Shown: in pieces, positions 1-64,000 of the stretch | How positions within the stretch are numbered: position 1 is the first letter of the stretch | Layout of the letters: every line of letters starts with the position of its first letter | Source: Squalus acanthias | Taxonomy: Eukaryota | Length of the DNA: 64,000 bases | Assembly (NCBI GenBank): GCA_030390025.1 | Contig: JASTWF010000341.1 | Span: forward strand, 374,001 to 438,000 | Direction of reading: 5' to 3' | The notes under the pieces: model-generated | The model's input: the letters and a program-made list of their open reading frames with translations, nothing else | Databases searched by the model: none | Told to the model about the DNA's origin: nothing | Program-made: the position numbers and the translations under genes

Positions 1-78
1 ATGCCGGTGTTGGACTGGGGTGGACAAAAATGAGAAGTCGCACAACACCAGGTTATAGTCCAACAGTTTTATTTAAAA

Positions 79-116
79 TTACGAGCTTTCGGAGCTGTTG
101 CCCCTTCGTCAGGTAA
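79..116 (-). ncRNA. Minimal hammerhead ribozyme, mirror copy
   Basis: Exact reverse complement of 1738-1775 (ttacgagctttcggagctgttgccccttcgtcaggtaa on +). Confidence 0.8.
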
Positions 117-371
117 AGGTACAATGAGGGAATCTATTACACAGTACATAAACACAGAAAGCAATTTGTCTGCAGAGATACAATCTTTCAGGGAGGCATT
201 ACATCAAAGACACACCAGAGCACAGCCAAGACAATGAGATGGGTCACAGGGGGTCCAACGTGTCAAATCCTGCTGTCTGCAGTTGAGCTTTTAACCTTTT
301 TTTTGTTTTTTTTTTGTTTTGTGCTTTTTAAAATATTTTTATAAACTGGAAAGACAGACAACGATGTCAAG

Positions 372-917
372 TCACGTTCTGTAGCGTGACATGAACCCGA
401 GATCCCTATTGAGGCCGTCCTCATGGGTGCGGAACTTGGCTATCAGTTTCTGCTCGATGATTTTGCGTTGTCGTGTGTTTCGAAGGCCGCCTTGGAGAAC
501 GCTAACCCGCAGATCCGAGGCTGAATGTCCTTGACTGCTGAAGTATTCCCCGACTGGGAGGTAACAATCCTGCCTGGCGATTGTTGCGCGGTGTCCGTTC
601 ATACGTTGTCTCAGTGTCTGCATGGTCTCGCCGATGTACAATGCTCCAGGGCATCCTTTCCTGCAACGTATGAGGTAGACAACGTTGGCCGAGTCACATG
701 AGTATGTACCACGTACCTGGTGGGTAGTGTCCTCACGTGTGATGATGGTATCTGTGTTGATGATCTGGCATGTCTTGCAGAGGTTGCCGTGGCAGGGTTG
801 TGTGGTGTCGTGGTCGCTGTTCTCCTGACAGCTGGGTAATTTGCTGCGAACGATGGTACTTTTGAGGTTAGGCGGCTGCTTGAAGGCGAGTAGTGGAGGC
901 GTGGGGATGGCCTTAGC
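372..917 (-). pseudogene. Second, inverted copy of the Penelope GIY-YIG endonuclease fragment
   Basis: Same protein as the + copy with 6 amino-acid differences (R/H, T/S, Y/H, L/Q, N/D, R/H); retains YIGET. Confidence 0.88.
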
Positions 918-1482
918 CGATGACGATGAACACCTTGCTAAGGCCATCCCCACGCCTCCACTACTCGCCTTCAAGCAGCCGCCTAACCTCAAAAGTACCA
1001 TCGTTCGCAGCAAATTACCCAGCTGTCAGGAGAACAGCGACCACGACACCACACAACCCTGCCACGGCAACCTCTGCAAGACATGCCAGATCATCAACAC
1101 AGATACCATCATCACACGTGAGGACACTACCCACCAGGTACATGGTACATACTCATGTGACTCGGCCAACGTTGTCTACCTCATACGTTGCAGGAAAGGA
1201 TGCCCTGGAGCATTGTACATCGGCGAGAGCATGCAGACACTGAGACAACGTATGAACGGACACCGCGCAACAATCGCCAGGCAGGATTGTTACCTCCCAG
1301 TCGGGGAACACTTCAGCAGTCAAGGACATTCAGCCTCGGATCAGCGGGTTAGCGTTCTCCAAGGCGGCCTTCGAGACACACGACAACACAAAATCATCGA
1401 GCAGAAACTGATAGCCAAGTTCCGCACCCATGAGGACGGCCTCAATAGGGATCTCGGGTTCATGTCACGCTACAGAACGTGA
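918..1482 (+). pseudogene. 5'-truncated Penelope ORF: linker plus GIY-YIG endonuclease, no RT
   Basis: PPLLAFKQPPNLK linker, C-x4-C-x2-C motif, NVVYLIRC...LYIGES...RQRMNGHR, HF, EQKLI and GLNRD are typical of the PLE GIY-YIG domain. The ORF-track N-terminus (841-917) is only the antisense of the other arm. Confidence 0.88.
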
Positions 1483-1737
1483 CTTGACATCGTTGTCTGT
1501 CTTTCCAGTTTATAAAAATATTTTAAAAAGCACAAAACAAAAAAAAAACAAAAAAAAGGTTAAAAGCTCAACTGCAGACAGCAGGATTTGACACGTTGGA
1601 CCCCCTGTGACCCATCTCATTGTCTTGGCTGTGCTCTGGTGTGTCTTTGATGTAATGCCTCCCTGAAAGATTGTATCTCTGCAGACAAATTGCTTTCTGT
1701 GTTTATATACTGTGTAATAGATTCCCTCATTGTACCT

Positions 1738-1775
1738 TTACCTGACGAAGGGGCAACAGCTCCGAAAGCTCGTAA
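1738..1775 (+). ncRNA. Minimal type I hammerhead ribozyme in the Penelope pLTR
   Basis: UUAC-CUGACGA-A-GGGGC-AACA-GCUCC-GAAA-GC-UC^GUAA: core CUGANGA and GAAA, 5-bp stem II, UUAC/GUAA stem I, vestigial palindromic stem III (AGCU), predicted cleavage after C1771. Confidence 0.8.
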
Positions 1776-2357
1776 TTTTAAATAAAACTGTTGGACTATA
1801 ACCTGGTGTTGTGCGACTTCTCATTCTTTTTCTCCATTATTTACATGATTTAAAAAGGACATATGTTCTCCCTTTACTTTCTATGAATGGATTGTTCTTG
1901 CTGAAGCTGTTATTGGCATAGCTCTGCACCAGGTAGGATTCTCTTACCATCAAATCCCCATTGACTACCACTTAGAGCAGATTCTCATTCACCATATTCT
2001 GAAATGTTTGACTCAAGCCATCGTGTCTAGCTTCTAACATCAAAGCACCCCTTAAGCATACCCCTCCAGCTCCAATTCAGTCCACCAAAAAACCTCATTC
2101 TAAATAATAATATCAGACAACTCAAAAACTTATTTATTTAATGGCTGTATTTAAGCTTAAACTGTATAAAGCATTGGCGAAAAATAAATAATTTTGGGTT
2201 TTTTCAGCATTGTATAATTTTAATGTTTTCGTTATGTTATAAATGTTGCTTTTAGCTATAAAATGGTGGCCAAAACCAGTATAAAAAGAGATTGATTTGC
2301 AGTTTTGATTGTTTGAGTTTGAATGGGTGACTGGTTTGTGATTGGTAGTTTTTTTTC

Positions 2358-2600
2358 AGTGTCAGCTGTGGCTCAGTGGGTAGCACTCTCGCCTGTGTCA
2401 GAAGGTTGTGGGTTCAAGTCCTACTCCAGAGACTTGAGCATAAAAAATATAGGCTGACACTCCAGTGCAGTGCTGAGGGAGTGCTGCACTGTCGGAGGTG
2501 CTGTCTTTTGAATGAGATGTTAAACCAAGGCCCCATCTGCTTTCTCGGGTGGATGTAAAAGATCCTATGGCACTATTTTTAAGAAGAGCAGGGGTTCCCT
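2358..2600 (+). mobile_element. tRNA-derived Deu-domain SINE (SacSINE1-like), 3'-truncated
   Basis: A-box tggctcagtgg, B-box ggttcaagtcc, followed by gagggagtgctgcactgtcggaggtg...gatgtaaaagatcc..ggcactattt, a Deu-like core. Sister copies at 6578, 36834 and 44455. Confidence 0.8.
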
Positions 2601-2673
2601 CACCCCTCCACCTTTAATGTACATGTGCCCAGCAAAACCTACATTGCCTCCCATTCCGGTCATCCAACCTGGT

Positions 2674-5560
2674 ACAGATACCTCGGGCAGTGTGGGTCTC
2701 CCAGTGTAGGAGACACAGATACCTCGGGCAGTGTGGATCTCTCAGTTTAGGATACACAGATACCTCGGGCAGTGTGGGTCTCAGTGTAGGAGACACAGAT
2801 ACCTCGGGCAGTGTGGATCTCTCAGTGTAGGAGACACAGATACCTCGGGCAGTGTGGATCTCTCAGTTTAGGATACACAGATACCTCGGGCAGTGTGGGT
2901 CTCCCAGTGTAGGAGACACAGATACCTCGGGCAGTGTGGGTCTCAGTGTAGGAGACACAGATACCTCGGGCAGTGTGGGTCTCCCAGTGTAGGATACACA
3001 GATACCTCGGGCAGTGTGGGTCTCCCAGTGTAGGAGACACAGATACCTCGGGCAGTGTGGATCTCTCAGTGTAGGAGACACAGATACCTCGGGCAGTGTG
3101 GGTCTCCCAGTGTAGGAGACACAGATACCTCGGGCAGTGTGGGTCTCCCAGTGTAGGAGACACAGATACCTCGGGCAGTGTGGGTCTCCCAGTGTAGGAG
3201 ACACAGATACCTCGGGCAGTGTGGATCTCCCAGTGTAGGAGACACAGATACCTCGGGCAGTGTGGGTCTCCCAGTGTAGGAGACACAGATACCTCGGGCA
3301 GTGTGGATCTCTCAGTGTAGGAGACACAGATACCTCGGGCAGTGTGGGTCTCCCAGTGTAGGAGACACAGATACCTCGGGCAGTGTGGATCTCCCAGTGT
3401 AGGAGACACAGATACCTCGGGCAGTGTGGATCTCTCAGTGTAGGAGACACAGATACCTCGGGCAGTGTGGGTCTCCCAGTGTAGGAGACACAGATACCTC
3501 GGGCAGTGTGGGTCTCAGTGTAGGAGACACAGATACCTCGGGCAGTGTGGGTCTCAGTTTAGGAGACACAGATACCTCGGGCAGTGTGGGTCTCAGTGTA
3601 GGAGACACAGATACCTCGGGCAGTGTGGGTCTCAGTGTAGGAGACACAGATACCTCGGGCAGTGTGGATCTCTCAGTTTAGGATACACAGATACCTCGGG
3701 CAATGTGGGTCTCAGTGTAGGAGACACAGATACCTCGGGCAGTGTGGATCTCTCAGTTTAGGATACACAGATACCTCGGGCAGTGTGGGTCTCAGTGTAG
3801 GAGACACAGATACCTCGGGCAGTGTGGGTCTCAGTTTAGGAGACACAGATACCTCGGGCAGTGTGGGTCTCAGTGTAGGAGACACAGATACCTCGGGCAG
3901 TGTGGGTCTCAGTGTAGGAGACACAGATACCTCGGGCAGTGTGGATCTCTCAGTTTAGGATACACAGATACCTCGGGCAGTGTGGGTCTCAGTGTAGGAG
4001 ACACAGATACTTCGGGCAGTGTGGGTCTCAGTGTAGGAGACACAGATACCTCGGGCAGTGTGGGTCTCAGTGTAGGAGACACAGATACCTCGGGCAGTGT
4101 GGGTCTCAGTGTAGGAGACACAGATACCTCGGGCAGTGTGGATCTCTCAGTTTAGGATACACAGATACCTCAGGCAGTGTGGGTCTCAGTGTAGGAGACA
4201 CAGATACCTCGGGCAATGTGGATCTCCCAGTGTAGGAGACACAGATACCTCGGGCAGTGTGGGTCTCAGTGTAGGAGACACAGATACCTCGGGCAGTGTG
4301 GATCTCTCAGTTTAGGATACACAGATACCTCGGGCAGTGTGGGTCTCAGTGTAGGAGACACAGATACCTCGGGCAGTGTGGGTCTCCCAGTGTAGGAGAC
4401 ACAGATACCTCGGGCAGTGTGGGTCTCAGTGTAGGAGACACAGATACCTCGGGCAGTGTGGGTCTCCCAGTGTAGGAGACACAGATACCTCGGGCAGTGT
4501 GGGTCTCAGTGTAGGAGACACAGATACCTCGGGCAGTGTGGGTCTCAGTGTAGGAGACACAGATACCTCGGGCAGTGTGGGTCTCAGTGTAGGAGACACA
4601 GATACCTCGGGCAGTGTGGATCTCTCAGTTTAGGATACACAGATACCTCGGGCAGTGTGGGTCTCAGTGTAGGAGACACAGATACCTCGGGCAGTGTGGG
4701 TCTCAGTGTAGGAGACACAGATACCTCGGGCAGTGTGGATCTCTCAGTTTAGGATACACAGATACCTCAGGCAGTGTGGGTCTCAGTGTAGGAGACACAG
4801 ATACCTCGGGCAGTGTGGGTCTCAGTGTAGGAGACACAGATACCTCGGGCAGTGTGGGTCTCAGTGTAGGAGACACAGATACCTCGGGCAGTGTGGGTCT
4901 CAGTTTAGGAGACACAGATACCTCGGGCAGTGTGGATCTCAGTTTAGGAGACACAGATACCTCGGGCAGTGTGGATCTCAGTGTAGGAGACACAGATACC
5001 TCGGGCAGTGTGGATCTCAGTGTAGGAGACACAGATACCTCGGGCAATGTGGGTCTCAGTGTAAGAGACACAGATACCTCGGGCAATGTGGGTCTCAGTG
5101 TAGGAGACACAGATACCTTGGGCAGTGTGGATCTCCCAGTGTAGGAGACACAGATACCTCGGGCAGTGTGGGTCTCAGTGTAGGAGACACAGATACCTCG
5201 GGCAATGTGGGTCTCAGTTTAGGAGACACAGATACCTCGGGCAGTGTGGGTCTCCCAGTGTAGGAGACACAGATACCTCGGGCAGTGTGGGTCTCAGTGT
5301 AGGAGACACAGATACCTCGGGCAGTGTGGGTCTCAGTGTAGGAGACACAGATACCTCGGGCAGTGTGGGTCTCCCAGTGTAGGAGACACAGATACCTCGG
5401 GCAATGTGGGTCTCAGTTTAGGAGACACAGATACCTCGGGCAGTGTGGGTCTCCGAGTGTAGGAGACACAGATACCTTGGGCAGTGTAGGTCTCCCAGTG
5501 TAGGAGACACAGATACCTCGGGCAGTGTGGGTCTCCCAGAGTAGGAGACACAGATACCTC
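2674..5560. repeat. Minisatellite of about 72 copies of a 39/41-bp unit, cagatacctcgggcagtgtgggtctc(cc)agtgtaggagaca
   Basis: Uninterrupted tandem units with few variants and no unique spacers. It accounts for all repetitive ORFs between 2614 and 5653. Confidence 0.98.
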
Positions 5561-6685
5561 AATTTCAAGGGGTGCAAACTTGAGCCTATAATACATCATA
5601 CACGCATGCACAAGATACATATGCTTAACAAGATGAGAAACAGACCATTTCATTTTAGAACTGGATCAACATATTTTTTTAAGATATCTTTTAAAAATAT
5701 GTTGACCCAGTTCTAAAATGGATTCCAAATGTTCTTTTGAAAACTGAAAGGCCTGTTCAAATAATCCTTTACAAAATGGTTTAGCATTGTGAATATTGAC
5801 AGGAGGGTGGAGGGAGATATCCTGTGTGTTGTCCAGTAAACAGTTTACCATGGTTGGTGTTACTGGCTAGAATTGGCTACATTACTTCAATATAAAGAAT
5901 AAAAGTTATAGGTTTTCATTCACAAGAATTTCTATCGGTTCGCACAAATTAATAAGCAGTTTGCACTAGAAAACAAGTTATTGGAAAACGTTTCAGCCTG
6001 AACAGGAAACATTTTGCTGGTCATCTGGATGTTACTCAGAGCATCTTGACCTGCCAGTACAGTTACTCATTAATTCAATGAAAATTGCTTTGGTATTTCT
6101 CATTGTGATTGGATTTAACAGTAGTTTTCTGCACTGTGTTTGGCTACCTATAACAGATCCCTTATATCCAGCATCACCCTTAAACACCCCATCCTCACAC
6201 CTAGAGAAAATAGGCTGAATCAGAATAAAAGGAAAATATTTTCAACTAGACTTAGATCATCAAGACTAGCTGCGTGACAACTGACAGGATAATGTCACTG
6301 AATATCACCTTCTTAAAAAGTGGCTGAGACTAACAGCTTTCAGAACGTCATATACAAGAGCATTTACAACTCAAAATGGTAGGAATTTGCTCTGTGGTTC
6401 AGGGACAAGCACCACTCACCCACAGTTTGCCTTATCTGAGATTCTATCGACAGTGACAATCTTGGCTTTTCTTGGCTTTTTTCTGACCATCTTGCTTCCC
6501 AGAGGGTACTGCCTAAATAATAACATTCTTGGATCTTAACATGTAATTTTCAACAAGTTTATACTCTGTTCTTTGACCCGGTGTCAGCCTTGGCTCAGTG
6601 GTCGCACACTTACTTCTGAACCAGAAGGTTGTGAGTTCAATTCCCACTCCAGAGACTTGAGCACCTAATTTAGATTGACACTTCT

Positions 6686-8089
6686 GGGGCGATTTTCCCA
6701 GCCCCGTGGAGGCGGGTTTGGAGGCGGGACAGTTGGCAAAATGGCAAAAACTGAGGGCGGGTTCGGAACCCGCCTCCGTGCAATTTTGCCAGAGGCGGGT
6801 TTGATGGGTGCGATTCGGTCCCGCCTCCATCAGTCAGGAGAGGTAGTTAAGACCCTTAAATAGCAGTTAAGGGCCTCTATAATCCTATTTTGACAGGCCT
6901 TCGTTATTTTACCACATTTTCAGCATGTTGCACAACCCTCCTAAACCACGCCAGCTGATCCTGGCGGGTTGACAAGTGGGTGGCCTCCTCACAGCTGCAG
7001 CTCCACCATTAAAATGGAGCTTTCATCAGGGAGCAGTTGCAGGTGGCAGAACTTTTGTTCCAAAAGTCTTTCAGCACTTTTAGCAGGCCTATCGAAGTCG
7101 GAGGTGCTGCAGCTTTTATCTCTCAACTGTGGGGCCTCCTTGGAAGACCCTCTCCCCGCTTGGACTGAGCGCTTCCCCAACGGAGGTATCTGCCAGCAGC
7201 ATGGGAACCATTTATTTCCTTTCACCATGGACCTCAGATTCGGATGAGGAGCAGCCACGGCAGCAGCAGAACCAGGCAGCTCAACAGCAGCAGGAGCCCC
7301 ACCCTCCTGCTCACCCACCTGATGCTGCACAGGGCAGAAGGCGCCTGCGCATGGAAGCACGTCGTGCAAGGAATGCACTCATCCTGGCCAGATTTGCATA
7401 GGTTGCCCATTGTGGCACATGTGCTTTGCTCCTTCTTAACACATGATAGACAATGGACATGACTCTCTGGCCTCCTTTCACTCTGACCACGCAAGTGTCG
7501 CGGAGCCCGCAATGTGGAGCTGCCTAAGCTGAAATAACAGATGCCATCATGCCAACAGTTTGCCATCACCTAATTTTAATACATTCCCACAGGGATGGCA
7601 TTTCATCAATAAACAGAAACAATCACCCAATCTGCTCACAGATCTGGAGGTTATATCCCTTACCAGCTGGACCCACACAGCCTTGGTTTCTTTGGGAGGC
7701 CTCTTCCTCCCAGATGAGGGGAAGAGCACCTCCCTGCTAGCTCTCGCCCCCTCAACCAGCATACACAGCGCCTCATCCGAGAACCTCGGGGAGGCCCTTG
7801 CCTTGGAGCTGGCCATTCTTCAAGGAGATAACAGCTTGGAGGTGTTGCAGCATCGACCAAAAACCAGTGGAATGAGCCAAGGCAGCAAGCAGCCCTTAAA
7901 TGAAGCTGGATAAGTGACGTCAGCAGAGGCGAGTTTCAGTCCCAAAACACTAATTGGCCCAGGGGAACCCACACCTCTGAAATCAACTGGCAAATTAGAG
8001 GAAAATCACAAATTTTTCCCACCTCTCAGTGGAGGCGGGTTTGGAACCCACCCAAACCGAAACCCGCCTCCATTGGGAAAATCGCGCCC
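6686..8089. mobile_element. Non-autonomous PIF/Harbinger DNA transposon (internal deletion derivative)
   Basis: TIRs ggggcgattttccca / tgggaaaatcgcgccc, subterminal ggaggcggg repeats at both ends, ttc on both flanks. Contains a Myb/SANT remnant on - and a putative transposase remnant on +. Confidence 0.8.
7620..7816 (-). pseudogene. Harbinger Myb/SANT-like DNA-binding protein, N-terminal fragment
   Basis: MASSKARASPRFSDEALCMLVEGARASREVLFPSSGRKRPPKETKAVWVQLVRDITSRS matches the RFS..E...LV...R..LF......W..(I/L) pattern of Harbinger/NAIF1-type Myb domains. Confidence 0.75.
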
Positions 8090-8899
8090 TTCAGTACGGA
8101 ACTGAGGGGTTGCTGCACTGCCGGAGATGCCTTTTTCTAGCTGAGAAGTTAGACTGAGGACCCACTGCCCGCTCAGGTGGATGTAAAAGATCTCACTGCA
8201 CTATTCGAAGCAGAGTAGGGGAATAGCCTTGCCAATATTTATTCCTCAACGAACACCACTAAAACTGATTATCTGGTTATTATTTCATTGCTGTTTACGG
8301 AACCTTGCTGTGCGCAAATTGGCTGCTGCGTTTCCTACCTTATAACAGCGACGACACTTCAAAAGTACTTCATTAGTTGTAAAGCACTTTGGCACTTATA
8401 TAAATACAAGTTCTTTCTTTTCTTTCTTTAATTTCTCTTCCCTCAGCTTAAAAGTTTTTATTCTGAAAAACAGAATGTTGTGATTATTCCAAGTTGAAGG
8501 ATCTGTGAACACCAAGTGCTCATGAAGGAATTCCTGAATGGTGTACATAACTTTACCTTAACAACCTGACAGAGTTCTGTGCAAACCACAATATGACCTC
8601 CTTATATTTCATGTCTTTGAAGAATGCAGTGCATTGGGAACATCTTATTCTGATTTTACAAAAGCCTCTTTAAAATGATCTTTGAAATCATTTTTCAAAG
8701 TAACAGAAGTTTATACTCATACTTGTAAACAGTCAATTAAATAAGGCTACAGAACGTACATATAGAGGAATCTATTGCATATAAATGCAAGTCTTTCTTT
8801 TTCAGGCTTTTTGTCTTCCAACTCTAATATCTTTTGTTGTCTACTTATTTCCTCTGTCCCTCATTTACATACATTCTTTAAATCCCATTAGTTTTATCT

Positions 8900-9620
8900 A
8901 TGCTGGAACTGGAGCGCACGCTGTTAGATTTTTTCCTGCATCCTTCAGCTCGAAAATGTTTTGTGCCGTAACTTGCTGCTAGTGTGAGCTGGTAACAGTG
9001 TAGCGAGAGCAACGGGGAGTCTGGGACCTTTGTTAATGGTGGGACTAACAGTGTTTCTCCTTAAATAATAAGATTTAAAGATTGAGAATGAAACAGAGGA
9101 GCAACGGCGAAGGAGGGTGAATTCGAGTCAAACCCGGTACAGAAAGAGAAATAAAGAGAGGAAAAGAAAGACTGGATTCAGAGGGTGAGAAAAAAGAGAC
9201 AGAAAGAAAAAGTAAGAAAAAATATTAAAAATTTAAAATTTGACATTTTTAAAATCTCTAACAACAATTCACTACATGCAGGAATGAAATTGAACACTTC
9301 AAATTATTCCCATTCTGAGTCAGAGAGGTTGATTGGGTTGGATTAACAATTATCACATTGATAAAAAGGTACTTACACTCTTAATTACCAGACTTAACTT
9401 TCTGTGGCGAGTTTAATGTGCAAATCGAACAAGTACTTAAAAATAAGGGGGAAGCTAAGGGCGAGATGCTGTTTGTGCGAAGCAAACGACAGCGCGGTGT
9501 TTTTCGACCAACAAGTTCTGCAGTTTCACAATTCATGGCGTATCTCTTAATCCCCTGAACTTGCTGGCCGATTTGCACATTAATAACGGCGTGCATCATT
9601 TTTCTAGCAAGATTGGCCCT
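8900..9620. mobile_element. Probable non-autonomous DNA transposon fragment (Harbinger-like right end)
   Basis: Ends in tagcaagattggccc, a GGG-type TIR on -. CpG-enriched ends around a purine-rich core. No left TIR found. Confidence 0.4.
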
Positions 9621-10591
9621 ATAGCTTTAAATGAGTGTGAAAATTCATAGCGTAGACTCGTATCAAGGTTATATTTCATTAGTTTAATTCTATTTTTGTT
9701 TTTTGTGCCTGTGCTTTCTGGTGATAGTACCTCCTTGTCCACACTCCAGAACATGGCTATACTGCCTATAGTTTTGTAGGCTCGCATTGACTGCTGCTTT
9801 GTAACTCAAAATAGGCATTTCCAGCCCATTATTGGTTGTCATTTCTGTTACCAGATGGGCTAAGAGAAGTGTTCTTGCCTTATTCCTCGGGAGTTTAAGG
9901 TCTGTTACTAAATCTCAATTTATATGAGAAAATATGAAAGGGCTGTAGTGCAATGTAATGGTGGTCCTTGCAAGAAAGGGAGTCTCTAGATTGGCTACAA
10001 AACATGGCAATAGTGTTCAATTACAGTCGCATAAACAACTTAATTGCTATTCTTTGTCTTTTTAAAAGTTTTTATACTATCAATATGACATGTTGCCTGT
10101 AATAAATTCACCAATGGATTGCAGGCTTGCAATCTAATTTCTCAAAGATATGAAACACAAGAAAGCTTGTATTACAGTTTATGCAGCAATTTTCTGCATT
10201 TTGGTGATATTGGTAGTGATGCTAAAGCAACTGTAAGATACCCTATTTCTGTATACAGATATATGTAGGATTAGGATTTGGTTTAATCTCATATGATTAA
10301 TTAAGGTTTTTGTTTTCTTTTGATTTATATAAAACTTGTGGATTTTGTACTGTAGCTAGAATAAATGAAATGGTTCAATTGTTAATTCCCAGGATGCTTT
10401 AGGGTTTAATGTATCAGTGCACAATTTATCTGCCGGCTGTTTATTTTCTGCTGAGGTGCAAGATGTGTCATTCGTGCTGTTTACTTCTTTTTGTCAATAC
10501 ATTGGAAACAAGTTAGTTTTGAGATAGGAAATGGGACAATGACCAAGATGATTAGTTACATGCTTAATGGTAAATAAGTTAACATCTGATT

Positions 10592-11138
10592 TTTTTTAAA
10601 ATTCGTTCATGGGATATGGGCGTCGCTGGCAAAGCCAGCATTTATTGCCCATCCCTAGTTGCCCTTGAGAAGGTGCCTTCTTGAACCGCTGCGGTCCATG
10701 TCGTGAAGGTACTCCCACAGTGCTGTTAGGGAGGGAGTTCCAGGATTTTGACCCAGCGACGATGAAGGATCGGCGATATACTTCCAAGTCAGGATGGTGT
10801 GTGACTTGGAGAGGAACTTGCAGGTGGTGGTGTTCCCATGCGCCTGCTGCCCTTGTCCTTCTGGGTGGTAGAGGTTGCGGGTTTGGGAGGTGCTGCTGAA
10901 GAAGCCTTGGCGAGTTGTTGCAGTGCATCTTGTAGATGGTACACACTGCAGCCACGGTACGCCGGTGGTGGAGGGAGTGAATGTTTAAGGTGGTGGATGG
11001 GGTACCAATCAAGCGGGCTGCTTTGCCTTGGATGGTGTCGAGCTTCTTGAGTGTTGTTGGAGCTGCATTCATCCAGGCAAGTGGAGAGTATTCCATCACG
11101 CTCCTTACTTGTGCCTTGTAGATGGTGGAAAGGCTTTT
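10592..11138 (-). mobile_element. LINE 3' fragment (family B: CR1/L2-group, RT C-terminus plus 3' UTR)
   Basis: YKAQVRSVMEYSPLAW...LDTIQGKAARLI, with a poly-T (poly-A on -) at about 10590. Highly similar to 25614-26150 and 35665-36200. Confidence 0.88.
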
Positions 11139-12024
11139 GAGCATCTACATATTAGATATAAATTTGTTCGGACTATACAGGAAATGTTCAGCCTAACTAT
11201 TGTCACAATTTCTCTTGCTATTCAAATGATCATTATCAATAGGCACTTTGATATTGTTGCCAAGGACCTAATTGTGGAAGAACTAACAGGATAAATCCCA
11301 CATAGTTGTTAATAGCTTATAATTTTACTGGCCAAGATAATTTACTCAAGGGGAATAATATTGTTATGCCCTACAGGAAGTTTTATGTGAGTGTATTTTT
11401 GAATGTGCAGATCAAATGTACAAGAGTCTGGCCGCCAGATTTAGCAGCACAGTTTTACTGCTCACAGCCTATATTGAAGTCAGTCATGCAAGCAGCTAAG
11501 TAATCCAAAGCGCTCTCTGTTGGAGCATTGCAGAGTGCCCCACAATTTTCTGGTTAAACACTTGGTCTGTCACTCAAAATGACCGTAGGTTTTTCCTTGC
11601 TTAAATCTTTTCAGTGAATATTGTTGGGTGCTAAGTCGCAGAGCGTATTTGTCATTGTGTGTCAAAACAGATTCCACTTCCAAATCTTTGATTCTAATCC
11701 ATTTTTTGAACTGAAATGTGGTCCATGCAAACATGACCTTAAAAACAATTTGCATACAGGATTGCACATAATCTTACTAGTAGTTAAATAAATCTGAGTC
11801 TGTAAACAGTGACTTAGTGGAAAAATGATTATTGCAGAATATCTTGAACATGCATACAGTTTGTAAATCCATGCAATCTGATAATTCTTGGGAAGTTATG
11901 CTTCCTTAAAGTTTTCCATTTGCAATTAGTTTGGAGATAAAACTCTATTCCATTTTCAATAGGAAAACTTAAATTAACTATACCACTAAAAATTGTAAGT
12001 TTAAATTTTTCAGGGTGAAAATCA

Positions 12025-12157
12025 CGGGATAGAATTTCTGTGGGGGCTCTTCCGTTCTCCCATCGTAACGTTGGCCGTTTATGCCATTTCTCTGCGGTTT
12101 CTGCCAATCTTCCACCGAAGCTACGGGATGAGGTCGGAAGAACCCCCGTGGAAATGA
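12025..12157. mobile_element. Short palindromic MITE
   Basis: atttctgtgggggctcttc ... gaagaacccccgtggaaat form imperfect inverted ends. Related copies at about 15826-15985, 23183-23370 and 55915-56088. Confidence 0.5.
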
Positions 12158-12337
12158 CTAGCACATATTTTTAACGAGGTACATACTCCACAATGACTGT
12201 TGAATAAACTTCCACATGCTATTGCACCACAAAGTATCGAAGTAAATGATAGTGAAACCCAGGAGTCAAAAAGAGAATGCTTACTACTGTACTCCAGTTT
12301 ACTGGGATGTGCCACTTGCCGCCATGTGATTCTCCTC

Positions 12338-13440
12338 AAACAACAACAACAACTTGTATTTGTATAGCACCTTTAACGTAGTAAAACGTCCCAAGGCGCT
12401 TCACAGGAGTTTTATAAGACAAAAAATTGACACCGAGCCACATAAGAAATTAGTGCAGGTGACCAAAAGCTTGGTCAAAGAGGTAGGTTTTAAGGAGCGT
12501 CTTAAAGGAGGAAAGAGAGGTAGCGAGGTGGAGATGTTTAGGCAGGGAATTCCAGAGCTTAGGGCCCAGGCAACAGAAGGCACAGCCACCAATGGTTGAG
12601 CGATTATGATCAGGGATGCCCAAGAGGGAAGAATTAGAGGAGTGCAGATATCTCGGGGGGGGGGTTGTGGGGCTGGAGGAGATTACAGAGATAGGGAGGG
12701 GCGAGGCCATGGAGGGATATGAAAACAAGGATGAGAATTTTGATATCGAGGCACTGCTTAACCGGGAGCCAATGTAGGTCAGCGAGCACAGGGGTGATTG
12801 GCGAATGGGACTTGGTGCAAGTTAGGACACAGGCAGCTGAGTTTTGGATGACCTCAAGTTTATGTAGGGTAGAATGTGGGAGGCCAGCCAGGAGTGCGTT
12901 GGAATAGTCAAGTCTAGAGGTAATAAAGGCATGGATGAGGGTTTCAGCAGCGGATGAGCTGAGGCAATGTTGCAGAGGTGGAAATAGGCGGTCTTTGTTA
13001 TGCTGCAGATATGTGGTCGGAAGCTCATTTCAGGGTCAAATATGACACCAAGGTTGCGAACAGTGTGGTTCAGCCTCAGACAGATGTTAGAGAGAGGGAT
13101 GGAGTCGGTGGCTAGGGAACTGAGTTTGTGGCGGGGACCGAAAACAATGGCTTCGGTCTTCCCAATATTTAATTGGAGAAAATTTCTGCTCATCCAGAAC
13201 TGGATGTCGGACAAGCAGTCTGACAATTTAGAGACCGTGGAGGGGTCGAGAGAAGAGGTAGTGAGGTAGAGCTGGGTGTCGTCAGCGTACACGTGGAAAC
13301 TGATGCTGTGTCTTCAGATGATGTCGCCAATGCACAACATGTAGATGAGAAATAGGAGGAGGCCAAGGATAGATCCTTGGGGGACACCAGAGGTAACGAT
13401 GCAGGAGCGGGAAGAGAAGCTGTTGAAGGTGATTCTCTCC
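12338..13440 (-). mobile_element. L2-clade LINE 3' fragment (RT)
   Basis: GVPQGSILG, YADDTQLY, WMSRNFLQLNIGKTE, GPKLWNSLP...FKTLLKTYLF, and a (GTT)n tail at 12338-12354. Confidence 0.9.
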
Positions 13441-14039
13441 TCATCTTCAGTAGGCAGATTAAAAGTGCACTCCATCAGACCAGGGCTCAGCGTACAAACC
13501 AACAGACCATTTACTTAACATAGAACAGGTAAGTAAACAGTATTCATTGCAAACCAGTGTGTTTACAAACTATGCTATTCTATCCAATATATCAAATAGA
13601 ACAAAATGCTTCTCCTGAACTATCTCTCAACATAATATTGAACCTAGCAAACATTTGCTCAATTACATTTACATGGCCACACTACCACAGAGTAGGAGTA
13701 GTCTATTCTCCCTACTGGCCTCAGACTAACTCACCTCATAAATTCAGCCACAGAAATATTATTCCAAATCTTTTGATGGTGTACTGAAACAAAGCCCCAT
13801 TTAATAAAGCCTGCATTTCCTTTAACTGCAATTAGATTGGATAGTTATTCACCAGAATTATCTGTGATAGTTGGAACAGATATTTTGTCTATTCGGCTAT
13901 CAGGGACATTGCTCAACAAATTGACACACACTAATGTATGTTGAATACACAGGCGTGAATTAAATCCCCTTTTGTTCAACGGGAACAAGCCACAGACTTA
14001 CTAATTATAAATGTTGAACCACATAGCCAGAACTGGAGA

Positions 14040-14600
14040 ATGCAAGTCAGTGGAAATTACAACCAAACTGTACAGTGCTCTGGTCAGACCGCACTTTGAA
14101 TACTGCATCGAGTTCTGCTCGCAAGACACAAGGCTAACATTCAAGCGCTAGAAGCAGTGCAGAGAAGAGCCATGAGGCTTATTGTTATTGCCAAAGGGCT
14201 GGATTGTGAGGAAAGACTGGAGAGACTTTGGCTTTTCAGCCTGGAAAGGAGCCATCTGAGAGGTGATCATATAGAGATATATAAGTTAGTTAAAGGAATG
14301 GAAAAGGCTTTACTTTAAGAGTATTACTTTAAGTTGTGTCATGAGATTAGGACAAGTCGACACAGATTCAAGCTAGCAAAATTTAAAACTACTATCAGGG
14401 AAATTTTTGTTCACACAAAGAGTGTTAAGCATATGGAACAGGCTTCCAGGAAGAGTGGTGGAGGTGAAAACCCTGGAATCTTTTAAGAAATACAGTAACT
14501 GAATGCTGAAATGGAGGACCTCTAGCATCTCTCTAGATGGATCAGTTAAGATGTACCAAAAACCTTCCTCATCTGTAATTATCTCGTGGTGTTGTAATTA
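14040..14600 (+). mobile_element. Old CR1 LINE 3' fragment
   Basis: LYSALVRPHFEYCIEF...LEAVQRRAMRL and FFTQRV-like sequence, with many disruptions. Confidence 0.7.
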
Positions 14601-14898
14601 CATATACATGTTGTATTCAGGCAACCTATCTAGGTTTTAAGCTGTTGTGTTTTTGAAAGGGCTGATAAATTTCTGTCGTATTTCTGTTCCTCTGCAGCTC
14701 CAGTCTATGTTAATTATTCTACTTAACAAAGTTGATATGGAAAGTATCAAGAAACTAAAATGCTTCAGTTATCACAAAAATCCATTGGCACTAATAATGT
14801 CATCCACCAGTGTTACTTAACTAGATTACCTAATAAATTAGCTGCTTCAGTCATTAAAATATTATTACTGTAAGCTATGTGGTTAACATTTGAACATC

Positions 14899-16724
14899 GG
14901 CCAGAATTTTCCTTACCTTGGTGGGTCCGGTGCCCGTGGCGGGTCACGACCCCACTGCTGGCTCCATCCCACTGTAGAAAATGAACTTACCTTAATGGGG
15001 TCTATTAAGCCTGCCCAGCACGTTACCCAGCCCAATTAGATGGAGCAGGTCTGGTGACGTCATTCATGACGCGTTTTAAGCCGGGATCCTTAAAGGGACC
15101 CTGACCACATTAAATTTTAAGTTTTTCTAACATAGTGGGTGTTGAATCTTTACTGTACAATAATATAATAAAAGTTATATATGAGTGACAAAGAAGTATT
15201 TAAATAATATTATCATTAAGTAACATGACGCCATCTACAAATACGATCAAGAACATAATTTAAAAAACACATTACAGGAAACTTTCGTTTATCCGGCATC
15301 GACGGGACCGGCGTGGTGCCGGTTTATCGAAAGTACCGGATAACAGAGAGTTATATCTACCGAGGCTATTTTTAACAAAGAGACTCCAAGCAGCACGGGA
15401 GAATCTACTCATGCTACTGCAATGTTTCGGACTTGCGACAGCGCCAGGAGGCCGAGTAGTGGCACTTTTGAAAAGTACCCCTACTGACTAAATCGGCGTT
15501 CGCGGACTCAGACTCGGACTCGGGATCGGCAACATTGCCGGTTATTTGAGAGGATTTTTCGGAGCACTCGGCGTTCGCGGAGACTCGACTGCGACTCGGC
15601 AACATTGCCGGTTATTTGAGAGGAGTTTTCGGAGGATGATTTTTGCCGGTTAAGCGAGAATTCCGGATATTTGGGTGCCGGATAAACGAAAGTTTCCTGT
15701 AATTGGGAAGTTATTGGTGCATTAGTCACAAATCTATAGACTTTTGTATCAGTAACTGGTACAAATAAAAGATGTGTGTTTATAGGTAATACATAAAATT
15801 AAGCAGATTTTAAATGTAATTGTAAAGGGGTGGATTTACAATCTTATGCAAGTTCAGCGGAAGAGCTGCGGAATCCCTGACAAACAGTGTAAGTGGTGCT
15901 TACAATGTGTTTCTGGGATTTCTGCAGCTCTTCCGTTGAAGTTAACAATGGACAAGTGAGAGAACCTCTGCAGAAATTCACCCTAAAGTCTCAAACTGAA
16001 AAATTAAATTCAGGGACTGAAAGCAAATTGAACCAGTGGAATGAGTGACGAGAATTAAATCGTTATGGTTAATGACTTGATTTAATCTGTAACTGGACAA
16101 TCACAGTATACTGTAAGAAAAACCTGACCAAAAACAACACAAAAATTTATTTAAATGGTATATTTCATTTTTTATAGTGCAGATCAATTCACTGCAATTA
16201 CTGTTGAGTTGGAAGGTAACAGCCGAGAATGGCCAGTGAAAATGTATTTCCCTCACCATCCAAGGTAGCACTTACATCCGTTCAGGAATTTCTGAATTAA
16301 TATTTACCAGTAGCTTTTCAAGTAGAACAGAATCTCCTTCAATCTGTTAGCTGATGTAATCAACATGTTTTTATTTTGGTTTGTTTTCCATGCTGTCAAG
16401 TAATCAGCTGGAGCAATGGCTAAGGAACTCACGCCTCAGGTTGATAGACATGGTTCCCGAATTGTGTGAATCTCGTGGCCATGCAGGGAAATTTAAAAAG
16501 TAAGGGGGAAAAGGCTCTTAAGTGCCTGTAAAGTACCTCATAATGATTTCAGTTGGGTCCCCCGCCGCTGCAGGTCGGGTCGGCTCCACGATGACAGACG
16601 TGCCTGTGGGAAAGACGCGTGGGAGCGAGATGACAGTGGGTTCCCAACCCGCTGTCAAAAATAACAACTTTCCCACCCGACCCGCCACCAATCTCGCCCG
16701 CTAGCACCCCAGAAAATTCAGCCC
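14899..16724. mobile_element. Possible Harbinger-like element, or two separate GC-rich end fragments, enclosing a Tigger MITE
   Basis: The ends ggccagaattttc and gaaaattcagccc are imperfect inverted repeats with GC-rich subterminal blocks. The interior is AT-rich and unassigned. Confidence 0.4.
15275..15699. mobile_element. Tigger/pogo-type MITE
   Basis: Perfect 24-bp TIR caggaaactttcgtttatccggca / tgccggataaacgaaagtttcctg, TA on both flanks. The interior matches both ends of the 46683-49073 element. Confidence 0.93.
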
Positions 16725-17259
16725 ATAGTTTTTCGTGAAAATAATATTTGTGTATTATTGCAACCTGTAATTACAGTTGCCAATTACTGTGTAAACTTCA
16801 ACACTGGGTGTATATTTTTGACTTTGCAGGGGCTGCAGCATGAGGTAAAACATCTTGTAAAGGAAGAAACACCTGGGTTGGCAAATATTTAACAAATTTT
16901 ACTTGAGTGTAAGCACCCAGATGTGGAACAGGTGGTGAAGGCTTTAAAGCTGGAGTTGGTTATTTCATAAAGCAGAACAAAGTGGTTGTAAGCTTTGTAT
17001 CATAATTTATCTGAGTCGCAGATGAAAGGTTTTAGACAGCGTAAGGATTAAACTAAGTTTTTTTATCACCACTCTGAAGCATTCACAATATGTTTTGATT
17101 ACTTTAATAACCTCAGCTTCAAAACATGGGCTCTCTCTGAGGAAAAGCCATAAAAATAAGATGACCCCATCTGTTTAGTGATAAAATCTTAAGATGTTAG
17201 GTACAAGGTGTGGATAAAAAAACACTCAAATGTAATTTGTCCTCTTTCTTTCACAGACC

Positions 17260-17344
17260 ATGTCGGGCCTAGCTGATGAGACAGCAGGAGACCTCCCTGT
17301 GAAGGATGTAGGCATGAGCCTGGCTGGAATTGGTGGATTGCAAG
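17260..17344 (+). CDS. RPGRIP1L: RPGRIP1L first coding exon (exon begins at 17257)
   Basis: ttcacag|accATG; translates [28 protein letters not shown] (human as recalled: [16 protein letters not shown]). 85 coding nt, donor gttgga. Confidence 0.95.
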
Positions 17345-18129
17345 GTTGGAGGCACCTGCTAGTCATTACCAGAACATACTTTGATCAGTGTATCCATTAG
17401 TTTTACTTTGTAATCTCTTCCTTTTATGGTATCAGTGATCCAAATGGTCAGGGTTTACTGATTAAAGCCACTATTGAACATCAGCTGGTACTGATTGTAC
17501 CCTTCACCTGCCTTGTAGAAGGAGAGATTTAGTCTTGTTTCATGATTCTATGTCTCCGTAACATCCTGTTACCATAAACAGAAGTCATTTTGATCGCTAT
17601 TTTAAAACTTACATTTCCTTTCTTCCCTTTTCTGTTAGGGAGATTTTGCATGAAAAATTTTAAGGAGACATTTTACTTAAACTGATTCCATATGGGATCC
17701 TGATATTCTTGGATACTTATTTGCAATAATCTGCCTTGGACAACAATGGAGTCAGAATAGTGGGACTCAGTATTTTAGGTCATTATTTTTTTAAGACTTG
17801 TTGCCTTGGCCATTTACTGCACATACATTTCAGTGTGTGGTACCAGCTAACTTGTGTAGCTTGTCAGTGAGTGTTGCTGCCTATGTCATAAGCAGAAACA
17901 GGCAAAACTTCCCAAATGAACCTCAAGCTGTGAGTGACAAATTAAGTGTGAAAGTCCAAAAGCGTGTGGAGTTTAACCTCAGCAGAGTTCAGCTTTAGAT
18001 GAGGGTCCTCATTTAGATGCAGTTCGAGGGGAGGTTTTCTTTTCATAATACATATGTGAAGAGAGCAAGCAGAGTTTGATTCTTGAGAGTTTGGTGCAGA
18101 TGGGAATTTAAACTGTCTACATTTTTATG

Positions 18130-19760
18130 TTAGACACAGAAGGGGTGGCATTGTAGGGATCCCTTGTGATGTGTCTGGAGTACAACATGTGTCATCATGG
18201 ATCCTCAATGTATCTAGGAACAAAACATTGCACTGTGTCAAAAAATCGAGTCTCTTGAAATGAGGAGCTCTGTGCTTGAACAGCAATTAGCCATGCTCCA
18301 CAGCATTAGAGAGAATGAGGGGTTTTTGGTTCTTACTCTCCAGAATGTAGTAGACAGTTCAGGACACAGGTATAGTGTAGACAGAGAGAAGACAGTGAAG
18401 ATCCGCAGGGGAATTAGAAGCAGGCAGTAGTCGCGAGTGCAGGAAACTCCCACGTTACTGGAAATGACCAATAGATACATAATATTGGGCAAGTATGAGG
18501 TGGACAGTAATAGTGACTCAGAGGAGGATGATCCTGAGCAGTATTGTGGCATGAAGCAATGGACTACCCAGGGGTGAGGCAAGTAGACTACAAGAATAGC
18601 AGAGTTGTAACAGTGAGAGATGGCACAAACATGGATGTGTTGGGTATAGTTGAATGCCTAGCCTTTGTAAAGTCACGCGTGTAGACTTATTTGTAGTTGT
18701 GACTGGGAGTCCCAATTGGTATGTTGCATCCCTGGTGCCAAAATGAAGGACATCACAGAATGGGTGGGAAAACTTCTGTAAAGGGAGAGATAGCAGCCAA
18801 AAGCAGTCATGGTCCATATCGGAACAAATGACATTTGAGGTCTTGCAGAGCGAGTATAAAGAGTTCGGCACTAGATTCAAAAACAAGACTTTAAGAGTGA
18901 CTGTCCTAGAGCCGACAAGATCCGGGTGCAGCGAATGATTCCTACGCCTGAATGGATCGGCTAAAGGCGTACCTGATATTAGGCCTCGGGCCTCATTTAA
19001 ATGAGACTGGCGAGCTGTTGGGTGTCCCCAGGCAACTCACCTGCAAAGAGGCTTGGAATTTGATGCAGCGGTCTCGTGTAAGTTCTTGGAAAGGAAGGTT
19101 ACCAGGAGGGGTTGATTAGGAAGGAAAGCGGCTGGGAAGGAAGGCCAGCAGCAGCCCTTGGTTTTAATGTAGAGCCAGGGGGAGGATTCCTGCACCTCCT
19201 AGTTCCACATTCAGGTAAGTTTCTTCAAACTTACCTTTTTGGTGGTGACCTCCAGTGATCCCTTTAATGATCGCTGATTAGGCCACATGTAGACCTGGTT
19301 TTCCTGAATGCAGTCCACCCGGCTCCAACTGCACTCGGGGTACCCAGTTTTGCACAGGGCGCCTCAGACAGGCATAAGACACTTTATTTACATATACAAA
19401 GGGCCTGCCGCCTATTTTTGTGCCTATACCAATATGGTGGGTGGTGCACTTCTGGCTTGCAATGAATGCACACCATTTTGGAGGTTTAGGAACCCGTCTG
19501 TGCCTGAAAAACCGGTGCAGCGCCATCGAATTTCTAGCTGTAATTTCCAAATTGCTAACTGTGTCATGCACTGGACAGGTTAAGGAGAGGCATGGTCGAC
19601 AGCTGGCTGTAGGTTTGGTGCAGGAGGTAAGCATTCCCATTCTTGGGGCATTGGAGCGAGTTCTAGAACAAGGGAAGTGTGATTGCCTTCGCCTGAACTG
19701 AAGCAGCGCCAACGTCCTTTATGGAGAAGGTAAATAGAGTACTGGGGAAGGATTTAAATG
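18130..19760 (+). mobile_element. Degraded CR1 ORF1 (esterase-like) region, interrupted at about 18903-19540
   Basis: CCIPGAKMKDIT...VMVHIGTND before the insertion and a DCLRLN*SSANVL (DGLHLN-like) motif after it. Confidence 0.6.
18903..19540. mobile_element. Non-autonomous Harbinger-like DNA element
   Basis: Shares tattaggcctcgggcctcattta...ggcgagc and ccctttaa..a..gctgattaggcc blocks with 35140-35540 and 45687-46230. Ends in gaatttctagc. Confidence 0.5.
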
Positions 19761-20833
19761 AGTATGGCAGGAGGTGGGGAAAGTGGGCCTGAGACTAGAG
19801 AGGGAAGGCAGGATTAATGAAGCTATTGGATTAGAGGCAGAAGGCCTAGCTGAAAAAAATATTATCAGAGCAGAAAGGGAACAATGAGGCTATAAGGTAG
19901 TGCGAAATAAAAACATTTGTAGAAGGAATAAGGTATATCAGAAAATTAAATGATGAAACCAGGAAACCAGATAAGGGTCAGTATTGCAAAAGATTGGAGT
20001 CAGGATTGAGTGGTATGCATATGAATTCATGATTCCACCAGAGTAGAATTTCATGATGTTCTGAGGGGAATTTCACAAAAAGGTCTCCCTCCAGGCTGCC
20101 TGTATTTATCAGTTTTCTTCCCCAACCCCTTTTACTCTCCACAGAAAAGCTCATGGACTGCAATCCCTTGATGGCATGGCTGTTGTCAGGGAATTGCTAG
20201 ATGTAGATGTTGCCTGGTGACTTACCACAATGTGACACAGCTTGTTGGGCACAAAAGTGCTGTGCCACCACCTTACCACAATGCTGAATTGCTGGTTTTA
20301 GTTTCCTTGTTTGAAAGGAAAACTCAAGATACGTTTGAAATGTTTTGTTCTCACTCTCAAAATTAAGTCATTACAGATACAATGTTCTATGCACAGAGGC
20401 AGTGAGTTAGTTTGGAAACCTTACAACGCCAGCTTAGAACACACAATGTCAGCCATTGCAGTATTAATGTACTGTTAATTAGTGCTTTAGTTTTCAGTAT
20501 GTCACTGGATGGCAATTGCCCTACTGTGCATCTCTCTTCTGATAAATACCACACTAATTGACTGTCTAGAACACTTTTTTGGGCACTTTCCCCTATGTTA
20601 TTCTATTAATTGGAACAATATACAATAACTCCCCACAGCAAAACCATATCATGGAAGTCAGGGACAACCACTAACAAATACAGACTGTCATGGGAGTCTC
20701 TCAGTTCGAACATATTGCTGATAATTTTGAAATATTGAAATCGAGCCTTAATACTAAATCATCTGCCCGATTGTACAACATCTAATAACAATGTAATTAT
20801 AATAAGTGACTCGATCATTCCTTCTAATCACAG

Positions 20834-20978
20834 AATCATCTGGTGCACAGAACACTAGAGCTCGTCAAGCAGTGTCTCGTATCTGCCGAGAAGAGTTGGA
20901 GGATCGCTTTCTTCGGCTTCATGATGAAAACCTTTTACTCAAACAGCATGCACGAAAACAAGAAGATAAAATTAAAAG
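20834..20978 (+). CDS. RPGRIP1L: RPGRIP1L coding exon 2
   Basis: cacag|AA...AAG|gttgga, 145 nt; [41 protein letters not shown], in phase with both neighbours. Confidence 0.97.
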
Positions 20979-21179
20979 GTTGGAATTCCTGTTAATTTCA
21001 TTCGTTAATGACGAAAATGTTCTTTTCTCTACCATCAGCTATTTAACAAATGCTAAGAAAGTATCTGTCTGGTTGTTAATGATCTTCTAACACTATCGTC
21101 TAATGTGGTACATTGTTTCAAGAAGACAAGTGAAGGTATTTATCATTTTAAAACCTTTTTGCGAATTCAACTGTCTTAA

Positions 21180-21580
21180 TGCCCCCCTCCCAATTTTTCA
21201 CCCAAAAGCACAGACCTATGCTATGGTATGGTTCTATGGGAGCAAGTAATCGAGCACTACCTCTCCCAAATAGCCATTTTTCACATGTGAGCCCATTGAC
21301 TGCTGGCAGGCTATTTGATCTTGAGGAACATCATAGCTGAGTCATTCTGGTCCTCACCTGATGTCCACATATGCATATTTGTCAGCAAGGGTCACTGGAT
21401 GGAAATGAGAAGTTGGGACTCTGGCTGATTTTTTTCTTTTCTTCCCTCCCTAACCCCGGAGCACCGAGACCCTTTGTAATTCCCAAATTGCAGCTCCAGC
21501 TGAGCTCAGCTAACTCAGCACAGACTGAGGATTTAACCTCAAACCCTTCTGGTCTGTATGGCTTCAATTGCCAATGAAAA
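21180..21580 (-). mobile_element. Old SINE-like repeat
   Basis: On -, gaagccatacagaccagaagggtttgaggttaaatcctcagtctgtgctgagttagctga resembles a degenerate tRNA head. A weakly related fragment lies at about 59750-59880. Confidence 0.45.
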
Positions 21581-21767
21581 CTTATGCTTCTAGTTGTAGG
21601 CAAATTGGTTATACCTCTAGTGTCCTTAAAAAGAAAGACTGTATACCGGATATGGACAAAAGAGCACTGAGTGCCTCACCCAAGTGAACAGTATTCATGT
21701 GAGAGCATTGAGGTTGTCAGGATGACTACATTCAATGAAATGAAATCTTCTCATGTCTGGATGCATG

Positions 21768-22448
21768 CAAATTAGGATGAGGAAAGATCTCTGTCTCTCT
21801 CATCTTAATGAGATTTCTAAGGTTTATACAACACAAAGCAAAAGTTACAGCAGGTATGCAATAAGTAGTCGGTCTTTTTTGTATTTTTAAAAAAGTACAT
21901 AGCCTGTCTGTTTTGCATGCAAGAACCACATGGAAACATTTGAACAGAACACAGTTATTAATTGGAGTGAACAGTAATGTCTAAAATAAGGGGCTAGACA
22001 AAATTAAAAAGTAAAAAATTACATACAACACGATAACATAATTAAACTTAACCACATTTGTCTTTTAATAAAAAAATTATTTGAAGGCCTCGCCTGTCCT
22101 GAAACCTGGACTTGTGATATTGTTAGCTTAATTCAGATTAAGTCGTCTGAGTATATGTAGTGCACCCACTTTCTGAGGATGCATTGGTACCATTTAGTAG
22201 TTGAGCTGCTGGAATATTTATAGCTTCCAGCAGTTTGTGCTCAAGTGTTTTTCAGAATTATTTGAAGAAAAATTAGGGAACAAAATTCAAAAACTTTATT
22301 CAAAACAGATAGGCTATGTGCTTTTTAAAAAATATAAAAAAGACCGACTACTTATTGCACAGCTGTTGTAACTTTTGCTTTGTGTTGTATAAACTTTAGA
22401 AATCTCATTAAGATGAGAGAGGCAGAGATCTTTCCTCATCCTAATTTG
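21768..22448. repeat. Inverted repeat: 148-bp arms (21768-21915 and 22301-22448), 385-bp spacer
   Basis: caaattaggatgaggaaagatctctg...ctgttttg versus its reverse complement; about 9 mismatches by manual comparison. Confidence 0.92.
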
Positions 22449-24156
22449 AGAAATTGAGTTCATTTATCAAATAAAAACAAATTATTTGAATTTTGAAGCA
22501 AACTGCCTTTAATTACCACATCATTACTACTTTTATTATTTTGACAGTTTAAATGTTATTCTAATTAGTTTCTAATTAGCTTCGAGTTAGCACCTGATTA
22601 TTACCTTTTATGTTAAGAATTAGAAAATGTTAAGATCCTAATCAATGACATCTGTGAGACACCAAGAGAGCAGGGTAATAAAAGAGGGGGATATAGTGTC
22701 TTTCCATATCTAATTACCACCTGTGTTTTGCATATACTAATCAGCATATTAAGATTTTATTACAGCTGTGAGTGAGTGAGAAACACATAGATGGACAGAC
22801 AGACAGACACAGAAAAGATACATGCTTAAAGACCCATCAGAAATCACCAAATTCAGTGTTAACAAAGATCCCTTAGAAAATAACAAGCCAGTGCTGCTAC
22901 ACAGGGGATCCCTCCATCCAATGTTGCCAGGCCCATGTCCTGCCCCTCTCCTCACTGCTGACAGACACTACAAATCTACCAGTAACTTCAGGTTTGGCTT
23001 TCACAGTCCTGCCAAACCCAGGGTTTACTATGCACAGGGATCCTCAACCCAGTTCTGACAAACTCAGGACCCTTCCCATGTACTACTAAAGCCCAGGACC
23101 AGTGCTGCCAAATCTCCAGACTGCCTCTTTTGCTGCTAAATTCTATTCTCTCCCCTCAGTATTGCTAACTACCATGGGATAGTATTCATTTGGGGGTTCC
23201 CCGATCTCCCGCCATAACTTTGGCAAAAGAGCAGTGGAAACCGCAGAGAAACAGCGCAAACAGCCATTTATGCATTTTCTCTTGGGTTTCCGCCAGACCT
23301 CTGCCGATGTTATGGCAGGAGATTAGGGGAGAATCCGCACAGAAGTTAATGCCGCAGACATCTACCTCCAAGTAGTGCATCTTGCACACCATCTTGCTGT
23401 GTGATCTCAGCTTAAAAATGGTACGGGATGAAAATGAAATACATAGGTAAAGAAATAAATATAAAATAAAAGGCCACACATTTACGGTTTTCATAGAATA
23501 ATGGATTGAGTTGTTAAATATAATCTCCCAATCAGAAAAAAAATCCAAAAATGCTATTAAAAGCATAGACTTATTTAGTCACTAAATCAGTGCCCTGATG
23601 TTATCCCATACATGGAACAAGCATCTGAATCCTATGACTCACTGTGAGCAATGCCATGGGAGATGCACTAGTTACAAAAGAAAATTATGCTGGATGTCAA
23701 GCAGTAACATTACTTTAATAAAGCTGTTGTATCTCAGCTTAACTTCTTAACAGATAATCACATTATTTGCAGGGCAATCTCTTTATCTGTGAACAGTGTT
23801 GAGTGTACAAGGAGTTAAATTAAACACTAATAAAAAGTCTAATAAATTTTGCCTAATCCTGTGAACTGAAATTTCCATTACCCGTTCATTTATCCTGAAG
23901 TTATTTGCATCTATAAGCTTCCTGACTATACTTACAAAAAACATATTTCAACAAAGAGGAAGAGTTTAACCAATGTTGCTAATTATTTTTGTTTCAAACT
24001 TAGTTGATGTTTGAAGGTAATTCAACATGTGTTTTTCTCCTATCTCGTCTGATGTATATAAATATATTTCGATTCACTGTTGCCCACTTAAATCCAGCAC
24101 TTGACATATGCCCCATCATAGCAAATCACACACCTTAAACAAATAAATGGAAACAT

Positions 24157-27100
24157 ATGGATAAAACTCCTGGTCCAGATGGATTGCATCCACACATTAT
24201 AAAAGAATCTAGGGAAGAGATAGCAGAGGCATTACGACACATATTTAATAATTCATTAGAAAAAGGTGTAGTGCCAGAGGACTGGCGGATAGCTAACGTA
24301 ATATCTATATTTAAGAAGGGGGATAGAACATGTCCAGGGAATTATAGACCAGTCAGCTTAACATCGGTGGTAGGAAAAATAATGGAATCCCTACTAAAGG
24401 ATAAAATAGAAGAACATCTAGAAACCAAAAACATAGTAATGAATAGTCAGCGTGGATTTCAAAAGGGAAAGACTTGCTTGACCAACCTCTTTGAATTTTT
24501 TGAAGAGGTAACAGAGAGAGTAGACAATGGTAATGTAGTAGATGTAATTTATTTAGATTTTCAAAAGGCCTTCGATAAGATACCCCATAATAGACTGATG
24601 AACAATGTCAGAGAATGCGGAGTCAGGGAACAAGTAGCAGAATGGATAGCTAGCTGGCTTCAAGACAGAAAGCAGTGAGTAGGGATAAAAGGTAGCTATT
24701 CACAATAGCAGAAGGTGGGTGTTCCACAAGGATGAGTGCTGGGACCACTGTTGTTCGCAATTTATATTAACGATTTAGACTTTGGAATCAAAAACACAGT
24801 TTCTAAATTTGCGAATGATACCAAATTGCGGGGGGATAGTCAATACTGAGGAGGACTGCAACAAATTACAGAGGCACATTAATAAACTTGCAGAATGGGC
24901 ATATAATTGGCAAATGAAGTTCAACACAGATAAATGTGAGGTATTACATTTTGGTAGGAAGAATAGGGAGGTCACACATTACTTGGAGGGTGCGAGTCTA
25001 GGTGGGGTAGAGGAACAAAGTGATCTCGGAGTACAAATACACAAATCACTAAAAGTTGCGACACAGGTTAGCAAGGCCATAAAAAAAGCAAACCAAGCAC
25101 TAGGGTTTATTTCTGGAGGTATAGAATTGAAAAGTAGGAAAGTTATGCTTAACCTGTATCGAACCTTGGTTAGACCACACTTAGAGTACTGCGTACAGTT
25201 CTGGTCCCCATATTATAAAAAGGATATAGAGGCACTGGAGAGGGTGCAGAGAAGATTTACAAGGATGATACCAGAAATGCGAGGGTATGCATATCAGGAA
25301 AGGATGAACAGGTTGGGTCTTTTTTCTCTTTAAAAAAAAGAAGGCTGAGGGGTGACCTAATAGAAGTCCTTAAAATTATGAAAGGTTTTGATAGAGTGGA
25401 TACAGAGAGAATGTTTCCACTTGTGGGGAAGAGCATAACTAGAGGCCATCAATATAAGATAGTCACCAAGAAATCTAATAGGGAATTCAGAAGAAACTTT
25501 TTTACCCAAAGAGTGGTGAGAATGTGGAACTCGCTACCACAGGGAGTGGTTGAAGTAAAAAGTATAGATGCATTTAAGGGGAGGCTAGACCAGCATATGA
25601 GGGAGAAGGGAATTTTTTTTTTATTCTCTTATGGGATCTGGGCGTCGCTGGCAAGGCCAGCATTTATTGCCCATCCCTAATTGCCCTTGAGAAGGTGGTG
25701 GTGAGCTGCCTTCTTGAACCGCTGCAATCAGTGTGGTAAAGGTACTCCCCAGTGCTGTTAGGTAGGGAGTTCCAGGATTTTGACCCAGCGACGATATACT
25801 TCTAAGTCAGGATGGTGTGTGACTTGGAGGGGAACTTGGAGGTGGTGGTGTTCCCATGCGCCTGCTGCCCTTGTCCTTCTAGGTGGAAGATGTCGCGGGT
25901 TTGGGAGGTGCTGCCGAAGAAGCCTTGGCGAGTTGCTGCAGTGCATCTTGTAGATGGTACACACTGCAGCCATGGTATGCCGGTGGTGGAGGGAGTGAAT
26001 GTTTAAGGTGGTGGATGGGGTGCCAATCAAACGGGCTGCTTTGTCCTGGATGGTGTCGAGCTTCTTGAGTGTTGTTGCAGCTGCACTCATCCAGGCAAGT
26101 GGAGAGTATTCCATCACACTCCTTACTTATGCCTTGTAGATGGTGGAAAGGCTTTGGGGAGTCAGGAGATGAGACACTCACCGCAGAATACCCAGCCTCT
26201 GACTTGCTCTTATGGCCCCAGTATTTATGTGGCTGGTCCAGTTCAGTTTCTGGTCAATGGTGACCCCCAGGATGTTGATGGTGGGGGATTCGGCGATGGT
26301 AATGCTGTTGACTGTCAAGGGGAGGTGGTTAGATTCTCGCTTGTTGGAGATAGTCATTGCCTGGCACTTTTGTGGCGCGAATGTTACCTGCCACTTATCA
26401 GCCCAAGCCTGAACATCGTCCAGGTCTTGTTGCATGCGGGCATGGACTGCTTCATTATCTGAGGAGTTGTGAATGGCGTTGAACACTGTGCAGTCATCAG
26501 CGAACATCCCCATTTCTGACCTTATGTTGGAGAGAAGGTCATTGATGAAGCAGCTGAAGATGATTGGGCCTAGGACACTGCCCTGAGGAACTCCGGCAGC
26601 GATGTCCTGGGCTGTGATAATTGACCTTCAATCACCACAACCATCTTCCTTTGTGCTAAGTATGACTCCAGCCAGTGGAGCATTTTTCCCCTGATTCCCA
26701 TTGACTTCAGTTTTACTAGGGCTCCTTGATGCCACACTCAGTCAAATGCTGCCTTGATGTCAAGGGCAGTCACTGTCACCTCACCTCTGGAATTCAGCTC
26801 CTTTGTCCATGTTTGGACCCAGGCTGTAATGAGGTCGGGAGCCAAGTGGTCTTGGCGGAACCCAAACTGGGCATCAGTGAGCAGGTTATTGGTGAGTAAG
26901 TGCCGCTTGATAGCACTGTCAATGACACCTTCCATCACTTTGCTGATGATTGAGAGTAGACTGATGGGGCGGCAATTGGCCGGGTTGGATTTGACCTGCT
27001 TTTTGTGGACAGGACATACCTGGGCAGTTTTCCACATTGTCGGATAGATGCCAGTGTTGTAGCTGTACTGGAACAGCTTGGCTAGAGGCGCGGCTAGTTC

Positions 27101-28948
27101 TGGAGCACAAGTCTTCAGCACGATAGCCAGGATGTTGTCGGGGCCCATAGCCTTTGCTGTATCCAGTGCGCGCAGCCGTTTCTTGATATCACGTGGAGTG
27201 AATCGAATTGGCTGAAGACTGCCTGCTGTGATGGTGGGGACCTCGGGAGTAGGCCGATATGGATCATCCACTCGGCACTTCTGGCTGAAGATGGTTGCAA
27301 ACGCTTCAGCCTTGTCATTTGCACTCACATGCTGGGCTCCACCATCATTGAGGATGGGGATATTCATGGAGCCTGCTCCTCCCGTTAGTTGTTTAATGGT
27401 CCACCACCATTCATGTGGCAGGACTGCAGAGCTTTGATCTGATCCGTTGATTGTGGGATCACTTAGCCCTGTCTATAGCATGCTGCTTCCGCTTGTTAGC
27501 ATGCATGTAGTCCTGTGTTGCAGCTTCCCCAGGTTTGCACCTCATTTTTAGGTATGCCTGGTGCTGCTCCTGGCATGCTCTTCTACACTCCTTATTGAAC
27601 CAGGGTTGGTCCCCTGGCTTGGTGGTAATGGTAGAGTGAGGGATATGCCGGGCCATGAGGTTACAGATTGTGGTGGAATACAATTCTGCTGCTGCTGATG
27701 GCCCACAGCGCCTCATGGATGCCCAGTTTTGAGCTGCTAGATCTGTTCTGAATCTATCCCATTTAGCATGGTGGTAGTGCCACACAACACGATGGAGGGT
27801 GTCCTCAGTGTGAAGACGGGACTTCGTCTCCACAATGACTGTGTGGTGGTCACTGCTAACAATGCTGTCATGGACAGATGCATCTGCGACAGGTAGATTG
27901 GTGAGGACAAGGTCAAGTAGGTTTTTCCCTCGTGTTGGTTCTCTCACCACCTGTCGCAGGCCCAGACTGGCAGTTATGTCCTTCAGGACTTGGCCAGCTC
28001 GGTCAGTAGTGGTGCTACCGAGCCACTCTTGGTGATGGACATTGAAGTCCCCCACCCAGAGTACATTCTGTGCCCTTGCTACTCTCAGTGCTTCTTCCAA
28101 GTGGTGTTCAATATGGAGGAGTACTGAATCATCAGCTGCGGGAGGGCGGTAGGTGGTAATCAGCAGGAGGTTTCCTTGCCCATGCTTGACCTGAAACCAT
28201 GAGACTTCATGGGGTCTGGAGTCAATGTTGAGGACTCCCAGGGCCACTCCTTCCCAACTGTATACCACTGTGCCGCCATCCCTGGTGGGTCTGTCCTGCT
28301 GGTGGGACAGGACATACCCAGGGATGGTGATGGAGGAGTTTGGGACATTGGCTGAAAGGTATGATTCTGTGAGTATGACTGTCAGGCTGTTGCTTGACTA
28401 GTCTGTGGGATAGCTCTCCCAATTTTGGCACAAGTCCCCAGATGTTGGTGAGGAGGACTTTGCAGGATCGACTGGGCTGGGTGTGCCGTTGCCGTGTCCG
28501 TAGCCGGTGCCGAGGTCGATGCCGGGTGGTCTGTCCGGTTTCATTCTTATTATGTTTCGTAGCGGTTAGTTACAACTGAGTGACTTGCTAGGCCATTTCA
28601 GAGGGCAGTTAAGAGTCAACCTCATTGCTGTGGGTCTGGAGTCACATATAGGCCAGACCAGGTAAGGACGGCAGATTTCCTTCCCTAAAGGACATTAGTG
28701 AACCAGATGGGTTTTTACGACAATCCGATAGTTTCATGGTTACCATTACTGATACTAGCTTTTTATTCCTTTTATTTAATTAACTGAATTTAAATTCCCC
28801 AGCTGCCGTAGTGGGAATAGAGGGTTATGCTGATCGATTTAGATGAGGAAAGACAGGAGGAGGCTCGAGCAGAGCATAAACGCCGGCATGGACTGGTTGG
28901 GCCGAATGGCCTGTTTCTGTGCCGTATATCCTGTGAAATCCTATGTAA
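24157..28948 (+). mobile_element. CR1 LINE (family A), 5'-truncated, split by a nested LINE (parts 24157-25613 and 28813-28948)
   Basis: PGPDGLHP, NYRPVSLTS, YLDFQKAFDKIPH, LVRPHLEYCVQFWSP, FFTQRVV. The 3' UTR resumes at 28813 and ends with an atcctgtgaaatcctatgtaa tail. Several stops and frameshifts. Confidence 0.92.
25614..28812 (-). mobile_element. Near-full-length family B LINE (APE plus RT, disrupted) nested in the CR1
   Basis: APE motifs (TNIWGL..KLGEL, YRPP, GDFNVHH, LLDLVLTN, SDHH) and RT motifs (GPDNI, RPISLLSIISKVME, LDIKAAFD, GVPQG, FADD). Poly-A at about 25614-25622; gggaat at 25608-25613 and 28813-28818 is the likely TSD. Confidence 0.92.
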
Positions 28949-29913
28949 ATGGAGACATTGTTTTATACATGTGACAAGCCTTGTACAAAAAGCAGGGTTT
29001 GTTATTAAGCAGGCACAAAGTCTTAGTGTTAAAGATGTGCGACCAATTTTGTAGGGTCTGTAACTTGTCCTATTCATCAAAGCCACCTTTCCTTTCTTTG
29101 TGTGCCAAGTGTTTTCCATTCGCTGATATGCATGTTTTCTGTTACTCTATATTACATCACCCTCATGTGCCCTTTGATAGACTTTTGTTCCCAGTTAGTA
29201 TTTCACATCAAAACTGGATGGAATCAAAGGTACAGTTGATCAAATGCCAACAGTAGATTGAGAGTATTTTAAAAAAAAAGATGAAAACCGTGATGGCCTG
29301 TCTTGAATTTAAAACAAAACTGTGTCTGAAAGTCATTATTTGTTCAAATCTACTTTTGCAATTGTTTCATTTAAGGTTGCAAAGCAAAGCTAAAGTTAGG
29401 AACTTATAATTAATAATGTGTTCCATATTGCTTGAGTTTTATTATGGACCACCTAAACTTTATAGCATCATATGCGTGTGAGGTTTTAAAATCTAAAATT
29501 CTTGACGCTGTATGTGGTACAGTAAAGGGGGCAAACACAATGTTAAGGTATGAGATTCAAACCTTACATTCCTCCAACACCCACTCCTTGGAACTATTCT
29601 TAGCAACTTATGGTGTGCTCCATATATAACTTCCTTTGATTTGTTATTCATCAAGCATATGGAGTAAGCATGTGTTGCCTGTGTAGCAAGCTAGAATGAT
29701 AAGCCCTAGGAAACTGCTATTTGTCAGTGTTATAAAGCAGATTGCTCTTCTATGGTTTTGATTAACTTCAAAGTACTCTTCACAGGCAGTAATGGTTATA
29801 TCAAAACCTGAAATGTATTACTCACGTTCCGCACTAGAGTCTTTAGCCGTGTTTATGCCCTTTTCAACAAAATAGTTTCGCTGACTTTTCATATTCTTTT
29901 CCTGTTCTGTCAG

Positions 29914-30212
29914 GATGGCTACCAAGCTAATTAGGCTCGTCAATGACAAGAAGAGGTCTGAGATGGAGAGTGGCGGCACCAAGCGGATAGGCAGGGACAT
30001 TGAGATGGAAGAGATGATTGAGGAGCTGCAGGAAAAAGTTTCTGAACTGGAGAAGCAGAATGAGGGGCTGAGGAATCGTCTGGTAGCTGCTAAACAGCAG
30101 CTACAAGTTCAAGGCCGTAGAAACACACCATACAGTTATGTACAATCACGCATAAACACTGGCCTCAGAAAAGTTCATGAAGTTGCCTTTACACAAGAGA
30201 ATCTGAAAAAAG
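29914..30212 (+). CDS. RPGRIP1L: RPGRIP1L coding exon 3
   Basis: ctgtcag|G ATG GCT...AAAG|gtacta, 299 nt; [14 protein letters not shown]...[21 protein letters not shown]...VQSRINTG. Confidence 0.97.
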
Positions 30213-31204
30213 GTACTAAACATAGCTGGATATATTTTTCAGTTATTCTACTATACCCTGCCCTTTAGCACTTTGAATGCCGTTTACCTGAAGATTTCAT
30301 TCAAAGCAATTTTTTATCAGGATGCATATTAAACTTACAGTAGCCCACAGTTGTCATCTAGTTATATTTTTGATGTATAGGTAAGAGCTAAATGAAGCCA
30401 ACCTTTTGGTATATCTTCCTAGCACTATGTGATTGTTTGAATTATAGCCTTTTTTCTCTTTGTTCTTACTGTTCAACAATAATATTACTTTAACAAGGAC
30501 TGATGCAAATTTGTTTCACCTCTGCTATCCAGCTCAGCTATGAACACTGTTGAACATTCAAGTGGCTAAGATATTTTATGTTTCACACCACTTACATCCT
30601 CTACCTTTCACTTTCGAGTTCCTGCAGATCACAGAGACAAAACCTCGGGGTGAAAAGTCAATATTTGTACCATGAGTACACAAACTATATATTCCTGATT
30701 GCTCCGCAGCCAAAAACTTGAATCTTTTGACAGGGAACGGCATAAAAAGAACATTTTCTAATAGTCTTTAAGTTCTCTCCTGTACATCAAAAGGAATTAA
30801 TTTTTCATTACCTTATTAAAGCTACAGTGTCTTATAGTTAAATGTCATCTCATTTTTATTTCAAATAAAATTTTAGCCCTTAGTCTACTACTATATATTC
30901 AGATGAATTGTTAATAGGTTAAAGGTTTGTCACGAAGAAATTATAATGGGAACCTGTAAAATCTAGGAAGAATACAGAAAAAATGTGTTAGACACTCCTG
31001 CTTTTTTACGTCACCTGAAATATCATAACATTGTGATCTAGCAGTGTAAGAAAACTGGCAGTAGAGGCCAAGAGTAATGCTACACCACACTCTCTTGACA
31101 ATTAATGAATTTACAGAATAATATCGGAAGTGAGCAGTGTCACTGATAAGCAGTTCGCAACCCGGACCCCTAAATCCAATGAACAATGTTTTATTATGAA
31201 GTCC

Positions 31205-32252
31205 ATATCTTAGTCTACATGGATTTTAGCAAGGTTTTTAACAAAGTCCCACATGGCAGACTGGTCAGAAAAGTAAAAGCCCATGGGATCCAAGGGAAAA
31301 GTTGGATCCAAAATTGGCTTAATGGTAGGAAGCAAAGGGTAATGGTCGACTGGTGCTTTTGTGACTGGAAGGCTGTTTCCAGTGGGGTTCCGCAGGGCTC
31401 AGTACTAGGTCCCTTGCTTTTTGTGATATATATCAATGATTTAGACTTAAATGTAGAGGGCATAATTAAAAAGTTTTCAGATGATACAAAAATTGGCCGT
31501 GTGGTTGATAGTGAGGAAGAAAGCTGTAGACTGCAGGAAGATATCAATGGATTGGTCAGGTGGGCAGAAAAGTGGCAAATAGAATTCAATCCGGAGAAGT
31601 GTGAGGTAATGCCTTTGGGGAGGGCAAATAAGGCAAGGGAATACACAATAAATGGTAGGATACTGAGAAACGTAGAGGAACAGAGGGACCTTGGAGTGCA
31701 TGTCCACAGATCCCTGAAGGTAGCATGACAGGTAGATAAAGTGGTTAAGAAGGCATACAGGATACTTTCCTTTATTAGCCAAGGCACAGAATATAAGAGC
31801 AGGGAGGTTATGCTAGAACTGTATAAAACACTCGTTAGGCCACAGCTAGAGTACTGTGTGCAGTTCTGGTCACCACATTACAGGGAGGTTGTGATTGCAC
31901 TAGAGGGTACACAGGAGATTTACGAGGATGTTGCCAGGACTGGAGAATTTTAGATATGAGGAAAGATTGGATAGGCTGAGGTTGTTTTCTTTGCAACAGA
32001 GGAGGCTGAGGTAGATTTAATTGAGGTGTATAAAATTATGAAGGACCAAGATAGAGTGGATAGGAAGGACCTATTTCCCTTAGCAGATAGGTCAATAATC
32101 AGGGGGCATAGATTTAAAGTAATTGGTAGAAGGATTAGAGGGGAGTTGAGGAGAAATGTTTTCACCCAGAGGGTGGTGGGGGTCTGGAACTCTGCCTGAA
32201 AGGGTGGTAGAGGCAGAAACCCTCATCGCATTTAAAAAGTACTTGGATATGC
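31205..32252 (+). mobile_element. CR1 LINE RT 3' fragment
   Basis: VYMDFSKVFNKVPHGRL, GVPQGSVLGP, FSDDTK, LVRPQLEYCVQFWSP; disrupted. Confidence 0.9.
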
Positions 32253-34177
32253 ACTGTCAGCACCAATACCTATAACAGGAATAATATAATTAGGTGCTGA
32301 ATAAGTCTCGCGTATACTCTGCCCTACCCTCAGAAAGAGTACTGTACTGCACAAGTGTGACTTTTTCCATTTTGTACTCCAGCCATTCTGAGCGAAATTG
32401 CCAATTTAGTCCTGTTATGACATGTAATTAAGAACTACATTGAGACCACCCAGCCTCATTTAAATATAGACCTTAAGGCTAAGAAACAGAAGATGGTTTT
32501 TCCCCATTATCATAGAATCATTCAACATAGAAGGAACCCATCATGCCTGTGGCAGCTCTTTGAAAGAGCTATCGAATTAGTTCCACTCCCTTGCTTTTTC
32601 CCCATAGCCCTGCAAACTAGTGTGCAACTCACTGTACCATCTAGTTCCCCCAGCAATCAAGTAATTTCAAGTACATGTCACTTCAGTTTCCTAACACTAT
32701 TAGACTCAGTACCTCCTCCAAGTCTGTACTTACTCCATAAAATCAGCACCCACTGTTTTATCAAAATGTTTCGAAAGAATCAATATAAAGAAAAATGTAA
32801 CTAGTGATTTGTTGTTATTCAAGATGGCTCCAGAGCTGGCAGCTCCTTGGTTGAACTCTACTTAGCAACTTTATCCTGAACCATCTTTTACCCATTCTCC
32901 CCCAGTGTTCTCTCTTCCACTGCTTAAGAACCCCTGGCCCGAATAGTGGTGCAATTTAGCTTGAACTACAAGTTCAAGCTGCAAGCTTAAAGCTACCTGT
33001 GCAGAAAACACTGCCCATCCCCCCGACCCTGTTCTTTGTTTTCACTATACTCTGTTCAACGGCTGGAACTCTACTCAAATTTGACTTCCCGGACGACTGG
33101 ATTTTTCTGGCATCAGGATTACACTGCTTTACTGAACTACACTGTAAGACTCAACTGCTGTTGCTCTGCTCTGCCATTCATTTTAAGTTTTAAGGTAACC
33201 TTTTCTAGCCTAAAGCCCATCACCACCTGCTGCTGTTACCTGCTGAACTTCTGACTGTACTTCAATACACTTCTGGTTTCTCAGCTTAATTTTTCTGCGG
33301 TGTGGGTCCTGGACAAAATTCCACTATCTTCTGGGCCAAAGTCCATTTCTCTGCTGGCTTCTGGACCTTATAGTGACCTGCACCATTGCCACCACTTTTT
33401 ATAGAGACTGTATTCTCTGTTGGGTCATCTTGATTCTAGTACCTTGCCTGTTCCGGCATCCTAAGTTTTCTGCTCCTCTGACGGGAATTTTTCACTACGC
33501 TGGGCTAACTCTGATCTGTTCCTGCTGGTTCCCATCCTGCTCGGGATTCTGCTCCATTGCTGCCACATGATCTTTGTTTTTCCGCTTTCTGCTTGCTTCC
33601 CGTGGCTGGTGACTCCGATCATCCCTCCACTGGTATGCTGGATCCGCTGGTGTGCAGTACAAATCACCGAGGTCTTTGGAGAAACAATTTCAACACTTAG
33701 CCCATTAGCATTTTAGTCACCTTTCACCTGAGTGCTTTTTAAAAAACTTGTTTTTGCTTTAAAACGCTACATTTCAATGTACCTCTTTTCCAAATCTGTG
33801 AAAAAATTGTAAAAAGAATCCCAAAAAGTGACAGTATACTACAAGTGATTTTACTTTTTTTGCAAAAAAATCATTGGCTTTAATCTAGAACTAAAGAACT
33901 CCAGGGCAGTTTGCCCCCTAAAACCTGGCAATTCAACCCAAATCAAACACTTCAATATTTTTTGCTACCCATAGTATCAGCACCTGATTGTTTGATGGAA
34001 ACAATATTACACAAAGCATGTTTGTCATTTTTATCATTTATAACAATGTGTCTTGCAAAGTAAATTTACAATAAAATTATTCCAGGAGCTAGGCTTCCTA
34101 TAACTAAATTAATGTTTTACTTATTTTGTTGTTTGATATATGTGACATCTTTTAATCTTTATATATGATTTATTTAG

Positions 34178-34283
34178 GAATCAGAGTTCAAGACCCAGAG
34201 CAGACAACAAGGTGTACCCAAGCTATGCTTCCCAGATATGGACATAGCTTGCTTGAAGACGCCAGGGCTGAAGTACGAAATCT
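34178..34283 (+). CDS. RPGRIP1L: RPGRIP1L coding exon 4
   Basis: atttag|GA...AATCT|gtaagg, 106 nt; GIRVQDPEQTTRCTQAMLPRYGHSLLEDARAEVRNL. Missed by the ORF track; phase consistent. Confidence 0.93.
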
Positions 34284-34454
34284 GTAAGGCTCTCTTTCTT
34301 CTCTACTTGCCAGACTGTATAGGAATGTGTTTATCAGGGCAGTCGGGAAATTTGAGACGAGTACATGTAGCATTTAAGGCAATCTACCAGTGTAGTAAAT
34401 GCTGACCAGAGGTTCAAATAAGGCTAAACCCAATTTTTAAAAGTAGACACATTA

Positions 34455-35540
34455 GGGGGAATTTTAACCCCAAAAAACGGGTGGGTTGGGGTCGGGTGGG
34501 AGGTTAAAGCGTTAAAAATCTGAATCCCGACCCCAACCTACCCATTACCAGTTTTAACGGATGCGTACCGGAGATGGGCAGCCAAACCATTCGGAGGAGG
34601 TGGGTTGGCACTTTAATTATAATAATGAGGCTGTGTGCCTCATGGTGATCTATCATTTTAAATTTAACTGGAGGCGGGCAGGTTTCCTAGGCCTTGGGGA
34701 ACCTGCCAGCGAAAGGAAGGTGAGGACTGCTGTATCCAGGAGGTAAGTGCCTTTCCATTTACCTGCTGGATCCAGTGTTCCAGCCTCACCAAAGCCCCGC
34801 GATCGGACACCCCACCCACCATTCCGATCTCCCACCACCCACCCCCACGAGGTCTCCGATTTTCAGCCCCCGATCCGACCTCCGATCCCCCCTCCAGCCT
34901 TCTGACCCTCTCTGCCCTCCCTCTGGGCTTCCGACCCCCCTCCAGCTTCCGATCCCCCCTCCGGCTTTCCGACCCCTGCCTCGCCCAAACCCCTTCTCCC
35001 TCCTCACTGCGGCCGAGAAACAGAGATTCTAAATTTTAATTAGGCCCTGCCAAATGAGGGAAACCCATTTTCCCAGGGTTCCCGACCGCATTGCAGTCCC
35101 CCCCGCCCCCCCGCTCCCTACCTGCCTCCAAGTCCGGCCATTGGCTTAGAACTGACCACAGGGAACCGGTTGGCCCAAGGCCCACCCGATATTGGGCCTC
35201 AGGCCTCATTTACAACAGACCGGCGAGCAGGTGCCTGCTGGATATCCGCGGCGAGCTCGCTGGTGAAGACGTTTTGAATTTCAGGCACTGCGTCGCCGAT
35301 AGCGACCCTCAGGTAGGTTTTGAAAGAGGGGGGAAGTAATCAGGAGGGAGGGGGGCGACCAGGAGAGAGGGGCTACAAAGATCGGGAGGGGGACAAGCGA
35401 TGGCCAGCAACAGTCCGTGGTTTTAATGTGGAGCCAGGAGGAGCTCCACAATTTTTAAAAACGTACTTTTTTAGTGCCGGCCTACAGCTGCCCTTTAAGG
35501 ACCAGTGGTTAGGCCGTATGTTTACCTGATTTTCCTGAAC
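34455..35540. mobile_element. Two adjacent GC-rich non-autonomous Harbinger-like elements (about 34455-35139 and 35140-35540)
   Basis: Starts tta|gggggaattttaacccc and has internal C-rich ccgatc/ccgacc repeats. The second part is homologous to 18903-19540. Confidence 0.5.
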
Positions 35541-35664
35541 GCAACTGACATCAACCCTTCCTCAAAAAGACACCCTCAAATCCTTTGTCCTTGAAAACTA
35601 CAGCCCCACATCCAATCTTCCTTTGCTCTCCAAAGTCCTTGAATGTCTTACTGCCTCCCAAATC

Positions 35665-36686
35665 TTTTTTTTATATTCGTTCATGGGATGTGGGCATCGC
35701 TGGCAAAGCCAGCATTTATTGCCCATCCCTAGTTGCCCTCGAGAAGGTGGTGGTGAGCCGCCGCCTTGGACCACTGCAGTCCGTGTGGTGAAGGTACTCC
35801 CACACTGTTAGGGAGGGAGTTCCAGGATTTTGACCTAGTGACGATGAAGGAACGGTGATATACTTCCAAGTCAGGATGGTGTGTGACTTGGAGGGGGTGA
35901 TGTTCCCATGCGCCTGCTGCCCTTGTCCTTCTAGGTGGAAGAGGTCGCGGGTTTGTGAGGTGCTGCCGAAGAAGCCTTGGCGAGTTGCTGCAGTGCATCT
36001 TGTAGATGGTACACACTGCAGCCACTGTGCGCCGGTGGTGGAGGGAGTGAATGTTTAAGGTGGTGGATGGGGGTGCCAATCAAGCGGGCTGCTTTGCCTT
36101 GGATGGTGTCGAGCTTCTTGAGTCTGCATTCATCCAGGCAAGTGGAGAGTATTCCATAACATTCCTTACTTGTGCCTTGTAGATGGTGGAAAGGCTTTGG
36201 GGAGTCAGGAGGTGAGACACTCACCACAGAATACCCAGCCTCTGACCTGCTCTTGTTGCCACAGTATTTATGTGGCTGGTCCAGTTAGGTTTCTGGTCAA
36301 TGGTGACCCCCCAGGATATTGATGGCGGGGGATTTGGCAATGGTAATGCCGTTGAATGCCAAGGGGCAATGGTTAGACGCTCGCTTGTTGGAGATAGTCA
36401 TTGTCTGGCACTTGTGTGGCGCGAATGTTACCTGCCACTTATCAGCCCAAGTAAGGATGGCAGATTTCCTTCCCTGAAGGACGTTAGTGAACCAGATGGG
36501 TATTTACGACAATCTGATAGTTTCATGGTCACCATTACTGCTACTAGCTTTTTATTTCAGATTTATTTAATTAACTGAATTTGAATTCCCCCGCTGCTAT
36601 GATGAGATTTGAACTCACGTCTCCAGATCATTAGTCCAGGCCTCTGGATTACTAGTCCAGTAACATAACCACTATGCTACCGTTCC
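35665..36686 (-). mobile_element. Internally deleted family B LINE: tRNA-like head and 5' UTR (36451-36686) joined to the RT 3' end (35665-36450)
   Basis: 35665-36450 matches 25614-26407, and 36451-36600 matches about 28663-28812. On - the head reads ggtagcatagtggtta...gagttcaaatctc (A and B boxes). Confidence 0.85.
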
Positions 36687-37795
36687 TTGCAACTCTGTTT
36701 GAATCTCTCCAATCAGGTTTCTGCCCCTGTCACAGTACCAAAATGGCCCAGAACCAAAGTTACAAATGACATCTCCTGTGACTGTAATCATGATGCATTA
36801 TCCCTCCTCATCCTCCTTGCAGCCTTTGACATGAAAGAAAGAAAGACTTGCATTTATATAGCGCCTTTCACAACCACCAGACGTCCCAAAGTGCTTTACA
36901 GCCAATGACGTACTTTTTGAAATTTAGTCACTGTTGTAATGCAGGAAACACGGCAGCCAATTTGCTGAGAGAGCAGACGGGGCCTCAGTTTAACGTCTCA
37001 TCCGAAAGATGGCACCTCCGACAGTGCAGCAGTCCCTCAGTACTGCACTGGAGTGTCAGCTTAGATTTTTGTGCTCAAGTGTCTGGAGTGGGACTTGAAC
37101 CCACAACCTTCTGACTCAGTCGAGGGTGCTACCAACTGAGCCATGGCTAGCACACATGGTTAACCAAACCATTCTCCTCTTCTCCGTCGTTCAGCTCAGT
37201 GTTTGCTTCCACTCTTACCTTTCTGATCGTAGTCAGAGTATCTCCAGCAATGGTTTCATTTCAACTCCCACGCTGTTACCCACAAGATCCTCCAAGGTAC
37301 TATCCTTGACCCCCCCTCCTCTTCGTCATCTATGTGCTGCCCTTTGTTGACATCATCCACAGACAAAGGGTCAGTTTCCATATGTACGCTGACAACATCC
37401 AGCTCCACCACCTCTATTAACCTCTGCACAGCCTCTGTAGTGTCAGACTGCTTGTCCAACATCCAGCCTTGAATGAGCCACAATATCCTCCATTTTAACA
37501 TGGGCAAGACTGAAGCCATTGTCTTCGGCCCCCTGCTACAAACTCCATATCCTTGCCACCAATTCCATCCCCCTCATAGCCACGATCTCAGACTGTTCGC
37601 AGTTGAATGGGCCGCTGATGTTGTGAAGTTACCTTCAGACCCCAATTCCTCTCCATCACAAAGACTGCCTACTTGCACCTGCATAACATTGCCCAACTCC
37701 TCCACTATCTCAGTCCACCTGCTGCTGAAAATCTTATTCATGCCTTTGTCATTTTCAGACTCGACGATTTCAATGCTCTCCTGACCATCTGGCAG
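36687..37795 (+). mobile_element. Degraded L2 RT fragment interrupted by a SINE
   Basis: LILLAAFD|MVNQTILL is split by the SINE; also SFHMYADNIQL and NMGKTEAIVFGP. Confidence 0.8.
36834..37150 (-). mobile_element. Deu-SINE (SacSINE1-like), internally deleted
   Basis: Reverse complement of the 2358/6578 SINE, with a (gaaa)n tail and acatg on both flanks. Confidence 0.8.
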
Positions 37796-37809
37796 CTTCT
37801 ACTCTCTGT

Positions 37810-37980
37810 AAATTTAGGAATAGGTGTAGGCCATTCAGCCCCTCGAGCCTATTCCGTCATTCAATTTGATCATGGCTGATCTGTACATCAACTCAATTTA
37901 GCCAGCTTTCTTCCATATCCCATCCATGTACTTGGTTATATCTTCAAAAAATACAATAAATTTGATCCCTGAATTTTGCC
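37810..37980 (-). mobile_element. CR1 3' UTR fragment
   Basis: taggccattcagcccctcgagcct...gatcatggctgatc is the reverse complement of the CR1 3' end seen at about 42990-43060. Confidence 0.7.
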
Positions 37981-39785
37981 AATGATCTGAAGTCATTTTA
38001 CAATCATCCAGGTCAAAGTGATCAGCTAATACAGTTCCTCCACTTTGTGTTCCCCACGTGCTTTCAGGTCCTGCTGTCTTATTTACTGTTAATACCTTCT
38101 TTCTCATCCCCCTTTCTCTTCATTATCATTTGTATTTATATTGCAAATCGTAATTATCTCTTATTCTGCTTAATATTGAGGTCCATAGAATCAGAAGTAA
38201 GCTTTGAATGGTTTTCATTAACGTCCATTTTTTTTATTGCAAAACAAGCAGCCTATGAATTTTATGAAGTACTTAATTCCATTTTGGTTGAAGTAGAGAC
38301 TTGATAAATTCTCCCACTCAAGAATTCTTACAATTTACTCAATTTGTTATTTTTATCACATCTAATGGCCAAAGATTTGGATTGAAACCAGTTAGGGCAA
38401 TTGCTTCTCTACTGTTAATTAATCAATTGGTTCATTATGTGTACTATAAAACGAGCTAGTGCTGGAACTTACCAACTAAAGTAACATACTTTGTAAAATA
38501 ATATACCATATTTTGACAGAATACTGAAGTAATTTGGTGTGTGTGCTTGTATTTATATAATTTTTAAAAATGGTATTTGCACCCTTACTTCCTGTTGATA
38601 CTTATGTGTCAACATTCCCCATTGTAAATTACTATGTCCACATTTCCCATTAAGTTTTCCTTTGTCAACTTTCACCAAAGGTTGATGATAACCCAAATGA
38701 ATCACTCAAAATGCTTTTTCAAAAAAAAATTATCTGCAATTTTTTTCTTAGTAACTAAAATATCTGATATCCAAAATAAGGTTTTAAACAAAACTTAAAA
38801 ATAAAAATGTATATTTCATTAAAACATGATTAAATTGATCAGTTAAATTGTTTTTATGTTTTTTAATACCTTCATTAAAGTTTTTTCTTGACGCCCTCAG
38901 TTTCTGGCAAATGCCTAGGCCTTAACTTGATCAGAGCAATAGCCAAAAGCAGATCCTGCTGTCTGAGCATCTGCAGTGTGCCCAATTTTCCAGGATACAT
39001 TCATAGTAGCATTTAAGCAGCCAAATAATAAATGGTTGTCTCTAAGTCTCCAAAAAATCAATTATGGTTATTTTTCAAAATTGAAGAAAAGCTGGAGGAC
39101 AAATCTGAAAAGCTTTATTTAGGTAACATTTATATTTTCTTTTTAAACATGCATGTGTGTGTGTGAGAGAGACAGACTAGTGATGATATACCGATTGTAG
39201 CTTATTTTTCAAGTTATATACACTCTAACCCAGGTGTATTACACTGAGAGACAAACAGAAACAGCGTGTTACTTCATCCTAATAGCCGTTCTTCAAAAGA
39301 AAATCAATTTTGAAATCAAATATCTTCCAATTAATCCCTTTGATTCGTTGATTCTATTTAATAACATCAGTGAAATAGAGAGAGAAAGAGAGGGGCGGAT
39401 AAAAAGAGACAGAGAAAAAGAGAGAGACACAGTTTCTTTCTTCATCCTAATTTGAATTCTTTAAAAAAAAGTGTTGAATTTTGAAAGCAAATAGAAAGCC
39501 TCCAATTATCCTTGATTAACACCTGTATTTTGTTGATTGTTAGAAAATGTAAACGTTCCAATTACTGATGACTGATATGTCAAAGACATGCCTCCAATAT
39601 TACTTTCATTGATTTTAATAGACTTTTATACCATTTTTCATCTTGATAACTTGTTAACTTCTCAATAACACATTTGGCAAAATTATTTTTTTAAGCTTTT
39701 GACAGGTCTTCAACATATTCATAAAGTGTTCGATCAGAATCTACCATTTGGCGCATTCATTAATGTTCTCTGATATGATCTTTAG

Positions 39786-39929
39786 GGAGAATTGCATTGA
39801 GTCCCAGAAGGTGCAGATGGAAGAGATGGAGCAAACTGTTGAGATACTGAGAGAACAGATTATGAGGAAGGATAAAGAATATGAGGAGTCTCTTCTGCAT
39901 CTCAGAGAGCATCAAGCAACAGGACAGAG
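39786..39929 (+). CDS. RPGRIP1L: RPGRIP1L coding exon 5
   Basis: ctttag|G GAG AAT...CAGAG|gtaaaa, 144 nt; ENCIESQKVQMEEMEQTVEILREQIMRKDKEYEESLLHLREHQATGQR. Confidence 0.95.
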
Positions 39930-40134
39930 GTAAAAAATGAAGCTCTTGGGGACCAAATTATATTTAAGACATTTGAACTTTTATTTTGTAATTGTAGCCA
40001 GCAAGACAATAATTGCACATTGTTATTTTAGGTTAGTTTTTTTTCTATAATTTGATTTGTCTATTTGTAAAAAAAACTTGCAGTATTACATTCTGAAAAA
40101 GCTTCCAGAATTCAGTTTCTCAAAACACAATTGT

Positions 40135-43076
40135 TGTCAGGGTGTAAATCAAACAGGGCCACAGTAAATAATAATTCTAAAAGGTCTAAGAGTGTTAAAA
40201 AAACAAGCCTGAAGGCTTTGTGTCTTAATGCGAGGAGCATTCGTAATAAGGTGGATGAATTATCTGCACAAATGGATGTAAACGGATATGATATAATTGG
40301 AATTACGGAGACATGACTCCAGGGTGACCAAGGCTGGGAATTCAACATCCAGGGGTATTCAATATTCAGGAAGGACAGGCAAAAAGGAAAAGGAGGTGGG
40401 GTAGCATTGCTGGTTAAAGAGATTAACACAATAGTAAGGAAGGATATTAGCGCTGATGATGTGGAATCTGTATGGGTAGAGCTGAGAAATACCAAGGGGC
40501 AGAAAATGTTAGTGGGAGTTGTATACAGACCCCCAAACAGTAATGCTGAGGTTGGGGATGGCATTAAACGGGAAATTAGAGACGCGTGCAATAAGGGCAC
40601 AGCAGTCATTATGGGTGACTTCAATCTACATATAGATTGGGCTAACCAAGTTAGTAACAATACTGTGGAGGAGGAATTTCTAGAGTGTATACGGGATGGT
40701 TTCCTGGACCAATATGTCGAGGAACCAACTAAAGATCAGGCCATCTTAGACTGGGTATTTTGTAATGAGAAAGGATTCATTAGCAATCTTGTTGTGTGAG
40801 GCCCCTTGGGGAGGAGCGATCATAATATGATAGAATTCGTCATTGAGATGGAGAGTCAAGTAGTTGACTCAGAGACTGCGGTCCTGAATTTAAATAAAGG
40901 AAACTACGATGGTATGAGGCACGAGTTGGCTAGGATGGATTGGGGAGCGTTACTTAAAGGGTTGACGGTGGATAGGTAATGGCAAACATTTAAAGATCGC
41001 ATGGATGGACTACAGAATTTGTTCATCCCTGTTTGGCATAAAAATAAAACAAAAAAGGTGACTCAACCGTGGCTAACAAGGGAAATTAGGGATAGCATAA
41101 GATCCAAGGAGAGGACATATAAATTGGCCAGAAAAAGCAGCAAATCTGAGGATTGGGAGCAGTTTAGGATTCAGCAAAGGAGGATTAAGAGGGGGAAAAT
41201 AGAATTTGAGAGTAAGCTTTCAGGGAACATAAAAACTGACTGTAAAAGCTTCTATAGATATGTGAAGAGAAAAAGATTGGTGAGGTCAAGCGTAGGTCCC
41301 TTGCAGTCAGAATCAGGGGAATTTATAATGGGGAACAAAGAAATGGCAGACCAATTAAATACATACTTTGGTTCTGTCTTCACAAAGGAGGACACAAATA
41401 ACCTCCCAGAGATGTCGGGGAACATAGGGTCTAATGAGAGGGGGGAATTGAATGAAATCAGTATTTGTAGGGAAATGGTGTTAGGGAAATTGACGGGATT
41501 GAAGGTCGATAAATCCCCAGGGCCTGATAATCTACATCCTAGGGTACTTAAGGAAGTGGCCCTAGAAATAGTAGATGCATTGCTGGTCATCTTCCAAAAT
41601 TCTATAGACTCTGGAACAGATCCCATGGATTGGAGGGTAGCTAATGTTACCCCACTATTTAAAAAAGGTGGTAGAGAGAAAACGGGGAATTATAGACCGG
41701 TAAGCCTGACATTGATAGTGGGGAAAATGCTAGAGTCCATTATAAAAGATGTAATAGCAGAGCACTTGGAAAACAGTGACAGGATCAGACAAAGTCAACA
41801 TGGATTTACAAAAGGTAAATCATGCTTGATTAATCTCCTGGAATTTTTTGATGATGTAACTGGTAGAATAGATAAGGGTATTTGGACTTTCAGAAGGCTT
41901 TTGATAAGGTCCCGCATAAGAGATTGGCGTGCAAAGTTAAAGCACATGGGATTGGTGGTAAGGTACTGACTTGGATAGAGAATTGGTTGGCAGACAGGAA
42001 GCAAAGAGTTGGAATAAACGGGTCTTTTTCCGAGTGGCAAGCAGTGACTAGTGGGGTACCGCAGGGATCGATGCTAGGACCCCAGCTATTCACAATATAT
42101 ATTAATGATCTAGACGAGGGAACTAGATGTAATATCTCCAAGTTTGCAGACGACACAAAGCTGGGTGGGCGTGTGTGCTGTGAGGAGGATGCAGAGCAAC
42201 TCCAGGATGATTTGGACAGGTTGGGTGATTGGGCAGATGCATGGCAGATGCAGTATAATGTGGATAAATGCGAGGTTATCCAATTTGGTGGCAAAAACAG
42301 GAAGACAGATTATTATCTGAACGGCAATAGATTGGGAAAAGGGGAAGTGCAACGAGACCTGGGTGTCCTTGTGCACCAGTCGCTGAAGGTAAGTATGCAG
42401 GTGCAGCAGGCGGTTAAGAAGGCACATGGTATGTTGGCCTTCATAGCGAGAGGATTCGAGTACAGGAGCAAGGATATCTTGCTGCAGTTGTACAGGGCCT
42501 TGGTGAGACCACACCTTGAGTATTGTGTGCAGTTTTGGTCGCCTTATCTGAGAAAGGATGTTCTTGCCATGGAGGGAGTGCAGCGAAGATTCACCAGACT
42601 GATACCTGGGATGGCAGGAATGACGTATAAAGAGAGATTGGGTCGATTAGGCTTATATTCGCTAGAGTTTAGAAGAATGAGAGGGGATCTCATTGAAACT
42701 TATAAAATTCTAACAGGACTAGACAGACTAGATGCAGGAAGAATGTTCCCGATGGCGGGGGAGTCCAGAACCAAGGATCACAGTCTAAGGATAAGGGGTA
42801 AGCCATTTAGGACTGAGATGAGGAGGAATTTCTTCACCCAGAGAGTGGTGAACCTGTGGAATTCTCTACCACAGAAGGCAGTTGAGGCCAATTCATTAAA
42901 TATATTCAAGAAGGAGTTAGATATATTTCTTAAGGCTAAAGGGACCAAGGGATATGGGGAGAAAGCAGGGACAGGGTACTGAATTTGGATGATCAACCAT
43001 GATCGCATTAAATGGCGGAACAGGCTCGAGGGGCCGAATGGCCGACTCCTGCTCCTATCTTCTATGTTTCTATGTC
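40135..43076 (+). mobile_element. CR1 LINE, nearly complete ORF2 (APE plus RT) with stops and frameshifts
   Basis: LNARSIRNK, GITET*, YRPPN, GDFN, SDHN, PGPD, DFQKAFDKVPH, GVPQGS, FADDTKL; 3' tail ttctatgtttctatgt. Confidence 0.95.
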
Positions 43077-43655
43077 AGCACAATATAGTCACTAAAACCC
43101 GCAATGATCAGTAAATCAATAGGAGTCACTATCATTGTAGTTTTGAAGTAAAAACATTCTCTAACAATTAAATCCCCTACTTTTGAAATAAGCTGTACAA
43201 TTTATTTCTGTTTGGCTCTTGCTGTAAAATCAGTAGTAATTTAAAATGTGTTTCTGTTAATGGCTACTGTTAGATTAAAAAATCGTCACTGCTTGTTTAT
43301 AATAAAATCCCAGCCTGAATAAAATTGTTGTCCATCAACATTTATAGCTCCAGATTCAATGTTAATTAATCATTATACAGTAAACTATTTTGCATGTGCC
43401 ATGAAAGACGCAGTAAGTAAGAAGCTTAAATTGTATTGATTTTTATGAATATTCAATGTTTACCAAAGCCAAAAAACAAGATGTTAATAAATGAACTTAA
43501 GTGGAACAGAGTCTACTTAAATTTAGTAAATGAAAAAAACCTTTTTGTCATGTAATGTTAGTGGTGTCATGCTGAGATTTAGTTCACACAATTGTGTTTG
43601 AATCCCATTCATGACTGATTTGAACTCAGTCCCTTTCATTGGATGAATTCACAAG

Positions 43656-44319
43656 GGGGAAAAATTGGGCTGGTTTGCGCCTCTCGTTAGCGCCCCCGGG
43701 AGGCGTTAACGGGGCACAAATCCCCAGGCGCGGCACCGCTAACGCCTCCCGCGAAATTCAGCGGGAGGCTAGCGTCGGTGGTAGCCGGTAGCGCCGCTGG
43801 CGATGATGTCATCGCCGTGCGCAGTGCCCCGCTTGCACCCCGGGCGCAAACTTCCCTTGCGCCCCCTGACCTATCGCTGGACGATATGTCCAACAGGATC
43901 AGGGGGCGTTTTTGTAGCGGTGGCGGCGCTACTTAAAGGGCAGGTGTCGGGCGGCCATTTTTATTTTGGCCAACTGCCAGCACCTGCCCCCTTTCACTTT
44001 TTTATGTGGGGTGCTGGCCGCAATCGCTCTGTTTTCACGGCACCCCGCTCCCCGGTGGTCCAGCAGGGCCCCGGTGCGTGCAGCACTAGGCCCCTCCTCT
44101 TTAATCAGGGGAGGAGGCCTGCAATGACGCGGCGCTACACGTAGCACCGTGAAATTCAGTACTAGCGCCCCAAGCATGAGGTGGATCGCTTTCCAGTAGC
44201 ACCCCTTTTCCTGCTTGGGGTGCTACTACTGAATTTATGGCGGTGGGGCGCTAACTTTTTCGGGGCGCTAAACCCGGCGACGTTAGCGTCCCAAAATGGG
44301 TGCCACCCAATTTTTCCCC
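43656..44319. mobile_element. CpG-rich Harbinger-like MITE
   Basis: Perfect 14-bp TIR ggggaaaaattggg / cccaatttttcccc, with repeated tagcgcc/ggcgcta motifs inside. Confidence 0.8.
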
Positions 44320-44454
44320 TTAGCCAGCTGCTGTTTGGAGCACTCCAGCTCAGATGGGGAAAATTATTTCCATTTCAGGGAAGTAGTTGAATGATATCAG
44401 CAATACAGCTGCCATAGAGAAGTCTACAAACCAAATCATCCACCTTATCACCTG

Positions 44455-44846
44455 AAGAAAGACTTGCATTTATATAGCGCCTTTCACAACCTCAGGCTGC
44501 CCCAAAGTGCTTTACAGCTAATAAAGCACTTTTGAAGTGAAGTCACTGTTGTAATTTAGGAAGCATGACAGCTAAATTGCACACAGCAATGTCCCACAAA
44601 CAGCAATGTGATAAAAACCAGATAATCTATTTTAATGATCTTGGTTGAGGGATAAATAATGGCCAGGACACTGGGGTGAACTCCCCTGCTCTTCTTCGAA
44701 ATAGTGCCATGGGATAATTTACATCTGCCCTCTGGGGCCTCAGTTTAACGTCTCATCTGAAAGGCAGCACCTCAGACAGTGCAGTATTCCCTCAGTAGTC
44801 CACTGGAGTCTAGATTTTGTGCTCAAGTCCATGGAGTGAGACTTGA
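44455..44846 (-). mobile_element. Deu-SINE (SacSINE1-like), 5'-truncated
   Basis: gaaagacttgcatttatatagcgcctttcac...atagtgccatggga...gtgctcaagtc; reverse complement of the 6578 SINE. Confidence 0.8.
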
Positions 44847-45399
44847 GAAGGAATTGTGGTTGTGGATGGTAGCTGTGGGATCAAACATGGGGAGAAATCC
44901 TTCAGTTTCACACCCAGAACCAGGTGAAGCACAACTAATGCTAATAAACTGGAAAGATCAAAAATTACCTCAATTATAAGCTAGAAACTACGGTCAGGGC
45001 GTACCTTGACAGATCGCAAGTTCCAGGTTTCACGCATGTGGAAAGCCAGAAGTTGCAGGGCCTTTCAGATGGATTACGACAGCGTACGCTAAGCGTACAC
45101 CGTCAAAGACACCGCAGTTTCAGGGCCAATATCTCATACATTTGATATTAAAATTAAGCAATTTTGAATCTTAGAATTGATCAATATTCTTTTGAAACTG
45201 TATAAAGGATTTAATGTACTGCTTTGATAATGGAACATTATTTGTTTAGCTTTCCCTTTATTCTTATCCAACATTTTCCAAGTTATATACTCCTCATTTG
45301 AGGTGTTTTGTACCAAATGCTGGGATAGATTTTCAGCTGGATTTTATGAGTAACGTAAAATGTTATACAATATAGAGTAGGTAAATCTAGTACATTACT

Positions 45400-45640
45400 T
45401 CAAGGTAAACCCTGACAGTAGAACAAGGGGTCTGGCAAAGGGCAACTTTAGTACTGATGTCAGGAAGTTCTTCTCCATCCAAAGAGTAATCAACACTTGG
45501 AATGGGCTTCCAAATAGGATGGCGAATGCAATAACGTTGGAATCATTTAAAAGACATTTGAATGCTGTGATGGAGAGGACTGTGGGGTTTTTTGAGAGGT
45601 GCCAAGTTTAGCAAATAACCTTCCTCATCCATATTTATCT
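45400..45640 (+). mobile_element. Old CR1 3' fragment
   Basis: FSTDVRKFFSIQRVINTWNGLP...ESFKRHLN, similar to about 14380-14580. Confidence 0.6.
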
Positions 45641-45686
45641 TTTCATTTCAATTCTGATATTGTGCAGTGTACGAGAAAAAAATAAC

Positions 45687-46230
45687 GGGCCTAAATTCAA
45701 AAGCGCTCGATGTCAGGCACGCTGGACTCACGCGCCATAAGAGAGAAGAGGCCCAAGGACCATCCTAAATTCGTCCTCTGGTCTTACCGGAACAAATCCG
45801 GTGAAGTGCCAATTGGGCCCTTCGATTCTCAGCCAGCTTGGACAACAAAACGGTCTGGGAGGTGGGAGGGGATGCAAGCAGGAAGGGGGCGAGCGTAGGC
45901 TGGCAGCAGCCCGCAGTTTTACTGTGGAGGCAGGACGAATACGTCTACTCCTCCTTGTTCCATATTAAGGTAAAAAAAAATTTAAACATACCTGCCAGCT
46001 TCTTTGGCAGCCTCCAGCAGTCCCTTTAAAGACTGCTGGTTAGGCCGCTGTAGAGCCTGAAAAACTAATCAGAGCTTGCGCGGCACAAGCTACGACTAAT
46101 CTTAATGGTGCAGGACCCTCATTTCAAAAAGGTCCTTGACGCCCATGCAAGTCGGGCACAGACCGTCACTCTACTAAATTCATTATTGCTGCGCCCATAA
46201 AACAAGCGCAATGACGTTGAATTTATGCCC
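45687..46230. mobile_element. Harbinger-like MITE
   Basis: TIR gggcctaaattcaa / ttgaatttatgccc (13/14 match), TAA near both ends. Confidence 0.72.
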
Positions 46231-46299
46231 TAATGTTTATGTATACTTGTATTTTCTGTGTATATATAATGTATACGAGTTTACTTGTTGCATGGTAAT

Positions 46300-46660
46300 T
46301 GTACCTCTAACCTCCTCCAGCCCCACAACCCTCCGAGATCTCTGCGCTCCTCCAATTCTGACCTCATGTGCATCTCCTATTTTAATCGATCCACCTATGG
46401 CGGCTGTGCCTTCAGCTGCCTAGGCCCTAAGCTCTGAAATTCTCTCCCTAAACCTCTCCACCTCTCTCTCCTCCTTTAAGACTCTCCTTAAAACCTATCT
46501 CTTTGACAAGCTTTTGGTCATCTGTCCTAATATCCCCTTATGTGGCTCGGTGTCAAATTTTGTTTGATAATGCCCCTGTGAAATGCCTTGGGACATTTTA
46601 CTGCATTAAAGGCGCTACATAAATGCAAGTTGTTGTTGATGTTGATGTTGTTTGTTGTTG
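46300..46660 (+). mobile_element. L2 LINE 3' end
   Basis: Reverse-complement match to 12338-12690, with a (gtt)n tail. Confidence 0.85.
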
Positions 46661-46682
46661 TGCCTAGGATATATGTATACTA

Positions 46683-49073
46683 CAGGAAATTCTTTGGCAT
46701 CCGGCACCGATGGGACCGGGGTGGTGCCGGTTGAATAAAAATTCCAGATAACAGAGAGTTATATCTACCGAGGCTATTTTTAACAAACAAAAATTTAAAA
46801 AATCAAGAAATGTGCAGTATACAGTAATTGGGTACTCACCTACAGAATGTTGTGTTAAATGGATGGTGGAAGATGCTTGATTAAGTACAGTACTGCCAGT
46901 TGAGGGTAATCCATAACTCTTTAATTACTTAACAGTAAAACAAAACTTATAAACGACTGTATACAGTACTGTAGTTGACTGTACACTTATTCCAAGTCAG
47001 CTGGTTCATCAGGAATATCCATGCCAGCTGGGTCATCAGGATCATGCACTTCAACAGATTCTTCAGGCACTTCCGCTGCTTCAACTCTTTTGGAAGCTTT
47101 CTTAAACATGTCCCGGATGTCTGCTTGCTTAGTGGACTCTTGCCTTTTCTGTAGAAAGGTGGACTGCAGAATATGGAGGTGCATAACTTCTTGGGCAGAG
47201 TAGCAAGGCTGCCTTTCAGCAAATTGGAGGATTGAAGTAAATCCTTCTGCAGCTTTAGCCCAAGAAATCTTCTTCTCTTCAGAAATCTCATCCTCTTCAC
47301 TTTCCATCTCACTTTCCTTTTCTTTCTTTGGATTCAAAACATTCTCAATTATTTCATCATCACTTAGCATATGCACAACAGCAACTTCTCTATCTGCATC
47401 AACCCACTGCTCGATATCACTTTCACTGAGGTGACGTAGAGGGTTTGCTGGGCCTACATTTTTCACCATGCCTGCCATTTCCATTATTGTACTCTTCTTG
47501 GGACGAACATTGAACCCATGAAATTCCTCCTCCTCTGAAGAACCTTCAACAAACATTACAGAAGGCCACAATTTGCACCAGCCTTGCCTCAGAGTGTGAC
47601 TTTCACCAAGTTCCAGGAACATGCAACATTATAGATGGCATCTTTAAGATTGTATTCCTTCTGAAATGCGTGAATATTGTCATCTTGGTTTATCAGTTTA
47701 CGTAGGAAGTCTTTCTTGTAATGACACTTCAGATTTTGGATAACGCCCTGGTCCATGGGTTGCATGAGAGAAGTTACATTTGGTGGCAAATAAATGGTGA
47801 AAATATTTCCCGAAACCAACTCGGATTCATGCGGATGGGCTCTACAATTATCAAGCAATAAAATGCATTTGCTATCTTCAGGTTTCCCTATTTTACGGAA
47901 ATGTTCCCTCACAGATGGAACAAAAATATGATGGAACCAATATGAAAAGATTTCCTTATCCATCCAAGCATTTTTTTGAGCTTTGTACTCAACAGGTAAG
48001 TGCCTCACATTTTTAAATGCACGGGGATTTTTATATTTCCCAATAACAGGAAGTTTAACCCGGTGTGATCCAGCAGCGTTCGCACATGTTAGCACGGTTA
48101 CACGATCTTTATTTTTCTTGTAACCTGAAGCATTAGCCTCACTAGCCCCAGCGAGCGTTGATTCTGGCAAAAACCTCCAAAATAAGCCAGCTTCATCGGC
48201 ATTATATATCTGTGCTGGCGATAAATCATGTTGCTGCACAATCCAATTGAAATAATCGCAGTATTCTTCTGCGGCGTCATGATCAGCTGATTTCTTCTCC
48301 CCGGAAATATCGAGTCGTCGTATCCCGTGCCGTAACTTGTAGCACGTTAGCCATCCCTCGGAGAAAGCACACTTGTCAGTGAGCTCCATCCTTACTTAGA
48401 AATCCTTTGCTTTCTCGATTAGCATGGGTCCGGAAAGTGGAACACCCTCTGAACGCTTAAGAGAAAACTACTCATAAAGCACGGTATCCAGCTCTTCAAG
48501 CTTAGGCTTATGAAGCGTACGCCGTTTCTCTACACTCTTAGATGTCTCCGAGCTTGAATAAAACTTGAGCAGCTTATCCTTCTGCGATTTGATGTCGTAG
48601 ATTGTTGACGAACCGATTTTGAATTCATTCATAATGTTGATACGCTTCTCTCCCCTTTCTAGTCGTTGGCATATCTCGATTTTCTGTTTTAAAGTTAACA
48701 CCACTCTCTTCCTTTTGCTTGGACCAACTTTTGGGAATTCTATAATGCAAGATGGGGGAGATAATTCACGATAAAGATGGAGAGACACACAGAAAAATGG
48801 TGGATCGGAAGAGACTACCAGCAGCGCGGGAGACACACAGTAAAATGGCGGATCAGAAGAGACTACCGGCAGCGCGGGAGAATCAGACTCCTGTTATTGC
48901 GGTGTTCGGACTTCCGACAGCGCCAGGAAGCCGAGTAGTGGCACTTTGGAGAACTACCCCCACTGACTAACTCGGCGTTCGCGGGAGACTCGGACTTGGA
49001 CTCGGCAACATTGCCGGTTATTGAGGAGTTGTTTTCGGAGTATGAATTTTGCTGTTTAAACGAGAGTTTCCTG
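46683..49073 (-). mobile_element. Tigger/pogo (Tc1/mariner superfamily) DNA transposon, near full length
   Basis: ta|caggaaattctttggcatccggca ... aaacgagagtttcctg|ta. The right TIR is shortened by a deletion. Encodes a decayed transposase. Confidence 0.93.
46987..48744 (-). pseudogene. Tigger/jerky-like transposase (HTH-psq, CENP-B HTH, DDE_1) with a stop and two frameshifts
   Basis: [15 protein letters not shown]...[10 protein letters not shown], then LDTVLYE* (TAG at 48468-48470), [50 protein letters not shown]. Frames shift near 48390 and 47600. Confidence 0.93.
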
Positions 49074-51544
49074 TAGTTTCTTTGGTTTGCTAGAATTTCA
49101 GTTGCTACACTTAATCAGTTCAGAGCTTGACATCAAAAATGTGCCAAATTAGATATCAGAGAGAAGTAGTTCACAGATGTGCTGTCTGAAGTAGATTATT
49201 GAAGTGCTGATTCCCAAGAAATTATTCCCTGTAGTTTGTTACAACCTTTAAAGTAATAGCTAGAGGAAATATCCTTTAAAATAGTAATAAATCTAATTTA
49301 AATTTGCTTTGAGTACTTACTTGACCACTTTGGTTTGGCTTTCTTGTAACAAGAACTGGTAGTTATCCAAAATTTTATGTTGCTATGAAACAAAAGTCAA
49401 AGCACTTTATTAAAATCATGTTTTTTCCGTTGTTGCGGTCCAACTTCGAGCATAGAGCTGTGATTTGGGCATATGCTGTACATAATGCTCCATTATTTAA
49501 ATACAAGATTTTATAACTAAAGTAAGTAGCCTGTATGTCAGTCTTCCATTCCATATGTTCCCCATCTATTAACATCTAATTATATAAGTTTTGCTTTACT
49601 TCTAATAGATTCTCTGCACAATCAAACCTTTCTGCTGTCCCTTCGAAGCAGATTCATTTCACATGTTCCCTGTGGTATGACTCTGTTGGGTTACAGTAAT
49701 GCTTGTTGCTGTTGGTTTTCCAGCAGTGTTGTGAAATAATTGCTAATTCAGTTAACCAAATTTGCTGATATTGATTGTAAACTAATGTTACATTTATTAA
49801 CTTACAGCATACAATGTCAGATGATGCATGTGAAAGAGAAGCTTTAAGTTTGGAACAGTGGCAGTGTTTTTCTTTTGTGATACTTATTTGGCAGGAGGAT
49901 AAATTGGTGCAAAAACACAAATGTCAGCTTACTGGGTATTTTGGTGTGTTGATTTCAGAAAAATTATCAAAAACTCTTGATAAAAGGACATTTTGCTCTT
50001 TTTTAACATTAGAAACTTAAAGATAACCAAGAGAATCATCTAGGTTCTTTTTTACCTTGCACATTAAAATTTGCTTTGCACTGGCTCCAGCAACTGCAAC
50101 TAGCGCAAAGCTGAAGCAGTGTGAAACTGGCTCCAAGACTGATGTCATGTTTGACTGAAAAAGCCAAATAAACTCCTTTTGAGCTGTAGATATACTGCTC
50201 ATCTTGCATCACTGGGATTTTAAAACTGTTGTGCAATGCAAGATAGCTGCTGTTCCTTGATTTTATTTCTTTGACTGCAACTGATATAAAACCATTTCAA
50301 TTTGAAATCCACATAAGACAGTGTTTTTTTTTAATTCAATGCTATATAATGCATAATAAATGTAGTTGCAAGTAGTAGTACAGAATGGTGGGTAGTGAGC
50401 AAAGAATATACTGGGTCAGGCAAGTACATCACTCTGCAGTTGTAAGATACAGCACCAGATATGATAACTCACAGCCACTGTCACACATTGCTCATTCCAG
50501 AGAGAGAAGCAATCATGCAACAATGTATTCCACCAAATAACCACAGTAATTAAATTGGGATTAGTACATCATTTTTATTTGTTTACTGCATGTAAACAAT
50601 GTAGAAAGCAGTATAGGAATACTGTTTTGTTGTGGTGCCATGTACAGCTCTCATTGAAAAACATTCTGCTGTCATATGTTCCACATTTTCCATTTCCTTT
50701 TCTTATATATATGTTCTAAAAATATTTATATGTTCTTGTGGCTCTTGTGCAATCAACTTATTTAACCAGAAATTCCTTTTTAGTACTGACAAGTATATAT
50801 TTTTTTGTAGATGTATTGATCTTGTGAACATATGTGCACAAATTAGATGGCCTCATCAAAACAATAATTTACAGAACATAAAATGAATGTGTAAAAACTT
50901 GCATATGGCCACAAACTTTTTTCAAATTTTATTAAGGGTCTGGAAGCTCTTTTTAATTGAGAAGGCAGGTAAATGGGTCGTAACAATTAGTGAATTCTTA
51001 AATGATAATCTTACAGGGCAAGACAATTGAAGCTATTCTTTCACTATAAAATAAGCTTGCCAATCTGAATGGCACCATCGAAGACAGAGAAAATGGGTTA
51101 GACAAAGCATTCTTCCCTTGTGACTCCAGGCAGCTCAATCTAGGAATGCAAATGCCTGAGTCCAACGAGATATGAAAAGGTTGGATTGTCCCAGCCTTCC
51201 AGACAGAAGTATAGCATGGGTGCTCAGTTAAAAGGAAGTCAGAATTCCAAAAATTTGCTAAATTGAACTTTTAAAAGAATGCAGTCTTCAATATACCTTT
51301 TCCAACTAGATATTTGTAAATTATCTATCTGCTAGGTTTCTTTACACTTTTTTTAATGTTTGGAACTAAATCTTCTAGTTTCTCATTTTAAGAAATGTCA
51401 ACATTTTTAGTGTAGCTTTTTGCTAATTAGTTGTGTAGATTAAAAAGTTCCATCTAAACACCACCCCATCCACATAAGTAGCTTCATTCTTTCATGTACT
51501 GCTGCCAATAGAAACACTAGCATGGAAAAACAGTTGCATTTTCA

Positions 51545-51793
51545 ACAACAACTTGTATTTAGTAAAATGTCCAAAGGTGCTTCATTAGAATGTTACAAAA
51601 CAATATTTGACACCGAGCCACGTAAGGAGATATTAGGGCAGATGACCAAAAGCTTGGTCAAAGATGTAGGTTTTAAGGAGCGTCTTAAAGGAGAAAAGAG
51701 AGGTTGAGAGGCGGAGAGGTTTAGGGAGGGAATTCCAGAGCTTAGGGCCTTGGCAGCTGAAGGCACAGCCACCGATGGTGGAGCAATTAAAAT
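51545..51793 (-). mobile_element. L2 LINE 3' end fragment
   Basis: Matches 12345-12610 (gacaccgagccac..gaccaaaagcttggtcaaaga..ggttttaaggagcgtcttaaagg). Confidence 0.85.
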
Positions 51794-52639
51794 CGTTTCA
51801 CAGGACTGTCAAAATTACTTCTGGTCAGCATCTAGATCACATTTTTGGACAAATGTTGCCTTCACCGATTTTCAGTGTGCTTTGCCCTCATTCCTAGATT
51901 GCTGTGCTTTGTTTTTTAATATCTTGTTACAAGAAAACCTATGGGCCATTGTTACATTTCAGATCATAAACAATAAAGACCACTCCTGTGCATCTTCAGA
52001 TGGTTTGCAGATGTGTTTTCTTTTTTGTATAATGTCTGTTTCTGTTGTAGCTTGTGACCACATTTTTCAAAGAATATACATAAAATATGTAATGAATTTG
52101 GCAAGAAAAAATTTGACAGACTTTTGCACATGTTCCAGTATTGCCCCTGCACATATATATCGTTTAAAAACATGTAACAAGACAAATTATTTTCTGTTTG
52201 AATTCTTCAAAGACCATTATAATTTCACACAAAACTATATAGGTTAACTATTTGATCAGAATGGTCAGCATATTCCTTTTTTGACTGGCTGTTGAGAGTA
52301 TATTCAAAACATATTGAGGAAGCCCTGCCCAAAATTCCAGTAATAACCTGACCAAACCAGTTGATATATTGGACAGATACTAAATAAAATTTGGTACAGA
52401 GCATCTTTTATGCAGCAGCAATCTTATAATGCACGACAAATCTGCCTCAAGACAAATAATAGCATACTGGCCTATAAACACTCTCTAACATCCAGCCTTC
52501 ATTTTTGTGCTACACACAAACAGAAATACTTCATAAAATATTTGATATTTTTGGAGATAACACCTCCACTTTATTATTTTATATGTTTTTAGGAATAGGA
52601 TTTTCTTCCCCAGGTGAGGATGTCAGTGTTTGTGTATGA

Positions 52640-53045
52640 TGCACCTTTTGCAGTTTTGTCATTTCGTGTCATGGTCAAGAAATCCCATAACAGGCACAGC
52701 ATTAACCAGATGCAGAGCAATGCTTTCCCCTGCTGTGCTCTTAACAGAAGTCAACTCCAACCACAGAAGATCATCCCCACTATATCAGTGTGACAATTCC
52801 ATTATCTTTATGGGTTCTCGGAGTGAGACGGCCAATTTGTATCCATTTACAGACAGTTTTGTCATGTGAATATATTCAGCAACTAGGAACTGGTCTGAAA
52901 CTGCCCAAATACATTTCATACAGAACCTTTACAGCTGTCAAAGAAAGAAAACTTTTCTATTATCAGCCAGGGCTAAATCTAACCAAGGTCCTAGAGGTGA
53001 AATGACAATGTGCTAAACTCTACTCATTACTCAATTCTCCTGCCT
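52640..53045 (-). mobile_element. LF-SINE-like ancient SINE
   Basis: On -, the collinear blocks tttcacctctagg, tgacagctgt, tgaaatg, cagaccagttcctagt, cacatgacaaaa, ttggccgtctca and tgctgtgcctgtt resemble the LF-SINE consensus as recalled. Confidence 0.62.
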
Positions 53046-53715
53046 CCACTTTCTTTTGTTGTTTTTAGTACTTCATGTAAAAGAATCAAATTACTGCTCC
53101 TAAAACTGCAACCTAAAAGAACACTGAACGTTCTGGAAATTACATTTCCAGTTAGCTTTCAGGGTTGCTGAAATACATTGCACTACAGTAAAATCATCCA
53201 AATATTTCCATTCTTCCAGTAACCAGTAGGGTCAGTTTCAAGAGACACCTGGGCTTGTTAAGTGTTATATGCTGGCATAACAGCATGTTGCAGACAAATT
53301 TTCTTTATAAAAAAACCCTTGCAACATGAACATTCTACATGACCAGTCAGTACGGTGTAATCACTAGCAAAGTCTTCCAAGGCATCAACTCTATCCTCTC
53401 AGTTAAAGAGCTGCAGTTAAACATGACCAAACCTCCTACTGACATGTCAGTCCTCAAATGTTTGGCAAATTAGGAAAATGTATCTTTCCATTCAAATATT
53501 TTTCCTGTTTATTTATCAGATTTATTTTTGCAGTCATTGTACCTTCTACAGACAAACATGGGGTAACGATGCATTTGATTCCTTAGAGGGAAAATAACAA
53601 TTGTAGGAAAAAGTGTGTGATTATAAAAGGTTTATGCCAAAAAGAAAATCTATTCTTCTTAGTTCAGTATTGTCTATGAAATAGTGCATCATATTTTTTT
53701 CTCTTTAAATTATAG

Positions 53716-53821
53716 GACAGCAATCAGAGACAATGTGGAGATGATAAAACTACAGAAACAGCTTGTGGATAAAGCAGCTGCACTTACCGTCTTGGAGGGG
53801 AAATTTTTGCAAATTCAAGGG
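53716..53821 (+). CDS. RPGRIP1L: RPGRIP1L coding exon 6
   Basis: ttatag|G ACA...CAAGGG|gtaaga, 106 nt; [35 protein letters not shown]. Confidence 0.96.
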
Positions 53822-54249
53822 GTAAGAGTTCAAGAGTCATTGGCAACACAGCTGTTCCCAAAACGTAATCTGTTTCTTAAGCGACGTTACGTATATATTA
53901 GAGGAACAAAAAAAAGACTTTGAAAGCTCATTGCAAATTTATTGAAAAAATACTTCTAGTATATTAACATTATATGAAATCTAGAAGATAGGAATGAGGA
54001 AATGCCATATAGCCCATCCAACTAACTTCCACCATTAGGATCCATGTACAAGGTCCATGCTGACCATTTAATTTCCCTGCTCCCCCCTGTACCAAGCACA
54101 TGGGCCTGCAACCCTATATTCACTGCTAAATTAGGAATTTGTTTGCCATTTCACTACTTTTATTGAGTGCATTCCCTGCACAATGTGGTTGTTTATTTCA
54201 TAACGTAGAGATGCTACATGTGAAGAAGTAGCTTTTTCATTTATTACCT

Positions 54250-54460
54250 GGAATTTTCTTCTCTGGCAGCAATGCTTCCAGAAGTGTGGCTGACGAGATT
54301 GCGCAAATCTCCCCTGATGCCCTCTCCACGAGGGTCCACCACCTGCTCCCTTGACCCTATTCCCACGAAACTGTTGACCACCCAACTTTTCTCCTGCCCC
54401 CATGTTAGCTGACATTGTAAGTGATTCACTCTCCTCAGGTACTGAACTACTTCCCTTTCA
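54250..54460 (+). mobile_element. L2 ORF2 internal fragment
   Basis: STTCSLDPIPTKLLTTQL...PMLADIV, the L2 'C.LDPIPT' motif. Confidence 0.65.
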
Positions 54461-54811
54461 AAACTTGTTTTTTTTTTATTGATTTTTAAAAAGATTGAAT
54501 TTTTCAGCAGTTTCTGGATAAAGAAGGTTGGGGTCCCAGTTCTTTCCTCAGCTGCTGAAACTTTTATAACATTGATTTCATGCTAGAATTGAATGCATTC
54601 TCTTTTATTTGAGCATCCTATGCAAAAGAAAATGCAAAATTTAGGAGAAAGAAACACTATTTTTTGTTTTGTGCCTCAGGTGGAAGGTATTCATTAACAG
54701 TACATGCAAAATATCTAACTTCATTAATTGTAAGGTAAACTGTGCATGTGTACAGACTAAGTTTGTAATGTACAATGACTATGCTGTTATTGAAGATGTA
54801 TTGTCTTACAG

Positions 54812-54958
54812 AACCAGAGAACCATGAAAGCCAGTCATGATGCTTTAATGAATAAAGTTGATGAACTGAATGCACAGCTGAAAGAAGAACGTTCTAAGTG
54901 CCTTTGTCTTGAAAACCAGCTATATTCAACCTCGTTTTCTCAAAAAGCAACTGAAGAG
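54812..54958 (+). CDS. RPGRIP1L: RPGRIP1L coding exon 7
   Basis: ttacag|AAC...GAAGAG|gtaggg, 147 nt; NQRTMKASHDALMNKVDELNAQLKEERSKCLCLENQLYSTSFSQKATEE. Confidence 0.96.
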
Positions 54959-55621
54959 GTAGGGTTTTTTTTTGCTTTTTTTCATTGAAAATAAATATTA
55001 CTAGTCAGAAGATAGTGAGCATTATGTGAAATAATGGATATTGAGGAAGACATTACAAGGGTCTAATTCATTCTCTGGATTCAAACAACGTCTTAAACCA
55101 CAAGAACAAAGTTAAAGTGGTTCGTAACCATAATCCAAACCTAGAAATTGGAGCACAGCTTTTAATTCCCCCTCTATTATTTGATATTTTATAGAGTCAG
55201 AATCTGGTAAATCACATAGTTGGGTCACTTTGAAAATCTAATCTGATGGGGCATTGATTTTATCAATTTTGTCCAATGTAGAACCATTTCATTCCCATCT
55301 CTGGTTTTAATACAACTGCTTTGGACACAATAGGGCGGCATGTTGAAAACTGTCTCTCAAACTTCTACTATATTTTCCAAATCACTCAGAGCGACTTCAT
55401 GGGAAATCCACCATAAACTAATTTCATGAAAAGTAGATCACTCTACAAAACTGTAATTGTACAAGAAAGGTCTACAAATGGAGCCTCAAAGGGGTAAAAA
55501 AATTAAAGTGAGAGAAACGCAAAATATGGCAGTAGTAATAGAAGTGTACAGGATTGAATTCAGTTTTCCTGTCTAATTAATGTTGTGTTGCTTTGTAATT
55601 CATTTCCTTTTTTTTGATCAG

Positions 55622-55695
55622 CTGCAAGAGAGAGTCAAAGATTTACAAAAGGAAAGAGATCTTTTGAAGGAAAATTATGACAAATTATATAACAG
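55622..55695 (+). CDS. RPGRIP1L: RPGRIP1L coding exon 8
   Basis: tttgatcag|CTG...AACAG|gtaccc, 74 nt; [24 protein letters not shown](S). Confidence 0.96.
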
Positions 55696-55914
55696 GTACC
55701 CCATTGTACAGTTTTAATTCCTTTCATGTATTATTTATCTTGTTTTCATGAATATGGTGTGTGTCCAAACATACCTTTGTTGAACCCTTTCCCTGGTACT
55801 TATATGTTCAGTTTCACTTAATAGCACAAGGTTCAGTTATATCACTGTGTTGCTACTATTTCTGTACACATTTCTGTCATTTGTAATATCTGGTTTAATA
55901 TATCTGTTGACTGT

Positions 55915-56088
55915 GGCTCTGAATTGCCACTCCATGTTGGGTTCTTCCAGACTCCCGCCATAACTCTGTTGAGAATCCTCAGGGAAACGGGATAAACGGC
56001 CTTTTACACTGATTCTTCTGGGGGTTCCATTAGTCTCCAGCACAATTATGGCACGGGACTGGTAGAACCTCCATGGAATTTCAGGGCC
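55915..56088. mobile_element. Short palindromic MITE (same family as 12025 and 23183)
   Basis: ggctctgaattgcca ... tggaatttcagggcc inverted ends; ctcccgccataact is shared with about 23206. Confidence 0.55.
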
Positions 56089-56099
56089 TGTGTATTTAC

Positions 56100-56795
56100 T
56101 ATTCTCTAAAGTCACTAAATGTTCGTGCACAAGTACAAAAATCAATCAAAAAGGCGAATGGAATGCCTTCCTTTATTTCAAGGGTGTTGAGTACAAAAGT
56201 GAGGAAGTGATGCTTCAGTTCTCCAGAGCCTTAATCAGATCCCATCTGGAGTACTGCGTTCAGTTTTGGGCACCGCACCTCAGGAAAGATATATTGGCTT
56301 TGAAGGAGGTGCAGTGCAGATGCACCAGAATTATACCAGGCCTTAAAGGGTTAAATTATGTGGACAGGTTGCATAAACTTGGTTTGTATTCCTTCAAGTT
56401 TAGTAGGTTGAGGGGGTGATCTAATTGAGGTGTTTAAAATGATAAAAGGATTCGATAGGGTAGATATAGAAACACTATATCCTCTAGTGGGAGAATCCAG
56501 AACAAGGGGACATATTCTTAAAGTTAGAACTCGGCCATTTAGGAGTGAAATCAGGAAGCATTTTTTTACACAAAGTGTAGTAGAAATCTGGAACTCTCTC
56601 CCCCATAAGTCTGTGGATACTGGGCCAATTGAAAATTTCAAGACTAACATCAATAGATTTTTGCTAGGTAAGGGTATCAAGTGATATGGAGAAAAGGCAG
56701 GTAAACGGAATTGAGGTACAAAGCAGCCATGATCTATTAGAATGGCAGAACCAGCTAAATGGCCTACTCCTGTTCCTATGCTCCCATGTTCCTAT
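56100..56795 (+). mobile_element. CR1 LINE 3' fragment
   Basis: GVEYKSEEVMLQ..RALIRSHLEYCVQFWAP, FFTQSVVEIWNSLP; tail cctgttcctatg..atgttcctat. Confidence 0.9.
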
Positions 56796-58950
56796 TAATA
56801 CTCTCCCAGTTATTCCCCTTCCCCTCTTTACTGCTGTCATCCAGTGACTACGCCTTCTCTTCCAGGAATGAAGGTAATGATGTCTGGGTTGTGAGATTCT
56901 CCATAGCTACCCTCCATAATGCTTCATGATCACTAAGCAGGAGGTGTGCTGTGAAACTGGTCATGGCAATCATTCCCTCAGTGATATCTGGTGGTCTGGA
57001 TGCAAAAAGGCAAAACCTGACATTAGACAAATTCAAATCAGAACTATGGGACTTTAAACTGGGGCTAGCATTTGAATGCTCTACCACAAAAACGACAGGC
57101 CACTGTCAAACATCAATAAAAACTGAGTTAAGTGAGAAATTTATACATAATTTTTGAACTCATGCAATTTTTATACTTCTAAATGCAGTTGTAACATCAC
57201 AAAGCCATTTGTTCTAAGATTGCAATGTTTTAGATAATGTTGCAAATTCTTGCTTATTTCATATTGCACACCATTTAGTACTAAATGTAAGGATTTGTGC
57301 AGTTGAACCATTTATAGGTTTTAGTACACACAGATTAGCTTTGTACCTTTTTAAAATAAGTGGAAGTGTCAAAGCAAACTAAGCTCTTTTAGTTAAAAGA
57401 CAATTTAACTATATTTTAAAATATTTTTAAACCTTCTATGCATAAACAAAACCATTTCCTTTGTTCTGAATCACGTACTGCTGACAGTTGCCAAAATATA
57501 CCTTGTACAATTGCATTTTACACACCACCAGGGGAATGTCATTGTGCTCCTTTCCCACAATGCATTATGAGGGAGATAGTTTGCACGACATAATGTTTAA
57601 CAAAATTTTAGCTCTTGATGGAAAATGACAAATGTGTCATATTTGTAGTCAGAATTCTGTGGATAGTTATAGCTACAAAGCTCAAGACAACCACAATAAT
57701 CCAGAATGTAGCAAAAGAGAGAACAAAAATGGACTCTCCCGTGGATGAGAATTTCAGTTACAGGCTGAATGAAGTTCACTGTAACATAGCAGCATATAAT
57801 TCAGAATACTTGCTCAAACATTTTGTTTGCAAGTAAACTTTAAAACTATGTACCCTTCTTGACTGGAGTACAGTTCTCCTTTAATTTTAATATAAAATGA
57901 TTTACTTGGTTTTTGCCAGTTGAAACCACTTACACAGTTAAGAAGGGACTTATCCATGAATTGTTGCTTTCAGAGACTGAAATTTTTGTGGTGCTTACTG
58001 TTGCATCTGTGTGCTCTTCTAAACCTCATTTTTCTGTTTTTCTCATGATGGAGTCTATGTCCAAAAGCATAATTTAATTTTCAACTTTCTTAATTGGTCT
58101 CCCTATCTCATGTTAAATGGTATCACACTGATTTTTCTCATTCAAGTAACTCATTGATGCAGGAGAGGGGATATTTTTAAAAAAATTCTACTTCTCATTA
58201 ATCATTCCTACTGATTAATATAACTCCTTTAAATATATATATATAGTTTTGTACTTGTGCTCCCTTTGATCATTTCTAGTTTCCTATTTAACTCCTCTGT
58301 AGAAGCACCTTTTTCTTTCTAAGTGCATGCCATAAAACAGTTTCCTTTAAACAATACTCCTTGGTTTCTGCCATCTTTCTTAGTGGGACAAATGGCCACA
58401 TTGTACATGCACAATAATCATTCTATGGGCCACAACGTTTCAGGCATAACAAACACTAGTGCTTTGTGGTTTCATTTCCTTTCAACCAACAGCTGGTTTT
58501 TAGTACTGCATCCTCCACAAGCCCCTAAAAAGAGATCAGGTGGGTAGTTTGGGTTATTTATATTGAGGGAATATTGGGGTTTGTATGCGGAAAGATTGGT
58601 TTTGTCCGTCCCCTGTTGCTGGATAATTTGGATCTATGTATGCCACTGGAGTATGTAGCTGAATTCCTTTCCTTGTCCCACAGATCCAAGTGATGCCAGG
58701 TTTTTTCTGGCTATGGATCTCTAAATTAAGGCCAGTGCCTTTGCTCATCCCACAAACCCTTTCATGTGATTTAACCGCAGCCTGAGCAAGGCGCCTTGGT
58801 TTCAACAGCAGCAGACCAGCATATGTTTGCTTAATTCCTGAGACATGATGACAGCAGTCTCTGTGCCACTAAGGCTTTTTTGTTTAAATTATTATTCTCT
58901 GTGGAGGATTACTTCCAATAGTTCTTCACATGCCACATGTTTGGTTACAG

Positions 58951-59090
58951 TGCTTTCGACATGACCCACGAACAACAGTGGAAGTTGAAGGAACAGCAGC
59001 TGAAACTACAGATTGCACAGCTCGAGACCGCACTAAAATCCGACCTGGCTGACAAAAATGACATCTTGGACAAAATAAAACTAGAAAGAG
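58951..59090 (+). CDS. RPGRIP1L: RPGRIP1L coding exon 9 (gene continues beyond the window)
   Basis: ttacag|T GCT TTC...GAAAGAG|gtatct, 140 nt; [46 protein letters not shown]. Confidence 0.97.
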
Positions 59091-60541
59091 GTATCTTGGC
59101 TTGTAAAATAAATGAAGCCTGCAGAATCTGCATTCATGAATACATACCACAATGGTGATTAAATTTCAGGGTTTTTTTTGCTTACATCTGCTTGGCATCG
59201 TAAATAATTTCAATTGCAGCAGTAATGCAAACTATATGTGAGCGGGTGGTACACTATGGGATCATAGTATGCAGTTCATTATAAGAATAAATTTTCATAA
59301 AACTTACAATTCCTACACCAGCTAATTTCTTAGACACAAATTTGAGTGGCTCGACTTTCCTTCCATTTTTCTGCCCTTCATTTTTACAGGTAGTGATTTA
59401 TGCAGGTGTATGGTACCATGGGTGCTAGCTGCCCTGTGCAGGGGCAGTGTTAGGACCATGCAACCCGTGCATTTGCATGGGGCCCCCGAGCCGATCAGAG
59501 GCCCCAAGCAGATCCACTGAAAGGACACCTATGAAATGGTAATAGCTGATCCCTGGTCATTTCCTCAAGTATTTTTATATGACCTATTGCAAGCATACCT
59601 TTTCACGATCGTACGTATGTGGATTCAGACACAAGATTAAGTAGGTAGTATTTAGTATCATTGTCTATTAAAATGTATAGCGCCCCCACAAGGCAAATGC
59701 CGCTCTTGATCCTGTGGTATTTCAATCAAGTATCTGTTCTTCACATGTAAGCTTAGGCAGGGAGTGTCAGCTTGCTGTTGGATTATGGTGAGGTGTGGGT
59801 CATCACAGCCCAGCCTGATGCTGTTCTTAATGGTTGTCTGCACAAATGTTATTCAGCAAGTGTGACAAGTCATAATCAGGCATTCCGTTGACTTAACTTT
59901 CTGTCTATTTTGTAACTTGCACATTCATTCTTATATAATTACAAACCATTTTAATTTTCATCCCAAACAGCTTCTGACTGTCGGTACTTCACAATCTTTA
60001 TGTAGAACCATTTCTTTATTGATAATTAAGGAGCACCAGACATTTTGTGGCAAAAATGTTTGATGGTAAAATTGCTGGCCTCAAATTGGTAAACATTTTG
60101 AATTGTGAAAAGGGGGCCTGTGGTTTTAAAATGTATTACTTAAGTACTCTTTTGAATAATACAAATGATCGGTGACATTAAAAACCATATTTAATTTTCT
60201 TTTTTAAATGTTACCCGTCATTTTCACCCCAACTATGCCACTTACTAAATTGAAAAAATTTGCACAGTTGAAAGTCAATTACAGCCAGGCAAATGGTGGC
60301 GTGGGTCTTTGTTGGTCTTTCAGTTCACGAGATGGGCATCTGCTACGAGCACAACATAAAGTGCTGGCTTATAACAGGGCAGTGCTTCATCCAGTAGCCT
60401 GGTCAAGAGTTGACAGAGCTCACCAAAGTTTAATTAAGTTTGAGTGATGAGCAGGCCTAGGACTAGAAATTGTGACTTTCTAGTTAGGAGCCAGCTGCAC
60501 CAATTGTGACAAGCTTGAGATGCCAGACTGCTCCAAAAACC

Positions 60542-62298
60542 TATTAGATTTAATAACATCTATCATGGTTCTTTCTCCTCAATCATTAAAAGCTTTTATG
60601 TAAAATGTATCAAATAGGTAATTCCTTCATATGGGTCATATTTTGTTTTGTTTCTTGTTAGGGGGCAAGGTCACACCAAATTATTGGGTTAGAAGTCTTG
60701 TCTTTTTCATGGGTTTTAGTGATCCATTGGTGAAATGGAAATTATTTTGTTCCTTAGCATAGTCAATCCCTCACCCTGATGAACAAATTAACACAAAATA
60801 AACAATTAACATTTTCTATTTACTTTTACATGGCTTGTTTTGTGCATTGTAATTGGTTACAGTGATGGCACTCCTAGTGGTTCACAAGAGTACTACAGAT
60901 CTATTGATTGGATTGCATTAATTTAAAATAGTAATGAAAACAGCTACAAAGATTGGCTTCGAACTGGCAAAATTACTTGTTTATTATCCACAGCCATTAT
61001 CATGTATAAGTCTAGGCAGGACCTCTCAGCCATTTTTTACTATTTTTTTATGAGTTGTACCCTTACTTTTAAGTGTGTTATATGAAATGATATTGGTGTA
61101 AAGTTTGAGTGTGTAACTCGCTCCTCTGCCCTTGGAAAGTTTAATAATAGGAATTAAGTATAGATATGCTTTGCTTTTTCTTGTAGCAATACCATTAGTC
61201 TCTAGTTTGTATCCACTTATCCCTGTTCTTTTCCAAATAAAATATGTCCTGGGAAAATATTAGGTTCATCACTGAGATTTAGGTTGTAAAATCAAAAATA
61301 ATTTACTCTGTCACATAAATTGCAATTTAATTGGTGCAGATGGTAAAGTATACCAAAATATACGGTGTAAAATTAAGTTAAATTACGCTCCCTTTTTTGG
61401 AAAGCTGCCATTAAAAAAGGTTTAAAAGACATCCATGTTATCTTTATCCCATTTTAAAGCATATTTATTGCTATATTGGCTTTTGGAGTCTGCATAACAT
61501 GGCAAAAACATCATATTGAATCCTCTATCCTGATAAAAAGATGTTGCATAAGCAAGCAATATGTGCTTAATAGTTAAAATTGAACAGAAATATATTTAAG
61601 GTATAAAGATGTCATAACAAAATAAAATAGGTTAAAAATCTAACTATTCTGTAGTCCTTTTTGCAAATAAAATATCCACAGCCTGATAGTATGAAAATTG
61701 TAATTATTTATTATATTTTATAAAAATTGACATTTTAGACGGGGTGACTAAAATGGTTCTAAAGCACATAGTCAGCTTGTATTTGTGAGACCAGAATGGA
61801 ACCCGAGCAAACTTAGCATATCAGAGGACCTGTAAGCATAACGAAGTATCATAATCACTCCAACCAAAACTCAGTCCTCCAAACAGAGATTAAAAATTTA
61901 AATTGTAGCAAATGTAGTTTGTTCATTAAGAGGTAGTTAAACTGACATGCATACTGAAATATCTACAAGCTTTAGCAAACCTCTTCTTCAAGTGGTCACT
62001 TTGGAGAGCGTCCTTTTTGCTTATGTGTAATACTGTAAACAGTCACCTAGTAATAGTAGTGACCTTAGCACTATCTGAACAAAAGTGAAATCAAAAACAT
62101 TAAAGGAAACCATAATACTTGGCCATCAGTTTCAGAGCGTGAAAAACAATTTTTGCCCCAAAACATACACAGTATAATATTCTGACGTGAATCAGAAACG
62201 TATTAGATTTATTAACATCTACCATGGTTCTTTCTCCTCAAACGCTAAAAGTTATGATGTAAAATGTATCAAATAGGCAATTCTTTCATAATGGCCAT
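60542..62298 (+). repeat. Direct repeat pair of about 97 bp (60542-60638 and 62201-62298)
   Basis: tattagattta.taacatcta.catggttctttctcctcaa...atgtaaaatgtatcaaatagg.aattc.ttcata occurs twice. Confidence 0.88.
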
Positions 62299-62829
62299 TG
62301 CAATACAAAATTCCTGCAACTTTGGAATGTTCAGGTCTTAATAGTATGGACTAAAAAGGGTTAAGAAATGAGCATCTGTAAGATGTTAGAACTTTCCAGA
62401 ATTACACTGTAAGCAAAATAATACCCTGCAGTTGTATCATGTTTTTAATTGTAGTGTCTCTGCAGAACAATTATGATATATTATTCTTTAAATAAAAAAG
62501 TCTGTTAAGGAAGTGGGTACAAAACTAAAATGCAGACTCCACAGAAATTGCACTAGATAGGAATGATACTTTTATTAACAAAGTAACTGCAATTGTCATA
62601 GTTTTTTTATACTTACAGGGATTTAAGGATTGATTAGATGAACATTTTAAATAACAGCAGATACGATATAATAACTGCTATAAAATGTATTAGTTCATAT
62701 TCTAAAGCTTTAATTATTTTTATTTTTAATATGTTTAACAGATGTTAAAATTATTTTGAAGGGTATGAGTAAATTTATATACAATTTCCCCAAATGCAGC
62801 TGTTTGTTATTTCTGTTAGCTATCTATAT

Positions 62830-63041
62830 GGGTAGAAATTCATATGATCCCTTATTTACGCATGTAAGGGGCCTAACGCCTTTTTAGGCAGCCGTCAGGG
62901 ATGCCTGAAAAATGGCACGACTCAATTTTGTGTCTGATTTTTCAGGCGTCCATGGGGCGCAGGACATTGGTCCCCAAAATTGGGCCTTGTTACGCCCATT
63001 TTATGCCCGAAAACGGGCGCAACAAGGTCCAATTTCTACCC
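62830..63041. mobile_element. Harbinger-like MITE
   Basis: TIR gggtagaaatt / aatttctaccc with a CpG-rich interior. Confidence 0.7.
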
Positions 63042-63107
63042 CATATTATCTATTCATCTGTTATTGACAAGTTGCATCAGGAATTAAGATTGGAAATAAT
63101 TTGTGTT

Positions 63108-63271
63108 CAACGTTTTCTTTAAGCTGCACGGCTGCACAGCGCTCCAGGGAACCCGCGCAGCCAGCTTGCTGGCTTTTCAATGTAAAAACCGCACATGCAC
63201 GGTATTTTGAATGGCCTGCACAGCCCCCTAAAGGGGCCACTCGGCACCAGAAAAAATTAGAGGGAACATTG
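63108..63271. mobile_element. hAT-type MITE
   Basis: Ends caacgttttctttaa / ttagagggaacattg; 8-bp flanks tttgtgtt / tttgtgat (7/8 match) fit a hAT TSD. Confidence 0.7.
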
Positions 63272-63636
63272 TTTGTGATTCATAAAACTGTGTAAAGTAT
63301 TTAAAAATGTTTACTAAAATATCAAATAATGACTCTTTGGAATAAGATGTCCTCAATTTTAAATAAAGCATTATTTTTCTTGCTTTCATGAGGACAGAAG
63401 TCATAATGTTGGAAAACGCAATTTTTGACTTGCCCATCTGGTGAGAATGCATTGATTCCACATCAGCGAATGCCTGATTAGTGAACCAAAATCAAGGGAG
63501 CCAAGCCACTTTCCATTTGGAATCAATTAATATTTTTAGTTGTAAATTCATGCCAAGCAAATACTTTGGTGCCTAGATTATATGTTTGCCATGTTCACAG
63601 GCCACACTGCTTAAATTTGGCAATTTTGAGCACCAT

Positions 63637-63822
63637 GGGCGGAACTTTAGGCTTCAGCATGGGTGTAAAACGGGCAATATCGGATCAGCTGCCCATTATA
63701 CAACCCGCCTGATTTTCCTTTCCTCTGTCTTCAATGGAAAGGAAAATCGAGCAGGCCGTATAAAGAGCGGCCGATCCAATATCACCCATTTTACACTCCC
63801 TCTAAAGTTGAAACTTCCAGCG
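63637..63822. mobile_element. Hairpin (fold-back) MITE
   Basis: Symmetric about gattttcctttcc-tctgtcttcaat-ggaaaggaaaatc; outer pairs gtgtaaaa/ttttacac and atatcggatc/gatccaatat. Confidence 0.7.
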
Positions 63823-64000
63823 AATATGTTCAAAAGAATACTAATGATGGGATAGAGTCCATAATAGGGTAGATTATACATGATCTGTGGAATGAATGTG
63901 CCATACTTTCTTGTTTCTTATGTTCAAAAAAAATCTGCTATTTCACAAAGTAATATTTTAGTTTACCACTTGTATGATACAGGAAGGTTTTGTAATTATG

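What the first reader, a model, noticed from the sequence alone, without database searches (positions are those of the whole stretch)
29..1825. 1.8-kb palindromic Penelope element: two divergent GIY-YIG endonuclease arms
Seen: 889-bp arms around a 19-bp spacer. The spacer reads in frame only on + (DDDEHL), so the + copy is the native 5'-truncated element and the left arm is its fold-back. At least 7 substitutions separate the arms, several of them CpG-type, while both endonuclease frames stay open to the stop. Known: PLEs often insert as partial tandem or inverted structures, and long palindromes with short spacers are usually unstable. Inference: the structure arose by snap-back priming at the truncated end. 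Any read-through transcript, including a RPGRIP1L pre-mRNA if this is intron 1, would form an about 890-bp dsRNA, a potential endo-siRNA or ADAR substrate that could silence the family.
Basis: partly seen in the sequence, partly recalled or inferred. Interest (0 to 1): 0.7.

Follow-up and report, generated by a model that had tools for sequence, protein, structure and literature searches.

The report
Head-to-head Penelope-type insertion in a shark
This is a broken, mirror-image copy of a very abundant shark jumping gene (a Penelope-like retrotransposon) lying upstream of the RPGRIP1L coding exons; such mirror-image insertions are a known habit of these elements, and only the uneven outer ends say something useful about how they form.

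Summary
The palindrome is in the sequence: arms 29-917 and 937-1825, a 19-nt spacer and 7 substitutions. It is a 5'-truncated, head-to-head insertion of a high-copy shark Neptune-type Penelope-like element (PLE). Each arm holds a zinc-finger linker, a GIY-YIG endonuclease remnant and a minimal hammerhead. The spacer is native to the + copy.

An inverted copy with a tail at one end is the published PLE layout (PMC8557442, PMC3846280). This asymmetry argues against a read chimera and against a simple snap-back from the right arm; the turn has no usable pairing either. Only 1 of 7 differences is CpG decay, and open frames are expected by chance (0.81).

The centre junction was not confirmed by reads. 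Transcription, siRNA and editing at this locus are untested; siRNA from inverted Penelope copies is already published. There is a weak hint of arm-to-arm conversion (one-sided p 0.056-0.093). The scan noted small palindromic PLE insertions in another shark genome before (e1-7858806). Verdict: ordinary member of a known kind.

The parts
1..28 (-). Family 3' extension ('tail') on the left arm only; runs off the window start
   Evidence: Not mirrored at 1826-1853. Its reverse complement matches the loose-end consensus of family contigs behind 1825 in runs X1, X5 and X7 (table 7).
29..917 (-). Left arm: 5'-truncated PLE copy (linker, endonuclease remnant, 3' repeat), 19 nt shorter at its 5' end than the + copy
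   Evidence: tblastn of the + frame matches 917-375 at 96.7%.
79..116 (-). Minimal type-I hammerhead motif, left-arm copy
   Evidence: Core pattern at 83-112; same fold as the + copy. Not found by Rfam.
372..917 (-). Endonuclease remnant of the left arm; three private amino-acid changes, one replacing the last His of the CCHH motif
   Evidence: His in 26 of 27 close homologs at this column.
918..936 (+). 19-nt spacer: native element sequence of the + copy, with no pairing at the turn
   Evidence: Loose ends before 918 in 4 of 4 runs; homologs; pairing scan.
937..1825 (+). Right arm: 5'-truncated PLE copy ending short of the tail
919..1482 (+). Linker plus GIY-YIG endonuclease remnant (187 aa), with no RT and no native start; three private amino-acid changes
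   Evidence: 90% identical over 99% of its length to the C-terminus of a 643-aa shark protein that carries an RT domain (P0121).
1060..1086 (+). C-x4-C-xx-C linker motif, the mark of Neptune/Nematis-type PLEs
   Evidence: Read in the translation; present in 45 of 59 homologs with enough upstream sequence; definition in PMC8557442.
1738..1775 (+). Minimal type-I hammerhead motif: 4-bp stem I, core, 5-bp stem II with an extra 5' base, and a palindromic 4-mer in place of stem III
   Evidence: matches the description in PMC4209133. Cleavage not tested.
1826..1850 (.). Right junction into T/A-rich unique DNA; the exact end is ambiguous over 1825-1828
   Evidence: One contig of run X1 covers 1802-2350 without gaps (table 8), but only 24 of its letters lie on the element side, under the tool's 31-letter bar for bridging.
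17260..17343 (+). Context, not part of the element: first coding exon of RPGRIP1L (protein fantom), preceded by a splice-acceptor-like tract
   Evidence: 28 of 28 residues identical to the N-terminus of P0152.

Best explanation
A dead, 5'-truncated insertion of a very abundant shark Neptune-type Penelope-like retrotransposon, built as a head-to-head inverted pair during one integration event from one source copy.

Shown: the anatomy, family membership, native spacer, tail on the left arm only, and rare letters shared by both arms.

Inferred mechanism, which I favour only slightly over fold-back (about 0.45 against 0.4): the element's RT-endonuclease cut both target strands and primed reverse transcription from both ends on RNA of the same source. 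One start lay at the tail-inclusive site (left arm) and one at or near the tail-less site (right arm). The two cDNAs stopped 19 nt apart and were end-joined without homology. The arms have since picked up about 3-4 neutral changes each. If read through, the locus would fold into an 889-bp hairpin, one of many such substrates in this genome and with no special role.
For: Family: 135 of 159 candidates are homologs at E<=0.001, the best named ones from sharks; relatives with an RT domain in front of the same region.

Known layout: an inverted 5'-truncated copy with a 30-40-bp tail often at one end only (PMC8557442 passages; PMC3846280 passages). In vitro an anole PLE cuts and extends both target strands and starts RT at two sites that bound the tail (PMC11167929, parts 1-2 of 4 read).

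One source: both arms share five residues seen in none of the close homologs (0/60, 0/61, 0/33, 0/28, 0/18), share the letter at 1214 that has no depth in contigs of X1, X11 and X7, and have no indel between them, even in the A-rich tract.

Independent decay: three coding differences are private to each arm.

Recurrence: 6 of 11 listed joints in family contigs are strand switches (4 'opposite strands', plus 909>967 and 911>1062, which leave from the left-arm stub, table 5).
Against: No contig or read spanning the centre 917-937 was listed (one search shows 32 of over 34,000 pieces), so the junction itself is unverified. The left outer end and any target-site duplication lie outside the window, and no genome is held. 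Two independent cDNAs ending only 19 nt apart needs a shared template end or coupling, which fold-back explains more simply. Another family joint (909>967 in X5) has a 5-nt microhomology of the kind snap-back predicts. The right arm ends about 8-10 nt short of where many family contigs diverge in the tail, so it may be trimmed rather than primed there. The two-start result comes from a Poseidon-clade element, not a Neptune-type one.
Confidence: 0.8

Rival explanations
1. Fold-back (self-priming) during integration, followed by loss of sequence. Either the tail-bearing LEFT arm was the first strand, folded back at or beyond 918, and later lost its inner 19 nt as the perfect centre was repaired. 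Or a hairpin intermediate was resolved by staggered endonuclease cuts that removed the tail from the right arm. This is the reader's idea with the primary arm reversed or an extra trimming step; it competes only for the mechanism step of the best explanation.
For: It explains the same-source letters and the short spacer in one step. PMC3846280 (Discussion read) reads head-to-head PLE palindromes as self-priming, and PMC8557442 (passages) ascribes the one-sided tail to endonuclease resolution. The 909>967 joint with 5 shared letters in X5 fits either snap-back or a centre deletion.
Against: At most 1 paired base at this turn. It needs a second event (trimming or centre loss) to put the tail on the arm without the spacer.
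Confidence: 0.4
2. The insertion is older than the arm difference suggests and the arms are kept alike by arm-to-arm gene conversion or hairpin repair.
For: One X1 contig carries the same right junction but differs from the window at 10 of 525 flank letters (1.9%), against 7 of 889 (0.8%) between the arms, although the arms hold 38 CpGs and the flank 3. Five shared private residues against three private ones per arm. Six of 7 differences cluster in 247 nt (simulation p 0.035).
Against: Not significant: Fisher one-sided p 0.056, two-sided 0.077, and 0.093 if the two adjacent flank changes count as one event. It rests on one contig of depth 5.5 with 6 transversions in 10 differences and only 24 element letters. 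Shared private letters are equally explained by a decayed source copy. The cluster test was chosen after seeing the data.
Confidence: 0.2
3. A single PLE copy was duplicated in inverted form after insertion by a replication or repair error, unrelated to retrotransposition.
For: Short spacers without homology also arise in repair-type fold-back (general knowledge, not tested here).
Against: Both arms stop at the element's 3' end and no flank is duplicated; the left arm has element tail that the right lacks.
Confidence: 0.07
4. Assembly or read-chimera artefact (fold-back reads).
For: The centre is not confirmed by any listed contig, and no laid run matches the window exactly.
Against: A chimera would mirror the flank as well, but 1-28 is family tail and not the mirror of 1826-1853. 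The arms differ by 7 substitutions split between both arms relative to the family, with no indels.
Confidence: 0.04
5. The locus is a functional silencer: read-through in the RPGRIP1L 5' region makes a hairpin whose small RNAs repress the family, or the structure is kept for its effect on the host gene.
For: An 889-bp, 99.2% stem follows from the sequence. The ATG exon at 17260 begins after an acceptor-like tract, so an upstream exon exists. In D. melanogaster, siRNAs match the inverted parts of Penelope copies (PMC3681739 passages).
Against: The upstream exon and promoter were not located, so the intron-1 position is unshown. The same paper says such siRNAs did not silence Penelope efficiently. 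The family is very abundant and has other fold-back joints, so one locus adds little. All 6 coding differences are amino-acid changing, as expected for neutral decay.
Confidence: 0.06

Closest known systems
Canonical EN+ Penelope-like elements with an inverted 5'-truncated copy and a one-sided tail (Craig et al. 2021, PMC8557442, passages read; Arkhipova et al. 2013, PMC3846280, passages and Discussion read)
   Same: Head-to-head inverted arrangement, 5' truncation, tail at one end only, hammerhead in the 3' repeat, C-terminal GIY-YIG domain.
   Different: Here the two copies are almost equal in length, so nearly the whole 1.8-kb insert is one palindrome with a 19-nt loop; there is no RT part and no tandem copy within the window.
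Neptune clade of PLEs
   Same: C-x4-C-xx-C linker motif ahead of the GIY-YIG domain; CCHH motif (intact in the right arm); vertebrate host.
   Different: No RT phylogeny was run and no Repbase reference was available, so the clade rests on the linker motif, which Nematis shares; the family has no name that I could find.
Poseidon element of Anolis carolinensis (PAc; Frangieh et al. 2024, PMC11167929, parts 1-2 of 4 read)
   Same: Hammerhead in the terminal repeat, AT-rich target, tail present at one end; its two RT start sites and two-strand cleavage offer a mechanism for this layout.
   Different: Poseidon clade, without the linker zinc finger; the parts read do not address inverted junctions.
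Rearranged Penelope copies with long inverted repeats in Drosophila (PMC3681739, passages read)
   Same: Inverted PLE copies as a source of double-stranded RNA; siRNAs there match the inverted regions.
   Different: Shown there by small-RNA data in flies; nothing of the kind is shown for this locus.

Membership tests
EN+ Penelope-like elements | Single ORF with RT followed by a C-terminal GIY-YIG endonuclease | tested here: met
   Met for the family, not the locus: P0121 (643 aa, PF00078) is 90% identical over 99% of the fragment, which matches its C-terminus. The locus itself is truncated and has no RT.
EN+ Penelope-like elements | GIY-YIG domain | tested here: inconclusive
   The arms have no Pfam match; 6 of 20 aligned rows match PF01541, best E 2.3e-5. 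The structure model was unusable (mean pLDDT 36.5). The label holds through homology.
EN+ Penelope-like elements | CCHH motif within the endonuclease | tested here: met
   Cys, Cys, His, His present in the right arm; the last His is replaced in the left arm.
EN+ Penelope-like elements | Minimal hammerhead motif in the terminal repeat | tested here: met
   Motif and stems at 1738-1775 and mirrored at 79-116, the only two pattern hits in the window; features as in PMC4209133. Rfam gave no hammerhead match. Activity not tested.
EN+ Penelope-like elements | [quoted passage not shown] | tested here: met
   At least 26-28 nt of tail on the left arm only; its full length is cut by the window edge.
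EN+ Penelope-like elements | Dispersed, multi-copy family with inverted or tandem insertions | tested here: met
   17,064, 12,797, 1,764 and 2,467 contigs laid in the four runs; 6 of 11 listed joints switch strand.
EN+ Penelope-like elements | Target-site duplication (variable in PLEs) | not testable with these tools
   The left end lies beyond the window and no genome is held.
Neptune clade | CX2-5CxxC motif in the RT-endonuclease linker | tested here: met
   1060-1086 in both arms; 45 of 59 homologs; definition in PMC8557442. Shared with Nematis.
Neptune clade | RT phylogeny places it with Neptune elements | not tested
Penelope/Poseidon clade in the strict sense | [quoted passage not shown] | tested here: not met
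   The motif is present.
Hairpin endo-siRNA or ADAR-edited locus | Transcribed through both arms, with small RNAs or A-to-I edits that map to this locus | not testable with these tools
   All 20 listed runs are contigs, not raw reads; contigs cannot show strand, level or editing.

The most novel reading that the evidence does not exclude
Near-perfect, kilobase-scale PLE palindromes with tiny loops persist in shark genomes across lineage splits and are kept alike by arm-to-arm conversion. Together with the tail sitting on the arm without the spacer, they would record a two-ended priming route of PLE integration that can be scored on thousands of copies.
Probability: 0.2. Interest if true: 0.55.

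Novelty: new member of a known kind. Interest (0 to 1): 0.27.

Why it matters
As a single locus it matters little: inverted PLE insertions, one-sided tails and siRNA from them are all in print. Its use is as a clean example for an open question, how PLEs build the inverted junction (self-priming against priming from both target ends). The side on which the tail lies relative to the spacer separates the models, and sharks appear to hold enough copies to count it. If arm-to-arm conversion were confirmed, it would show concerted evolution in small autosomal palindromes and would mean that arm identity understates insertion age.

Tried and rejected
No whole genome is held, so copies with the same geometry could not be counted.

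Searches for other copies with flanks found none: a 25-nt pattern from the 3' repeat gave 0 matches in viral, prokaryote and metagenome contigs, and the alignment search of metagenome contigs gave 126 pattern hits, none confirmed.

Rfam gave 9 weak matches, all below their gathering scores; six reflect the hairpin centre and none is a hammerhead. Rejected as chance.

The AlphaFold model had mean pLDDT 36.5, so no fold search was run. The PDB sequence search with P0121 gave nothing under E 0.49. The ESM Atlas look-up of the RPGRIP1L exon was uninformative.

RNA: run X11 (RNA only by guess) holds family contigs but nothing beyond 1879, and its A>G count (7) is like that of the DNA runs (8, 8, 6). 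Contigs cannot show expression or editing, so this is evidence neither way.

Searching 150 homolog proteins for antisense-plus-sense chimeras gave 1 weak case (P0144, 50% over 33 aa); not used.

An in-frame ATG 12 nt before the native frame exists on both strands, but it comes from the antisense arm and needs only one 1-in-3 coincidence; rejected as a sign of a stand-alone nuclease gene.

A promoter-like CpG island in 1826-17256 was not evident, and a loose motif for an FTO first exon found nothing; the CpG-rich patches seen look like repeats (only partly checked). The head-to-head FTO-RPGRIP1L layout is recalled; the passages read in PMC5441178 did not state it.

Literature: 7 searches listed no paper on palindromic PLEs in sharks or on conversion between PLE arms; the library lacks most subscription papers and I read no supplements.

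Full report
Observation. The longest inverted repeat in the window has arms 29-917 and 937-1825 (889 bp), a 19-nt spacer, 7 substitutions and no indels. Stop-to-stop frames of 217 aa lie at 829-1482 (+) and 372-1025 (-). No other copy of the arm lies in the window.

What it is. The 187-aa frame 919-1479 has 135 homologs among 159 candidates of similar length, the best named ones from sharks at 76-89% identity. Among longer proteins, 30 of 294 candidates match at E<=1e-20; P0121 (643 aa, RT domain PF00078) is 90% identical over 99% of the fragment, which corresponds to its C-terminus. The arms have no Pfam match themselves, but 6 of 20 aligned rows match GIY-YIG. A C-x4-C-xx-C motif at 1060-1086 is shared by 45 of 59 homologs. 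PMC8557442 (passages) gives this linker motif as the mark of Neptune and Nematis, not Penelope/Poseidon, so I call it Neptune-type; no RT tree was run. Each arm carries a minimal type-I hammerhead (1738-1775 and 79-116) of the dimer-dependent kind described in PMC4209133 (passages); Rfam does not detect it. The host gene is RPGRIP1L on the + strand, with nine coding segments from 17260 to 59089, so the organism is a shark.

What the public runs add. Four runs, all contigs, were laid on 880-2350. Summed depth is about a million over most of the arm in the two large DNA runs and about 5 over the unique flank. The tool warns that this is not a copy number, but the family is clearly very abundant. 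In 4 of 4 runs, contigs leave the window at 918 and continue into upstream coding sequence, which proves that the spacer is native to the + copy. Contigs that leave after 1823-1825 continue with the letters that the window shows, reversed, at 28 to 1 (with variants in the first two letters), and then disagree with each other. The left arm therefore carries at least 26-28 nt of the family's 3' tail that the right arm lacks, and the insertion runs past the window start. Six of the 11 listed joints switch strand, so inverted junctions recur in this family; the orientation of four of them is not given. No listed piece spans this locus's centre, but only 32 of over 34,000 pieces are shown, so the centre is neither confirmed nor contradicted.

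The seven differences. Against 73 homologs of 70-96% identity, three coding differences are private to the left arm (712, 545, 479) and three to the right (1229, 1343, 1388). The right-arm ones are also rare in family contigs; 147/1707 is unresolved. Only 1388 is CpG decay. All six coding differences change an amino acid, one removes the last His of the CCHH motif in the left arm, and open frames are expected by chance with probability 0.81. This is neutral decay. Both arms also share five residues found in none of the close homologs, so they come from one source copy or have been homogenised. The homologs are from other or unnamed species, so some of these residues may be subfamily traits.

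Artefact? Unlikely. A fold-back chimera mirrors everything to the end of the read, yet 1-28 is family tail rather than the mirror of the right flank, and the differences fall on both arms.

Mechanism. The layout, an inverted 5'-truncated copy with a tail at one end, is described as typical of PLEs (PMC8557442 passages; PMC3846280 passages and Discussion). The copy holds element sequence that the supposed template lacks, and the turn has at most 1 paired base with the native upstream letters. Two routes remain. In the first, both target strands were primed on RNA from the same source, at two start sites. In vitro, an anole PLE cuts and extends both strands and starts at two sites that bound the tail (PMC11167929, parts 1-2 of 4). 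In the second, a fold-back was followed by loss of sequence: either the left arm came first and later lost its inner 19 nt, or the right tail was trimmed during resolution. Self-priming is the reading in PMC3846280, and a different family joint (909>967, 5 shared letters) fits it. I put these at about 0.45 and 0.4; both are inference. The 0.8 given to the best explanation is for the overall identity: a real, dead, inverted PLE insertion formed at integration from one source.

Possible conversion. One X1 contig (580 nt, depth 5.5) covers 1802-2350 with 10 differences. Nine are listed in the flank at that depth, and I infer that the tenth is 1836. That is 1.9% in the flank against 0.8% between the arms. 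If the palindrome predates that split, about 17 arm differences would be expected, not 7. The contrast is not significant once both counts are treated as samples (Fisher one-sided 0.056, two-sided 0.077; 0.093 with adjacent changes merged). It rests on one low-depth contig with only 24 element letters and says nothing about the left arm in that sample. I keep it as a lead at 0.2.

The dsRNA idea. A read-through RNA would form an 889-bp stem; that follows from the sequence. The ATG exon of RPGRIP1L starts after an acceptor-like tract and no promoter-like CpG island was evident between the palindrome and that exon. An intron-1 position is therefore plausible but not shown. No locus-specific RNA evidence could be obtained from contigs. 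The idea is in print: siRNAs match inverted Penelope regions in D. melanogaster yet did not silence the element efficiently (PMC3681739 passages), and Penelope is heavily edited in lizard (PMC5625713 passages). With so many copies and other fold-back joints, this locus is unlikely to matter for family silencing.

Earlier scan notes. e1-7858806 reports small palindromic PLE insertions in another shark genome, and eight listed notes on this genome describe a Tx1 LINE that targets an abundant hammerhead-bearing PLE end. I did not test their claims beyond confirming that such a family is abundant and forms inverted joints. A look-up by sequence and one near this place returned nothing.

Verdict. 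A real feature, correctly spotted, and an ordinary new member of a known kind. Seven literature searches listed no paper on shark PLE palindromes, but the architecture is published for PLEs in general. Interest 0.27; the tail-versus-spacer asymmetry is the part worth a genome-wide count.

Noticed in passing
window 909-967 (run X5, table 5): One contig (depth 11.3, like the X5 flank depth) joins 909 to 967 through a 5-nt repeat. It is either another family copy's snap-back junction or a centre-deleted allele of this palindrome.
   Followed up: partly
window 2610-5650: A 3-kb minisatellite of mixed 39- and 41-nt units starts about 800 nt right of the palindrome and gives a strong GC skew.
   Followed up: no
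window 5651-5720, 15850-15943, 63624-63835: Short self-complementary elements (70-210 nt) without the hammerhead core; probably remnants of non-autonomous DNA transposons.
   Followed up: partly
window 21768-22448: A 681-nt element with 151-nt terminal inverted repeats at 93%, just after the second RPGRIP1L coding exon; looks like a MITE.
   Followed up: no
window 46681-49068 and 15273-15700: A decayed transposase-like frame set on the minus strand (46987-48893) that resembles Tigger/pogo elements (label recalled, not tested), with a CpG-rich, shorter relative of its ends at 15273-15700.
   Followed up: no
proteins P0059, P0115, P0125, P0127, P0139, P0141, P0145: Annotated shark host-gene isoforms (for example septin 5a, XRCC5, a cytochrome P450) contain pieces of this endonuclease at 70-85% identity: exonisation or annotation error from a very abundant family.
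   Followed up: no
window 907-909 and 945-947: The antisense arm supplies an in-frame ATG just before the endonuclease remnant on both strands; judged a coincidence.
   Followed up: yes

What the first reader, a model, noticed from the sequence alone, without database searches (positions are those of the whole stretch)
1738..1790. Hammerhead ribozyme in each palindrome arm, each facing its own perfect antisense
Seen: a complete catalytic core (CUGACGA, GAAA, UC^), 5-bp stem II, UUAC/GUAA stem I and a palindromic AGCU in place of stem III. AATAAA follows at 1781-1786, and an identical copy lies on - at 79-116. Known: PLE pseudo-LTRs carry minimal hammerheads proposed to cleave as dimers. Inference: a transcript in either direction makes the antisense copy first and the ribozyme last, so the hairpin would sequester it. 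Transcripts starting inside the palindrome would keep it active. That would be a built-in switch, and it could explain why a sense ribozyme plus poly(A) signal is tolerated upstream of RPGRIP1L coding exons.
Basis: partly seen in the sequence, partly recalled or inferred. Interest (0 to 1): 0.72.

Follow-up and report, generated by a model that had tools for sequence, protein, structure and literature searches.

The report
Hammerheads in a Penelope palindrome footprint
The two mirror-image ribozyme motifs are real, but they are the standard ends of a very common shark jumping gene whose back-to-back insertion sits in an intron; a lone copy is predicted not to cut, so the proposed on/off switch is likely a by-product of how the element inserts.

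Summary
Observation confirmed: identical minimal type I hammerhead motifs lie at 1738-1775 (+) and 116-79 (-) in the arms of a 1.8-kb palindrome. It is one truncated head-to-head insertion of a Neptune/Nematis-type Penelope-like element, with a 13-bp target duplication and a one-sided tail, in RPGRIP1L intron 1 (32 kb). The switch reading is not supported. The genome holds 59,800 pattern-intact motifs of this family; 43 of 75 sampled insertions have this layout. One transcript carries one sense motif, and a 4-bp dimer stem gives no predicted energy gain. Published relatives need a dimer or the element's protein. An unguarded sense motif of another family sits in neighbouring FTO intron 1, and the intron has 23 sense AATAAA. 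Rfam gave no hammerhead hit. The layout is published, and the scan found it before on other DNA, including this genome. Residual interest: arm lengths (12 versus 12 of 25 pairs) fit two separate cDNAs primed from both cut strands, and no sampled copy starts at the cleavage site. Nothing was tested biochemically.

The parts
1..28 (-). One-sided 'tail' of the element (about 38 nt; runs about 11 nt before the window start, up to the element's ATG)
   Evidence: Seen in L031 plus window; in the full tandem copy L165 the tail leads into the ATG of an 892-aa ORF
29..917 (-). Left arm: 5'-truncated Penelope-like copy (endonuclease remnant, 3' UTR, pseudo-LTR), 4 private substitutions
68..73 (-). AATAAA of the left arm; function untested
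   Evidence: mirror of 1781-1786
79..116 (-). Minimal type I hammerhead motif, left arm; predicted cleavage after C at 83
   Evidence: identical to 1738-1775
918..936 (+). 19-nt centre: element sequence belonging only to the right (tail-less) arm; no microhomology seen at the join
   Evidence: comparison with longer family copy L067
919..1482 (+). Remnant of the C-terminal GIY-YIG endonuclease frame with CX4CX2C linker and CCHH residues; no reverse transcriptase
   Evidence: 187 aa, 90% identical to aa 706-892 of the full ORF in L165; no Pfam hit on the remnant itself
937..1825 (+). Right arm: 5'-truncated copy without tail, 3 private substitutions
1738..1775 (+). Minimal type I hammerhead motif, right arm; predicted cleavage after C1771
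1781..1786 (+). AATAAA, present in 110 of 118 sampled element ends; one of 23 sense AATAAA in the intron; function untested
1822..1834 (+). Right copy of the 13-bp target-site duplication (left copy at contig 373,977-373,989, just before the window); its first 4 nt overlap the element end
17257..17343 (+). Host context: RPGRIP1L exon 2 (first coding exon, ATG at 17260); intron 1 runs from 14.9 kb before the window to 17256
   Evidence: tblastn with shark proteins; contigs of 2 of 4 probable-RNA runs join L032:4992 to 17257

Best explanation
This is one non-coding, head-to-head insertion of a Penelope-like retrotransposon in RPGRIP1L intron 1, likely made when the element's enzyme cut both DNA strands and copied uncut element RNA from each side, so each arm carries the hammerhead as cargo that is predicted to be idle here. 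Shown: target duplication, one-sided tail, truncated frame, family-wide layout, intron position. The hammerhead likely works only in direct-tandem master copies, as a dimer or with the element's protein. In the host pre-mRNA the arms would pair and bury the motif, but this is redundant, because a single 4-bp-stem-III motif is predicted not to cleave anyway; the intron is spliced out.
For: 13-bp TSD and tail on one arm only. 59,800 pattern-intact family motifs and 402 exact 38-mers, 0 for reversed controls. On C1:0-5.6 Mb, 118 ends = 43 minus/plus pairs + 32 solos; 41 of 43 pairs have the tail on exactly one arm. All 12 close pairs among the first 100 of 402 exact motifs are minus-then-plus. 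In 25 well-resolved pairs (of 35 examined, of 43) the tail arm is longer in 12, the tail-less arm in 12, equal in 1; here each arm has element sequence the other lacks. 0 of 87 scorable ends (of 118) start at the cleavage site; 45 start within or up to 25 nt before the motif. A direct tandem with two sense motifs 3,046 nt apart and a full 892-aa ORF exists (L165). Predicted active dimer -15.9 kcal/mol against 2 x -8.1 for monomers; AGCU duplex -2.5. Literature.
Against: No cleavage, transcription-start or editing data for this locus. The hairpin really is predicted to bury the motif (882 of 889 arm positions paired), so protection is physically possible. Tandem retrozymes are depleted from Xenopus introns (bioRxiv 10.64898/2026.07.22.740005), so active hammerheads can be selected against there. 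The 12:12 split could also come from later inversion of the centre by arm-to-arm recombination, and two pairs of those 25 look like duplicates of each other. The sample is one chromosome end chosen by an exact 31-mer.
Confidence: 0.85

Rival explanations
1. Protective switch: the antisense arm silences an otherwise active ribozyme and poly(A) signal in read-through transcripts, and this is why the copy is tolerated in RPGRIP1L; internally started transcripts would cleave.
For: Host transcript order is antisense first; the predicted fold buries all 38 nt; stem II survives in 6 of 8 simulated starts at or after 117; both motifs are unmutated; the family motif varies in a structure-keeping way.
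Against: Layout is the family default (43 of 75). Both stems form in only 2 of those 8 starts, and no second sense motif is present. Unmutated motifs are expected at 0.4% divergence per arm (about 0.3 changes expected in 76 nt). Unguarded sense motif in FTO intron 1. 23 sense AATAAA in this intron. Introns cut by a slow hammerhead still splice (as reviewed in PMC2995048).
Confidence: 0.08
2. Same by-product status, but the second arm arises by fold-back self-priming of one cDNA or of an antisense template (proposed in PMC3846280), not by two cDNAs.
For: Some very short copies join at a 4-nt palindrome just before the motif (L049, L059); the paper reports palindromes at inverted junctions.
Against: Here the tail is only on the left arm and the extra 19 nt only on the right, with no microhomology at the join; the tail-less arm is the longer one in 12 of 25 pairs.
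Confidence: 0.2
3. The palindrome is an assembly artefact or a later local duplication.
For: Long near-perfect inverted repeats are hard to assemble (noted in PMC8557442); the contig is small (520 kb).
Against: 7 private substitutions split 3 and 4 between the arms, a flanking TSD and one-sided tail, and the same layout at dozens of loci.
Confidence: 0.02

Closest known systems
Minimal type I hammerheads of metazoan Penelope-like elements (PMC4209133)
   Same: Short stem I (4 bp), unpaired base before stem II, G10.1-C11.1 pair, palindromic 15.2-16.2, no stem III, location in the pseudo-LTR; the paper also notes dual motifs 100-700 bp apart on opposite strands.
   Different: Stem II is 5 bp (7-8 in Schistosoma); 59,800 motifs here against about 9,000 reported for Xenopus tropicalis; the parts of the paper read name no shark family; activity untested here.
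EN+ Penelope-like insertions with inverted 5'-truncated copy, tail and TSD (PMC8557442 Fig. 2 legend; Pen2a_Av and Pen2 derivative in PMC3846280; D. virilis form in PMC2377424)
   Same: Head-to-head inverted copies, 30-40 nt tail on one end, target duplication, C-terminal GIY-YIG frame.
   Different: Both arms here are truncated to 0.9 kb and nearly equal, with no reverse transcriptase and no direct pseudo-LTR; TSD 13 bp rather than 8-10.
Anolis Poseidon element PAc (PMC11167929)
   Same: Hammerhead near the pseudo-LTR/ORF junction, two internal start sites defining the tail, uncleaved RNA used as template.
   Different: Different clade (this one has the CX4CX2C linker that Poseidon lacks); here the ATG lies at the tail end about 115 nt after the motif, in PAc inside stem II.
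Non-LTR retrozymes (PMC7229834; bioRxiv 10.64898/2026.07.22.740005)
   Same: Type I hammerhead, Penelope-related.
   Different: Retrozymes are direct tandem repeats; this is an inverted pair with one motif per strand.

Membership tests
Minimal type I hammerhead (PLE type) | Conserved core CUGANGA / GAAA / UH | tested here: met
   across 93 of 118 ends (relaxed match) shared variation is at N7 and H17; other core changes occur in at most 5 insertions
Minimal type I hammerhead (PLE type) | Stems I and II kept by compensatory change | tested here: met
   92.9% of cells paired; one stem I pair C-G 23 / U-A 21 of 53 rows, probably one or few events; stem II has only one-sided A-U/G-U change; outer stem I pair broken in 21 of 53
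Minimal type I hammerhead (PLE type) | Palindromic stem III remnant and extra base between 9 and 10.1 | tested here: met
   AGCU at 1767-1770 and A1749; invariant or nearly so in alignment A1
Minimal type I hammerhead (PLE type) | Self-cleavage as dimer or with protein | not testable with these tools
   only folding energies
Rfam hammerhead families | Covariance-model hit | tested here: not met
   no hammerhead hit at E<=1 or E<=10
EN+ Penelope-like element | Single RT plus C-terminal GIY-YIG ORF with CCHH residues | tested here: met
   met by family copies: 892-aa ORF in L165, RVT_1 hit in L067; the window holds only the last 187 aa; CCHH read by eye
EN+ Penelope-like element | Pseudo-LTR tandem or inverted layout, one-sided tail, TSD | tested here: met
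Neptune or Nematis clade | CX2-5CxxC linker before the endonuclease | tested here: met
   CX4CX2C in the frame; definition from PMC8557442
Neptune or Nematis clade | RT phylogeny placing it in one clade | not tested
   no reference PLE set was fetched
Non-LTR retrozyme | Two or more consecutive direct units with hammerheads | tested here: not met
   inverted pair, one motif per strand
Antisense-regulated ribozyme switch | Active ON state and selection for the guarded state | tested here: inconclusive
   OFF state predicted; no predicted ON state; one unguarded counter-example; no genome-wide test

The most novel reading that the evidence does not exclude
The genome's roughly 60,000 dormant hammerheads could be switched on in trans when the element's protein is expressed. 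Head-to-head insertion would then act as a self-silencing mode that lets the element fill host introns in either orientation, leaving sense solo copies depleted in introns and palindromic copies not.
Probability: 0.08. Interest if true: 0.6.

Novelty: new member of a known kind. Interest (0 to 1): 0.2.

Why it matters
As a single locus it matters little: it is one of tens of thousands of such footprints. As a family it is a large natural data set on an open question, how Penelope-like elements build inverted ends: arm lengths and start points here favour two cDNAs from uncut RNA. If the protective reading held genome-wide, it would show an insertion geometry that neutralises the element's own ribozyme and would explain tolerance in introns.

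Tried and rejected
Rfam scans: no hammerhead hit; the microRNA and sRNA hits are below gathering scores and reflect hairpins. Pfam on the endonuclease remnant: nothing. Two CpG-rich peaks first taken as promoter candidates were rejected: contig 370.9-371.6 kb resembles by eye the repeat found inside L075/L077, and window 15.3-15.7 kb is a high-depth repeat. The promoter region lies between FTO exon 1 and RPGRIP1L exon 1 at contig 358.4-359.0 kb. The idea that the palindrome lies in FTO or between the genes was rejected the same way. The 0.9-kb extra segment in some copies is not an intron (no GT-AG ends). Run search: no RNA holder listed on record; runs are guessed RNA, contigs only, so RNA ends at 1771/1772 could not be examined, and no reads were laid on the palindrome. 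Simple fold-back copying does not fit this locus. The Lunse et al. paper was not held; it is known here only through PMC6765202. Paper searches for shark Penelope inversions, twin priming in PLEs and antisense sequestration of a transposon hammerhead (listings only) showed no paper on these points beyond PMC3846280; the library lacks most subscription journals.

Full report
Observation. The motif is as described: stem I 1738-1741 / 1772-1775, core 1742-1748, extra A 1749, stem II 1750-1754 / 1759-1763, GAA 1764-1766, AGCU 1767-1770, C17 at 1771, AATAAA 1781-1786, and an identical minus-strand copy at 116-79. They are the only two descriptor hits in the window. A stricter descriptor found 5 in 183,901 nt of the contig and 0 in each of 20 shuffles. 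The arms differ at 7 of 889 positions, none in the motif; 3 changes are private to the right arm and 4 to the left. Rfam gave no hammerhead hit.

Is it a hammerhead? Among 118 element ends sampled on C1:0-5.6 Mb, 93 had both halves under a relaxed match. Variation shared by many insertions falls at N7, H17, loop II, the outer stem I positions and one stem II base; other core changes occur in at most 5 insertions. On 53 distinct rows, 92.9% of cells pair; one stem I pair is C-G in 23 and U-A in 21, probably one or few events, and the outer stem I pair is broken in 21. The relaxed match itself favours conserved rows. The motif fits the minimal PLE hammerhead of PMC4209133 (parts 1-2 of 4 read).

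What carries it. Both arms hold the last part of a GIY-YIG endonuclease frame with a CX4CX2C linker; the right arm's 187 aa are 90% identical to the end of an 892-aa ORF in a sister-subfamily tandem copy, L165. A longer family copy hits RVT_1. The linker marks Neptune or Nematis (PMC8557442 passages); no tree was built. A 13-bp target duplication flanks the palindrome and only the left arm has the tail, so this is one insertion event. The host exons match shark proteins at 92-96%.

How common. The exact 38-mer occurs 402 times, the 31-mer element end 67,282 times and a degenerate family motif 59,800 times; reversed controls gave 0. All 12 close pairs among the first 100 exact motifs are minus-then-plus. 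Of the first 100 end motifs, 29 close neighbours are minus-plus against 4 other arrangements. With relaxed matching, 43 of 75 insertions are such pairs, 41 of 43 with the tail on one arm. A sister palindrome lies 20 kb away in FTO intron 1. The layout is published: PMC8557442, PMC3846280 and PMC2377424, all passages; PMC4209133 mentions dual motifs on opposite strands.

Host context. RPGRIP1L is on the plus strand with its first coding exon at 17260. FTO exon 1 is on the minus strand at contig 358.4 kb. Contigs of 2 of 4 probable-RNA runs, from two studies, join an exon ending at contig 359,091 to window 17257. Intron 1 is therefore 32,165 nt, GT-AG, with the palindrome near its middle. Whether those animals carry the insertion is unknown.

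The switch idea. The geometry holds: folding 1-1850 pairs 882 of 889 arm positions and all 38 motif bases with the other arm; the motif-antisense duplex is -76.7 kcal/mol. But no ON state is predicted. Stems I and II alone score -8.1; the active dimer scores -15.9, no better than two monomers, and the best dimer fold is a different one (-21.6); AGCU pairs with itself at -2.5. Of 8 simulated starts at or after 117, stem II forms in 6 and both stems in 2, and none has a second sense motif. A Schistosoma minimal motif showed no monomer cleavage and low dimer cleavage. The Anolis motif cleaved only with the element's protein, and uncleaved RNA was the main template (PMC11167929, parts 1-2 of 4). 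Tolerance needs no guard: an intact sense motif of another family lies 2.2 kb into FTO intron 1 with no opposite copy nearby (one case, and without AATAAA); the intron has 23 sense AATAAA (suppression of intronic signals by U1 is recalled, not checked); introns cut by slow hammerheads still splice (PMC2995048 passages). Against my reading: tandem retrozymes are depleted in Xenopus introns (bioRxiv 10.64898/2026.07.22.740005, part 1 of 5 and passages), and I could not test intron orientation genome-wide.

Mechanism. The Anolis protein cuts and extends both strands and starts at two adjacent internal sites that define the tail. Here the left arm has the tail and the right arm 19 extra central bases, with no microhomology, so neither arm is a plain copy of the other. 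Of 43 pairs, 35 had a span up to 700 nt and 25 were well resolved: tail arm longer in 12, tail-less arm longer in 12, equal in 1; two pairs among them look duplicated. That fits two cDNAs primed from the two cut strands, a reading taken from earlier scan notes and tested here. Later inversion of the centre could mimic it. Of 87 scorable ends (of 118), 29 start 0-25 nt before C3, 16 inside the motif before the cut site, 0 at the cut site, 1 after it, and 41 further upstream. Templates were therefore uncut, and the RNA's 5' end or a copying stop likely lies at the front of the motif. The place where two sense motifs share one RNA is the direct tandem (L165, 3,046 nt apart).

Novelty and score. 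Hammerheads in pseudo-LTRs and inverted, tailed insertions are known, and 158 earlier scan findings hold the same search words, including one in this genome. The copy number is high but not a record (a section title of PMC7229834 gives up to 120,000 for axolotl; passages). Searches (listings) showed no paper on antisense guarding of a PLE hammerhead. No supplements were read; those of PMC4209133 and of the bioRxiv preprint could list cartilaginous-fish motifs. Lunse et al. was not available (second-hand via PMC6765202 passages). Verdict: new member of a known kind, interest 0.2.

Noticed in passing
L032:1990-2040 (contig C2683 about 356,131, minus strand): Solo, sense, intact minimal hammerhead (ACGU palindrome) of a different Penelope-like family in FTO intron 1, with no inverted partner.
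   Followed up: partly
L119:5717-9599 (contig 349.8-353.7 kb): Second head-to-head insertion of a sister subfamily, 1.45-kb arms at 97.8% identity, tail on one side, in FTO intron 1.
   Followed up: partly
L165:382-5782: Partial direct tandem with an uninterrupted 892-aa ORF and 99.7% identical repeats; looks like a young, possibly active copy of a sister subfamily.
   Followed up: partly
L075:4731-5625; L077:7377-8269; L031:6930-7600: A roughly 0.9-kb GC-rich repeat with inverted ends sits at the same 3' UTR position in several copies of the family (also suggested in L005, L023, L025), so it travelled with a sub-lineage; a similar repeat lies 3 kb before the window.
   Followed up: no
window 2674-5560: Minisatellite of 39-41 nt units, about 72 copies, 92% matches, in RPGRIP1L intron 1.
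   Followed up: no
window 5651-5720: Small 70-nt AT-rich palindrome (35-nt arms, 91%), source of sub-threshold microRNA hits.
   Followed up: no
window 15270-15700: CpG-rich repeat with inverted ends and an internal duplication; mimics a CpG island 2 kb before the first coding exon but is high-copy.
   Followed up: partly
window 1781-1786 and family ends: The conserved AATAAA lies upstream of both inferred copying start sites, so RNA cleaved and polyadenylated there could not serve as template; its role is unexplained.
   Followed up: no
L117 near 9964-9987 (contig 334.1 kb, minus strand): 8-residue exact match to the alternative N-terminus of one shark FTO isoform, a possible alternative first exon.
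   Followed up: no
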